A DNA stretch of 32,000 bases, taken from positions 870,001 through 902,000 of the forward strand of contig OY780959.1 in assembly GCA_963675915.1 (NCBI GenBank), given 5' to 3'. The DNA comes from Coprobacillaceae bacterium. GTDB lineage: Bacteria; Bacillota_I; Bacilli_A; Erysipelotrichales; Coprobacillaceae. A model generated the notes under the pieces. The model saw only the letters and a list, made by a program, of their open reading frames with translations. It had not been told where the DNA came from and did no database searches. This document shows, piece after piece, positions 1-32,000 of the stretch (the stretch's first letter is position 1; each line of letters starts with the position of its first letter). The translations under genes and the position numbers were made by a program.

Positions 1-982
1 AACGGGTCGCATCGATCACATAATTGATTGCCGTTGGATGGTGGGCATAATCATCGACGTAAATATTATTTCCAATTTTTTGAACCGAATAACGGCGTTG
101 AGTCCCCTCGAATGTCGCCAGTTGTTTTTGCAAGAAAGCGGCATCCATGTTTTCAAGATAACCCAAAGTGATGATCGCCAACGAATTATAAAGCATATGA
201 TTGCCAAAGAACGGCAAGTTGAAATGACCGAACAGTTCTCCGTGGATGGTCACATCAAAATGCAGTCCGTCGCTTGACTGAATCACATTTTTGGCAATCA
301 CATCATTATCGCTGTTGATCCCGAAACGGATCACATGATTGTCGAAATTGATTTTCCGGATGTTCTTGTCATCACCCCAGACAATCACGGTATCCTTGAC
401 TTGTCTGGCGAATTTTGCGAATGATTCGATATAATTTTCCAGGGTATGGAAATAATCAACATGATCCAATTCGATATTGTTGATTATGGCATATTTGGGA
501 TAATAAGAAAGGAAATGATCCTGATACTCGCAAGTTTCCGCAATGAAATACTTTGAGTCCTTGAGACCATGACCCACCCCGTCACCAATCAAAACCGAAG
601 TCTTGTCAAAATCTTTGAAGACATGATAAGCCATTCCGGTGGTGGTGGTTTTACCGTGAGTCCCGGCAATTGCAATCGATTCGTAGTTTTCCATGAATTT
701 TCCTAAAAAACTGAAATAACGGTCATAAGTGACATTGGGATTTTCCAAAGTCGCTTTGACTTCCTCGTTGGTATCGTCGAAGGCATTCCCGATAATGACA
801 TGGTAACCATCCTTGATATTGTTTTTATCAAAAGAGTAGACCGGAATGTTCCGTTTCTCCAGTTCCGCCTGAGTGAAAATGTATTTGTCGATATCACTTC
901 CGGCCACCTCATGCCCCAAATCGTGCATGATACAGGCCAGGGGTCCCATTCCCGAACCCTTGATTCCAATAAAATAATCCAT
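1..982 (-). CDS. murC: UDP-N-acetylmuramate--L-alanine ligase MurC, 3' end cut by the window edge
   Basis: Absent from the ORF track because it runs off the left edge. Hand translation from the ATG at 982-980 gives MDYFIGIKGSGMGPLACIMHDLGHEVAGSD...IAGTHGKTTTTGM (Mur-ligase P-loop). The last codons at the edge read YVDDYAHHPTAINYVIDATR (MurC DDYAHHPT motif). It starts 4 nt after the upstream stop. Confidence 0.9.
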   Translation of the reverse strand, partial: MDYFIGIKGSGMGPLACIMHDLGHEVAGSDIDKYIFTQAELEKRNIPVYSFDKNNIKDGYHVIIGNAFDDTNEEVKATLENPNVTYDRYFSFLGKFMENYESIAIAGTHGKTTTTGMAYHVFKDFDKTSVLIGDGVGHGLKDSKYFIAETCEYQDHFLSYYPKYAIINNIELDHVDYFHTLENYIESFAKFARQVKDTVIVWGDDKNIRKINFDNHVIRFGINSDNDVIAKNVIQSSDGLHFDVTIHGELFGHFNLPFFGNHMLYNSLAIITLGYLENMDAAFLQKQLATFEGTQRRYSVQKIGNNIYVDDYAHHPTAINYVIDATR

Positions 983-985
983 ATT

Positions 986-2068
986 CTATCTCTCCTTTAA
1001 AATGATCAGTTCTTTGGAAAAACCATTGAGACTGACCGCCCCTTCTTGGGTAACCAAAACCAAATCTTCAATTCGGACCCCCAGTTCATCTTTGAGATAT
1101 ATCCCCGGTTCGATTGAAAAAATCATCCCCGGAGTCACTTCAGTTTCAAAACTGGCGGAAACATCACCATATTCATGAACATCACGGCCGATGAAATGAC
1201 CCAGCCGGTGATTGAAATATTCACCATATCCAGCTGCCTCGATATATTCTCTAGCCACAGCGTCGATCTCCTTGAGTTTTACCCCTGGTTTAATCATCGC
1301 CTGAGCTTTGAGGTTGGCTTCTTTGACGATTTCATAAATCTTCCGGTGAGTCGGTTCAACCGCTTCAAAAAAGAAAGTTCTGGTCATGTCGGAGCAGTAG
1401 TCCTGATAGCGACATCCGATATCAACAACGATACTGTCACCGCGTTTAAGGGTGCTGGAATCCAATTCATGATGCGGATTGGCTCCGTTATGGCCAAAGG
1501 CGATGATTGGTTCGAAACTGAACCCGTCACTGCCAAGTTCCCGGTAAATCTCATCCAACTTGTCTTTAAGTTCAACTTCACTGTAGGCCCCGGTGGCAAT
1601 TTCACGCGCCAAAAGTTCCATGGCCTGATCATTGATTTTCGAAGCAATCACCATTTTTTCGATCTCAGTTTCATCCTTGACCATCCGTACTTCATCAACG
1701 CACGATGATCCCAAGGTGAAATGAATCTCATCGAAAACAGTTTGCAGTTCAAGCAGGAAGCGGGCCGGAAGGTCTTTGTCGACTCCGATTCGAGTAAGCT
1801 TGTTAAACACCGGTGACACCACCGAAGCCAAAGCATCGGTGTCGTCATACCAGACAATTTCCAGATCCAACTTCATATCAAGATAGAACAGCCGGTTCAT
1901 GATCAAAGTCAGTTTCCCGGTTTTAGTGACAACAAGGCCATAAAACCGTTCCCCGGGATGATTATGATAACCAATCAAATAAGCAATGGTTTTAGGATCA
2001 GTGATCAAAATTGCATCAAGCTGGCCTTTGACAATTTTGTCAACGACAGCAACAAGACGATTATTCAC
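986..2068 (-). CDS. M24-family Xaa-Pro aminopeptidase/dipeptidase
   Basis: 360-aa ORF with a creatinase-like N-terminal domain and an M24 pita-bread core (VVDIGCRYQDYCSDMTRT, HRLGHFIGRDVHE, FSIEPGIY, RIEDLV). GTG start preceded by AGGTGA. Overlaps the aspS stop by 8 nt. Confidence 0.85.
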   Translation of the reverse strand: MNNRLVAVVDKIVKGQLDAILITDPKTIAYLIGYHNHPGERFYGLVVTKTGKLTLIMNRLFYLDMKLDLEIVWYDDTDALASVVSPVFNKLTRIGVDKDLPARFLLELQTVFDEIHFTLGSSCVDEVRMVKDETEIEKMVIASKINDQAMELLAREIATGAYSEVELKDKLDEIYRELGSDGFSFEPIIAFGHNGANPHHELDSSTLKRGDSIVVDIGCRYQDYCSDMTRTFFFEAVEPTHRKIYEIVKEANLKAQAMIKPGVKLKEIDAVAREYIEAAGYGEYFNHRLGHFIGRDVHEYGDVSASFETEVTPGMIFSIEPGIYLKDELGVRIEDLVLVTQEGAVSLNGFSKELIILKER

Positions 2069-3809
2069 TTTCCTTCACCTGAATTCCCAGTTCATCTAGT
2101 TGGTCACTGCTTACCGGTTGAGGAGCTTGAGTCATCGGACATTTGCTGGCGGCATTTTTAGGGAATGCAATAACATCACGGATTGAATCCGAATTAGTCA
2201 GCAACATTGCCAGACGGTCAAGTCCCAATGCGAATCCCCCATGAGGAGGAGTTCCGTATTTCAAGGCATCGACAAACCAACCGAATTGGCTGGCAATCTG
2301 TTCTTTGGTGAATCCCAGAGCTTCGAAAGCTTTCTGTTGAAGTTCTTCTTCATAGATTCTTTGTGATCCCCCACCAAGTTCATAACCGTTAAGGACGATA
2401 TCGTATGAATCAGACAGACAAGTGTCCTTTTCGATCAGCATTTTGTCTTCATCGCTCGCCAATGGACGGGTGAACGGATGGTGTTTTGCATAGTAACGGG
2501 CAGTTTCTTCATCGTACTCGAACATCGGGAAGTCAACCACCCAAGTGAAGGCGTAAGTGTCCGGTTCATAAAGTTCCAGATCTTTAGCCAGCTTGTTGCG
2601 GAGGTTACCCAGGGCATCACAGACAATTTCGAACTTGTCAGCGCCAAAGAGCAACAAGTCGTTGTCCTGAGCATCCATTTTTTCCAACAACGATGTCAGT
2701 TGTTCTTCATTGAAGAATTTGACAATCGGTCCGGCTGGTTTGCCATCAGTCATTTTGATATATGGCAATCCTTTGGCTTTGTAGGTTTTGACAAAATCAG
2801 TCAGTTTGTCCAGCTTTTTGCGGGAATAATCCTTAGCTACGTTTTTGACATTGATTCCTTTGACAAAACCACCGTTTTCAAGGGCGCTTTCGAATACCTT
2901 GAATTCCACTCCCTTAACTGTTTCATTAAGATCAACCAGTTTAAGGTCGAAGCGGATATCCGGTTTGTCAAGTCCGTAATTGTCCATCGCTTCTTGCCAG
3001 GTCATTCTTTGGATTGGCAATTCGATCTCAATTCCTTTGACTTCTTTCATGACTTTGAATAACAGTCCCTCAGCCATGGTCAGGATTTCATCGGTTGTCA
3101 TGAATGACATTTCAACGTCCACTTGAGTGAACTCCAGCTGACGGTCAGCTCTTAAATCCTCATCACGGAAACAACGGGCGATTTGATAGTATTTTTCAAA
3201 CCCTGAAACCATCAGCAACTGTTTGAACAGCTGTGGTGATTGGGGCAAGGCGTAGAATGAACCGTTATGGACACGGGAAGGAACCAGGAAATCACGGGCC
3301 CCTTCAGGAGTTGAAAGGTTCAGATATGGAGTCTCCACATCGACGAAATCCAGATTATCAAGATAATTTCTGATCGTTCTGGTGATTTTATGTCTGGTCA
3401 TGATTTTTTGTTGCATCACCGGACGACGCAAATCCAGATAACGGTATTGCAGACGCAATTCTTCCAAAGCATCAGTTTTGTCGTTGATGATCATCGGTGA
3501 CAATTTTGCCCCATTGATGACAGACACTGCAGTAGCTTCGATTTCGATATCACCGGTTGCCATATTCGGATTTTTTGATTGGCGTTCGATAACTTTACCG
3601 ACTACATGGATGATATATTCGTTTTTGATTTCGCGAACCGTTTCTTCAAAAGATTCATCGAAGACGATTTGGGTGATTCCATAGCGGTCACGCAAATCCA
3701 GGAATAACAATGATCCCAGATTTCTTTTTTTGGCAACCCAGCCTTTAAGTTCGACTGTCTCGTTGACATTAGCGATTGTAAGTTCGCCATTATTATGTGT
3801 TCTATTCAT
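2061..3809 (-). CDS. aspS: Aspartyl-tRNA synthetase
   Basis: 582 aa with class II aaRS motifs (FRDEDLRADRQLEFTQVD, GGGSQRI, PPHGGFALGLDRL) and an N-terminal OB anticodon-binding domain. Its start overlaps the hisS stop by 8 nt. Confidence 0.97.
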   Translation of the reverse strand: MNRTHNNGELTIANVNETVELKGWVAKKRNLGSLLFLDLRDRYGITQIVFDESFEETVREIKNEYIIHVVGKVIERQSKNPNMATGDIEIEATAVSVINGAKLSPMIINDKTDALEELRLQYRYLDLRRPVMQQKIMTRHKITRTIRNYLDNLDFVDVETPYLNLSTPEGARDFLVPSRVHNGSFYALPQSPQLFKQLLMVSGFEKYYQIARCFRDEDLRADRQLEFTQVDVEMSFMTTDEILTMAEGLLFKVMKEVKGIEIELPIQRMTWQEAMDNYGLDKPDIRFDLKLVDLNETVKGVEFKVFESALENGGFVKGINVKNVAKDYSRKKLDKLTDFVKTYKAKGLPYIKMTDGKPAGPIVKFFNEEQLTSLLEKMDAQDNDLLLFGADKFEIVCDALGNLRNKLAKDLELYEPDTYAFTWVVDFPMFEYDEETARYYAKHHPFTRPLASDEDKMLIEKDTCLSDSYDIVLNGYELGGGSQRIYEEELQQKAFEALGFTKEQIASQFGWFVDALKYGTPPHGGFALGLDRLAMLLTNSDSIRDVIAFPKNAASKCPMTQAPQPVSSDQLDELGIQVKESE

Positions 3810-5082
3810 GATGATGATCTGCTCCTCCGATTTTTTCTTCCAAATAGCTTACCATGTCCCCAAGGTCAACTTCTTCCTGGTCTCTGGTGCTGGTATTTCT
3901 GAATATTACTTTTTCCTTTTCAAGTTCACTGTCCCCGATGATCATTGCGAATTTAGCATTGAAACGGTCAACTGACTTGAACTGACCTTTGAAACTACGT
4001 CCTTGGTAGTCAAGATCAATCTTGAATCCATTGGCACGAAGCATGGCCGCAATCTGCACAGAAAGGTCCAAAGCCGCTTCGCCCATCGGCATGATGTAGC
4101 AGTCAAGTCCTTCATCTTCACCAAGGTCATCGCCTACTGCCAGCATGATCCGTTCCAGTCCAAAAGCGAATCCTACTGCCGGAGTTGGTGCTCCGCCCAG
4201 TTCACCGATTAGACCATTGTAACGGCCTCCTCCACCGATGGTCGCTCCGTTGCCAAGCCGTTTGTCATCACTGATGATTTCAAAAACGGTATGGTTGTAG
4301 TAATCCAACCCTCGCACTAATGAAGAATCGACTTCATATTCGATTTCCAAATCATCAAGCAATGAACACACTTTATCAAAATGCGCTTTGGCCGATTCAC
4401 TCAGGTGATCAGTTGTTTTGGGGGCGTCTTTCATGATTGGGTGATCATGGTCAACCTTACAGTCAAGAATTCGCAGGGGATTGCTTTCAAAACGATTTTG
4501 ACAGTCGCTGCAAAGCTCACCTAACGCCGGGCGGAAATAATCTTTCAAAACTTCGCGATAACGATCACGGCTTTCGATATCTCCAAGCGTATTGACGTGC
4601 AGTTTGATATCTTGAATTCCCAGGGTTTCCACCAAAGTGATGGCCATCGCCATGCATTCCACATCAAGATATGGCGATTCGTATCCGATCATTTCCACAC
4701 CGAACTGATGGAACTGGCGCTGACGTCCTTGTTGAGGACGTTCATAACGGAACATCGGTCCCATGTAGAACAGTTTTTGAACTTTTTCCGGATTGGCATA
4801 AAGTTTGTTTTGGATATAGCTGCGGGCTACCCCGGCTGTCCCTTCAGGCCGCAAGGTCATTGAACGGCCTTTTTTGTCGTCGAAAGTGTACATTTCCTTA
4901 TTGACTACATCGGTAGTTTCTCCCACTGAACGGACGAACAGTTCAGTCTGTTCGAAAATCGGCGTACGGATTTCTTCAACATTATAGTATGAGCAGATTG
5001 ATCTGATCAGCTGTTCAAGTTCCTGCCATTTTTTGGATTCTTGAGGTAAGATATCAACTGTACCTCTAGGTGCTTTTATCAT
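3802..5082 (-). CDS. hisS: Histidyl-tRNA synthetase
   Basis: MIKAPRGTVDILP..., MFRYERPQQGRQRQFHQFGVE, GGGRYNGL. The track ORF begins at 5160 inside the T-box leader. I chose the ATG at 5082 because it is preceded by AAAAGGAGAAG. Confidence 0.95.
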   Translation of the reverse strand: MIKAPRGTVDILPQESKKWQELEQLIRSICSYYNVEEIRTPIFEQTELFVRSVGETTDVVNKEMYTFDDKKGRSMTLRPEGTAGVARSYIQNKLYANPEKVQKLFYMGPMFRYERPQQGRQRQFHQFGVEMIGYESPYLDVECMAMAITLVETLGIQDIKLHVNTLGDIESRDRYREVLKDYFRPALGELCSDCQNRFESNPLRILDCKVDHDHPIMKDAPKTTDHLSESAKAHFDKVCSLLDDLEIEYEVDSSLVRGLDYYNHTVFEIISDDKRLGNGATIGGGGRYNGLIGELGGAPTPAVGFAFGLERIMLAVGDDLGEDEGLDCYIMPMGEAALDLSVQIAAMLRANGFKIDLDYQGRSFKGQFKSVDRFNAKFAMIIGDSELEKEKVIFRNTSTRDQEEVDLGDMVSYLEEKIGGADHHHE

Positions 5083-5099
5083 AACTTCTCCTTTTCTTA

Positions 5100-5312
5100 A
5101 ACAAAAAAACGCCCTTGAATAAGGACGTAATAAACGCGGTACCACCTTAATTCGTGCCAATTGGCACGCTCTCTTTGTCTTAACGCGACTAACGTTTACT
5201 TCTACTTATTTCAAAGTAACTCTTCACGAGTGTCCCATAGTTTCCAAATCAATATTCTCACCAGCCATATTGTCTCTGCAATTTATTCACTATTTAATCC
5301 CGATCATTAGAT
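5100..5312 (-). promoter_or_regulatory. T-box leader (tRNA-sensing riboswitch) of the hisS-aspS operon, with an intrinsic terminator
   Basis: The minus strand reads AATTAAGGTGGTACCGCG (5152-5135), the conserved T-box sequence. This is followed by the hairpin CGUCCUU-AUUC-AAGGGCG (5127-5110) and a U7 tract (5109-5103). Upstream are an AGAGA motif and a candidate specifier region GGGACACUCG (GACAC at 5234-5230). Confidence 0.8.
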
Positions 5313-5319
5313 TAAGTTC

Positions 5320-5348
5320 ATTATATAAAAACCACTGATAAAAATCAA
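5320..5348 (-). promoter_or_regulatory. Sigma-A-type promoter P1 upstream of the T-box leader
   Basis: Minus strand: TTGATT (5348-5343), 17-nt spacer, TATAAT (5325-5320). The module is duplicated at 5672-5700. Confidence 0.6.
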
Positions 5349-5496
5349 GTGATATCAACCCCAGACCCCAATAATATTTGGGCCGGTTAAAAGGCGAATA
5401 ATCACTTACCAAAATCGGTCCTTAATTTAAACAAAAATGAAATCACCCCACTTTAAAAGCCACCAATCCTGCCGATAAGCACTTTTAAAAACGGTT

Positions 5497-5610
5497 GGAA
5501 AATTAATGATGCTAGAACCTTCAAGGTCCTAGCACCATTTTGGTATTACAAGAAGACTGTCTTTTATTCAAAGCACCACCTCCATTATAATCATAATTCA
5601 ATTGAATAGT
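5497..5610 (-). repeat. Intergenic repeat R1 (about 110 nt) containing a terminator-like hairpin
   Basis: Similar by eye, with scattered mismatches, to 6543-6660. The hairpin arms are at 5508-5519 and 5525-5536. All 12 positions pair in the minus-strand RNA (two are G-U), whereas the plus strand would have A-C mismatches. The hairpin is followed on the minus strand by AUUAAUUUU. Confidence 0.7.
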
Positions 5611-5671
5611 TGAATCCCCAGCTAAACAGTTTTAAAATCAAGCTATTTATCCAGGTCTTCTTCCTAATCAC

Positions 5672-5700
5672 ATTATATAACAATAATTGATAAAAATCAA
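5672..5700 (-). promoter_or_regulatory. Duplicate promoter module P2 with no obvious downstream gene
   Basis: Minus strand: TTGATT (5700-5695), 17-nt spacer, TATAAT (5677-5672). The -35 and -10 blocks and the flanking bases (cattatataa / tgataaaaatcaagtg) are identical to P1. The next downstream element is the R1 hairpin. Confidence 0.5.
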
Positions 5701-5752
5701 GTGTCGCAATCCCTAATCCCAGTGCTTAGCCGATGGCCCTAAAAACGGGATT

Positions 5753-6445
5753 TTATTTGGCAAAGAAAGAAATCGATCCGATTTGATAAAGACTGGCCTG
5801 GTTGTCGAAGCGTTCCTGCGGTTCGCCCTCCGGTTTGGCCTCAACCATGATTTGGGCCGCTTCTTTGATTTTTGTGACAATCGAAGCCGGATAACTCAAA
5901 TCGTGATGGCTGGCATAGACAATGTCGAAACAGTTAGCCATCTTTTCCAGTTTAGCCATGCTGGCAATCAAAGCCTCGAAGTTGCGGCCGGGACCAAACA
6001 TAAAGATCGGGACTTTTTGGATTGAATCTCCACCAATCAAAAAACGTTTGTCCCGTTCCAGCAAAGCGATGCTGCCAGGAGTGTGGCCTGGCAGATGAAG
6101 CACCTCGAAACGGTAAGCTCCGATTTCGATTAAATCGCCCTCCCAGATGGGCTGCATTGCAACCGGGTTGACATTTTTGGCTTGATAGTAATCAAACTCA
6201 CTTGGATGCATGAATCGGATAGGAAAGTCCTTGGAATCACCGACATGATCACTGTCGCCATGGGTGAACACCACTTTGACAGGCAAGTTTATAAACTGTT
6301 GAATTTGACGGGCCAGCTTGTTGCCGCCAACCCCGGTATCGATCAGCACCATTTCTTTGGCACCCACCACCAAAAAACTGCGGACAAAACCCATCTCGAT
6401 ACTGTAAAAATTTTCCCTGATCAGGTTGAATTGATATTGTTCCAT
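5753..6445 (-). CDS. MBL-fold metallo-hydrolase
   Basis: VVFTHGDSDHVGD (an HxHxDH-like motif reading H-G-D-S-D-H), LHLPGHTPGSIALL and ASHH. I chose the start at MEQYQF (ATG 6445) behind GGGAGGA. An extended -10 box, TGCTACAAT, is present at about 6482-6490. Confidence 0.8.
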   Translation of the reverse strand: MEQYQFNLIRENFYSIEMGFVRSFLVVGAKEMVLIDTGVGGNKLARQIQQFINLPVKVVFTHGDSDHVGDSKDFPIRFMHPSEFDYYQAKNVNPVAMQPIWEGDLIEIGAYRFEVLHLPGHTPGSIALLERDKRFLIGGDSIQKVPIFMFGPGRNFEALIASMAKLEKMANCFDIVYASHHDLSYPASIVTKIKEAAQIMVEAKPEGEPQERFDNQASLYQIGSISFFAK

Positions 6446-6542
6446 CTTTTTTCCTCCCGGTTTTCCCTTTTGCTTATAGATATTGTAGCATGTCCAACCT
6501 AACTGTCCTAACATTCTTATTATTGATGTTGCAAAATATTTC

Positions 6543-6660
6543 CTAAAATTAATGGTGCTAGAACCTTTAAGGTTCTAGCACCATTTCTATATTACAAGAA
6601 GATTTACTTTTATTCAAAGCACCACCTCCGTTATAATACCCATTTATTTGATTCAATTAA
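6543..6660 (-). repeat. Intergenic repeat R2 with a perfect 12-bp hairpin, probably the terminator of the sipW operon
   Basis: ggtgctagaacc (6554-6565), tttaa, ggttctagcacc (6571-6582), followed on the minus strand by AUUAAUUUU. It lies 80 nt downstream of the sipW stop and is a copy of R1. Confidence 0.7.
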
Positions 6661-6662
6661 TA

Positions 6663-7154
6663 CTATGATGACTTGATGTCTTTTTTTTCAAACAGACGCG
6701 GCATATAGGATATTAGAATCATCAGCGCAACCAGTGAAGCCAGAGCGATTTTTCCCTCGAAACTGACTACATAGACTGCCACATATCCCAGATATGGAAT
6801 TGTGAACATCGGCACCCCGACAATGTTGTTGAAGGCAACCGGTTTGAAATCCGGTGTATTGTTTGCATCACCTTTAGTGGTATAAAGCATATTTTCTTCA
6901 TCTATTTCAATCACTCGGTGAGTCACTAGAGTGTTGGCATTCATATAGAATGTAATCGAATCGTTCACTTCAATCTTGTCGAAATCCTCATCTACGAAAA
7001 TCAGACTTCCAACATGATATGTGGGTTCCATGCTGCCCGAAAGGACAACATAAGGAGTCACGCCAAACAATCTTGGAACATACATCATTGCCATAAAAGC
7101 AATGATGATAACTATTACAGTATTTGTTGCTATATTGATAACTTTACCAGTCAT
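6663..7154 (-). CDS. sipW: Signal peptidase I, archaeal/ER (SipW) type
   Basis: 163 aa with an N-terminal TM segment, VLSGSMEPT (catalytic Ser), THRV (His in place of the Lys of P-type SPases), TKGDAN and a C-terminal TM segment, as in Bacillus subtilis SipW. Its start overlaps the upstream stop (TAATG). Confidence 0.85.
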   Translation of the reverse strand: MTGKVINIATNTVIVIIIAFMAMMYVPRLFGVTPYVVLSGSMEPTYHVGSLIFVDEDFDKIEVNDSITFYMNANTLVTHRVIEIDEENMLYTTKGDANNTPDFKPVAFNNIVGVPMFTIPYLGYVAVYVVSFEGKIALASLVALMILISYMPRLFEKKDIKSS

Positions 7155-8038
7155 TACTCTTGGTCTCTTCTTTTCTTACCAAAGAATAAGAATCTAATCA
7201 AAATTGCCAGCAACAATAATGAGAAAAATCCAACTACTGCGATAGTGCTTGTATTCCAGAAACCGCCTGATGTAGGGACATCGTCATCGTCGATATCGAT
7301 ATCATCGTCATCATCAACGTCAGTTCCATCGTCATCATCAACATCAGTTCCATCATCACCTGTACCGTCATCGGTTGTCGGCACATCATCATCATCGATA
7401 TCTGTACCGGTATCTCCTTGGTCAGGTTCGACTACAGTAATTCCAGTTCCGGTACCCGGATTGATAATAACTGTGGTTCCATCACCTGCGGTATCGTCAG
7501 CGTCACCACCACCGCCACCTCCACCGATAAGGGTGTAGATGAAAGTGATTTGAACTCCGTCTTGGTCGATAGTTGCCGATTTAGCTGCGGCATCAACAGC
7601 ATAGTTTTCAATCTCTTCTGCAATCACACTGACCAAGGCTCCTTTTTCAGTAACCTTTACCAGTGGGGTTGCCAATTGATTTCCTTCTTCATCAAGGTAG
7701 TTTACCTGATATGTGACTTGATCGATAATTAATCGATACTGCGCCACGAATGTCTCTTCACGGGTGACTTCATCTGGAAGTTCCGGAGAATATCCAGTGA
7801 AGTAGTACCCTTCTTCAGGCATTACCAATGCATTAAGCAAATCTTTTTGAGTTTCATCAAAGACATCGCCGTAATCATAAACTGCGATCAGCTCATCATC
7901 ATCAAGGATCATTCCATGACTTCCGGCTTTAAGGATAATGTTATAACTGCGTAACGCATCGACTGGGGTAAAAGCCATAAACATCATTACCAGTGCACTG
8001 AGCATTACGAACAATGATTTACTTTTCACTTTTACCAC
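7154..8038 (-). CDS. Surface adhesin-like protein: signal peptide, Listeria-Bacteroides-repeat-like and MucBP-like domains, Gly6 and poly-Asp stalk, LPXTG-like C-terminal anchor
   Basis: The signal peptide reads KSKSLFVMLSALVMMFMAFTPVDA. PEEGYYFTGYSPELP...FVAQY is tentatively a Flg_new-like repeat, and YQVNYLDEEGNQLATP...ITFIYT is tentatively MucBP-like. The stalk reads GGGGGGDADD...DVDDDDGTDVDDDDDIDIDDDD. The C-terminus is VPTSGG, a hydrophobic segment, then GKKRRDQE. The start is GTG at 8038 or 8029. Confidence 0.7.
   Translation of the reverse strand: MVKVKSKSLFVMLSALVMMFMAFTPVDALRSYNIILKAGSHGMILDDDELIAVYDYGDVFDETQKDLLNALVMPEEGYYFTGYSPELPDEVTREETFVAQYRLIIDQVTYQVNYLDEEGNQLATPLVKVTEKGALVSVIAEEIENYAVDAAAKSATIDQDGVQITFIYTLIGGGGGGGDADDTAGDGTTVIINPGTGTGITVVEPDQGDTGTDIDDDDVPTTDDGTGDDGTDVDDDDGTDVDDDDDIDIDDDDVPTSGGFWNTSTIAVVGFFSLLLLAILIRFLFFGKKRRDQE
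7303..7357 (-). repeat. 24-bp tandem repeat (about 2.3 copies) inside the acidic stalk coding region
   Basis: Units 7303-7326 and 7327-7350 differ at one base. On the minus strand they encode GTDVDDDD GTDVDDDD. Confidence 0.8.
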
Positions 8039-8651
8039 CCTTTCTAATTAAGATGAGTACTGCAGCCGCCCCGACAATCAAACCACCGTAGATAATCGGT
8101 GAAATCGAGTTGTCGCCAGTTGGCGGAGTATAAGGAATAACTTCCTCAACCGAGAAGACTATTGCAATCTCTCCGGTTTGACCTTGATAATCGTTGTTTG
8201 CGGAATCACCATCAAGGTAAATATTGATATTGACTGTCATTGTTTCACCCGGCATCAAAGCACCAAGCAAGATATTGTTTTCAACTACCAGGAATTCAGA
8301 TCCGATAGTAACTTCATTGTTACCGATAATCGCCTGGAAGATATCTTCGCTGCCATCATCGATTGTGAATTCATAAACAGCAGTTCCATCTCCTTTTTCA
8401 GCGATATTATCAAGAATTTCACTGGCTACATAGAAACGCATTTCATTGTCACTGTCATTTACCAGATCAAATGTTGCAGTTCTGGTTTCACCAGGGAACA
8501 TAGTTGTAAAATCAATTGCCCCACCTTCAAGAGAAATGAAATCACCAGCTTCTCCAAGATAGGTAATCGTATCCGCTGCGGCTACATTGCCAATTGACAT
8601 AAAACATATCAGACAGATGGCTAATCCAAAAATTAATTTTTTCATTTTCAT
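8019..8651 (-). CDS. Secreted beta-sandwich protein, tentatively TasA/camelysin-like, with a C-terminal sorting-signal-like anchor
   Basis: The signal peptide ends in NVAAA. The PGE strand motif occurs twice (MFPGETRTATFDLVND and LMPGETMTVNINIY), and NNDYQGQTGEIAIVFSVEE resembles the camelysin/TasA C-terminal motif. The C-terminus is TPPTGDNS, a TM segment (IIYGGLIVGAAAVLILI), then RKGGKSEK. Confidence 0.55.
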   Translation of the reverse strand: MKMKKLIFGLAICLICFMSIGNVAAADTITYLGEAGDFISLEGGAIDFTTMFPGETRTATFDLVNDSDNEMRFYVASEILDNIAEKGDGTAVYEFTIDDGSEDIFQAIIGNNEVTIGSEFLVVENNILLGALMPGETMTVNINIYLDGDSANNDYQGQTGEIAIVFSVEEVIPYTPPTGDNSISPIIYGGLIVGAAAVLILIRKGGKSEK

Positions 8652-8659
8652 CCCTCTTT

Positions 8660-9280
8660 CTATAACTCTACTGAAACAATATTATCATCGTCAAATGTTG
8701 CAACTACGCCCCATTCAGCCAACAAGGCATCTTGACCAGCAAATGTTTGCACCGCATCAGCGTAGAATTCCAAATGAGCGATTGTATTGGCATATAAGTT
8801 ATGATTTTCATCAGTATCCAGATATGAATACTCTTCCAAGATCAAAGCTGATTCGCCAGGTTTTAACGGTTTGGTGTAGTAAGCATAGGTAACTTCGCCA
8901 TATTCATCACCAGGCAAAACAATCCAACCATCTTCGATGGTAAACTTGATTTCTTCAGGGTCGAGGTAATTATCAGGATCATCAGGTGTTGTCATGCTTT
9001 TGTTGTCTTGAGCGTCAGCCCAGTAACGATAAATAGTCACTCTGACATATGCATCATAATCTTCGGTGTTTTCAATCGCCACACTTTTGTCAACAACCTC
9101 ACCAGGTACAGCCACTCCATCATGGGTGCCGGTAACATTCAAATTGATGCCAATAGCGGCAGTTGTAACATCCTTAGTGGTTTGAAAACTGCTTTCGATC
9201 ACACCGTAAGTTCCACGAATACCAAAACCAACCCCAATCAATAAACATAATATTAATCCCATTGTTATTTTCTTCTTCAT
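8660..9280 (-). CDS. TasA/BsaA-like secreted protein, paralogue A
   Basis: MKKKITMGLILCLLIGVGFGIRGTYGV, then VPGEVVDKSVAIENTEDYDAYVRV and YADAVQTFAG. The other paralogues share the motifs PG[DE]xxxK...AY[VI]R and A.A[IV]Q. I preferred the ATG at 9280 (RBS AGGTGA) over the track GTG at 9289. Confidence 0.6.
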   Translation of the reverse strand: MKKKITMGLILCLLIGVGFGIRGTYGVIESSFQTTKDVTTAAIGINLNVTGTHDGVAVPGEVVDKSVAIENTEDYDAYVRVTIYRYWADAQDNKSMTTPDDPDNYLDPEEIKFTIEDGWIVLPGDEYGEVTYAYYTKPLKPGESALILEEYSYLDTDENHNLYANTIAHLEFYADAVQTFAGQDALLAEWGVVATFDDDNIVSVEL

Positions 9281-9304
9281 ATTTCTCACCTCTATATCAC
9301 TTGT

Positions 9305-9337
9305 ATTTTAACTTTATCCAGTCACATAGTAGTCACA
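9305..9337 (-). promoter_or_regulatory. Activator-type promoter P_A (direct hexamer repeats plus a -10 box, no -35 box)
   Basis: Minus strand: TGTGAC-tacta-TGTGAC-tggataaagt-TAAAAT. The geometry is the same as at 15636-15668, 15749-15781 and 28450-28482. Confidence 0.6.
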
Positions 9338-9359
9338 ATATTGGAATTTTAATATTTTA

Positions 9360-9407
9360 TTGACTATTGGATAAATTCTTTGCGATAATCGATAAATCTT
9401 GTATAAT
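9360..9407 (+). promoter_or_regulatory. Candidate promoter(s) of the transglutaminase/pseudopilus operon
   Basis: TTGACT (9360-9365), 18-nt spacer, GATAAT (9384-9389). An alternative TATAAT lies at 9402-9407. The RBS GAGGTG (9416-9421) precedes the ATG at 9426. Confidence 0.35.
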
Positions 9408-9425
9408 TAGAAAGTGAGGTGAAAA

Positions 9426-10349
9426 ATGATGAAAAAATGGTTACTAGTGTTACTTGCTTTGACACTTACAGGATGTAATGGCGCCATGGCGGCCGAAGAT
9501 GTCAGTCCAATCCAAGCGGATGACCCAATCGAATATCTCGACAATACCCCGGTATTGCATCTTACCAGTTTTGATGAAGCCAAAACCGAAGGTAATGATT
9601 TGGTCCGTCTGGATCTTAGTCATACCAGTGAAGGTTACATCGGTGTTCATTATCTGGGCGACAATATCAAACCTAAAACCCAGATAACCTTGCCCGATGG
9701 GACGGTCTACACTTACAATCTGACTGGGAACATCGATTATTTCAACCTACCCGAACCAAGTGGTGAATATACGGTCTCCATCTATGAAAATACGACTGGA
9801 ACCAAGTATTCAAAACTGTACAAAACCACCTTCGATGTTGAACAAATCAACGATCATATCGCATTTTTATATAATAACCAATTCATCAATTTCAATGAAG
9901 ATACCCTGGCAGTCGCTAAATCCAGCAAGGTTGTGGCAACGGCCACCAGTGAACTTGACAAAATCCAGTTGATCTTCAATTATGTGGTTTCCCATCTAGA
10001 CTACGACCATGATCTGGCCAAGACGGTAACTTACGGTTATATCCCCGACCTGGACGACGTGCTCGAAAGCCAAACAGGTATCTGTTTTGATTATGCGGCT
10101 TTGATGGCCAGTATGCTAAGAACCCAGAATATCGCCACCAAAATGGAATTTGGCTATGTCAATGAAGTCTATCACGCCTGGATCAGTGTTTACACTGACG
10201 AAACCGGATGGATCAATAATTTCATCCACTTCGAAAACGACACCTGGCAAATGATGGATCCGACTTTCGTCTCCCAAAATCCCAACAGTTCCAAAGTAAA
10301 AGAGTTCACTACCAATACCAGCAACTATCAAATCAAGTACATCTACTAA
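9426..10349 (+). CDS. Transglutaminase-core (Cys-His-Asp) lipoprotein
   Basis: Lipobox LTLTGC in the signal peptide. Transglutaminase-like core: QTGICFDYAALMASMLR (Cys), YHAWISVY (His), MMDPTF (Asp). Confidence 0.85.
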   Translation: MMKKWLLVLLALTLTGCNGAMAAEDVSPIQADDPIEYLDNTPVLHLTSFDEAKTEGNDLVRLDLSHTSEGYIGVHYLGDNIKPKTQITLPDGTVYTYNLTGNIDYFNLPEPSGEYTVSIYENTTGTKYSKLYKTTFDVEQINDHIAFLYNNQFINFNEDTLAVAKSSKVVATATSELDKIQLIFNYVVSHLDYDHDLAKTVTYGYIPDLDDVLESQTGICFDYAALMASMLRTQNIATKMEFGYVNEVYHAWISVYTDETGWINNFIHFENDTWQMMDPTFVSQNPNSSKVKEFTTNTSNYQIKYIY

Positions 10350-10362
10350 AGAAGGTGATCAT

Positions 10363-11298
10363 ATGAAAAATCAAGACTATGATTTAATAATCAGTTTTTC
10401 CAAACAACTTTATCTGATCACTTCCACCGGCGAGGACATCACCGGTGCTTTGAACATTCTCCTCGATTCCTGCGATGATGCCAAAATGAAAGAATTGATC
10501 AGCTCAATCACCGGAGCCCTGGACTCGACGACGTTGACCGATGCCTTGAAAAATACCGGTTTCTTCGATGACCATTATCTAAGTGTCGTTGATATCGGTC
10601 TAGTCTCAGGTAACCTCGACAGCATCTTCTTATATCTTAGCGACTATTACCAAAACGAAAAAGACAACCAGAACTTGCTTTTTAAAACGCTTAGCTATCC
10701 TTTGACAGTCACTGCCGTGATGGTTGGAGTTCTAGTGATCCTGGCAACTCGGGTTTTGCCGATCTTCAATTCAATTTATCAGTCAATCGGCTCAGAGTTG
10801 TCGGGAATTGGTAAATACACTTTGTACTTTGGCTACTTTATCAATGATTATTTCATCTATATCCTGGCAATCGTAGCGATTGCCTTTATCATCATCTTGG
10901 TCTTGATGCGCCTTGGCAAATTGGACTTTTTCAAGTCTATCCGCCTGGAGCAGCAAACCGCCAATGAGCTCTATGCCCTTTATAACCTGCTAAGAGCCGG
11001 AATAATTCTCGACGAGGCAGTCCGACTGACCTTCGGCAGCCCGGTGGAATTGGATCAGGTCATGGCTAAGCGGTTGACTCCATTGGAATTGCAATTGATC
11101 AACGTAGCGAGCACCACTGGTAACTTCGACCAGGTCCTGGAAATCCTGCACCAGGAATATGCCCGCAAGACCAGCACCAAAATCGATAATATCGTCACTA
11201 CATTTGAAATGAGCTTTATCGGCGGATTCACGGTGATCGTGGCAATCATCCTTTTGTCGATAATCCTGCCGTTGTTTACGATTTTGATCAATCTATGA
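10363..11298 (+). CDS. PilC/GspF/ComGB-like platform protein (T2SS-F family, short form)
   Basis: 311 aa with two degenerate T2SSF-like repeats (SFSKQLYLITSTGEDITGAL...VVDIGLVSGNLD and ELYALYNLLRAGIILDEAV...INVASTTGNFDQVL) and three predicted TM segments. RBS AAGGTGA. Confidence 0.75.
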   Translation: MKNQDYDLIISFSKQLYLITSTGEDITGALNILLDSCDDAKMKELISSITGALDSTTLTDALKNTGFFDDHYLSVVDIGLVSGNLDSIFLYLSDYYQNEKDNQNLLFKTLSYPLTVTAVMVGVLVILATRVLPIFNSIYQSIGSELSGIGKYTLYFGYFINDYFIYILAIVAIAFIIILVLMRLGKLDFFKSIRLEQQTANELYALYNLLRAGIILDEAVRLTFGSPVELDQVMAKRLTPLELQLINVASTTGNFDQVLEILHQEYARKTSTKIDNIVTTFEMSFIGGFTVIVAIILLSIILPLFTILINL

Positions 11299-11579
11299 AA
11301 TATCTAAAACTAGCGGCTTTGATCTGCATTCTTGCCACAGCCCTGTATGCGTTCGACCGCTTCGCCGGATTTGAAAAACGGACTTCGATTGACAATCTCG
11401 AACAGACCATCGATTACAAAATTATCCAATGTTATATCAATGAAGGCCGGTATCCCGGGTCCCTTGAATATCTTCAAGAAAACTATCAGCTGGATTTCGA
11501 CAACCAAAAATTTCAGGTTTATCTGATTCCCTTGGGGGGAAATCTCAAACCGGATGTGACGGTGATTGAATATGAATAA
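11295..11579 (+). CDS. ComGC/GspG-like pilin-like protein lacking a prepilin cleavage motif
   Basis: N-terminal hydrophobic helix MKYLKLAALICILATALYAF with no G/FTLxE motif. IIQCYINEGRYPGSLEYLQENY resembles the 'G.YP.sL..L' motif of pseudopilin globular domains. ATGA start/stop overlap with the platform gene. Confidence 0.5.
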   Translation: MKYLKLAALICILATALYAFDRFAGFEKRTSIDNLEQTIDYKIIQCYINEGRYPGSLEYLQENYQLDFDNQKFQVYLIPLGGNLKPDVTVIEYE

Positions 11580-12003
11580 GAAAAATTTACTTATCTTTGC
11601 GATTACAAGTATTTTTGTCGGGGCAGCCTTGATGGTGGCATTGTTGATTGTCAACAACTACCAGACCACCTTAACCACCAATCAGGACATTATCAACAAC
11701 CAATTGGCCTTGTCATTCATCAATGAAAACACCAAACGCTACGATACGGTTGAAGTTATCAAGAACCCGGAAGCCAGTGTGCTAAAACTTGATGATGGCA
11801 GTGGCTATTCCACCTACCTTTACACAATCGAAGAGTATCTTTATGAAGCTTATCTGGCTGACACCATGGCGTTCGAACCTGATTACGGCAACCAGGTTAT
11901 TGCCAGCAATCCAATCGATTTTGCAATCGAGAACGACATGTTGATTGTGACTGACAGCCTGACTTCGAATTTCATTTTGATCGATCTTGGAGGTAAATTA
12001 TGA
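11572..12003 (+). CDS. Pilin-like or minor-pilin-like membrane-anchored protein
   Basis: MNKKNLLIFAITSIFVGAALMVALLIV is a single N-terminal TM segment. I preferred the ATG at 11572 behind GGTGA over the track TTG at 11566. It overlaps the upstream stop by 8 nt. Confidence 0.45.
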   Translation: MNKKNLLIFAITSIFVGAALMVALLIVNNYQTTLTTNQDIINNQLALSFINENTKRYDTVEVIKNPEASVLKLDDGSGYSTYLYTIEEYLYEAYLADTMAFEPDYGNQVIASNPIDFAIENDMLIVTDSLTSNFILIDLGGKL

Positions 12004-12365
12004 GACGAGAATTTTCACTTATAGAACTTACCATCAATATTTTCATCTTCATCATCGTCATCGCCGTGGTCTTGCAACTGCTTATTGCCACTAACGAGAT
12101 CAATACCACCAACGAGATTGATGCCAAATCGACTTTGCAGCTAATCAACATCACCAGTATTCTCGATAATCCTGACATCGAGTTGGACGACTACTATACC
12201 CTCGACAATGACAAAATCTACTTCGATGAATTTAACCGAAATGTGACCCACGATAAAATGCTTTATTACATCGAGATTATTTCCGAAAACAAAAGTTACA
12301 CATTGGGCATTTATGACAAATATGACAATGTAGTTGATTTATTAGACTATGAGGTGGTATTATGA
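12000..12365 (+). CDS. Minor-pilin-like protein with a degenerate class III (prepilin) signal
   Basis: MRRE-FSLIELTINIFIFIIV has Phe+1 and Glu+5 as in type IV prepilins, but Glu replaces Gly at position -1. RBS GGAGGT. ATGA overlap with the upstream gene. Confidence 0.55.
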   Translation: MRREFSLIELTINIFIFIIVIAVVLQLLIATNEINTTNEIDAKSTLQLINITSILDNPDIELDDYYTLDNDKIYFDEFNRNVTHDKMLYYIEIISENKSYTLGIYDKYDNVVDLLDYEVVL

Positions 12366-12748
12366 GAATAAGACCAGGACTGATCAGTCTGTTCAATATC
12401 TTCATTGTTTTGATTCTTATTATCCTCAGTCTGATTGGATACACCAATAGCCTCAACGCTCAAGAGATTATCCTCAACAACAAAGAACATAATCTTACCT
12501 ATCTTCAAGCTAAAAGCCTGGCTAACGGGTTCATCAATAATCTGGAAACTTCCGGACTCGAAGAACTCGAAAATGAATATCAGTTCGACATCGATGGCTT
12601 TGTCATTACTTATGATATCGAACTTGATTATCAACAATATCTGCGTCTGGTCTACAATTACCAGACTCATGAGATTCTTCGTGAGACTCTGATCAATGAA
12701 TCGGACTATCAGGTTGATGACACGATACCAGTTTTCAAAGGAGAGTAA
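12362..12748 (+). CDS. ComGG-like minor-pilin-like protein
   Basis: MRIRPG-LISLFNIFIVLILIIL has Gly at -1 but no Glu+5, as in ComGG/GspK-type minor pilins. LTYLQAKSLANGF resembles the ComGG helix. RBS GAGGTGG. ATGA overlap with the upstream gene. Confidence 0.5.
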   Translation: MRIRPGLISLFNIFIVLILIILSLIGYTNSLNAQEIILNNKEHNLTYLQAKSLANGFINNLETSGLEELENEYQFDIDGFVITYDIELDYQQYLRLVYNYQTHEILRETLINESDYQVDDTIPVFKGE

Positions 12749-12749
12749 T

Positions 12750-13820
12750 ATGGATAACAACAATATGAACATAGCAGCCCTGCTTCAAGAAGCAATCCGG
12801 AAAAATGCTTCGGATATTTTTATCGAAGCCAATACGCCGGTAAAATTCAAACGCGACAAGGTATTATACGAACTGAACAATCAAAAGCTCAATATTCGTG
12901 ACACCCGCGAATTGATCACTCAAATCTACAAACATTCAAACCGCAGCATGGATACTCTGCTGAAAAACGGCGATGACGACTTCGCCTTTTCAATCAACAA
13001 TTTATCCCGCTTCAGGGTCAGCATGTTTTTGCAACGAGGTTCTCTGGCTTGTGTAATTCGAATCATTGCCTTCACCCTGCCTGATTTTTCCCAGCTGCAT
13101 ATTCCCAAGGAAGTTATTGAACTTGGTGATTATTCAAAAGGATTGATCCTTTTCACCGGTCCTTCAGGTTCCGGTAAATCTACCACTTTGGCTTGCATTA
13201 TCGATTATATAAATCATAATTTCGCCAAACATATCATCACCCTTGAGGATCCAATCGAGTATCTGCATTCCCATGACAAGTCGATCATCTCCCAACGGGA
13301 AGTGGGAACCGACACCAAATCATACATCAAGGGGCTGCGTGCTTCTTTGCGGCAATCGCCAGATGTCATCTTGCTTGGTGAAATGCGTGACCAGGAAACT
13401 GTGGAAGTGGCGATTACCGCCAGCGAAACCGGCCATCTAGTGTTGTCAACCCTTCATACCATTGGAGCGAGCAACAGTATAAACCGGATCATCGATTCCT
13501 TCCCGGCCAGCGAGCAACAACAGATTGCTTTCCAATTGTCATTATCTCTGACTGCAGTCGTTTCTCAACACTTGATTCCAAGTATCGAAGGAAATTTGAT
13601 TCCAGTATTTGAAATCATGGTTGTCAATCCAGCCATCGCCAATTTGATCAGGGAACGCAAGATTCATCAAATTGATACGATTGTTTCTTGGAGTACCGAG
13701 GACAATATGGTTACCCTCGACAAGGGCCTGATCAACCTTTACAATGATGAAAAGATTACTCGAGAAACAGTCTTGAAATACTGCAACAATCCCAAATTTG
13801 TCGAAAGCAAAATCAAATAA
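12750..13820 (+). CDS. pilT: PilT-family (twitching/retraction-type) hexameric ATPase
   Basis: Walker A GPSGSGKSTT, Asp box ITLEDPIEY, Walker B DVILLGEMRD and His box GHLVLSTLHT. The PilT-type motifs FPASEQQQIAFQLS and PAIANLIRERKIHQI (AIRNLIRE-like) are present. I chose the ATG at 12750 behind AAAGGAGAG, two nt after the upstream stop. Confidence 0.9.
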   Translation: MDNNNMNIAALLQEAIRKNASDIFIEANTPVKFKRDKVLYELNNQKLNIRDTRELITQIYKHSNRSMDTLLKNGDDDFAFSINNLSRFRVSMFLQRGSLACVIRIIAFTLPDFSQLHIPKEVIELGDYSKGLILFTGPSGSGKSTTLACIIDYINHNFAKHIITLEDPIEYLHSHDKSIISQREVGTDTKSYIKGLRASLRQSPDVILLGEMRDQETVEVAITASETGHLVLSTLHTIGASNSINRIIDSFPASEQQQIAFQLSLSLTAVVSQHLIPSIEGNLIPVFEIMVVNPAIANLIRERKIHQIDTIVSWSTEDNMVTLDKGLINLYNDEKITRETVLKYCNNPKFVESKIK

Positions 13821-14035
13821 CATAAAAGACATATCGTTTTTGTTTCAATAGTTAATACCTATTGTAAACTAATTGCGATATGTCTTTTGTTTAGTAGAAT
13901 CTATATTTAGTTTTAAGATTCGTCAAGTTTAGATCTCAACCTATTCTTGTGCTAGTAATTTTATCTATGGTTTAATAAAACTTTATATTGCACTTGTTAT
14001 GGATCACAGTATAAGTGTTTCTCGTTCAAATATGA

Positions 14036-14794
14036 TTATTCATATGATAAGATTTGAACACTATCCCAATCATCAATTCTAGGTGGAGTCCCACCGTCAT
14101 TATCAGGTGTAAAGTTATCTGCTTGGATAGCTTCAGCTGTCATAACGATTGAATATTCATCGTCAATATTGTAATTATTTAAGTCCATTCCAGGGAATGT
14201 TACAGTGGTAAACAATGTAACGTCTTCTGTTGCGCTTAAGATTGCATCTGAGGATTCAGCATCGCCAGCATCATAGTATGCAGTAACTTCTAATGTTTTA
14301 ACTACTGGATCATCAGGAGCTGCCGGTGCAGTTTCAACAGTTCCAATAACTAGATTCCATTCATTTACTTCGTCGATATTCAACCAAGATAGAACATCAT
14401 CAGGTTCAACATCGAGTGCAGTATTCATATCATTATCACCATTTACATCAGTAACAGTGATCAACATTTGAATTCGAACGTATGCATCTTGTGAATCTGT
14501 TTCAACAGTCACGACAGGTTCTTTTGAATAGACATCACCTGGCATAACATCAGTAAATGATAACCCGGTAAACACTTCATCAGGTTCTTCACCAGTAGTA
14601 GTTTCTTCACCGGCTAAAACACCTTCACTGGCTGCTGAAGTTTCAGTAAAAGAAATGTCGACATGACCAAAAGTTACGGTATTGGTCAAATCACCTTCAG
14701 TATCGGTAAAGTAAGCTAATGTGAATCCTGTCGCTGCACTAAGAGCCAATGCGATAGCCGCCACGCCAGCAACAACTTTTTTGTTAAATTTCAT
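14036..14794 (-). CDS. TasA/BsaA-like secreted protein, paralogue B, with a SipW-cognate-type signal peptide
   Basis: The N-terminus MKFNKKVVAGVAAIALALSAATGFTLAYFTDTEG resembles Bacillus TasA/CalY N-termini (GGGTFAYFSD). Also VMPGDVYSKEPVVTVETDSQDAYVRI and TAEAIQADN. RBS GGAGGA. Confidence 0.7.
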   Translation of the reverse strand: MKFNKKVVAGVAAIALALSAATGFTLAYFTDTEGDLTNTVTFGHVDISFTETSAASEGVLAGEETTTGEEPDEVFTGLSFTDVMPGDVYSKEPVVTVETDSQDAYVRIQMLITVTDVNGDNDMNTALDVEPDDVLSWLNIDEVNEWNLVIGTVETAPAAPDDPVVKTLEVTAYYDAGDAESSDAILSATEDVTLFTTVTFPGMDLNNYNIDDEYSIVMTAEAIQADNFTPDNDGGTPPRIDDWDSVQILSYE

Positions 14795-14875
14795 TTTTCT
14801 TTCCTCCTATAAATTTTCTTGTAATATGGTTTTTGTATTTTGAGAGTACAAGCCCTGTTGTCATTGTTAAGGAAT

Positions 14876-15604
14876 CTATTCTCCATAATCTGCGAAGCTG
14901 ATCAATTCAGCGGTATGATTATCAACATTGGCTGCTTGAATCGCATAGGCTTTGACATCGATTCTAAGATTAGGATAATATCCATCTTCGTCAGGTACAA
15001 TACCAGTTCCGACAGTGTTATTGAATCCCACTTGCATTTGAGCAAATAATGCTGTAGTCATATAATCAGTGTCAGTCAAGGCATTATTGTACACGAAGAA
15101 ATCACCTAGTTGATCATCAAGCGGTACGATTATATCCGAATTATCTGTCCAGTTAACCAGATCATAGTCTAGAGGAGTAGCCAGATAAGCTTCAAAATCT
15201 GTTCTGGTCATTTCCACTTCATCTACCGAATAGATCAACTCAAGAGCCACATAACAATCAGCACTGGCTGCTGTTTTGGCAATTGTCGGATCTTTTGGAA
15301 TCATATCACCTGGCAAATAAGCATGAGCTAAATCAAAACCCAAATCAGCTTCACCAATATAAGCTGGATTGGTTGATAAACCATGGTTCCAACCATCGAT
15401 TTCTGGGGAATCCAGATTGTCGTCAGGATCAGTAAATGCATATCCATCCCAAGTTTCTTCCCGCAAAAGAATTTCAACTCCAGAAGAAGCAGTAAATACA
15501 TTCGTAATTGGCCCTTCAGAGTCAGTCAAAAACGCATAAGACAGAGACAATGAGAAACCAAAAACAAGCAATGCCGCCATAAAGAACATTAAGATTTTCT
15601 TCAT
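14876..15604 (-). CDS. TasA/BsaA-like secreted protein, paralogue C
   Basis: MKKILMFFMAALLVFGFSLSLSYAFLTDSEG, YLPGDMIPKDPTIAKTAASADCYVAL and VKAYAIQAAN. It lies 81 nt upstream of paralogue B on the same strand. Confidence 0.65.
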   Translation of the reverse strand: MKKILMFFMAALLVFGFSLSLSYAFLTDSEGPITNVFTASSGVEILLREETWDGYAFTDPDDNLDSPEIDGWNHGLSTNPAYIGEADLGFDLAHAYLPGDMIPKDPTIAKTAASADCYVALELIYSVDEVEMTRTDFEAYLATPLDYDLVNWTDNSDIIVPLDDQLGDFFVYNNALTDTDYMTTALFAQMQVGFNNTVGTGIVPDEDGYYPNLRIDVKAYAIQAANVDNHTAELISFADYGE

Positions 15605-15635
15605 ATATACCTACATCCTTTCATTTCTCGTATGA

Positions 15636-15668
15636 ATAATAACAAACAGCGGTAATACCTAGGTCACA
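15636..15668 (-). promoter_or_regulatory. Activator-type promoter P_C1 (proximal to paralogue C)
   Basis: Minus strand: TGTGAC-ctagg-TATTAC-cgctgtttgt-TATTAT. Confidence 0.5.
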
Positions 15669-15748
15669 AAATTTGTTCAACCTATTTTTTAACATATGTT
15701 TGTTACGTGTTTCTTCATATCTTAATATATTAATCTCTTACTATCTAA

Positions 15749-15781
15749 ATTGTAGAAATATCCTGTCACATCAAGGTAACA
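15749..15781 (-). promoter_or_regulatory. Activator-type promoter P_C2 (distal)
   Basis: Minus strand: TGTTAC-cttga-TGTGAC-aggatatttc-TACAAT. Confidence 0.55.
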
Positions 15782-15810
15782 AGGACTAAATTTAACCGGA
15801 TATTTTCCGG

Positions 15811-15842
15811 TAAACAAAAAAATCGGGAATCAATCGATTCCC
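15811..15842 (-). terminator. Intrinsic terminator of the regulator gene
   Basis: Minus strand: GGGAATC-GATT-GATTCCC followed by a GAUUUUUUU tract. The stem overlaps the stop codon. A second small hairpin, accgga-tatt-tccggt, lies at 15795-15810. Confidence 0.6.
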
Positions 15843-17032
15843 AATTTTCGTGTCGTACAGGTTATGTAAATATCCTTTTTCTTCAAATTGCGGTAAAACA
15901 GTTTTTCAATCCGGCTGATTACGATTTTACTGTCATCCAACGAGCACATGCTTAAAAGACAACTGTACTGGTTAGGCGACACTTGAGAAATCGAATCGCA
16001 GCTGCGCAGATAGTTCTCAAGAACATTTTCCAGATATCCCATCCCGCCATTGACAATTTCCCGGTATTTCGGTGAATCGCAATCAACTGCCTTCATCATC
16101 TTGACTGTCACCAGCATCAAACTGGATTCAATTCCGCTTCTATTCGACAACCTTACTCCCAGATTGCATAAATTCTTAAATGCCCCATATTCGCATACCA
16201 ACGCATGTCCGACTTCCTTGGGAATGATATCGAATGTTACATTATCGATATTTTCACTTTCAGGCAGCAGCTGGCTTAAAACTTCCTCATATGTCCGCAT
16301 CAGTTCATTACTGGGAAGCACCCCTAATTCATGGTTTAAAATATATTTAGCAGTTTCATATTTCACTTTTGCGAGTTCAAATTCGCGATTTTCCCCCAAC
16401 GCCAGAATTTCATAACGATAGAAGTCTTCCTCGGTATGGTCAAGCGTCAAAGCATTATTGCTGTAAAAATAAAGATCATCAAATAACTGTTCATTGTACA
16501 GTACTTGCAAAAAATCTTTGGTCATTTTCAAGAAGACATTGTGATAATACAATGAATTCTGCATAATCAAAGAATCATAATCAAAATGAGCAAACAGACG
16601 TTCCCGATAAATCTCGGTAGCCTTTTTATAATGCTCGATTTTGATTGGTGTTGGCATATTCTCATTGATTCTAGTGATGGTATCATAAAAAATTTCAAAA
16701 TCAATAATCAGTTTGACATTGGAATTCCAATAATAAGTTCCCGAGCCGGTCATGATCAGTTCGGCATCAGGCCAAACTTTTTTCATTACCGTCCTGAGTC
16801 GGTAAACCAGATTTTTCAAAGCTCCAATCGGATTGGAACTTTCGTTGTTCTCCCAAAGATAGTCGCATAAATCCGATGAAGAGATGATGCTGTTATGATG
16901 ACTTACAAAATAATAAAGGAGTTTTGTAAGTCTTTTTGATTTCAACATCGATAAATTTAGTTCACCTTGCTCATTGCTGATCTTAAACTCACCAAAAGAA
17001 TACACGTTCAATACACAAGTATATTCCATCAT
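15830..17032 (-). CDS. SARP-like regulator: OmpR-type winged helix, BTAD-like helical domain and a degenerate GGDEF-like C-terminal domain
   Basis: FGEFKI...SKRLTKLLYYFVSHHNSIISSSDLCDYLWENNESSNPIGALKNLVYRLR is Trans_reg_C-like. HYKKATEIYRERLF...KYETAKYILNHELGVLPSNELMRTYEEV is BTAD-like. The C-terminus LMLVTVKMMKAVDCD...LENYLRSCDSISQVSPNQYSCLL aligns by eye with the GGDEF-domain pattern DxD..FK..ND...LR..D...R.GGDEF..LL, with SPNQY in place of GGDEF. Confidence 0.65.
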   Translation of the reverse strand: MMEYTCVLNVYSFGEFKISNEQGELNLSMLKSKRLTKLLYYFVSHHNSIISSSDLCDYLWENNESSNPIGALKNLVYRLRTVMKKVWPDAELIMTGSGTYYWNSNVKLIIDFEIFYDTITRINENMPTPIKIEHYKKATEIYRERLFAHFDYDSLIMQNSLYYHNVFLKMTKDFLQVLYNEQLFDDLYFYSNNALTLDHTEEDFYRYEILALGENREFELAKVKYETAKYILNHELGVLPSNELMRTYEEVLSQLLPESENIDNVTFDIIPKEVGHALVCEYGAFKNLCNLGVRLSNRSGIESSLMLVTVKMMKAVDCDSPKYREIVNGGMGYLENVLENYLRSCDSISQVSPNQYSCLLSMCSLDDSKIVISRIEKLFYRNLKKKDIYITCTTRKLGID

Positions 17033-17267
17033 ATCACTCCTAATCTTAAAACACTATAAATCTACTAAACGGTAAGACACGATAAATCAATGAGGATTAC
17101 GGAATTTGATACGCATATGTAAAATATAAGTGCTTATAAATTTTTTACCTAATATTATGCTACTACAAATCAAGTATTTAATCAACAAAAAATGCCATGT
17201 TATCGAATTAATTCACTTAAGCAACTAAATACCCACCTGTTATTTAGCGACTAGAATTTGATTCTCA

Positions 17268-17297
17268 AATAAAAAAACTAACCCCTTGCGAGGTTAG
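17268..17297 (-). terminator. Intrinsic terminator of rel
   Basis: Minus strand: CUAACC-ucgcaagg-GGUUAG followed by U7. The stem overlaps the TAA stop codon. Confidence 0.6.
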
Positions 17298-19522
17298 TGG
17301 ATGATTCTTTTTACATCGTAAATACCGATGATCTTGTCGAGGTTTTTGAATGAAACTTTCAACGCCTCATTGTTGTCAACAGCTACGGTCAGTTTGATAA
17401 ACGCCTTGCCATCTTCGGTATCGGCATTGATCTTAAGAATACTGATTTTGCTTTGGCCCAGCACATTGATGATTTCATTGAGCAAATTAGCCCGGTCAAG
17501 CGCCCGGATTTCAATATCAGCATCGAACTTGGTCGCCGCCGTCTGGGCGTTGTCCCAGTAAACTTCGATCAGTCGCTTTTTGATTTCCGGATTTTGGACA
17601 TTCGGACAAGATGCCCGGTGGACTTTTACCCCTTGGCCTTTGGATACGAATCCTACGATATCATCACCGGGAATCGGATTGCAACATTTCGACAGGGTGA
17701 TTTTGATTCCGTCGATTCCGGCCACCACAACCCCGGTCTTGGATTGCTTCGCCTTGGCCTGGCTGGCCTGGATATTGTTGTTTCTTTGAAGAATCCGACT
17801 GAGATTGTCGATAATCCCGGTCTTTTTCGGGATAACCTTGTCGATGACATTCATCGGCAAGAGACTCTTTTTTCCGATAAAGAAGAGAATATCGTCAAAA
17901 CTTTTGGCCCCAAAAGCCCCTAGATAAGTCTTATATGTTTCCTCTTTAAGGAATTTCTCTTCATCAAGACGGCGCTTTTTGATCTCGTCTTTAAGTATCT
18001 TACGTCCAGTGTCAATCATCTCGCGGCGGCTTTGAGCCTCCTCTTTGGTGATGAATTGACGGATCTTGTTGCGGGCTCCGGTGGTCCGGACAAACTTCAA
18101 CCACGCCCCGTTTGGCGTTGAGTTCTTGTTGGTTTTGATTTCACAGACATCTCCAGTGTTCAAGATGGTATCAATCGGTACCATCACGTTATTAACCAAC
18201 GCACCCACGCAGGTATTTCCGACCTCGCTGTGAATCCGGTAGGCAAAGTCAATTGGTGTTGACCCATTAGGCAGCTCGATGATTTTGCCTTGAGGTGTCA
18301 AGACATAGACATTGGCCTCGAAGATATCCCGTTTAAGGCTGTCATAATACTCCTTGGCATCACGGTCCTTGATATCATCAGATAAAGTGATGAAGTCCCG
18401 GAGCCATTGTAGTTTTTCCCCGATTTCCTGTTGTTCTTTTTGCGAAGAATAACCACGGTTTTCCTTATAACGCCAGTGAGCCGCAACCCCAAGCTCCGCT
18501 AGTTCGTCCATTAGTTCGGTTCGAATCTGGATTTCATAAGTATGGCCGTCATCCCCGATAATCGAGGTGTGGAGCGACTGATACATATTCGGCTTTGGCA
18601 TGGCGATGTAATCCTTGAACCGGCCGGGGATTGGGCGGTAATTTTCATGGATCAGACCTAGAATCGAATAACAAGACAACTTTGTGTCCGTAATGATCCT
18701 CAAGGCATAGAGGTCGTAAAGTTCATCGAAACGCTTGTTTTTGATGAACATTTTTTTGTAGATACTGTAAATCGATTTTGCTCTTCCGACAATCCGGTAT
18801 GAGAATTTGTTGCTATCAAGCAGGTGCGATACATCACTAATCATTTTATTGACGTATTTTTCCCGCTGCACTTCTTTCTCTTTTAAGAGCAAAACAATAT
18901 CATTATAAGCAATCGGATCAAGATACTTCAAAGAAAGATTTTCCAGTTCGACCTTGATATCAGCCAACCCCAAACGGTGTGCAATCGGAGTATATACCTC
19001 CAGAGTCTCTCTGGCAATCCGTTTTTGTTTCTCCGGTTTCATATACTGGAGCGTACGCATATTATGAAGACGATCCGAGAATTTGATTAAAATAACTCGG
19101 ATATCCTTGGCCATCGCAATATAAATCTTGCGGTGGTTTTCAGCATAAACTTCATCTTCATCCTTAAAATTCATTTTGTTGATCTTGGTAACCCCTTCAA
19201 CCAGGGTGGTGACTTCGTCGCCGAAGCGTTCAACCATTTCCTCACGAGGAACATGGCAGTCTTCCATAACATCATGAAGCAGCCCCGCAGCCAGAGTTTT
19301 TGGACCGGTCTGCAAAGTTGACAGGATGTAGGCAACCCAGATCAGATGAATCGTATAAGGCTCACCGCTTTTGCGTTTCTGGTCGGCATGTTTGATCATG
19401 ATAAAATCATGAGCTCTGTCGATCAACTCCAAATCTTCCTTATTGGTGATGTATGTTTTGGCGACATCGATGACGTCCTGATAAGTTACTTTGTCATTGG
19501 CGCCCTTGGCATTTTTTATCAT
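17294..19522 (-). CDS. relA: Bifunctional (p)ppGpp synthetase/hydrolase Rel (RSH long form)
   Basis: 742 aa with an HD hydrolase domain (LLHDVMEDC), a synthetase domain (YRPIPGRFKDYIAMPKPNMYQSLHT), a TGS domain (VYVLTPQGKIIELPNGSTPIDFAY) and a C-terminal ACT-like domain. Confidence 0.95.
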   Translation of the reverse strand: MIKNAKGANDKVTYQDVIDVAKTYITNKEDLELIDRAHDFIMIKHADQKRKSGEPYTIHLIWVAYILSTLQTGPKTLAAGLLHDVMEDCHVPREEMVERFGDEVTTLVEGVTKINKMNFKDEDEVYAENHRKIYIAMAKDIRVILIKFSDRLHNMRTLQYMKPEKQKRIARETLEVYTPIAHRLGLADIKVELENLSLKYLDPIAYNDIVLLLKEKEVQREKYVNKMISDVSHLLDSNKFSYRIVGRAKSIYSIYKKMFIKNKRFDELYDLYALRIITDTKLSCYSILGLIHENYRPIPGRFKDYIAMPKPNMYQSLHTSIIGDDGHTYEIQIRTELMDELAELGVAAHWRYKENRGYSSQKEQQEIGEKLQWLRDFITLSDDIKDRDAKEYYDSLKRDIFEANVYVLTPQGKIIELPNGSTPIDFAYRIHSEVGNTCVGALVNNVMVPIDTILNTGDVCEIKTNKNSTPNGAWLKFVRTTGARNKIRQFITKEEAQSRREMIDTGRKILKDEIKKRRLDEEKFLKEETYKTYLGAFGAKSFDDILFFIGKKSLLPMNVIDKVIPKKTGIIDNLSRILQRNNNIQASQAKAKQSKTGVVVAGIDGIKITLSKCCNPIPGDDIVGFVSKGQGVKVHRASCPNVQNPEIKKRLIEVYWDNAQTAATKFDADIEIRALDRANLLNEIINVLGQSKISILKINADTEDGKAFIKLTVAVDNNEALKVSFKNLDKIIGIYDVKRIIH

Positions 19523-19557
19523 AATTCACTGCCTCCCTTCCGATATTTGTTTACAGA

Positions 19558-20076
19558 TTAATATTTCAATAATGAGATGACTTCGTAACCGTCAAGATGA
19601 CTGATTCCATCAAGAGCTTCCAGTTCGATTACAAAACCGATTCCGACAACTTTCCCGCCAAGGCGTTCTACCAGTTTGACAGTTGCTTCAACAGTTCCCC
19701 CAGTTGCCAGCAAGTCATCGACGATAATCACGTTTTGTCCTGGTTTGATTGCATCTTTGTGAACATGGACTTCATTAGTCCCATATTCAAGTTCATATGC
19801 ATATGATTCGGTTTCCCGAGGCAGTTTGCCTGGTTTGCGGGCTGGAACGAAACCAGCTCCGATTTCATAAGCAACCGGACATCCGAAAATGAAACCTCGT
19901 GATTCAGGTCCCACTACGACATCGATTGGTGCTTCTAATGTTTTGGTCCAGTCAACGAATTTGGTGACTGTCTCTTTGAATGCTTCACTATTTTGTAACA
20001 GTGGCGTAATATCTCTGAATAATACCCCTTCTTCCGGGAAATCCGGAATATCTGCAATATATTTTTTCAAGTCCAT
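19558..20076 (-). CDS. apt: Adenine phosphoribosyltransferase
   Basis: 172 aa with FRDITPLL and the PRPP-binding motif [13 protein letters not shown]. Confidence 0.95.
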
Positions 20077-20122
20077 TTATATGTTCCTCCCTTGAAATAT
20101 TTTAACATTTTATTGATTTTTT

Positions 20123-21745
20123 TCAAACCCCTTTTATCCCGCTTAAGCGGACATTGATGGTCTTTTTGTTTCTGAATTCATTGATTGTCAGTTTCCCAGC
20201 GAAACTCAGGCTGGTCTGATTGGAAATCTCCGAGATCAGATGGCCGTGATTGAAAAACAGGCAGTCGATCTGACCAACTTTGAATTTGAGATGAGCCCCC
20301 TTGGAAAGGGTGATCATATTGGTGAATTGGACATTTTCGAAATAGAAATCAACACTCTCAAATCCCGGACCGAAAGGTTCGAGCAACTTGAGATCGTCGA
20401 TATTCCCCATCGTGATATCACCACTGGTGACTTTGATGGCGTCCTTGCGTTCGACTTCGAATTGATGTTGTTTCAAAAATGAAGAGATTCTTTTCTGAAA
20501 TTCACCTAAATTGGCTTTTTCCAGCGAGAAGCCTCCTGCCATTTCATGACCGCCAAAATGATCAAGCAAATCTTCACTGTAATTGAAGATTGCAACAATA
20601 TCGATTCCCTTGACCGAACGGGCCGATCCTTTATAAAGATTCGACTTCTTGTCATAAGTCATTACAAAACTTGGCCGGTTATAGGTGTTGGTATAGCGCG
20701 AGGCAATCAGCCCGCTGATGCCTTGATGCAGTTCATCGTTGGCAAGATACAGGAATTCACCTTCAAGACTTTCAAACGAAATCTGGCTGTAGAAATGTTT
20801 GGTCATGTCTTTGCGTTTGTCGTTGACTTCCTTGATTTTTGCAGCCAAAATCGGATACTGGTTTTCCGGATCAAGCAAGGCGAAATAACGGACCAGCTTG
20901 TTTGGTGAAATCAACTCCGGTATCCGACCGAGCGAATTGATTTTAGGAATAACCTGGAAATTCAAAGTAGTTCCGTCAATTGGCTGGGTAGAATCCTTAA
21001 GCAGTTCGATTGTCTTAAAACGCGATTCATTCATGAATTCCAGCGCTTTTTTGACCAGCGCCCGATTTTCATCAATCATCGGCATCACATCCGAGAAGAT
21101 AGTGATCCCCGCCAATGAAAACAGGTACTTATCGTGCTTTTCCAGCAAAGCGCTGGCTAGTTTATAGGCGGTGAAGCCACCGCTGATTTCCTTGAAAGGA
21201 TAATGGGGCGAAGTTTTAGGATGGACAATACTCATCGCTTCAGGCTGAGTGGTTCCCACCGCATGATGGTCAGTGACAATCACATCAATCCCCAACTCGT
21301 TTGCCTTTTCGATGGCTTCAAAAGCCTGGATCCCGTTGTCGACCGTGATAATCAACTGATATCCTTTGGAAGCTATCTGCTCCACCCGGTTAACCGTCAA
21401 TCCATACCCGTCCAAAAAACGATTGGGAATGTGGAATCCGACTTTGACCCCAAGTTGTTTAAAAGCATTAACCAGGATTGAAGTTCCCAAAATCCCATCA
21501 CTGTCATAATCGCCATAGACGCAGATTTTTTCATTTGCTGCGATGGCCTCCTTGATTCGGTCAACTGCCATTTCGCCCTCATCGAACAAGTCGAAACTAT
21601 GGTATTTGAGCCGGCTTGATGTCAACTCCTGGTATTGGCTGCGATCAATCTGATGGTATGCCAGGATTTTGGCCACCAAGGAGCTGACCTGGTAGTCTTT
21701 CATATATTCAAGATATTTATTGCTGTCAAATACATTAAATTCCAT
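20123..21745 (-). CDS. recJ: RecJ-like single-stranded-DNA exonuclease (DHH/DHHA1)
   Basis: VYGDYDSDGILGTSIL, DNGI, VTDHH and a DHHA1 motif GGHEMAGGF. The position upstream of apt-rel matches Bacillus synteny. Confidence 0.85.
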   Translation of the reverse strand: MEFNVFDSNKYLEYMKDYQVSSLVAKILAYHQIDRSQYQELTSSRLKYHSFDLFDEGEMAVDRIKEAIAANEKICVYGDYDSDGILGTSILVNAFKQLGVKVGFHIPNRFLDGYGLTVNRVEQIASKGYQLIITVDNGIQAFEAIEKANELGIDVIVTDHHAVGTTQPEAMSIVHPKTSPHYPFKEISGGFTAYKLASALLEKHDKYLFSLAGITIFSDVMPMIDENRALVKKALEFMNESRFKTIELLKDSTQPIDGTTLNFQVIPKINSLGRIPELISPNKLVRYFALLDPENQYPILAAKIKEVNDKRKDMTKHFYSQISFESLEGEFLYLANDELHQGISGLIASRYTNTYNRPSFVMTYDKKSNLYKGSARSVKGIDIVAIFNYSEDLLDHFGGHEMAGGFSLEKANLGEFQKRISSFLKQHQFEVERKDAIKVTSGDITMGNIDDLKLLEPFGPGFESVDFYFENVQFTNMITLSKGAHLKFKVGQIDCLFFNHGHLISEISNQTSLSFAGKLTINEFRNKKTINVRLSGIKGV

Positions 21746-21782
21746 AACTTTCCTTTCAATTAAAAAGATAGTTGTTTGACAA

Positions 21783-22064
21783 CTATCTAGATATCAAATC
21801 ATCGAAATCGGAAATTTTAAGCTTCCGAGCTTCCTTAATTACTTTCAGGCTAAGATAATCATAAATTGTTGAAAATTCCAGGCTCTCGATCTGATCAATC
21901 AACGTGCAAAGCGGAAGATCTTCTACATCTTTCCATTCCACTTCGACAAAATACTGTCGCAATTGGTCCTTGGTGATCTCAACTTCTTCAGTTGATAGTT
22001 CCCGGGCTTTCAGTCTCAATAAAAAGTTCAAATCTTGCTTGGAGAATACGTTTTTATCGTTCAT
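21783..22064 (-). CDS. Small acidic protein, possibly a ComN-like post-transcriptional regulator
   Basis: 93 aa. The W..V..LPL..LIDQIESL....IYDYL pattern and the position upstream of recJ are reminiscent of Bacillus subtilis comN/yrzD. The assignment is weak. Confidence 0.35.
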   Translation of the reverse strand: MNDKNVFSKQDLNFLLRLKARELSTEEVEITKDQLRQYFVEVEWKDVEDLPLCTLIDQIESLEFSTIYDYLSLKVIKEARKLKISDFDDLISR

Positions 22065-22080
22065 ACGTTTCCTTCCATAA

Positions 22081-22335
22081 CTACTTAAGGTAGTTATTAA
22101 TTCTTTTAAATATTTTGCTTATACTTTCAAGCGGTGGATTTAGTTTATCCAACTGGTCCAAGGTTTCATCGAGCTGCCGGTTCGTGTCTTTCACCGATTT
22201 ATCCAACTCTTTGATTTTCTTTTTATTTTCGATGCTGGCACGATCAAATTTCAAAATCAATGTCGCTCCGATATAGATAACCAATAATCCAATTATAATA
22301 ACAACCAAGCCCAGAATTATATCAGTAACCATCAT
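22081..22335 (-). CDS. Small membrane-anchored coiled-coil protein (DUF948-like?)
   Basis: One N-terminal TM segment (IILGLVVIIIGLLVIYIGATLIL) followed by a Lys/Asp-rich helix. I chose the start at MMVTD behind GAGGTGG rather than the track start at 22359. Confidence 0.4.
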   Translation of the reverse strand: MMVTDIILGLVVIIIGLLVIYIGATLILKFDRASIENKKKIKELDKSVKDTNRQLDETLDQLDKLNPPLESISKIFKRINNYLK

Positions 22336-22404
22336 ACCCACCTCACTTAGTACAAACAATATTATACTAAATTTTCAATCCAATTTAAACCTTTTTGAAA
22401 ATAA

Positions 22405-22434
22405 AAGAAAAAAAGATGGGTATTTATACCCATC
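22405..22434 (-). terminator. Intrinsic terminator after the nitroreductase gene
   Basis: Minus strand: GAUGGGUA-uaaa-UACCCAUC followed by U7. Confidence 0.7.
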
Positions 22435-22435
22435 C

Positions 22436-22972
22436 TTAGTACATCTTGACAAAATCGTCAAATTCCTTGCGGGCCGGTTGCACCATTTTAGTGCTGCCAT
22501 ACCCGATTGAAATTACAGAAATAATGATTTCATTAGCCGGAATTTCCAGCATTTTTCGAATTTGTTTTTCATCACGGATTCCCATGACCAGAGTCCCCAG
22601 ACCCGCTTCAACTGCTGCGAGCATCAGATTCTCACTGGCCAAACCGGCATCATAGGTTCCCCAACCATTGCCAAATTCATTGGTCGGGCTGCCATTGCGG
22701 TCATATCCAGCCCGGTCTTTGACAAAAGTCACCACTACCAGTACCGGAGCATTTTCAACGTTTTTGGCATTGAATTCAGGCAAGCAATTTTTTTTGAATT
22801 CCGCCAGCGTTTCTGGTGTTTTGACTACATGGTATCTTGTTGTCTGGGCATTTTTCCATGAAGGAGCCAGCGCTGCTGTTTCGAACAGTTCTTTCAATGT
22901 TTCATCACTGATTTCCCGGTCTTCATAGGTACGAATCGATCTTCTAATTTTAACTGCATCATTAAATTCCAT
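22436..22972 (-). CDS. NAD(P)H nitroreductase family protein
   Basis: IRRSIRTYEDREISDETLKELFETAALAPSWKNAQTTRY is a typical nitroreductase N-terminus. 178 aa. Confidence 0.85.
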   Translation of the reverse strand: MEFNDAVKIRRSIRTYEDREISDETLKELFETAALAPSWKNAQTTRYHVVKTPETLAEFKKNCLPEFNAKNVENAPVLVVVTFVKDRAGYDRNGSPTNEFGNGWGTYDAGLASENLMLAAVEAGLGTLVMGIRDEKQIRKMLEIPANEIIISVISIGYGSTKMVQPARKEFDDFVKMY

Positions 22973-22989
22973 AATTTACTCCCCTTGTA

Positions 22990-24894
22990 TTATTTATTGG
23001 CTTCAACCATCAGCTCACAGATGCGGTTCGAGAATTCAACTGGATCTTCCAGTGTGAATCCTTCAATCAGCAATGCCTGATCATAAAGCAATGATGCATA
23101 ATCGGATACTTTGGCCGGATTTTTGGCATATACCGATTGCAATGCCGCGAAAATCCCGTGATTTGGATTGATTTCCAAAATCCGTTTCGCTTTGACATTT
23201 TCATTGCCTTCATTTGGCATCTGCGCCAATACTTTCTCCATCTCAAATGATACACCATCGCTTGAAACAATGCAAACCGGATGTGATTTTAACCGAGCTG
23301 AAATCTTGACATCTTCAACCTTGTCAGCCAAAGCATCTTTAAGGGCGCTTAACATATCGGTATTTTCTTTGGTTTTTTCTTCCAGTTCGGCTTTTTCTGC
23401 TTCAGTTTCTAGATCAAGATCCCCGGCTTGGACGTTCTTGAAGGTTTTTTCATCATAGTTCATCATCATTTGCAAAGTGAACTCGTCAACATTGTCAGTC
23501 AGATAAAGAACATCATAGCCCTTATCCAGTACCAGTTCCACTTGGGGCAGACGGGCGATTTTTTCGTTTGATTCTCCTGAAGCAAAATAGATGTCTTTTT
23601 GATCTTCACCCATCGCTTCAACGTATTCTTTCAATGTGACCATCTTATCTAGTTTGGCCGAATGGAACAGCAACAGATCCTGAAGTTTGTCTTTTAACAT
23701 TCCATAACTGTTATAGATCCCAAATTTCAACTGCACTCCGAAGCTCTCAAAGAATTTTTCATAATCTTCACGTTCTTTTTTTAGCATCGTTTCCAGTTCC
23801 CGTTGGATTTTTCGTTCAACCGAAGTAGCGATTGATTTCATTTGACGGTCCTGTTGCAGGATTTCACGGGAGATGTTGAGGTTCAAATCTTGTGAATCAA
23901 CCAGACCTTTGACAAAACGGAAATGTTCCGGTACCAGGTCACTGGCTTTATCCATGATGAATACGCCCCTGCTGTAAAGTTGCAGACCTTTTTCATAATC
24001 ATTCGAGAAGTAGTTCATCGGTGGTTTTGATGGAATGAAGAACAATCCGGTGTATGAGATGTTCCCTTCAACTGAAGTATGAATCACTTTCAACGGTTCA
24101 TTGTAATCATGGAATTTGTCTTGGTAGAATTCACTGTACTCACTTTCAGTGATATCGCTTTTTGAACGTTTCCATAAAGGTACCATTGAATTGAGGGTCT
24201 TCATTTCAGTTACATCCTCATATTCGCTTTCAGTCCCTTCTTTTAGCTTGGACGTGGTGACTTCCATCTTGATTGGGTAACGGACATAATCCGAATATTT
24301 TTTAACCAATGATTCCAATTTGTATTGATCAAGATATTCATCGAAGTTTTCATCTTCCGTGTTGTCTTTTAGATATAAAGTGATAGTTGTTCCGTTTTGA
24401 GGTACGTTGGTTTCGAAGATTTCATAACCATCGATAACTTCGGATACCCAGGTATAACCTTGGTCTTCACCATATTTTTTTGAAGTTACTTCCACTTTTT
24501 TAGCTACCATGAAGGCCGCATAGAAACCAACTCCGAATTGACCGATAATATCGATGTCTTCGTTTTCCTTGTCATTTTCCGCTTTGAATGCGAATGAATC
24601 CGATGAAGCGATAGTTCCCAGATTTTTTTCCAGATCATCCCGGTTCATCCCGATTCCGCTATCTTTTAAAGTAATGGTTCTTTTTTCCTTATCAAAAGAC
24701 AGCTCGATTGCCAGATTTTCTTTTGCGATATCAGAAATATTTTCTGTCAATGCTTTGTAATAAAGTTTATCGTTAGCATCAGAAGCATTTGAAATCAACT
24801 CCCTTAAGAAAATTTCCCGATGAGTATAAATTGAATTGATCATCAAGTCCAATAATCGTTGCGACTCGGCTTTGAATTGTTTTTTTTCAGCCAT
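22990..24894 (-). CDS. htpG: Hsp90-family chaperone HtpG
   Basis: FLRELISNASDANDKL, DSGIGM and GQFGVGFYAAFMVA form the GHKL ATPase domain. 634 aa. Confidence 0.97.
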   Translation of the reverse strand: MAEKKQFKAESQRLLDLMINSIYTHREIFLRELISNASDANDKLYYKALTENISDIAKENLAIELSFDKEKRTITLKDSGIGMNRDDLEKNLGTIASSDSFAFKAENDKENEDIDIIGQFGVGFYAAFMVAKKVEVTSKKYGEDQGYTWVSEVIDGYEIFETNVPQNGTTITLYLKDNTEDENFDEYLDQYKLESLVKKYSDYVRYPIKMEVTTSKLKEGTESEYEDVTEMKTLNSMVPLWKRSKSDITESEYSEFYQDKFHDYNEPLKVIHTSVEGNISYTGLFFIPSKPPMNYFSNDYEKGLQLYSRGVFIMDKASDLVPEHFRFVKGLVDSQDLNLNISREILQQDRQMKSIATSVERKIQRELETMLKKEREDYEKFFESFGVQLKFGIYNSYGMLKDKLQDLLLFHSAKLDKMVTLKEYVEAMGEDQKDIYFASGESNEKIARLPQVELVLDKGYDVLYLTDNVDEFTLQMMMNYDEKTFKNVQAGDLDLETEAEKAELEEKTKENTDMLSALKDALADKVEDVKISARLKSHPVCIVSSDGVSFEMEKVLAQMPNEGNENVKAKRILEINPNHGIFAALQSVYAKNPAKVSDYASLLYDQALLIEGFTLEDPVEFSNRICELMVEANK

Positions 24895-24906
24895 TTCATT
24901 TCCTCC

Positions 24907-24933
24907 TTAGCACTTGTGTGTTTTAATTGCTAA
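24907..24933 (-). promoter_or_regulatory. CIRCE-like inverted repeat 1 (putative HrcA operator) in the htpG 5' UTR
   Basis: The minus strand reads TTAGCAATT-aaaacacac-AAGTGCTAA, compared with the CIRCE consensus TTAGCACTC-N9-GAGTGCTAA. It abuts the GGAGGA RBS. Confidence 0.6.
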
Positions 24934-24937
24934 AGAT

Positions 24938-24966
24938 ATGATACAACAGTCTATTAGCACTGTCAA
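24938..24966 (-). promoter_or_regulatory. htpG sigma-A-type promoter
   Basis: Minus strand: TTGACA (24966-24961), 17-nt spacer, TATCAT (24943-24938). The -35 box lies inside CIRCE-like element 2. Confidence 0.55.
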
Positions 24967-24980
24967 GGCAAAACTGCTAA
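24954..24980 (-). promoter_or_regulatory. CIRCE-like inverted repeat 2 overlapping the -35 box of the htpG promoter
   Basis: Minus strand: TTAGCAGTT-ttgccttga-CAGTGCTAA. Confidence 0.6.
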
Positions 24981-24991
24981 GAGATAGAAGC

Positions 24992-25035
24992 AAAAAAAGA
25001 AGCTGTGAATTCAGGTTTCCCTTTCATCACAACTT
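24992..25035 (-). terminator. Terminator of the VWA / TasA-like D operon
   Basis: Minus strand: GAAGUUGUGA, 17-nt loop, UCACAGCUUC (one G-U pair), followed by U7. Confidence 0.55.
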
Positions 25036-25047
25036 CTTGTCAGTATT

Positions 25048-25620
25048 TTATGGTGTCAATGTGACTCCCCAGATATCGAGGATATCTGCACCAATGCTAT
25101 TTACTTGTCGAGATGCAATTCCTTCAGCCAAAACTGAGACTTCCAGAACATCATCGCCAGGTTTATCCATATTGATGACTAGTTGCCCAGTCATATCTTC
25201 TGGATCCACCGGTAATGCATAGTAATAATAACCACCAATTTCTTGCCAATTTCCATCGCTTGCACCGACATTAAATTCAATATAGGCACTGCCGTCAATT
25301 GGTTTGACATAGCCACCTTCATCTTGAACTGTTGCTACTACCGCAACGCGGATATAAGCAGCAGTCAGATTCAAATCAGGATCATTGGTTTCATTGCTGT
25401 TGGCGATAGTAAACACCTTTTGTGCAGTAGTTTCGGTTTCATAAAAATCCCCACCGCTGGTTTCATAATAGGTACCATCTTCAACAACTTGAACATCGAC
25501 GTATGATGGATTGAATTCATTGATTGCATAGTCTTCGTCGGTAAAGAATGCGAATGTATAGGCAACGGAAAGTCCAATTATAACAAGAAGAACAGATAAT
25601 CTAAGAAATAATTTTTTCAT
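25048..25620 (-). CDS. TasA/BsaA-like secreted protein, paralogue D
   Basis: MKKLFLRLSVLLVIIGLSVAYTFAFFTDEDY is a SipW-cognate-type N-terminus. Also TAAYIRVAVV and VLAEGIASRQ. RBS AGGAGGGTGA. It lies 18 nt downstream of the VWA gene. Confidence 0.6.
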   Translation of the reverse strand: MKKLFLRLSVLLVIIGLSVAYTFAFFTDEDYAINEFNPSYVDVQVVEDGTYYETSGGDFYETETTAQKVFTIANSNETNDPDLNLTAAYIRVAVVATVQDEGGYVKPIDGSAYIEFNVGASDGNWQEIGGYYYYALPVDPEDMTGQLVINMDKPGDDVLEVSVLAEGIASRQVNSIGADILDIWGVTLTP

Positions 25621-25638
25621 TTTATCTTCACCCTCCTA

Positions 25639-28395
25639 TCAATCTAACCCAATGACATGGTTTCTTGCGACAGCCACATCACCGATCCATGGATATTGTG
25701 TCAATGTTTTGGTTGTGAAATCAAATTGATGAACATCATCAGTAACCTCATCATCAACCAATCCAGTACCATTTTGATCGTACCAGTTATTTACATAGTA
25801 GAAGACTGCATCTCCATTAGTACCGTCGCGGCCTACGAAGAATTGAGTAGTTGCCGGTGAATCAGGAGTATATTTATCTGCCCAATCATCAACTTCAGTC
25901 ACTCGATAGAAGCCTTCTTCAAGATACTTGATTGTTTTAGCATCTTGAGCATTATCCAATGTTACGTAGAATGTTCTTACTTTAGCACCAACAGGATCAT
26001 CAATATTTTCACCTTCGAATTGTTCAATCATGAATTTGAATCCTTGATTAGATTCGATTGGATCCAAACTTGAATATTCAGTGCTTGTTTTGTAAATTGT
26101 GAATTCACCATCTACGATAGTCAGATAGAATTCATTCAAATCACTTGGAATATCCTCATTATGGTAAGCAGCCCTCGATGTGATATCCACATCAGTTGGC
26201 AAGTCAGCCATAACTTTGGCATGGCCAAGAATCGGTGATCCGATTACATCGTAGTCACCATCAAATGGAACCCAGCTGTCATCTACAGGTGTTATTAACA
26301 AGTCAGGCATTCCAGTTGCAGCTGCCAATGGAGTTGTTCCATCACAGCCAATATAGTCAGCATCAGCAATCGGTGGCCAGTATACACTATCCACGAAGTC
26401 TTCATATTCAGGAACTTCACCGAGGAAGTTGATTGAATTTTGAAGATTGATTGTCGAATCAATAACTATAATTTCAGGATAAATATCGAATGTCAACGGA
26501 TTAGGTGTAATCGTACCTGAATATATAGGAGTTACGGTCACCCTTACAGTTACCGTTTTGGTATCTAACAATTGGGTAAATCCACTAACAGAACCATCGA
26601 TTGTGGTTGTGCCAGCATCAATAGTCAATGTTCCCAGGTGAGTGCCGCCTCCATCAGGGTCACCATCATAGAATGCATATGAAACATCAACATAGTCATT
26701 GCGGTGCCCACCTAATGTATAATCATCTGGAACTGGATAATAGAATCCTTCTCCTGGATCATTTTGACTGTAGTTTACCACACCAGCGACGATATCCGCC
26801 AATACTTCAATGCCACAGGCACCGTTGGTAATATAGACTTTCTTATCAACAGGAGTTACTACATATTGAAGTGGTACATCAATTGTCGGCACTTCGAATC
26901 TGTTGATTGGATATGAAGAGTCAGAATCAAGATAGAATCCACTGTTAGTTTCGTTGGTTTCTACCATATTACCTCCGATGAATCCAGGAATCAAATCTGT
27001 TGTAATCACGATAATCAGTTTCATACCATGATCAATTTCTTCATAATCTGTGTAACACAGATTTTCTGAATAATCAAAGCCAGAAACATAGACTCCATTG
27101 TTAGTTCCATCTACTACCAAAGTTACATCACCCGGATCCAATTCGGTATAAGTTGGATTAAATGTATATTCTTCAGTCGGAAGTCCTTCATCGAATATTC
27201 CAGTAAATGCCGAAGTGTATACTCTTACACTGTCGCCATCGGTGCTGGCATTTGCCAGGCCAATGTCCGATACTTCCGGAGTCATAATAACTTCAGTCAA
27301 ATAATCTCTAACCTGTGTGGTAACACCATAATCAGGTCCTTCGATATTTTCTTGAATGATAGTTTCGAATGCCGCAATCAATTCATCATCGAAATTTTCA
27401 TTACTAAATACGTATGCGTATTGGTCATATGGGGTTGTGTTGGTAGTCGCATCATAATTAGATGAAATAACCTCCGCGAATTCCCATCTTGAAATATTTT
27501 TTCCATCTCCATAAGGATCAGGGAAATTAGCATTGGAATAAACATCCGGGCCATCCAATGTCATTGCATAAATCTTGTTGTCAGTAGCTTCAACACTTTT
27601 CACAAATTGTGAATTGTCGTAGGTTTGTTTGAATTTGTTGGTTGAGTCCTTGAATTCAGAACTACTTTGACCAGGCAAACCATCAGTGTATAAGATTGTA
27701 ATGCTGTCTTCACCAATTACATTTGGATTTTCGACAATTTGCAATACTGCATTTAGACCTTTATCAGCTCTGGAAACTCCATAGTCATCAATAGCAAGAT
27801 TGTTGACGATGTCATAAGCAGCATCAGCTTCTTCTCCCTGCCCTAAAGCAAAAAATAAGTTTTTGGTCACGTAACTGTTAGAATATTGGGCATTACTGTC
27901 GTACATTACGCTGTAATTATTGTAACCATCATAATAAAGATTAGGTTCCGCTGATAAATTGATATAGTCCTTATAATAAAGACCAGTTACATTATTGTCA
28001 GAGAATTGAGTGAACGCTACATTCACTGAAATATTGTTAAGCATAATGTAATCAAGAATATAGATAACACTATTCTTCAAAACTTGGAATCTTGTCAAAT
28101 CATCACTAGGATCTAGCGGATCAGCTCCGGTCCCCGGTACTGTTTCCTCCATACTTGGTGACGTATCTAAACAAAAAATAATGTCTGGTAGTTCCGCATA
28201 GCTTGTATACTCTGCGGTAGCATATGTTTCTAATGTTATTTCCACTTTCCCATTATCCAAGAAATCTGCCGTTTTATACAGCACAACACTTGGGTCCATA
28301 TCACCTTCGACTGCTGTTACAGTACTAAAGGCGGTAAATGTTGCCAGAACCATGGCTATTGCTACTAAAAAACTTAGTATTTTTTTATACTTCAT
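25639..28395 (-). CDS. Large secreted von Willebrand factor A domain protein with CnaB/SpaA-like C-terminal module(s)
   Basis: 918 aa with a signal peptide. MIDAS motif: FCLDTSPSM (DxSxS) together with ILYTDGLPG. The C-terminal IKYLEEGFYRVTEVDDWADKYTP resembles the 'L.pG.Y.v.E...P.GY' strand of prealbumin-like pilin/adhesin domains. There is no LPXTG motif or TM segment at the C-terminus. Confidence 0.8.
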   Translation of the reverse strand: MKYKKILSFLVAIAMVLATFTAFSTVTAVEGDMDPSVVLYKTADFLDNGKVEITLETYATAEYTSYAELPDIIFCLDTSPSMEETVPGTGADPLDPSDDLTRFQVLKNSVIYILDYIMLNNISVNVAFTQFSDNNVTGLYYKDYINLSAEPNLYYDGYNNYSVMYDSNAQYSNSYVTKNLFFALGQGEEADAAYDIVNNLAIDDYGVSRADKGLNAVLQIVENPNVIGEDSITILYTDGLPGQSSSEFKDSTNKFKQTYDNSQFVKSVEATDNKIYAMTLDGPDVYSNANFPDPYGDGKNISRWEFAEVISSNYDATTNTTPYDQYAYVFSNENFDDELIAAFETIIQENIEGPDYGVTTQVRDYLTEVIMTPEVSDIGLANASTDGDSVRVYTSAFTGIFDEGLPTEEYTFNPTYTELDPGDVTLVVDGTNNGVYVSGFDYSENLCYTDYEEIDHGMKLIIVITTDLIPGFIGGNMVETNETNSGFYLDSDSSYPINRFEVPTIDVPLQYVVTPVDKKVYITNGACGIEVLADIVAGVVNYSQNDPGEGFYYPVPDDYTLGGHRNDYVDVSYAFYDGDPDGGGTHLGTLTIDAGTTTIDGSVSGFTQLLDTKTVTVRVTVTPIYSGTITPNPLTFDIYPEIIVIDSTINLQNSINFLGEVPEYEDFVDSVYWPPIADADYIGCDGTTPLAAATGMPDLLITPVDDSWVPFDGDYDVIGSPILGHAKVMADLPTDVDITSRAAYHNEDIPSDLNEFYLTIVDGEFTIYKTSTEYSSLDPIESNQGFKFMIEQFEGENIDDPVGAKVRTFYVTLDNAQDAKTIKYLEEGFYRVTEVDDWADKYTPDSPATTQFFVGRDGTNGDAVFYYVNNWYDQNGTGLVDDEVTDDVHQFDFTTKTLTQYPWIGDVAVARNHVIGLD

Positions 28396-28449
28396 ATATC
28401 ATCACCTCTTCAAGTTATATAGAAACATATATATTCTTACTTCATAAAC

Positions 28450-28482
28450 ATTATATTTAAGCAAGGTAACATAACAGTCACA
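28450..28482 (-). promoter_or_regulatory. Activator-type promoter P_VWA
   Basis: Minus strand: TGTGAC-tgtta-TGTTAC-cttgcttaaa-TATAAT. Confidence 0.6.
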
Positions 28483-28580
28483 TAAAAAAAAATAGATGAT
28501 ATAACTAAAAAGACTCGGACAAAGATTTACCGTCCCTGATGGACAACAGTAAACTTAACTCGAGTCAATTTTATTAAATT

Positions 28581-29702
28581 TTAACAGTAGTCGTCCCCGA
28601 AGCAAACTCCGATAGCTTTGGCTGCTTTAACCAGCTCCCCATTAGGGTCGACATGTTTTTGTTTTCCAACCCGGGCTTGGCCAATCACTTCTTCGAGTGA
28701 GGCATAACCCATGGTGTCCCCTTTGATGGTAACCACATTGCCAAACAACCCTTCACTAATCAGTTCTACTGCCTTGATGGCATAGCGGATTGAAAGGATC
28801 CGGTCGTAAGCTTCAATGTCGCCACCCCGGATAATATGACCGGGATTGACCGAACGGACCTCGTGATTTTCAATCGCGTTTTCAAGATCATCAGCCACCT
28901 TGGCAGCCAGTCCCGAATAACGGATCGGATCTGGTGAATCTTCAACGATTTTACCGATTACTTTGGTTCCATCGGCATATTTGGCACCTTCCGCTACGGC
29001 GATGACCGTATATGGCAATCCTTTTTCATCACGTTTTTTGACGTGCTCGACAATACTTTCGATGGTAAAAGGAATTTCTGGAATCAGGATACATGATGCA
29101 TTACCGGCCAATCCGGCATAGAGGGCTATCCATCCGGCATCACGTCCCATCAATTCACAACAAATAACCCGATGATGTGATTTCGCGGTCGTATTGAGTC
29201 GGTCGATGAATTGGGTCCCGACTGTCATTGCCGAAATAAAGCCGTAAGTGACATCAGTAGCCGACAGATCATTATCCATGGTTTTAGGAATTCCAATGAC
29301 ATTTACCCCTTTACGTGAAAAATCGCGGGCCGAAGTCAAAGTTCCGTCACCTCCGAGGATTACTAAGACATCAACACCGTCTTTCTTGAGATTCTCAACC
29401 CCTACATCAGACAAGTCTTTTTTGACGATATTGCCGTTTTCATCTTCAACCGGCATTTCAAAAAGATTTGTCTTGTTTGAACTATACAGGATAGTTCCAC
29501 CCTCTTTGTAAATTCCCTCTACTTTTTCTTCTGTCAGTTCGATGTATTCATTATTGTATAAACCCCGATAACCATACACAAAACCGATTACCTCGTAGCC
29601 ATAGTTGTTAATGGCTGCTTTGGTCACTGCCCGAATTACTGCATTTAAACCTGGGCAATCGCCCCCACCCGATAATAAAGCAATTTTCTTTACTTTTTCC
29701 AT
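28581..29702 (-). CDS. pfkA: 6-phosphofructokinase (PfkA family, long 'mixed' clade)
   Basis: KKIALLSGGGDCPGLNAVIR, ILGGDGTLTS, IGIPKTMDNDL and MGRDAGWIAL. I chose the start at MEKVKK (ATG 29702) behind GGAGG. The track start at 29780 has no RBS. Confidence 0.9.
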   Translation of the reverse strand: MEKVKKIALLSGGGDCPGLNAVIRAVTKAAINNYGYEVIGFVYGYRGLYNNEYIELTEEKVEGIYKEGGTILYSSNKTNLFEMPVEDENGNIVKKDLSDVGVENLKKDGVDVLVILGGDGTLTSARDFSRKGVNVIGIPKTMDNDLSATDVTYGFISAMTVGTQFIDRLNTTAKSHHRVICCELMGRDAGWIALYAGLAGNASCILIPEIPFTIESIVEHVKKRDEKGLPYTVIAVAEGAKYADGTKVIGKIVEDSPDPIRYSGLAAKVADDLENAIENHEVRSVNPGHIIRGGDIEAYDRILSIRYAIKAVELISEGLFGNVVTIKGDTMGYASLEEVIGQARVGKQKHVDPNGELVKAAKAIGVCFGDDYC

Positions 29703-29729
29703 ATTAAATACCTCCAAGCTCCTTCTTAT

Positions 29730-29758
29730 ATTATACTTGGAATTACACTCAATTTCAA
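29730..29758 (-). promoter_or_regulatory. pfkA promoter
   Basis: Minus strand: TTGAAA (29758-29753), 17-nt spacer, TATAAT (29735-29730). Confidence 0.55.
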
Positions 29759-29853
29759 TCACAAATGTAAACGTTTTCAATTATCCGACACTCAGTTTAG
29801 AAATAACCAACACTTAGACAACTAGTTATGCTTTGCTCTGATTATATTGAATC

Positions 29854-29885
29854 AAAGAAAAGAATCCGCCAATAGCAGCGGATTC
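29854..29885 (-). terminator. Intrinsic terminator of pnp
   Basis: Minus strand: GAAUCCGC-ugcuauug-GCGGAUUC followed by UUUUCUUUG. Confidence 0.65.
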
Positions 29886-29901
29886 AAGAGATTATTACTA
29901 A

Positions 29902-32000
29902 TTAGTTGTGGTCTTTATGATCTTTCTTGTCATGATGACCTTTATGATCTTTGTGATCTTTATTATCTGAATTGATTGGTTTTGGCAACAACGCCTTAGC
30001 CGAAACGTTTACACGTCCTTTTTCATCAATTTCAGTTACTTTTACTTTTACGATATCACCGATTTTTAAGACATCCGCCGGATTGGCGATTCTTTCATGA
30101 GCGATTTTCGATACATGCAACAATCCATCAGTGCTTCCAAACAGATTTACGAAAGCTCCGTATTTCTCAACCCGGACAACTTTGGCGTCATAGATTTCAC
30201 CGACTTTTGCTTTTTTAACGATTGCTGAAATCAAAGATTTTGCTTTTTCGATTGCTTCATAATCGTAATGGTAAATCAAGACAGTACCATCTTCTTCGAT
30301 ATCGATCTTGACATCATCAGATTTTTCAATGATTTCGTTAATGACTTTACCACCTTGACCGATAACATCTTTGATTTGGTCAACTTCAATTTTCATCATT
30401 GCAACCTTAGGTGCGTATTGAGACAGTTTTTCACGTGGTCCTTCGATTGCCGCCAGCATGTTTTCCATGATTTGAGCACGTCCGACTTTAGCTTGCGCCA
30501 AGGCTTCTTGCAGGATTTCTTTAGTGATACCGTCGATTTTGATATCCATTTGTAATGCACAGATACCTTTGTCAGTACCGGCAACTTTGAAGTCCATATC
30601 GCCAAGATGATCTTCCATCCCCTGAATGTCAGTCAAAATTGTATAATCGTCACCTTTTTTTACCAGACCCATGGCGATTCCGGCTACTGGTGCACTGATT
30701 GGCACTCCGGCAGTCATCAAGGCCATTGAAGAGGCACAGATTGAAGCTTGTGAAGATGAACCGTTTGATTCCAATACCTCAGATACTACCCGGATAGTAT
30801 ATGGGAAAGTTTCCTCACCAGGGATTACTTGAGCCAAAGCTCTTTCACCTAAAGCTCCATGACCGATTTCACGACGTCCCGGTGCCCCAAATCTTCCAGT
30901 TTCCCCTACTGAGTAAGGTGGGAAGTTATAATGATGCATGAAACGTTTTTGGTCTTCAAGTCCCAAACCGTCGATTTTTTGGTGTTCATTCAAAGCCCCA
31001 AGAGTTGCAATTGACATTACTTGAGTTTCCCCACGAGTGAACAGAGCTGATCCATGGACACGAGGCAATAAGTCTACTTGAGAATCAAGTGGTCTTACTT
31101 CATCGATTTTACGTCCATCAGGACGAACTTTGTCTTCTGTGATCAGACGACGTACTTCGTCTTTTTCCAAGTCATGTAAGATTATGTTGACTTGTTTCAT
31201 TACGTTAGCTTTTTCAGTTTCGCTTTCGTATTCTTTTTCTTCGAAGATGGCTACATTGCGATCGATAACTTCATCGATAGCTGCATATCTTTCCAATTTA
31301 CCTTCAATTGAAACTGCTGCCACCATATCTGCTAAAGCCATTTCTTTGACGTGTTCAACCAATTGGTCATCCACTTCAAATAATGGGATTTCAATTTTAG
31401 CTTTTCCGCATTCCAATACTACTTTTTCCTGGAATTCGATCAATTCTTTGATTTTTTCATGTCCGAACATCAAGGCATCCAACATCACTTCTTCCGATAC
31501 TTCTTTGGCATCAGCTTCAACCATGTTGATAGCTTCCTTAGTCCCGGCAACTTCCAGGTTAAGTTCGCTGTTGGCAAGTTGTTCTGGCGAACCATTGACA
31601 ATGAATTCACCATCGACAAGTCCGACATTGACACCGGCGATTGGTCCGTTGAACGGAATATCCGATAAACATAAAGACAATGACGCACCAAGCATTGCTG
31701 CCATTTCCGGTGTGGCATTATGATCCACTGATAATACTGTGTTGATTGACTGAACTTCATTTCTGAATCCATCCGCAAACAACGGTCTGATTGGACGGTC
31801 AATCATTCTTGATGTCAGGGTTCCATGTTCGCTAGGGCGCCCTTCTCTTTTTAGAAATCCCCCAGGAATTTTCCCTACTGAATACAGTTTTTCCTCATAA
31901 ATCACTGTAAGCGGGAAAAAATTAACGTCTTTTGGCGTTTTCCCGGCAGTTGCTGTAGATAAAATTACTGTATCGTCATAACGTACTAATACTGATCCAT
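29902..32000 (-). CDS. pnp: Polynucleotide phosphorylase, 5' end beyond the window edge
   Basis: The frame stays open upstream of the track start. Hand translation of 32000-31906 gives [32 protein letters not shown], continuing into [25 protein letters not shown]. Both RNase PH domains, the KH domain and the S1 domain are present ([20 protein letters not shown]). Confidence 0.95.

Follow-up and report, generated by a model that had tools for sequence, protein, structure and literature searches.

A SipW/TasA-type fibre gene set and a PilT-type pilus-like operon side by side in a Coprobacillaceae surface-gene island

Do fibre genes and a pilus-like operon that lie back to back around one divergent control region encode a single machine? 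The question arises in a 32,000-nt stretch of DNA (the window) from a Coprobacillaceae bacterium, a gut Firmicute. A first-pass annotation had read fourteen of its genes as one composite apparatus. All 14 genes lie at the claimed positions in the claimed layout and the HMM searches agree: The models for SipW (TIGR02228), Transglut_core, T2SSF, PilT (TIGR01420), TIGR04088, and Peptidase_M73 were all matched. The same layout is found in L001, L002, L003, L011, and L012, so it is not strain-specific. Compared with L001, every island gene is under purifying selection (dN/dS 0.03–0.18), and dS of the island is far above that of its flanks. In our judgment it is about an even call that the island combines two surface-structure cassettes, each autonomous and loosely coupled to the other, and is not one indivisible machine. 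We label the SipW/TasA fibre genes cassette A and the transglutaminase (TGase) lipoprotein-pilus operon cassette B.

Cassette B is read on the plus strand in the order TGase lipoprotein, PilC-like protein, four small membrane proteins, and PilT. The TGase-like lipoprotein (9426–10349; Transglut_core PF01841, 66.3 bits) combines a beta-sandwich at the N-terminus with a transglutaminase-like Cys-His-Asp core. In the 7- and the 40-sequence alignments alike, Cys220, His250, and Asp278 never vary, and lipobox Cys17 is invariant in the former and nearly so in the latter; judged by its residues, the enzyme should be catalytically intact. The AF2 model (pLDDT 83) matches 3isr, TG2, TglA 9crn, and LapG in the PDB. 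The PilC/GspF-type platform protein (10363–11298; T2SSF PF00482, 91 bits in two stretches) is short, at 311 aa versus 346–350 aa in other lineages, and scores far under the ComGB and PilC equivalog cut-offs. The sole ATPase of the cluster is a PilT-family hexameric ATPase of 356 aa (12750–13820; TIGR01420, 412 bits vs. 319), which probably starts at 12750, the longest ORF running from 12696. In the PDB it comes closest to PilT retraction ATPases (Aquifex PilT 2ewv, E 2e-91, compared with ∼1e-28 for PilB/GspE). There is no prepilin peptidase gene in the window.

Four pilin-like proteins had been proposed between the platform and the ATPase. The proposal holds for s121 (12000–12365) and s128 (12362–12748), the only two with class-III-type N-termini across their families, and is weakly evidenced for the other two. 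On its sequence, s121 is a type IV pilin: The Acetoanaerobium orthologue has the canonical G/FTLIE (MNKRNG/FTLIE) and passes PF07963 and TIGR02532, the family consensus is [KR]-S-[GS]/LFLMELIIAILFF, and the seven highest-ranking PDB matches of the profile are type IV pilins without exception, aligned in register. In the window the site is degenerate (MRRE/FSLIEL), with E5 retained and the small residue at −1 lost. The minor-pseudopilin-like s128 combines a basic leader with an invariant Gly and a hydrophobic helix that lacks E5. The bitopic s94 (11295–11579; conserved CYxxEGxYPxSLxYL...NxMPDxTV) is possibly pilin-like; the PDB matches of its deep profile are weak (E 0.5–0.8), three of them being type IV pilins aligned over alpha-1. 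The DUF4860 protein (11566–12003; PF16152, 39.7 bits), which has an N-terminal transmembrane segment and a constant position across operon loci, is a weak candidate for a pilin-like protein.

The TGase marker of the operon yields 1,229 clusters at 50% identity (E ≤ 1e-30), and the gene order is fixed in all TGase-related loci with enough downstream DNA, barring 12 without pilT and two with the TGase gene last. Hosts of the operon include Coprobacillaceae, Lachnospiraceae (Dorea longicatena, Ruminococcus sp. OA3), and Peptostreptococcales (Acetoanaerobium noterae). Its only recurrent neighbours are regulators: GGDEF (23 loci), SARP (22), and ECF sigma (21) genes. We found no paper on this operon in the literature; compact, type IV pilus-like, and powered by PilT, with a TGase lipoprotein among its products, it is apparently undescribed.

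The left-hand set is a second autonomous cassette, encoded on the minus strand with T209 first and SipW last. T209 (8660–9289; start probably at 9280) is a TasA/BsaA-like secreted protein whose matches to TIGR04090 (E 1e-4) and PF12389 (E 0.011) are both weak and under cut-off; HHalign relates it to the family of T252, encoded at 14036 (96.2%, E 2e-9). T210 (8019–8651; start probably at 8645) has no match in the HMM search, and its assignment as an anchored TasA-fold protein comes from AF2/Foldseek and alignments. Across the family, a signal peptide leads into a beta-sandwich, and the C-terminal part is made up of an invariant TGD, a transmembrane segment, and an RKGGKxEK tail; this C-terminal arrangement looks like a sorting signal, and one orthologue is annotated in its source as an LPXTG-anchor protein. 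The proposed AlphaFold/Foldseek comparison of the paralogues favoured a TasA-like fold in the case of T210: The best PDB match of the model (pLDDT 71) is the TasA fibre 8aur (E 6.5e-4), AbpA 7ueg is the fifth, and the HHalign probability against the T209 family is 84%. The putative anchored adhesin that follows (7154–8038; MucBP PF06458, 25.6 vs. cut-off 23) comprises a signal peptide, MucBP, an acidic low-complexity linker, a conserved D-D-E-x-P, and a C-terminal transmembrane segment with a basic tail; its family also has members in sortase-linked TasA cassettes. The SipW-type (archaeal/ER-type) signal peptidase I (6663–7154) scores 111.9 bits with TIGR02228 (cut-off 51.85) and 107.9 with the Bacillus SipW equivalog NF046067, under the cut-off of 190. 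The order T209-T210-MucBP-SipW is repeated beside sortase pili in L097–L101. In all three of the outside lineages sampled (Lachnospiraceae-type loci), the TasA cassette follows a sortase-pilus cluster, and the nearest 10 kb contain no pilus-like operon.

Further TasA-like genes lie beyond cassette B, again on the minus strand. Both members of the claimed additional pair were recovered: T252 (14036–14794; Peptidase_M73 PF12389, 23.6 vs. 22.5) by its SipW-cognate signal (...LAYFTD; TIGR04088, 20.9 vs. 19), and its paralogue T242 (14876–15604; signal ...SYAFLTD) by HHalign to the T252 family (97.8%, E 7e-13). Both are hypervariable, with 46% and 45% identity, respectively, to their L001 orthologues, where flanking genes have 99%. 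Identity of ∼45% between near-identical genomes, together with the high dS of the island, suggests frequent allelic exchange. The adjacent regulator (15830–17032, minus strand), described earlier as SARP-like, passes the cut-offs for a winged-helix Trans_reg_C domain (PF00486, 29.3 vs. 26.2) and BTAD (PF03704, 31.5 vs. 22.1), and has a C-terminal extension of ∼150 aa without a recognised domain; a terminator-like hairpin is located at the gene (15818–15849).

The predicted targets of this activator are the TasA-like operons. Upstream of the left operon (9305–9337, minus strand) we find TGTGACT-ACTA-TGTGACT (9337 to 9320), 9 nt, and TAAAAT (9310 to 9305), an exact heptad repeat with an 11-bp period that is kept in L001, L002, L011, L012, and L004. 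The box before the genes at 14876 and 14036 (15749–15781, minus strand) reads TGTTACC-TTGA-TGTGACA, 9 nt, TACAAT and has counterparts with one to three mismatches in the same set except L004. A third promoter of this type (28482 to 28450, minus strand) heads an outlying operon (25048–28482), a probable member of the regulon, which encodes a VWA protein of 918 aa (25639–28395) and a sixth TasA-like protein (25048–25620; signal AYTFAFFTDE) with a weak HHalign link (E 4e-4). The pattern TGTGACT-N4-TGTGACT-N9-TAnnAT occurs three times in 32 kb against a random expectation of 0.25, a count reached by none of 100 random sequences, and it directly precedes exactly the three TasA-like operons of the window. 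In classical SARP sites, heptamers repeated directly every 11 bp stand in for the −35 element (PMC10972967); we take the boxes to be SARP sites since they have the same architecture. Against co-regulation of the two cassettes, the boxes front TasA operons only, and the TGase operon is preceded by a separate sigma-70-like promoter (9380–9407, plus strand; TTGCGA, 16 nt, TATAAT) inside a conserved cTTGTATAAT, the −10 block of which is kept in L001, L002, L012, and L004 and partly (GAGTATAAT) in L016. In Lachnospiraceae loci where a SARP gene lies adjacent, a search ahead of the TGase gene likewise found no SARP boxes.

How often do the two cassettes meet? In 21 loci the operon is complete and flanked by 5 kb or more on either side; TasA/SipW genes lie near it in six of them, four being from the window's own clade. 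The other 15 have none. Dorea, Ruminococcus sp. OA3, and Acetoanaerobium carry the operon alone, and scanning every locus for signal motifs revealed no hidden TasA genes. The modules nevertheless co-occur beyond one strain, the reverse of which had been named as grounds for rejecting a link. They adjoin in four distinct arrangements. The window clade has them divergent; in Coprobacillus sp. L004/L016 they are also divergent and are accompanied by the regulator and two SipW genes; in L088 they share a direction, 10 bp separating the end of SipW from the TGase gene; and in L069 they converge. The arrangements fall at no fewer than three places on the PilT+TGase+PilC tree. Each gene set is thus much commoner without the other, yet the two are side by side in several lineages.

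These distributions bear on whether all 14 genes form one obligate apparatus, with the PilT pseudopilus as a dedicated TasA-fibre motor and the TGase cross-linking or processing the fibres. The operon-like fusion in L088, the divergent control region that both operons share and that carries a SARP box, and the apparently intact TGase active site speak for it, as does type IV pilus-assisted secretion of TasA-family or associated proteins in Clostridium perfringens (PMC11580942), a report that also dates the earlier statement that a link of this kind lacks precedent. We nonetheless consider this reading unlikely, because TasA genes are missing near most operon loci and the TasA cassette occurs with sortase pili and without the operon. 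Moreover, the TGase gene is always part of the operon where that stands alone, which rules out TasA as the conserved substrate of the enzyme. With most operon loci free of TasA within 5–10 kb and the outside TasA loci free of the operon, any dependence would be facultative or act in trans.

The same autonomy is expected if the two systems are functionally unrelated and envelope genes merely gather, without cooperating, at a recombination hotspot in a hypervariable surface-gene island, as the elevated island dS, the divergence of T252 and T242, and the confinement of predicted SARP boxes to TasA operons would also suggest. We rate this as rather doubtful: Four arrangements at three or more tree positions would be hard to reach by chance, for which a rough expectation is <1% per lineage if the cassettes land anywhere in a ∼2.6-Mb genome, and in L088 the two lie on the same strand, 10 bp apart. 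Very improbable, in our view, is a divergent competence (ComG-like) DNA-uptake pseudopilus. The parts list is alike (one ATPase, one platform protein, several small pilin-like proteins), and the Acetoanaerobium pilin weakly matches ComGE/ComGF/ComGD, but ComGA and ComGB score 149 and 65.8 against cut-offs of 300 and 240 where the PilT model is passed, and none of the window's small proteins matches the ComGC-GG models. No ComE/ComF genes lie close by, the genes that recur beside the operon encode GGDEF, ECF sigma, and SARP regulators, and Com systems have no counterpart of the lipoprotein TGase.

For two loosely coupled cassettes, we propose the following scheme. The SARP-like activator would bind TGTGACT-N4-TGTGACT, located 9 nt ahead of −10 elements with no accompanying −35, and turn on T209-T210-MucBP-SipW, T242-T252, and the operon of the VWA and sixth TasA-like genes. 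TasA-like precursors would exit via Sec, SipW cutting off their special signal peptides, and the subunits would, by homology, polymerise by donor-strand exchange. T210, with its TGD and transmembrane tail, and the MucBP protein may remain cell-bound as base and adhesin, and the hypervariable T252 and T242 could be exposed subunits. In cassette B, the platform and single PilT-family ATPase would power a short (pseudo)pilus made of E5-bearing s121 and primed by E5-less s128, with s94 and the DUF4860 protein as pilin-like or accessory membrane parts; the TGase-like lipoprotein may act at the outer face of the membrane on filament, wall, or cargo. Cassette B would be self-sufficient in most hosts and, beside cassette A, most likely aids bulky TasA-type polymers or the VWA protein across peptidoglycan. 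Such a role matches the C. perfringens report, a 2025 preprint describing partial type IV pilus dependence of TasA-family secretion, in which pilus genes were needed for efficient BsaC secretion and, less conclusively, for BsaA oligomers (PMC11580942). Against PilT-driven export, BsaC secretion there did not require PilT (PMC11580942).

The closest known systems each share part of this island. As in B. subtilis tapA-sipW-tasA and B. cereus sipW-tasA-calY, a SipW-type peptidase is encoded with several TasA/camelysin-family proteins that have SipW-cognate signal peptides, one paralogue being cell-anchored in a TapA-like role, and the T210 model suggests a shared TasA-like fold. Unlike them, the window spreads six paralogues over three operons and has C-terminal TGD/transmembrane anchors, a MucBP adhesin, a SARP-type regulator in place of SinR/Spo0A, and a SipW under the Bacillus equivalog cut-off; no TapA homologue was detected in it. 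The C. perfringens bsa operon (sipW-bsaA-bsaB-bsaC; PMC11580942) shares SipW, remote TasA homologues, a VWA protein, and a proposed type IV pilus role in peptidoglycan passage. Its pilus, however, is a full canonical set (PilA3, PilB2, PilC1, PilD, PilMNO) encoded elsewhere, with PilT dispensable (PMC11580942), whereas in the window the fibre genes adjoin a minimal operon that has PilT as its only ATPase and also encodes a TGase lipoprotein. The sixth TasA-like and VWA genes (25048–28395) lie outside the coordinates that the first-pass annotation gave for the apparatus.

With type IV filaments (T4aP, T2SS, and ComG pseudopili) the operon shares a PilC/GspF platform, a PilT/GspE-superfamily ATPase, an E5 pilin that is canonical in Acetoanaerobium, and an E5-less minor pilin whose invariant Gly recalls GspK. 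It differs in that its only ATPase is of the PilT (retraction) family, without a PilB/GspE-type extension ATPase, PilD, or PilMNO, and in always having the TGase-like lipoprotein, DUF4860, and s94 in a fixed seven-gene order. The regulator resembles Streptomyces SARPs in its OmpR-type winged helix, BTAD, and predicted sites (PMC10972967), but its host is a Firmicute, its predicted targets are surface-fibre genes instead of antibiotic clusters, and the C-terminal ∼150 aa are extra. LapG-type cysteine proteases, moderately similar structural matches of the TGase model, also place a Cys-His-Asp transglutaminase-like core outside the cytoplasmic membrane, and GGDEF genes often precede the TGase operon; in contrast to LapG, there is no LapD-like receptor, and the window TGase is a lipoprotein with an N-terminal beta-sandwich.

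The center of the island (6663-17032) is occupied by a pilus-like operon that is an autonomous, widespread unit. It encodes a transglutaminase-like lipoprotein (TGase, 9426-10349), a PilC-like platform protein (10363-11298), four small proteins (s94, 11295-11579; a DUF4860 protein, 11566-12003; s121, 12000-12365; and s128, 12362-12748), and a PilT-family ATPase (12750-13820), all on the forward strand. Close relatives of the PilC-like protein are few. Its alignment, once extended to distant members, contains no stretch conserved well enough for scanning a collection, and the closer alignment led to only two species representatives among genome contigs; the TGase is the better operon marker. 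Searched as a profile, the TGase has 2,850 relatives (E ≤ 1e-10), and an exhaustive search yielded 1,229 clusters at 50% identity (E ≤ 1e-30). We surveyed 80 metagenome loci obtained through the TGase alignment, together with named genomes, using HMMs built from the window families.

The gene order TGase, PilC, s94, DUF4860, s121, s128, PilT is kept wherever the DNA 3′ of the TGase gene suffices, except in 12 loci that lack pilT at its usual position and in two (L102 and L076) in which the TGase gene stands at the end (PilC, s94, DUF4860, pilin, s128, PilT, TGase). In one subgroup (L045, L046, L059, L070-L072, L079, L082, L087, L091, and L096), the operon stops after s128 and is followed by a convergent rpoC, with no pilT in the locus; here the ATPase must be either encoded elsewhere or dispensable. 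Among named organisms, the operon is carried by Dorea longicatena (>1,000 contigs), Ruminococcus sp. OA3, Coprobacillus sp., and the cultured Acetoanaerobium noterae DSL2. In the last of these it is locus L102 (NZ_CP154629: 964164-982952), on a 2.6-Mb replicon recorded as a plasmid, for which PLSDB has almost no annotation. A compact, strictly ordered operon with a PilT-family protein as its sole ATPase, a TGase lipoprotein, and a DUF4860 protein is common in human-gut Firmicutes, D. longicatena included, and a search of full-text literature returned no description of DUF4860 or of this combination of genes.

The neighbors that recur beside the operon are regulators and not cargo: GGDEF genes at 23 loci, SARP-like genes at 22, and ECF sigma factors, with putative anti-sigma factors, at 21. 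The GGDEF/EAL genes and the ECF sigma/putative anti-sigma genes commonly lie 5′ of the TGase operon and share its strand (L013/L014, L008, and about 20 more loci). This placement hints at control of the operon by c-di-GMP or envelope stress. LapG is a c-di-GMP-controlled transglutaminase-like protease, and it is found, with 3isr (a putative cysteine protease), TG2, and TglA, among the structural neighbors of the TGase model (pLDDT 83), in which a transglutaminase core follows an N-terminal beta-sandwich. The TGase matches Transglut_core (PF01841) with 66.3 bits. Its Cys-His-Asp triad (C220, H250, and D278) is invariant in alignments of seven and of 40 sequences; the lipobox Cys shows no variation in the former and almost none in the latter. 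The enzyme may be either a protease or a cross-linker; the literature search returned nothing on Streptococcus pyogenes TglA. We rejected the idea that the TGase substitutes for a prepilin peptidase, since the lipoprotein would face outward whereas prepilin cleavage is cytoplasmic.

The first-pass annotation had called a PilC/ComGB-like platform and a PilT-family ATPase, and both calls hold: The platform protein matches PF00482 (T2SSF) in two stretches (91 bits), and the ATPase matches PF00437 (175.6 bits) and the PilT/PilU model TIGR01420 (412, cut-off 319). Against the PDB, the ATPase scores E = 2e-91 with solved PilT retraction ATPases and ∼1e-28 with PilB/GspE. Its start is probably at 12750 (356 aa, without overlap on s128); the longest-ORF start at 12696 overstates the gene. 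A perfect 13-nt inverted repeat (AAAAGACATATCG ... CGATATGTCTTTT, arms 39 nt apart) lies directly 3′ of pilT (13824-13888). Among the window ORFs there is no prepilin peptidase (PilD/ComC), PilB/GspE-type ATPase, or PilMNO. HMM annotation found no extra PilB-type ATPase in any locus, and there is no PilD among the called genes of the loci whose encoding contigs were looked up.

The four small proteins of the window all fail to match the prepilin motif models PF07963 and TIGR02532, even at E ≤ 10, as do all 41 members of the s121 family scanned. The s121 orthologue of Acetoanaerobium, MNKRNG/FTLIE, passes both models (28.4 vs. 21.2 and 23 vs. 16.3, respectively). In the family consensus, a basic leader precedes [KR]-S-[GS]/LFLMELIIAILFF; residue +5 is Glu and residue -1 is small. 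The top seven PDB matches of a deep s121 profile are all type IV pilins, in register, each individually weak. Within the window clade, position -1 is taken by E, D, K, or G, and a Gly is not conserved there; "degenerate," the term used in the first-pass annotation, is thus apt for s121. The s128 protein has an invariant Gly and then a hydrophobic helix without E5, a pattern also shown by E5-less minor pseudopilins such as GspK. In s94 we see a TM helix and a conserved motif, EGxYPxSLxYL; its family profile gave nothing significant against the PDB, the sole matches being weak ones to pilins. A TM helix is present in the DUF4860 protein as well; a cleavage motif is not.

Set against the type IV filament superfamily, the central operon has the platform and the ATPase and lacks PilD and PilB within it; the prepilin motif is absent in the window but present in the distant orthologue. 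An identity with ComG was rejected, as the equivalog cut-offs are not reached (ComGA, 149.5 vs. 300; ComGB, 65.8 vs. 240). The operon is a new variant in the type IV filament superfamily.

The gene layout of the first-pass annotation is that of the window ORF map, and most of its assignments are backed by Pfam and NCBIfam scans. For its TasA-like proteins the evidence is of different kinds. T252 (14036-14794, minus strand) is a Peptidase_M73 protein by HMM (PF12389, 23.6 bits vs. a gathering cut-off of 22.5). T209 (8660-9289, minus strand) reaches 16.0 bits, under that cut-off, and T242 (14876-15604, minus strand), the anchored T210 (8019-8651, minus strand), and a 190-aa protein (25048-25620, minus strand) have no match in the PF12389 scan. 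HHalign shows the T242 and T209 families to be homologous to the T252 family (97.8%, E = 7e-13, and 96.2%, respectively); a PDB sequence-profile search with the T252 family returned nothing significant. For T210 the likeness is one of modeled fold: The model, built from a 67-sequence alignment (pLDDT 71), has as its best PDB match the TasA fiber 8aur (E = 6.5e-4, TM only 0.36), with the archaeal bundling pilin AbpA (7ueg) at rank 5. The T210 TGD tail is a candidate sorting signal. The start of T209 is most likely the ATG at 9280, the longest-ORF start (9289) overstating the gene.

The signal peptidase at 6663-7154, encoded with its substrates, is of the SipW/archaeal/ER type I (TIGR02228, 111.9 bits vs. 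51.85) and does not reach the cut-off of the Bacillus-specific equivalog NF046067 (107.9 vs. 190). The SipW-cognate signal TIGR04088 is found in T252 (20.9 vs. a cut-off of 19); in T242 (SYAFLTD), T209 (GTYGVIES), and the 190-aa protein (AYTFAFFTDE) the motif was recognized by eye only. Between sipW and T210 lies a gene for an acidic protein with a MucBP domain and a C-terminal TM segment (7154-8038). The left and outer genes constitute a new SipW/TasA (Bsa-like) fiber member, unusual in its C-terminal anchors, MucBP adhesin, and SARP regulator. The 190-aa protein belongs to a second TasA-type locus (25048-28482), outside the region first annotated, where it follows a 918-aa VWA-domain protein (25639-28395); the pairing resembles that of BsaC, also a VWA protein, in Clostridium perfringens.

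The TasA cassette is autonomous too. A T210 family profile found 549 relatives, and we inspected the cassettes of three diverse ones, one from Roseburia sp. All three keep the order small TasA-like, T209-like, T210, MucBP-like, SipW, and all three lie directly 3′ of a sortase-pilus cluster (LPXTG adhesin, SpaA pilin, one or two sortases, and DUF5979), with no pilus-like operon within 10 kb. Published neighborhoods agree with a TasA cassette beside sortase-pilus genes (PMC11580942). On the Lachnospiraceae-type contigs L097-L101, the five-gene cassette directly follows a sortase-dependent pilus cluster that includes DUF5979. This placement suggests that TasA-type and sortase-type fibers are linked.

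The pilus operon and the TasA cassette adjoin in four arrangements. They are divergent in the window clade (the window layout is also that of L001, L002, L003, L011, and L012) and, with other genomic flanks, in Coprobacillus sp. (L004/L016), where the regulator and two sipW genes lie on the TasA side; co-directional in L088, whose TGase gene begins 10 bp 3′ of sipW; and convergent in L069. On a neighbor-joining tree of PilT, TGase, and PilC, the adjacent arrangements occupy three or more positions. The first-pass annotation would have given up its proposal had the two modules never co-occurred in other genomes; they do co-occur there. TasA genes are present at only six of the 21 fully flanked operon loci and, where 5 kb or more of upstream DNA is available, at only 10 of 45. 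The window's own clade accounts for most of these, and a regex scan of all loci for hidden SipW-cognate signals found none beyond the recognized cassettes.

How closely the cassettes are coupled can be judged from these counts. The composite apparatus first proposed gains from the recurrent adjacency; as an obligate machine, in which pilus operon and TasA genes form one apparatus, it is unlikely, since the other 15 of the 21 fully flanked operon loci have no TasA genes and no hidden SipW substrates. Pure co-location is, in our judgment, a rather doubtful account as well: The adjacency recurs more than random placement in a 2-3 Mb genome would give, which favors a facultative functional link. 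The best reading is of two loosely coupled cassettes, which we hold with about as much confidence as doubt. Where they are linked, the pilus operon would most likely assist TasA-type polymers through the wall.

The nearest functional precedent for such assistance is C. perfringens, in which efficient secretion of BsaC needs PilA3, PilB2, PilC1, PilD, and PilMNO, but not PilT, and secreted BsaA oligomers are partly reduced in T4P mutants (PMC11580942). Pilus and fiber genes are unlinked there and adjacent in the window; our comparison covers gene content and adjacency. Folded or polymerized proteins must somehow pass the thick Gram-positive wall, and this one recent preprint is the sole direct evidence for passage with the help of a pilus. 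In the present locus and its relatives, TasA-type fiber genes are naturally fused to those of a minimal pilus machine, which makes the idea directly testable. A more far-reaching proposal, which we consider improbable, is that the TGase-PilC-pilin-PilT operon represents an unrecognized class of Gram-positive type IV filament, a wall-spanning piston on a single PilT-family ATPase with the TGase covalently attaching or releasing cargo, captured in Coprobacillaceae and a few Lachnospiraceae-like lineages as a dedicated exporter of SipW-processed TasA-type fibers.

The regulator at 15830-17032 has the SARP domain set (PF00486, 29.3 vs. 26.2; BTAD, PF03704, 31.5 vs. 22.1). The divergent spacer contains AGTCACA-N4-AGTCACA (9320-9337), which on the minus strand reads TGTGACT-N4-TGTGACT, 9 nt, TAAAAT; at this distance the repeat is predicted to replace the -35 element of the T209 operon promoter. 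The classical SARP operator consists of heptamers that are repeated directly every 11 bp and overlap the -35 element (PMC10972967). The same architecture of box and -10 element occurs at just two further sites in the window, 5′ of the T242/T252 genes (14876/14036) and 5′ of the VWA and sixth TasA-like genes (25048-28395; TGTGACT-GTTA-TGTTACC, 9 nt, TATAAT), so that all three predicted SARP sites are upstream of TasA-like operons. Random sequences had a mean of 0.25 sites per 32 kb, and none of 100 reached three. The boxes are kept in L001, L002, L011, and L012, and 5′ of the T209 homologue in L004, where the surrounding spacer differs. SARPs are best known from Streptomyces; here a regulon of SARP type, its operator defined, is predicted for a Firmicute. 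The TGase operon is served by a promoter of its own (TTGCGA-16-TATAAT, with a conserved extended -10), so its co-regulation with the TasA genes is only possible. When the DNA 5′ of the TGase gene was searched de novo at 21 other loci, no heptad repeats followed by a -10 element were found. A 14-bp hairpin (15818-15849) overlaps the regulator stop codon and may terminate transcription both ways.

Measured against L001, the closest relative, dN/dS is 0.03-0.18 for every gene of the island, indicating that the genes are functional; decay of the island into pseudogenes was rejected on these values. The HisS/RelA flanks are 99% identical to those of L001 (dS 0.2-0.4), while island genes have dS of 0.35-4.3, and T252/T242 (14036-15604) are only 45-46% identical, with dN/dS under 0.2 throughout. 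This pattern of divergence suggests that exposed subunits undergo allelic replacement or diversifying turnover. The host belongs to the Erysipelotrichales, and HisS/RelA identity to the nearest named relatives, a Coprobacillaceae MAG and an Erysipelotrichaceae MAG, is 79-84%.

Follow-up and report, generated by a model that had tools for sequence, protein, structure and literature searches.

Paired direct repeats before secreted-fibre and VWA operons of a Coprobacillaceae bacterium as candidate operators of an adjacent SARP-GGDEF regulator

Introduction

The repeats bound by SARP regulators are heptamers of the TCGAGXX type, and the pho box of Escherichia coli, placed 10 bp ahead of the -10 box, takes the place of the -35 element. 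In published SARP sites about 8 nt separate the direct repeats from the downstream -10 box, and the repeats overlap the -35 element (PMC11301090). When AfsR is bound in its complex, its two DNA-binding domains are neighbours on the same face of the double helix, where they occupy the -35 element instead of sigma region 4 and make contact with RNA polymerase (PMC11301090); AfsR activates the small-protein gene afsS (PMC4415409). PhoB binds head to tail, in tandem, at repeats of 7 bp that are separated by 4 bp and have the core CTGTCAT in E. coli (PMC4415409). As a type of mechanism, activation at direct repeats that take the place of the -35 element, whether SARP-like or pho-box-like, is established.

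Very little has been learnt of how Lachnospiraceae, Oscillospiraceae and Erysipelotrichales of the gut control their surface fibres, adhesins and biofilm matrix, and most of these bacteria are hard to manipulate genetically. In Bacillus, matrix genes are regulated by SinR, AbrB and RemA. In other bacteria PopA and PelD are degenerate-GGDEF receptors of c-di-GMP. The BsaRS two-component system activates the sipW-bsaA operon of Clostridium perfringens (PMC7395162), and BsaC, the VWA protein of the sipW-bsaABC system, needs a type IV pilus-like apparatus for its secretion (PMC7395162, PMC11580942).

Here we analyse a stretch of 32,000 nucleotides (contig OY780959.1, positions 870,001 to 902,000; hereafter the window) from the genome of a Coprobacillaceae bacterium (GCA_963675915.1). 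An earlier note, based on the letters of this DNA, had pointed out four minus-strand sites of common geometry and proposed them as promoters of a regulon. Taken together, the data presented below make it probable that the four sites are sigma-A promoters depending on tandem binding of the SARP-GGDEF regulator that is encoded next to them. This regulator shares an N-terminal OmpR-type winged helix followed by a BTAD with the actinomycete SARPs AfsR, ActII-ORF4, DnrI and RedD. The hosts of classical SARPs are actinomycetes and their targets are biosynthetic (secondary-metabolite) clusters, whereas the hosts here are Firmicutes (Erysipelotrichales, Lachnospiraceae and Oscillospiraceae) and the targets are operons for secreted fibres and adhesins. 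The subfamily, its operator, the domain fusion, the hosts and the regulon appear to be new; the full-text literature searched, with subscription journals mostly outside it, held no account of a BTAD-GGDEF regulator, of the motif or of the regulon.

Results and discussion

Four sites with a common geometry

The four minus-strand strings given in the earlier note were reproduced base for base from the sequence (Table 1). The proposed layout, TGTKAC-N5-TGTKAC-N10 followed by a -10 box, was borne out, with the proximal repeat of site 3, the weakest of the four, one mismatch off. As at SARP sites, the direct repeats are paired one helical turn apart, the downstream repeat is about 8-10 bp from the -10 box and the -35 element is overlapped or replaced; the repeat itself is TGTGACY. 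It also resembles the PhoB core CTGTCAT, with which it shares the arrangement of repeats and spacers, and the distance to the -10 box at the window sites equals that of the pho box. Readings of TGTGAC as a Spo0A, PhoP or CRP-like site were set aside, as neither the positions that are invariant in it nor its orientation as a direct repeat agree with what we take to be the consensus sequences of these regulators.

Table 1. Positions of sites, genes and a terminator-like element in the window (position 1 is its first letter). PWM, position weight matrix.
Feature	Position	Strand	Sequence or product	PWM score (bits)
Site 1	9305-9337	-	TGTGAC-tacta-TGTGAC-tggataaagt-TAAAAT; distal TGTGAC 9337-9332, proximal TGTGAC 9326-9321, -10 TAAAAT 9310-9305	29.8
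Site 2	15749-15781	-	TGTTAC-cttga-TGTGAC-aggatatttc-TACAAT; TGTTAC 15781-15776, TGTGAC 15770-15765, -10 TACAAT 15754-15749	26.4
Site 3	15636-15668	-	TGTGAC-ctagg-TATTAC-cgctgtttgt-TATTAT; TGTGAC 15668-15663, TATTAC 15657-15652 (1 mismatch to TGTKAC), -10 TATTAT 15641-15636, TG before the -10 box	22.6
Site 4	28450-28482	-	TGTGAC-tgtta-TGTTAC-cttgcttaaa-TATAAT; TGTGAC 28482-28477, TGTTAC 28471-28466, -10 TATAAT 28455-28450	32.5
Operon 1 (target of site 1)	6663-9280	-	Three secreted proteins and a SipW-type signal peptidase	
Operon 1 gene	8660-9280	-	Secreted, weakly BsaA-like (TIGR04090, E 1.2e-4, far under the cut-off)	
Operon 1 gene	8019-8651	-	Secreted protein without family match	
Operon 1 gene	7154-8038	-	MucBP-domain protein; acidic tract; C-terminal hydrophobic tail, membrane-anchor-like	
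Operon 1 gene	6663-7154	-	SipW-type (archaeal-type) signal peptidase I (TIGR02228, 111.9 bits, cut-off 51.85)	
Operon 2 (target of sites 2 and 3)	14036-15604	-	Two paralogous secreted proteins with predicted SipW-type signal peptides	
Operon 2 gene	14876-15604	-	Tied to the TasA-like group by paralogy alone (E 2e-6)	
Operon 2 gene	14036-14794	-	Camelysin/TasA (PF12389, 23.6 bits, cut-off 22.5); SipW-type signal-peptide model (TIGR04088, 20.9, cut-off 19)	
Terminator-like hairpin with T run	15818-15849	-	Overlaps the regulator stop codon; parts the regulator transcript from site 2	
Regulator gene	15830-17029	-	399 aa; winged helix about 31-97, BTAD about 131-251, degenerate GGDEF about 258-399; proposed repeat binder	
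Operon 3 (target of site 4)	25048-28395	-	VWA gene and gene for a 190-aa protein	
Operon 3 gene	25639-28395	-	918-aa secreted VWA-domain protein	
Operon 3 gene	25048-25620	-	190 aa; SipW-type-like N-terminus, judged by eye; without family-model match	

With up to one mismatch allowed, TGTKAC-N5-TGTKAC matched five times in the window against 0.46 expected, a number equalled in none of 100 dinucleotide-preserving shuffles of the same DNA. The fifth pair (20011-19995) lies within the apt ORF without a -10 box and was rejected as a chance match. A position weight matrix of the three hexamers scored the four sites at 22.6-32.5 bits and everything else in the window at 10.6 bits or less; this ranking is partly circular because the training sites, taken from other genomes, had been chosen with the pattern of the earlier note, whereas the null rate of 0.04 matches of at least 15 bits per Markov-simulated window is not circular. 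The four-site pattern is real and far beyond chance. In the same scan of the window, sites were absent before the housekeeping genes and the plus-strand pilus-like operon, as had been noted earlier, and the promoter of the regulator gene itself was likewise without one.

A sigma-70 consensus scan, in which at least four of six matches in the -35 hexamer and a spacer of 16-18 nt were required, paired no -35 element with any of the four -10 boxes, in agreement with the lack of a -35 box described before. Having neither a -35 element nor a consistent extended -10, the promoters should be weak when unaided. An alternative sigma factor might instead recognise the hexamers, TGTGAC serving as an unusual -35 element: this hexamer contains TGAC, as TTGACA does, and in the consensus scan the proximal repeat of site 2 (GTGACA) pairs with a downstream GATAGT at 18 nt. 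However, the two copies lie exactly 11 bp apart, their distances to a canonical TATAAT are 10 and 21 bp, and neither spacing suits a -35 element. In addition, the one ECF sigma gene found downstream of a site is a single target among the 53 described below and not a conserved partner, and we consider this explanation very unlikely. The alternative promoter at site 2, GTGACA as -35 element with GATAGT, was rejected since its -10 box is not conserved in L001, the syntenic locus with the most similar regulator.

Operons downstream of the sites

TasA-like or VWA operons had been noted behind all four sites, and start codons of operons for secreted proteins were indeed found 24-144 nt downstream. 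At site 1 the distance from the -10 box to the ATG at 9280 is 24 nt, with a transcription start predicted near 9298. Sites 2 and 3 lie 144 and 31 nt, respectively, from the ATG at 15604, as the upstream and the proximal member of tandem promoters of operon 2. As these two sites belong to one gene, the four sites serve three operons. Site 4, the candidate promoter of the VWA operon, is 54 nt 5' of the gene encoding the 918-aa protein. Terminator-like hairpins close the upstream relA, regulator and pfk transcripts, indicating that the sites are independent promoters.

BLASTP matches of the 190-aa protein encoded downstream of the VWA gene were confined to its signal-peptide region (E 3e-4 and 0.05). 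On inspection by eye, its N-terminus is similar to the putative signals of SipW type in the proteins of operon 2. An Rfam scan of the window, which covered the 5' UTRs of the target operons, identified the hisS T-box only and no c-di-GMP riboswitch.

Conservation in close relatives

The sites were compared in three syntenic loci, L001, L002 and L003, with regulators 89, 73 and 70% identical to that of the window; for site 4, whose counterpart in these three loci would lie about 1.5 kb outside the 10-kb flank and whose VWA orthologues there did not come up in a VWA homology search, the comparison was made in two further loci, L004 and L005, with VWA proteins 52-53% identical. Relatives of the organism include a Coprobacillaceae MAG and an Erysipelotrichaceae MAG (regulator identity 70 and 71%, respectively), and across the syntenic genomes the VWA proteins are 52-61% identical. 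The syntenic genomes show no change in the repeats and -10 box of sites 1, 2 and 4, while the N10 spacers and the upstream flanks diverge. The repeats, -10 box and 5' UTR of site 1 are unchanged in L001, L002 and L003, with a differing upstream flank, and site 2 is conserved across the same three loci. Site 3 varies by lineage: L003 keeps it, L002 has a degenerate form and L001 has lost it. The 17-bp repeat block and the -10 box of site 4 are identical in L004 and L005; the stretches of L006 and L007 begin too near the VWA gene to hold the site. The pair of genes for the VWA and the 190-aa protein is kept in L001, L004 and L005.

The likeness of the four sites might be ascribed to chance, or to a remnant of the duplication of a promoter segment within the genome, and the TasA-like genes are paralogous, so that copying of their promoters is conceivable. 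Yet no relation is seen between the four sites in spacers or flanks, shuffled sequences give far lower counts, and the same motif with the same spacing reaches families as far as the Oscillospiraceae (see below). An origin by chance or duplication is effectively refuted and its probability negligible.

The adjacent regulator gene

The earlier note had put forward the product of 15830-17032 as the candidate SARP-like activator, an identity that is supported by domain searches and by structure comparison. The N-terminal part matched Trans_reg_C, the OmpR-type winged helix (29.3 bits, Pfam cut-off 26.2), and directly after this DNA-binding domain a BTAD was identified (31.5 bits, cut-off 22.1); both domains were found in all 26 members of the family. 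A profile of these 26 sequences matched the SARP domain of AfsR (8hvr_I, E 8.6e-11, profile positions 34-253) and also EmbR. An AlphaFold model of the regulator (pLDDT 89.4) had its best structural match in the PDB with AfsR in the Streptomyces transcription initiation complex (8k60, 8hvr), with E 6.9e-11 and a TM score of 0.71-0.73 normalised to the target for 8k60_J, followed by EmbR (E 6e-9) and then by several GGDEF structures. Pfam detected no receiver domain (Response_reg) in the regulator, whose winged helix begins near residue 31. In contrast to PhoB, the protein thus starts at its DNA-binding domain and carries a BTAD, and since there is no receiver domain, control by phosphorylation of a receiver Asp does not apply.

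The last 140 residues of the protein resemble GGDEF domains (4urg, E 2.9e-8), and PF00990 was detected in 20 of the 26 family members. The catalytic GG(D/E)EF motif is gone and replaced by S-x-x-Q-(Y/F), which reads SPNQY in the window protein. The RxxD of the I-site is kept: in the 78 more distant regulators listed in the next section, the Arg is present in all and the Asp in 77. A further Arg, 28 residues after RxxD, is found in 74 of these sequences and replaced by Lys in four; from our own counting and alignment we take it to be the equivalent of R390 of PleD. From the SARP domains, the lost GGDEF motif and the kept RxxD, it follows that the regulator joins a small SARP to a GGDEF domain that is catalytically dead. 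Large SARPs differ in their C-terminal partner, which is NOD/TPR. PopA and PelD-type receptors are alike in having the GGDEF fold, a lost active-site motif and a kept RxxD, but are not known to carry the SARP DNA-binding module that is present here.

A regulator binding at these positions could also act as a repressor, the repeats being real operators at which it occupies the -35 region and blocks RNA polymerase until a signal arrives. The sites do overlap the place where sigma region 4 would sit. Repression would, however, be exerted on promoters none of which has a usable -35 element or a consistent extended -10; all characterised SARPs of this geometry are activators (PMC11301090, PMC10972967), and BTAD is an activation domain family. 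Repression is therefore unlikely, and we infer that the regulator binds the repeats and acts there by activation.

Co-occurrence of motif and regulator across families

A scan of one genome per species gave 195 relatives of the regulator. Eighty loci were listed. In 78 of them, the more distant ones, the regulator shares 25-35% identity with that of the window; these loci come from many genera and were chosen only because they encode a homologue. Hosts of the listed loci are Erysipelotrichaceae, Coprobacillaceae, Lachnospiraceae, Oscillospiraceae and other Clostridia. Cultured bacteria with the system include Longicatena caecimuris DSM 29481, Longibaculum muris DSM 29487, Thomasclavelia spiroformis, Sharpea porci and Agathobacter. 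The 78 distant regulators all have the same recognition helix, ALKNLVYR, despite their low overall identity (about 25-30%), an invariance that matches the invariance of TGTGAC.

The 78 listed distant loci contain 93 repeat pairs with no more than one mismatch, of which 54 are exact (about 0.7 exact pairs expected under uniform composition, by our own arithmetic), and 82 of the 93 share the strand of the regulator. Although the -10 box had been left out of the search pattern for repeat pairs, TAnnnT followed exactly 10 bp past the proximal hexamer in 62 of the 93 pairs, with a TATAAT consensus; the runner-up offset accounted for 11. A -35-like consensus at the expected distance was absent among the 93 pairs. 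With a matrix built from 12 sites of the window clade only, 78 matches of at least 20 bits were obtained in the 78 distant loci, and none in Markov shuffles. At this threshold the composite motif was present in 46 of the 78 loci, in contrast to its absence from shuffled sequences, so that the regulon put forward in the earlier note for a single genome is family-wide.

Many of the sites stand close to the regulator gene. In 25 of the 78 listed distant loci a site is located within 800 bp past the regulator stop codon, like site 2, and in six within 400 bp before the regulator start; the latter imply autoregulation in some lineages, not in the window. Apart from the 46 loci with the composite motif, 32 of the 78 showed no site that reached 20 bits in the 10 kb covered. 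A search for a variant operator, defined as any hexamer repeated at 11 bp with TAnnnT at 10, gave nothing recurrent in the 42 loci without a strict composite match. In several of these 42 loci a TGTGAC pair is present and its -10 box reads AATAAT, CATAAT or GATAGT.

Motif-only search of metagenomes

Since the loci above were selected by the regulator, any feature co-inherited with the gene cluster would look enriched as well. Metagenome contigs were searched for exact TGTGAC-N5-TGTGAC-N10-TATAAT, which gave at least 120 stretches; 80 loci, many of them from the human gut, were examined. An ORF of the regulator family was present in 16 of these 80 motif-picked loci of a few kb each, in 15 of them on the same strand, and in four the motif was located about 120 nt before the regulator start. 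ORFs downstream of the 80 motif-picked sites included 16 encoding TasA-like proteins, about 19 encoding large secreted proteins and four encoding regulators; about 22 sites were without a nearby ORF and may be due to chance. The collection is redundant, with a few abundant gut species recurring, and has no chance rate, but the direction of the result is clear: a search by the motif only recovers the regulator and the same classes of genes.

These results bear on the possibility that the repeats are read by another winged-helix protein, for instance one of OmpR/PhoB type like BsaR of C. perfringens, or PhoP, and that the SARP-like gene is a mere neighbour. OmpR-family regulators generally use direct repeats with an 11-bp period, BsaRS controls a sipW-bsaA operon in C. 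perfringens (PMC7395162), and with loci selected by the regulator its role is not formally separable from that of the remaining cluster genes. On the other hand, the cluster in the window encodes no response regulator or further transcription factor besides the product of 15830-17029; the motif tracks the SARP-GGDEF gene across families that otherwise share little, with sites at its 3' or 5' side as described above; the SARP-GGDEF regulator is recovered by the motif-only search; and its recognition helix is as invariant as the motif. We regard a different binder as improbable and the SARP-GGDEF protein as the probable regulator of the sites.

Target genes elsewhere and a small partner gene

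Target classes were derived from the 53 complete ORFs standing first downstream of a site in the listed distant loci. Ten of them encode SipW-dependent matrix proteins of the BsaA family and eight encode proteins with SipW-type signal peptides. Also represented were large surface proteins with VWA, SpaA or Cna_B domains and stand-alone GGDEF-like proteins, and in two cases the first downstream ORF was the regulator itself.

Eleven others of the 53 ORFs encode a protein of about 57-67 aa (…TWQG…FRSxLELIKLIDSA…) for which Pfam and NCBIfam gave no match. Its gene adjoins the regulator in about 30 of the listed distant loci, usually with a site of the regulator type before it. A small gene beside the regulator recalls the AfsR-afsS pair, the likeness being one of arrangement. 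The small-protein gene is absent from the lineage of the window, which holds no remnant of it; as the motif persists there, the small protein cannot be what reads the motif in this lineage.

Proposed mechanism and input signal

The 11-bp direct repeats had been read in the earlier note as a SARP-like layout, and this reading is supported by the match of the geometry to published SARP sites. In the mechanism that we propose, the operator TGTGACY-N4-TGTGACY, with its repeats one helical turn apart, would stand in place of the -35 element, with 10 bp between its proximal hexamer and the -10 box. Two regulator winged helices would bind the repeats head to tail on a single face of the DNA, centred near -31; if the start is placed 7 nt past the -10 box, the repeats span about -39 to -23. 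The bound regulator would substitute for the contact between sigma region 4 and the -35 element and recruit RNA polymerase, as AfsR does, and would turn on the three operons together. The proteins switched on jointly would be the SipW peptidase with TasA/BsaA-like fibre proteins, a second TasA-like pair, and the large VWA protein with its putative TasA-like partner.

The dead GGDEF fold is most likely a signal-input or dimerisation module. Because the I-site is kept in a dead GGDEF domain, the comparison with other degenerate-GGDEF receptors suggests that it senses c-di-GMP; it could also serve dimerisation alone or bind another ligand. More tentatively, and as a possibility that we would not yet call probable, the regulator may be a nucleotide-gated one-component SARP, in which c-di-GMP or a related nucleotide at the I-site licenses tandem DNA binding, so that in gut Clostridia and Erysipelotrichia alike a second messenger directly switches on TasA/BsaA fibres and VWA adhesins, with the protein of about 60 aa as a further partner in most lineages. 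If this were true, the family would form a class of its own among transcription factors responsive to c-di-GMP, and the matrix fibres of these commensals would have their first defined master switch. Control of matrix and adhesins by c-di-GMP would make biological sense, and it could provide a concrete route by which a nucleotide second messenger controls colonisation traits.

The data indicate a conserved, apparently undescribed on-switch for biofilm-matrix genes and extend SARP-type activation well beyond the antibiotic clusters of actinomycetes. With a promoter-operator signature of 33 bp and a regulator family, the matrix/adhesin regulon becomes readable from genomes and metagenomes. The pair of promoter and activator is portable and probably signal-dependent, and would be usable for the engineering of these bacteria.

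In its cargo the locus resembles the sipW-bsaABC system of C. perfringens and tapA-sipW-tasA of Bacillus subtilis, with a SipW peptidase, putative TasA/BsaA-like fibres and a VWA protein (BsaC in C. perfringens). The control differs from that in C. perfringens, where it is exerted by the two-component system BsaRS, whereas a one-component SARP-GGDEF regulator with its own operator is proposed here. As in the bsa system of C. perfringens, a pilus-like operon is found nearby in the window; it is encoded on the plus strand (9426-13820) and sits between the two TasA-like operons.

A small protein encoded beside the regulator

Directly beside the gene for the SARP-GGDEF regulator, the proposed binder of the TGTGAC-repeat promoters, a family of small proteins of approximately 57–67 amino acids was encoded in about 30 of the 78 distant loci that carry a regulator homologue, among the matches listed. 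Members shared the sequence …F-I-I-x-I-K-D-T-Q-N-x-T-W-Q-G…F-R-S-x-L-E-L-I-K-L-I-D-S-A…, which had no match in Pfam or NCBIfam, and their genes (four examples in the table; roughly 25 further loci have one) were usually preceded by a TGTGAC-repeat promoter of their own. The gene was not found in the window or its close relatives. In terms of gene arrangement, the layout of small gene and regulator resembles that of afsR-afsS.

Features identified in the window and in related loci
Feature	Location	Strand	Remarks
Small protein gene (~57–67 aa)	L011:11661-11849		
Small protein gene (~57–67 aa)	L021:11635-11817		
Small protein gene (~57–67 aa)	L052:11633-11815		
Small protein gene (~57–67 aa)	L041:9777-9947		
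T-box leader	window 5118-5316	-	131 bits, upstream of hisS
Third gene of operon 1	window 7154-8038	-	MucBP-domain protein
5' UTR downstream of site 1	window 9281-9304	-	ACAAGTGATATAGAGGTGAGAAAT
Pilus or type II secretion-like operon	window 9426-13820	+	flanked by two TasA-like operons
5' UTR downstream of site 4	window 28396-28449	-	TGAAGTAAGA…TATGTTTCTATA.AACTT.AAGAGGTGAT

Repeat sites and their leaders

At sites 1 and 4 the downstream 5' UTRs were almost invariant between genomes that had strongly diverged in the flanks upstream and even in the proteins encoded; this near-invariance may reflect more than a ribosome-binding site. The repeat pair has a fifth match (TATTAC-gccac-TGTTAC, one mismatch; window 19995-20011, minus strand), which was judged to be due to chance: it lies within the apt coding sequence and no -10 box was found with it. 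In L001, a locus syntenic with the window, it is conserved as coding sequence only.

Two unusual arrangements were observed in other genomes. Three Lachnospiraceae loci, from Eubacterium sp. CAG:252 (L059), Eubacterium sp. CAG:248 (L076) and Lachnospira sp. (L078), contained a repeat site with a -10 box within the region matching the regulator, approximately 385 nt into the match (~10385, plus strand). The ORF detected next after this site in L076 encodes 104 amino acids with a weak GGDEF match. Either an internal promoter or a split regulator could account for this arrangement. The second arrangement, seen in Marasmitruncus massiliensis (L042:11314-11346, plus strand) and in an Oscillospiraceae MAG related to it (L048:11317-11344, plus strand), consists of three consecutive TGTGAC-like units with 11-bp spacing, followed by GATAGT, at the site after the regulator.

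Neighbouring genes and mobile elements

The pilus-like operon encodes a T2SSF platform protein, a T2SSE ATPase, four small ORFs including DUF4860 with hydrophobic, pilin-like N-termini (by eye) and a transglutaminase-like protein whose hydrophobic, Cys-containing N-terminus appeared lipoprotein-like, also by eye. Its promoter region contained a conserved extended -10 element, TTGTATAAT, and the repeat motif was not found there. By analogy, the operon may constitute an export apparatus for VWA or TasA-like proteins; one of comparable kind has been proposed for BsaC of C. perfringens (PMC11580942). In addition to its MucBP domain, the protein encoded by the third gene of operon 1, behind site 1, has a glycine run and a long, acidic tract of low complexity that is rich in Asp, Thr and Gly. 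It ends in a hydrophobic, membrane-anchor-like tail at the C-terminus, and from its sequence looks like a surface-anchored adhesin.

Across the whole window, no Rfam family besides the hisS T-box reached its gathering score. Mobile elements were present in two syntenic relatives: in L002 an IS (DDE_Tnp_1; 2999-4585) adjoins the nitroreductase gene downstream of htpG, and in L003 an inserted group II intron reverse transcriptase (11678-13072) separates the regulator from the TasA-like gene, with the repeat sites kept on its far side.

Follow-up and report, generated by a model that had tools for sequence, protein, structure and literature searches.

Canonical Gram-positive type IVa pili, such as those of C. 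perfringens and C. difficile, are encoded by loci of the type pilB-pilT-pilC-pilin-pilD-pilMNO, and canonical PilT hexamers are thought to rotate in the disassembly direction. Com pili employ ComGA as their sole motor. Single-motor filaments also include the Tad pilus with its bifunctional CpaF (PMC12019362), and PilT can promote the extension of the MSHA pilus (PMC9815625). C. perfringens needs type IV pilus proteins to secrete BsaC and BsaA, which are encoded in a sipW operon; PilA3, PilB2, PilC1, PilD, and PilMNO are required, but PilT is not (PMC11580942).

The operon examined here, for which no published description was found in the literature searched, comprises seven genes at positions 9426-13820 of the window, the 32-kb stretch of DNA that was analyzed. 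It is type IV pilus-like, and its sole motor is a PilT-family "retraction" ATPase. Its likeness to the canonical Gram-positive type IVa loci, among them a Holdemanella locus (L018), lies in an ATPase nested among their PilTs, a two-domain T2SSF platform, and one subunit whose N-terminus is of the class III pilin type and includes Glu5. Both loci are headed by a papain-superfamily wall enzyme: an NlpC/P60 wall hydrolase is encoded just 5′ of pilB in L018, and a transglutaminase-like protein in the matching position of the operon. In contrast to the canonical loci, the operon lacks PilB, PilD, PilMNO, and an evident major pilin, its platform lacks ~50 N-terminal residues, and its pilin-like subunit lacks Gly(-1). 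Moreover, it has the transglutaminase-like lipoprotein as an obligatory member and three subunits (s1, the DUF4860 protein s2, and s4) that match no known pilin family and occur in none of the canonical loci fetched.

Similar to the Tad and Com systems, the whole machine runs on one ATPase, although the Tad and Com motors belong to assembly-type lineages (CpaF/TadA and ComGA) with a prepilin peptidase present, whereas the operon motor belongs to the retraction lineage PilT. Like comG of Bacilli, it is a compact monoderm operon in which several small pilin-like proteins are encoded together with a platform and an ATPase, but it fails the ComGA and ComGB models, has no ComGC, and shows another gene order and an extra enzyme gene. 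As in the C. perfringens sipW-bsa system, type IV pilus-type machinery is tied to SipW-dependent TasA-like matrix proteins (PMC11580942); however, the operon holds only PilT and a platform, and the link here is one of gene neighbourhood only. Taken as a whole, the operon could be an autonomous PilB-less type IV filament variant with a putative role as a wall-crossing helper for matrix fibres, a reading to which we give about an even chance.

Layout of the operon

The genes follow each other in the order of Table 1, from the transglutaminase-like lipoprotein to the ATPase, and we are highly confident of this anatomy. The ORF coordinates that a sequence-only reading had given for 10363-13820 agree with the ORF calls on the window, but its operon start at the platform gene was one gene too late, and the true first gene at 9426 had been overlooked. 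The stop of the lipoprotein gene at 10349 is followed by a ribosome-binding site and the platform ATG. The translational coupling that had been claimed was recovered on re-reading the junctions, with ATGA overlaps at 11295, 12000, and 12362, an 8-nt overlap of s1 and s2 at 11572, and a 1-nt gap between s4 and the ATPase gene before 12750. Shine-Dalgarno-like purine runs lie 5′ of the last three starts of the operon. The promoter-like sites, TTGACT-18-GATAAT with an upstream TG and TTGCGA-16-TATAAT, are consensus matches only. The hairpin 3′ of the ATPase gene (-27.4 kcal/mol by RNAfold) is probably a bidirectional terminator; a simple terminator scan missed it because its loop is long.

Table 1. 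Features of the operon and of the genes around it
Feature	Position	Strand	Basis or remark
Two overlapping sigma-70-like promoter matches	9360..9407	+	136-nt divergent intergenic region, common with the minus-strand fibre-gene operon
Transglutaminase-like lipoprotein (Cys-His-Asp), 307 aa, first operon gene	9426..10349	+	PF01841
PilC/GspF-type platform, 311 aa, N-terminally truncated	10363..11298	+	PF00482
s1, 94-aa bitopic membrane protein	11295..11579	+	alignment of orthologues
s2, DUF4860 protein, 143 aa	11572..12003	+	PF16152, 39.7 bits
s3, type IV pilin-like, 121 aa, MRRE|FSLIEL	12000..12365	+	Glu5 kept, Gly(-1) lost
s4, 128 aa, MRIRPG|LISLF...	12362..12748	+	Gly before hydrophobic segment, no Glu5
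PilT-family hexameric ATPase, 356 aa	12750..13820	+	only secretion ATPase of the locus
Long hairpin, then TTTTGTTT	13822..13890		separates the ATPase gene from the convergent fibre genes
Divergent fibre-gene block	6663..9289	-	SipW, MucBP protein, two secreted proteins
SipW-type signal peptidase	6663-7154	-	TIGR02228, 112 bits (cut-off 52)
MucBP-domain protein, acidic repeat, C-terminal membrane anchor	7154-8038	-	MucBP, 25.6 bits
Secreted protein	8019-8651	-	divergent block
Secreted protein, weakly BsaA-like	8660-9289	-	TIGR04090, E = 1e-4, under cut-off
Two paralogous TasA/camelysin-like proteins	14036..15604	-	convergent to the operon
Regulator, winged-helix (Trans_reg_C) and BTAD domains, 400 aa	15830..17032	-	PF00486, PF03704

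Motor, platform, and membrane subunits

The assignment of the ATPase to the PilT family, already made from the sequence, is borne out by the agreement of HMM scores, solved-structure matches, motifs, and a neighbour-joining tree. The protein scores 412 bits against TIGR01420 (cut-off 319), compared to 150 bits against the ComGA model (cut-off 300), 144 against GspE, and 120 against PilB. Its best solved-structure matches are all PilT (2ewv, 308 bits), with GspE and PilB at ~100 bits. Walker A, the Asp box, Walker B, and the His box are found at residues 137, 166, 205, and 227, respectively, and the PilT hallmarks FPASEQQQI and AIANLIRE at 251 and 295; a zinc-binding CxxC is absent, as had been stated, the three cysteines all being lone. 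A phylogeny had been set beforehand as a check, and it places the operon ATPases inside PilT, far from PilB and not in the ComGA or PilB clades, in a neighbour-joining tree that, like that of the platform, has no bootstrap. Almost every PilT consensus residue is kept in the operon-type ATPases, the only consistent changes being H24F and R..DG to K..DK, and comparison with the consensus gave no pointer to a reversed function.

The platform matches PF00482 (T2SSF) with 91 bits over two stretches and falls far under the cut-offs of the GspF, PilC, and ComGB equivalog models (66 bits for ComGB, cut-off 240). The first T2SSF domain is preceded by 11-25 residues in operon-type platforms, the 69 leading residues of the L016 platform reflecting an upstream ORF start, compared to 62-81 in canonical PilC; every operon-type platform lacks the ~50-residue N-terminus of canonical PilC. 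The clade of the window platform has two internal deletions besides. Congruence between the tree of the ATPase and that of the platform indicates that the two proteins evolve as a unit. Since their nearest relatives are pilT and pilC of canonical pilB-pilT-pilC loci and the ComGA and ComGB scores are so low, the earlier framing as a remodelled comG operon could not be retained. The operon is a distinct lineage, descended from the canonical type IVa loci via loss of pilB and pilD.

Four genes, each encoding a small bitopic protein, had been called pilin-like, a description that suits s3; s1, s2, and s4 are not demonstrably pilins. The alignment of s1 shows a conserved CY..EG.YP..L.YL...YG in the ectodomain, and its single-sequence AF2 model (pLDDT 65) contains N-terminal helices and three strands; no match was found in Pfam or PDB. 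The AF2 model of s2, based on a 50-sequence alignment (pLDDT 87), consists of a helix at residues 3-56 and eight strands, for which Foldseek gave no significant PDB match, and the shape is predicted to be pilin-like from this architecture only.

In s3, Glu5 is invariant across 12 aligned orthologues. Only L037 (KKG|FTLIEV) and L046 (QRG|FTLIEV) retain Gly(-1), which most lineages have swapped for E, D, K, S, or P. The Pfam search gave no N_methyl match for the window copy, and the L046 orthologue passes both PF07963 (35.5 bits vs 21.2) and TIGR02532 (28.1 vs 16.3). Searched against PDB, the s3 profile finds type IV pilins first, at weak E-values (0.007-0.1) and with alignments that begin at mature residue 1. 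The PilA mutagenesis of Strom and Lory reportedly showed that prepilin peptidases require Gly at -1; in most lineages, therefore, PilD could not mature s3. The sequence of s4, with G6 invariant across 12 aligned orthologues and no Pfam or PDB family match, resembles a minor pseudopilin. Its invariant Gly(-1), together with the G|FTLIE of s3 in L037 and L046, points to a peptidase that would act in at least some lineages.

The lipoprotein matches PF01841 and PF04473 with 66 and 35 bits, respectively. Its lipobox is LTGC, the lipobox Cys being present in 10 of 11 orthologues; the catalytic motifs (Cys in GIC[FY]DYA, His in YHAW, and Asp) show no variation, and every related locus keeps the gene in synteny.

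Conservation and the absence of PilB and PilD from the loci

The sequence-only reading saw no second secretion ATPase and no prepilin peptidase nearby, and this holds for the whole window: neither another T2SSE ATPase nor a Peptidase_A24 was present among its non-nested ORFs of at least 110 aa or in a six-frame jackhmmer scan. Another 40 loci, of which 29 are long metagenome loci and 11 are distinct genome loci, carry the seven genes in identical order; they come from Lachnospiraceae, Oscillospiraceae, and Erysipelotrichaceae-like genomes. A further pair, L037 and L046, carries this gene set with the ATPase in front, so the claim that the ATPase is encoded last is correct for the window but not universal. 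Each operon-type locus encodes a single T2SSE ATPase and lacks an A24 peptidase, and PilB or PilD lies within ~10 kb of the operon in none of the 42 other long loci; 11 canonical loci in the same fetched set do carry PilD. All seven genes are under purifying selection (dN/dS 0.03-0.17; 0.027 for the ATPase against L001). The PilB-less and PilD-less arrangement is thus a conserved, selected design, shared by many gut Firmicutes.

Whether the operon also functions independently of PilB and PilD is, in our estimate, evenly balanced. It is possible, though rather doubtful, that it is an accessory module providing a retraction ATPase, a second platform, and minor pilins for a canonical type IVa machine encoded elsewhere, to which PilB, PilD, PilMNO, and the major pilin would belong. 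Type IVa genes are often scattered, with pilT often unlinked from pilB (Denise et al., PMC6668835), pilM-pilN-pilO lies 6.5 kb away from the operon in L142, and canonical pilB-pilT-pilC loci occur in related families (Holdemanella L018, Jutongia L017, and Gemmiger L052). The PilT consensus retained by the ATPase, AIRNLIRE included, and the glycines of s4 and of the L037 and L046 s3 proteins are also consistent with an accessory module. However, the operon has its own co-evolving platform with the canonical N-terminus gone, its Glu5 subunit escapes PilD maturation in most lineages, and s1, s2, and the transglutaminase-like gene are absent from all canonical loci fetched. A weaker argument is that no operon-bearing genome also gave a canonical PilT locus among the 80 matches listed.

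Neighbouring fibre genes and proposed function

The SipW and TasA-like fibre genes around the operon had been overlooked. The divergent block is syntenic in L001 and L002, and of its two secreted proteins only that at 8660-9289 weakly resembles BsaA. The convergent pair has SipW-type signal peptides (...TLAYFTDTEG and ...SYAFLTDSEG); the protein at 14036-14794 passes TIGR04088 (20.9 bits, cut-off 19) and PF12389 (23.6 bits, cut-off 22.5), and that at 14876-15604 is its paralogue. Elsewhere in the window (25048-28395), a VWA-domain secreted protein adjoins a protein with a TasA-type signal peptide. Regulator homologues adjoin the operon in L001, L002, L009, L016, L086, and L088 and lie 8 kb off in L006. 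The operon has SipW and TasA-like genes on its flanks in the window and in L001, L002, and L006. In L008, L012, L087, L112, L117, L141, and L142, it is directly preceded on its own strand by a sortase-pilus operon that ends 10-90 nt from the transglutaminase-like gene.

This gene neighbourhood suggests a fibre-helper role, which we put forward tentatively. The other small proteins would prime a short, membrane-proximal pseudopilus, and the PilT-type hexamer, docked on the shortened platform as the sole motor, would shift the Glu5 subunit into and out of it; the leader of the Glu5 subunit would stay on in the window lineage. The lipoprotein enzyme may work in the wall zone, in peptidoglycan remodelling or protein cross-linking. 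The module would be co-regulated with Sec-dependent surface fibres, namely sortase pili in Oscillospiraceae and, in the window, TasA/BsaA-like proteins processed by SipW, and would probably assist their crossing of the thick wall or their anchoring in it, acting as the Gram-positive counterpart of a type II secretion piston.

Fibre genes often accompany the operon, but not always. About 2/3 of the long loci have no TasA-like or sortase genes within 10 kb, and the Dorea loci, whose neighbour is an ordinary LepB-type peptidase and not SipW, carry GGDEF, HD-domain, and sigma/anti-sigma genes instead. These observations would suit an autonomous PilB-less machine that has nothing to do with fibres and serves, for instance, wall remodelling, DNA uptake, or the export of another cargo; its fibre neighbours would then be coincidental. 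We consider this improbable because one position is repeatedly occupied by fibre genes of two unrelated systems, the sortase operon lying so closely upstream in seven loci, and because the window operon and the SipW operon have a common divergent promoter region.

A divergent comG competence pseudopilus operon is very unlikely. The host is Gram-positive, the operon combines a platform and small pilin-like genes with an ATPase about as long as ComGA, and one s3 orthologue gives weak, sub-threshold matches to the ComGE and ComGF models; however, the ComGA and ComGB scores given above, the different gene order, the lack of a ComGC-type major pilin and of ComC, and the trees that put the ATPase and platform with type IVa pilT and pilC all argue against it. 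The slightest chance attaches to a type IV pilus locus in decay, as might be read from the lost pilB, pilD, and s3 Gly(-1) and the platform truncations, since this is contradicted by the dN/dS values of all seven genes and the same synteny across families, with every ORF intact and translationally coupled and the catalytic motifs of the ATPase and the transglutaminase-like protein preserved.

Operon layout and protein families

The gene coordinates and translational coupling proposed in the sequence-only reading were reproduced by the ORF map and the junction sequences. Consecutive reading frames share an ATGA at 11295, 12000, and 12362 and 8 nt at 11572, and 1 nt separates the last small gene from the ATPase start at 12750. 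The operon is nevertheless one gene larger than that reading supposed, starting not at the platform gene but at the gene just upstream, which encodes a transglutaminase-like lipoprotein with intact Cys-His-Asp catalytic residues. The stop codon of this gene is 13 nt from the start codon of the platform gene, where a separate ribosome-binding site is present. Ahead of the operon are promoter-like hexamers, and a hairpin of -27 kcal/mol followed by a T-run is found 3′ of the ATPase gene. The other window content is housekeeping (aspS, hisS, relA, apt, recJ, htpG, pfk, and pnp); a T-box leader at the 5′ end of hisS-aspS overlaps position 5160, at which the hisS ORF is annotated as starting with TTG.

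Coordinates of the operon genes and of neighbouring features in the window and in related loci
Feature	Locus	Coordinates	Strand	Basis
T-box leader	window	5118-5316	-	RF00230, 131 bits
SipW-type signal peptidase	window	6663-7154	-	TIGR02228
MucBP-domain protein	window	7154-8038	-	
Promoter-like hexamers	window	9360-9407		
Transglutaminase-like lipoprotein	window	9426-10349	+	
T2SSF platform protein, 311 aa	window	10363-11298	+	ORF map
s1, small ORF	window	11295-11579	+	ORF map
s2, small ORF (DUF4860)	window	11572-12003	+	ORF map
s3, small ORF	window	12000-12365	+	ORF map
s4, small ORF	window	12362-12748	+	ORF map
PilT-family ATPase, 356 aa	window	12750-13820	+	ORF map
Gene matching TIGR04088	window	14036-14794		TIGR04088
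VWA-domain protein and 190-aa protein	window	25048-28395	-	
pilM, pilN, and pilO-like genes	L142	18747-20468	-	
NlpC/P60 peptidoglycan hydrolase	L018	6075-7931	+	
GGDEF/HD regulator genes	Dorea L003-L005	134-6047		

The ATPase, judged by its sequence, is a member of the PilT family, and the hallmarks first noticed in its motifs were borne out by model scores and solved structures. It reaches 412.3 bits against TIGR01420 (PilT/PilU; cut-off 319.1), which beats all sister models, namely TraJ (155), ComGA (149.7), GspE (144), and PilB (120), and it stays far under the cut-offs of the last three. In the PDB, the nine top-scoring chains belong to PilT or PilU, with 228–308 bits (246–308 for PilT chains), and scores outside PilT/PilU are 129 for DotB and about 100 bits for GspE and PilB. 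The catalytic motifs are GPSGSGKST (Walker A), EDPIEY (Asp box), DVILLGEMRD (Walker B), TGHLVLSTLHT (His box), and AIANLIRE, accompanied by FPASEQQQI. The protein aligns from residue 5 with neither an N-terminal extension nor an N1/MshEN domain, and its three cysteines are isolated, forming no CxxC or tetracysteine zinc site, which confirms the earlier statement that the extension and the zinc-binding motif are missing. Rather than falling into ComGA/PilB clades, a placement raised beforehand as the alternative, the ATPase nests in PilT, apart from PilB, in a neighbour-joining tree of 134 sequences from the fetched loci (rooted on adjacent PilB proteins, without bootstrap and with no ComGA sequences included), where the ATPases of all loci carrying the seven-gene set (operon-type loci) sit among Firmicutes PilTs. 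Their only consistent departures from the PilT consensus are H24F and a change of R..DG to K..DK; Phe replaces the His of the N-terminal ASDxH motif (residue 24) in 86% of them, including that of the window, and this His is kept in PilT and in PilB alike. Because the ATPase has almost no departures from the PilT consensus, its sequence does not reveal the direction of the motor.

The platform protein contains two T2SSF domains that pass Pfam (91 bits), and its scores against the PilC, GspF, and ComGB equivalog models are 66–106 bits, for which the cut-offs are 240–700. Only 11–25 residues precede the first T2SSF domain in operon-type platforms, compared to 62–81 in canonical PilC; the 69 N-terminal residues of the platform in locus L016 are an effect of an upstream ORF start. 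The topology of the platform tree matches that of the ATPase tree. Relative to its Dorea orthologue, the window platform shows two internal deletions, at about residues 194-204 and 244-262 in Dorea numbering.

The description of the four small genes as pilin-like stands for one of them, s3, and is plausible for only two of the remaining three. For the small proteins, no curated family beyond DUF4860 was found. The N-terminus of s3 is MRRE/FSLIEL (slash before mature residue 1), with a hydrophobic helix and a Glu at +5 that is invariant in 12 orthologues, and a search of the PDB with its profile ranks pilins first, at weak E-values and in alignments that start at mature residue 1; by these features s3 is a genuine type IV pilin relative. 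Residue -1 is Glu in the window protein, for which no N_methyl match was obtained at E ≤ 0.1. Orthologues in the window's clade have E, D, or K here, whereas the clade of Dorea and Lachnospiraceae has S and Oscillospiraceae have P. Gly at -1 together with a score over the class III signal peptide cut-off is found only in the s3 orthologues of L037 and L046, which read KKG/FTLIEV and QRG/FTLIEV, respectively, the L046 protein also passing PF07963 and TIGR02532. Since Gly at -1 is needed by prepilin peptidases, maturation of the s3 proteins lacking it is very unlikely. In s4, which has no Glu5, a Gly is invariant directly before the hydrophobic segment, a pattern shared by some minor pseudopilins; this invariant Gly is also a hint of possible processing of s4 by a peptidase. 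Profile searches of the PDB and Pfam gave no match for s4 and detected no relatives of s1, a bitopic protein with a small, strongly conserved ectodomain, whose single-sequence AlphaFold model is of low confidence (pLDDT 65). The s1 motif CY..EG.YP..L..L presumably resembles the GspG/ComGC head domain; no test supported this likeness, and s1 was dropped as a relative of that domain. The s2 model has no significant match in the PDB by Foldseek (best E 0.1, TM ≤ 0.27).

Distribution and origin of the lineage

A look-up of ATPase relatives showed that several genomes share all seven genes with their order unchanged. ATPases of two closed relatives are 96% and 70% identical to that of the window, and the Dorea ATPase is 58% identical, with one Dorea ATPase protein cluster present on 469 contigs. 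Further carriers are Lachnospiraceae, Oscillospiraceae, Oscillibacter, and Pseudoflavonifractor genomes, and a DUF4860-seeded metagenome scan with two direct look-ups added 29 long loci, all with the identical seven-gene order. At 90% identity, an alignment-based database search yields at least 1035 clusters of the DUF4860 family; a single-sequence search with the window's DUF4860 protein returned only three near-identical proteins. The arrangement read from the sequence, with the platform gene followed by the small genes and the ATPase last, thus applies to the window and most relatives but not to L037 (a Christensenellales MAG) and L046 (an unclassified Bacillota MAG), where the ATPase comes first in the permuted order ATPase-platform-s1-s2-s3-s4-lipoprotein. 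Between the window and the related locus L001, dN/dS is lowest for the ATPase (0.03), followed by the lipoprotein and platform (about 0.10) and the four small genes (0.15–0.17), and because of these values the operon is a working unit and not a remnant. Two close ATPase homologues, P0005 and L011, come from MAGs labelled Alphaproteobacteria and Eggerthellaceae; these labels look like binning errors or recent transfers because the gene context is of Firmicutes type.

The claim that neither a PilB-type assembly ATPase nor a prepilin peptidase is encoded near the operon held for the window. A second T2SSE ATPase or an A24 peptidase was found neither with Pfam and NCBIfam in non-nested ORFs of at least 110 aa across the 32 kb nor by six-frame jackhmmer. 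All loci were searched by jackhmmer with PilB, PilD, PilM, and PilO of L018, a canonical Holdemanella locus. Every operon-type locus has exactly one T2SSE ATPase, and at the scope of the loci no PilB occurs in the window or in any of the 42 other long related loci. Matches to PilD/Peptidase_A24 within the loci number zero for the operon type versus 11 canonical loci with a match; the type IVa model of Denise et al. (2019) lets the prepilin peptidase be encoded elsewhere (PMC6668835). PilM, PilN, and PilO were likewise not found in the window or related loci, except in L142, an Oscillospiraceae-type metagenome contig in which an adjacent, oppositely oriented set of pilM, pilN, and pilO-like genes is found about 6.5 kb downstream from the operon, with pilM truncated at the end of the locus. 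Canonical genes for type IV pilus assembly are therefore also present in at least one genome that carries the operon.

The remaining fetched PilT loci are canonical pilB-pilT-pilC arrays. The order in L018 is NlpC/P60, pilB, pilT, pilC, pilin, pilD, pilM, a pilO-like gene, and a large pilin, so the peptidoglycan hydrolase gene heading this locus takes the slot held by the transglutaminase-like lipoprotein gene in the PilB-less operon. The form in L037 and L046 looks like an intermediate because its order begins pilT-pilC and its s3 has a canonical prepilin motif. From such sequence comparisons, the best interpretation of the lineage is a type IVa locus after loss of pilB and pilD, not a comG derivative.

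Mechanistic readings

A PilT-type ATPase and a truncated platform that co-evolve, pilin-like partners, and a lipoprotein are conserved as one selected unit, with no PilB or PilD nearby. In type IV filament models, a PilB-type assembly ATPase and a prepilin peptidase form the universal core, and PilT is an optional retraction add-on (PMC6668835). The operon, which is common in human and animal gut Firmicutes, breaks that pattern: PilT, the platform, and pilin-like subunits are kept, PilB and PilD are dropped, and an enzyme is gained. No description of it was found in full-text searches of the literature, and we regard it as a new variant within the type IV filament kind, of interest to specialists.

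In the proposed mechanism, a PilT hexamer alone would drive a short pseudopilus or membrane-proximal stub; uncleaved s3 would form this structure, with s4, s2, and s1 priming it, while the lipoprotein would act in the wall zone and the module would help Sec-dependent fibres. A sole PilT motor is conceivable in light of single-motor filaments driven by CpaF (PMC12019362) and the pro-extension role of PilT in the MSHA pilus (PMC9815625), and is plausible but unproven; the near-complete retention of the PilT consensus by the ATPase speaks against it. The broader proposal, which we consider rather improbable, is an unrecognised class of type IV filament machine of monoderm gut bacteria with a sole PilT-lineage motor, independence of a peptidase, an uncleaved Glu5 subunit, and an obligate transglutaminase-like lipoprotein, serving as a wall-crossing or anchoring helper of Sec-exported SipW/TasA and sortase fibres. 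If this were true, export or assembly would be powered by a 'retraction' motor.

On the main rival reading, the operon would be an accessory module that supplies retraction and minor pilins to a canonical pilus whose genes lie elsewhere in the genome; in favour of this are the invariant Gly of s4, the prepilin motif of s3 in L037 and L046, and the pilM-pilN-pilO genes in L142. An autonomous machine would provide a natural experiment on motor direction in PilT versus PilB hexamers and a handle on the passage of large surface fibres through peptidoglycan in thick-walled bacteria. If not autonomous, the operon would still be a new, widespread accessory pilus protein set and would give DUF4860 its first functional context. 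The framing as a comG competence pseudopilus is wrong, as ComGA and ComGB models score far under their cut-offs (149.7 versus 300 and 65.8 versus 240) and the window has no ComGC-like ORF. A known defence system was also dropped, PADLOC having given only generic P-loop matches.

Fibre genes and regulators beside the operon

Divergent to the operon, a minus-strand block encodes a SipW-type signal peptidase (111.9 bits versus a cut-off of 51.85; archaeal/ER-type signal peptidase I), a membrane-anchored MucBP protein, and two secreted proteins; convergent to it are genes for two TasA/camelysin-like proteins with SipW-cognate signal peptides, followed by a winged-helix/BTAD regulator gene. The TIGR04088 match is 20.9 bits against a cut-off of 19, and other candidate SipW substrates are backed solely by motif or sub-threshold matches. 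SipW and TasA-like genes also lie beside the operon in L001, L002, and L006, and the regulator recurs in these three and in L009, L016, L086, and L088. A sortase-pilus operon on the same strand immediately precedes the seven genes at seven loci, six on Oscillospiraceae-type contigs and one, L012, in a MAG with the label Peptostreptococcaceae; its products are an adhesin, an LPXTG backbone pilin, a Cna_B protein, and two sortases. Near many operon-type loci, neither SipW/TasA-like nor sortase fibre genes were found. A universal SipW linkage was dropped, the S26 peptidase beside the Dorea ATPase being of the ordinary LepB type. The only report found to link pilus proteins to such fibres concerns C. 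perfringens, in which type IV pilus proteins are required to secrete BsaC and BsaA of the sipW-bsa operon; PilB2, PilD, and PilMNO are needed there, and PilT is not (PMC11580942).

Farther along the window, a 918-aa secreted VWA-domain protein precedes one of 190 aa; the signal peptide of the latter ends in AYTFAFFTDED, in the TasA/SipW-cognate style. Curated families gave nothing for this pair beyond the VWA domain; by motif only, it recalls C. perfringens BsaC and BsaA/B. The MucBP-domain protein combines a C-terminal membrane anchor with a long repeat rich in Asp, Gly, and Thr. The start of its gene shares 20 nt with the end of the gene upstream, and its stop overlaps the SipW start. A similar anchored protein is encoded near the Dorea operon. 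Ahead of that operon are genes for a response regulator with HD and GGDEF domains, for another GGDEF protein, and for a small sigma-70 region-4 protein that neighbours a membrane protein of 238 aa; these loci lack the winged-helix/BTAD regulator. The presence of the GGDEF, HD, and sigma-70 region-4 genes before the operon suggests control by c-di-GMP or a sigma factor in the Dorea lineage.
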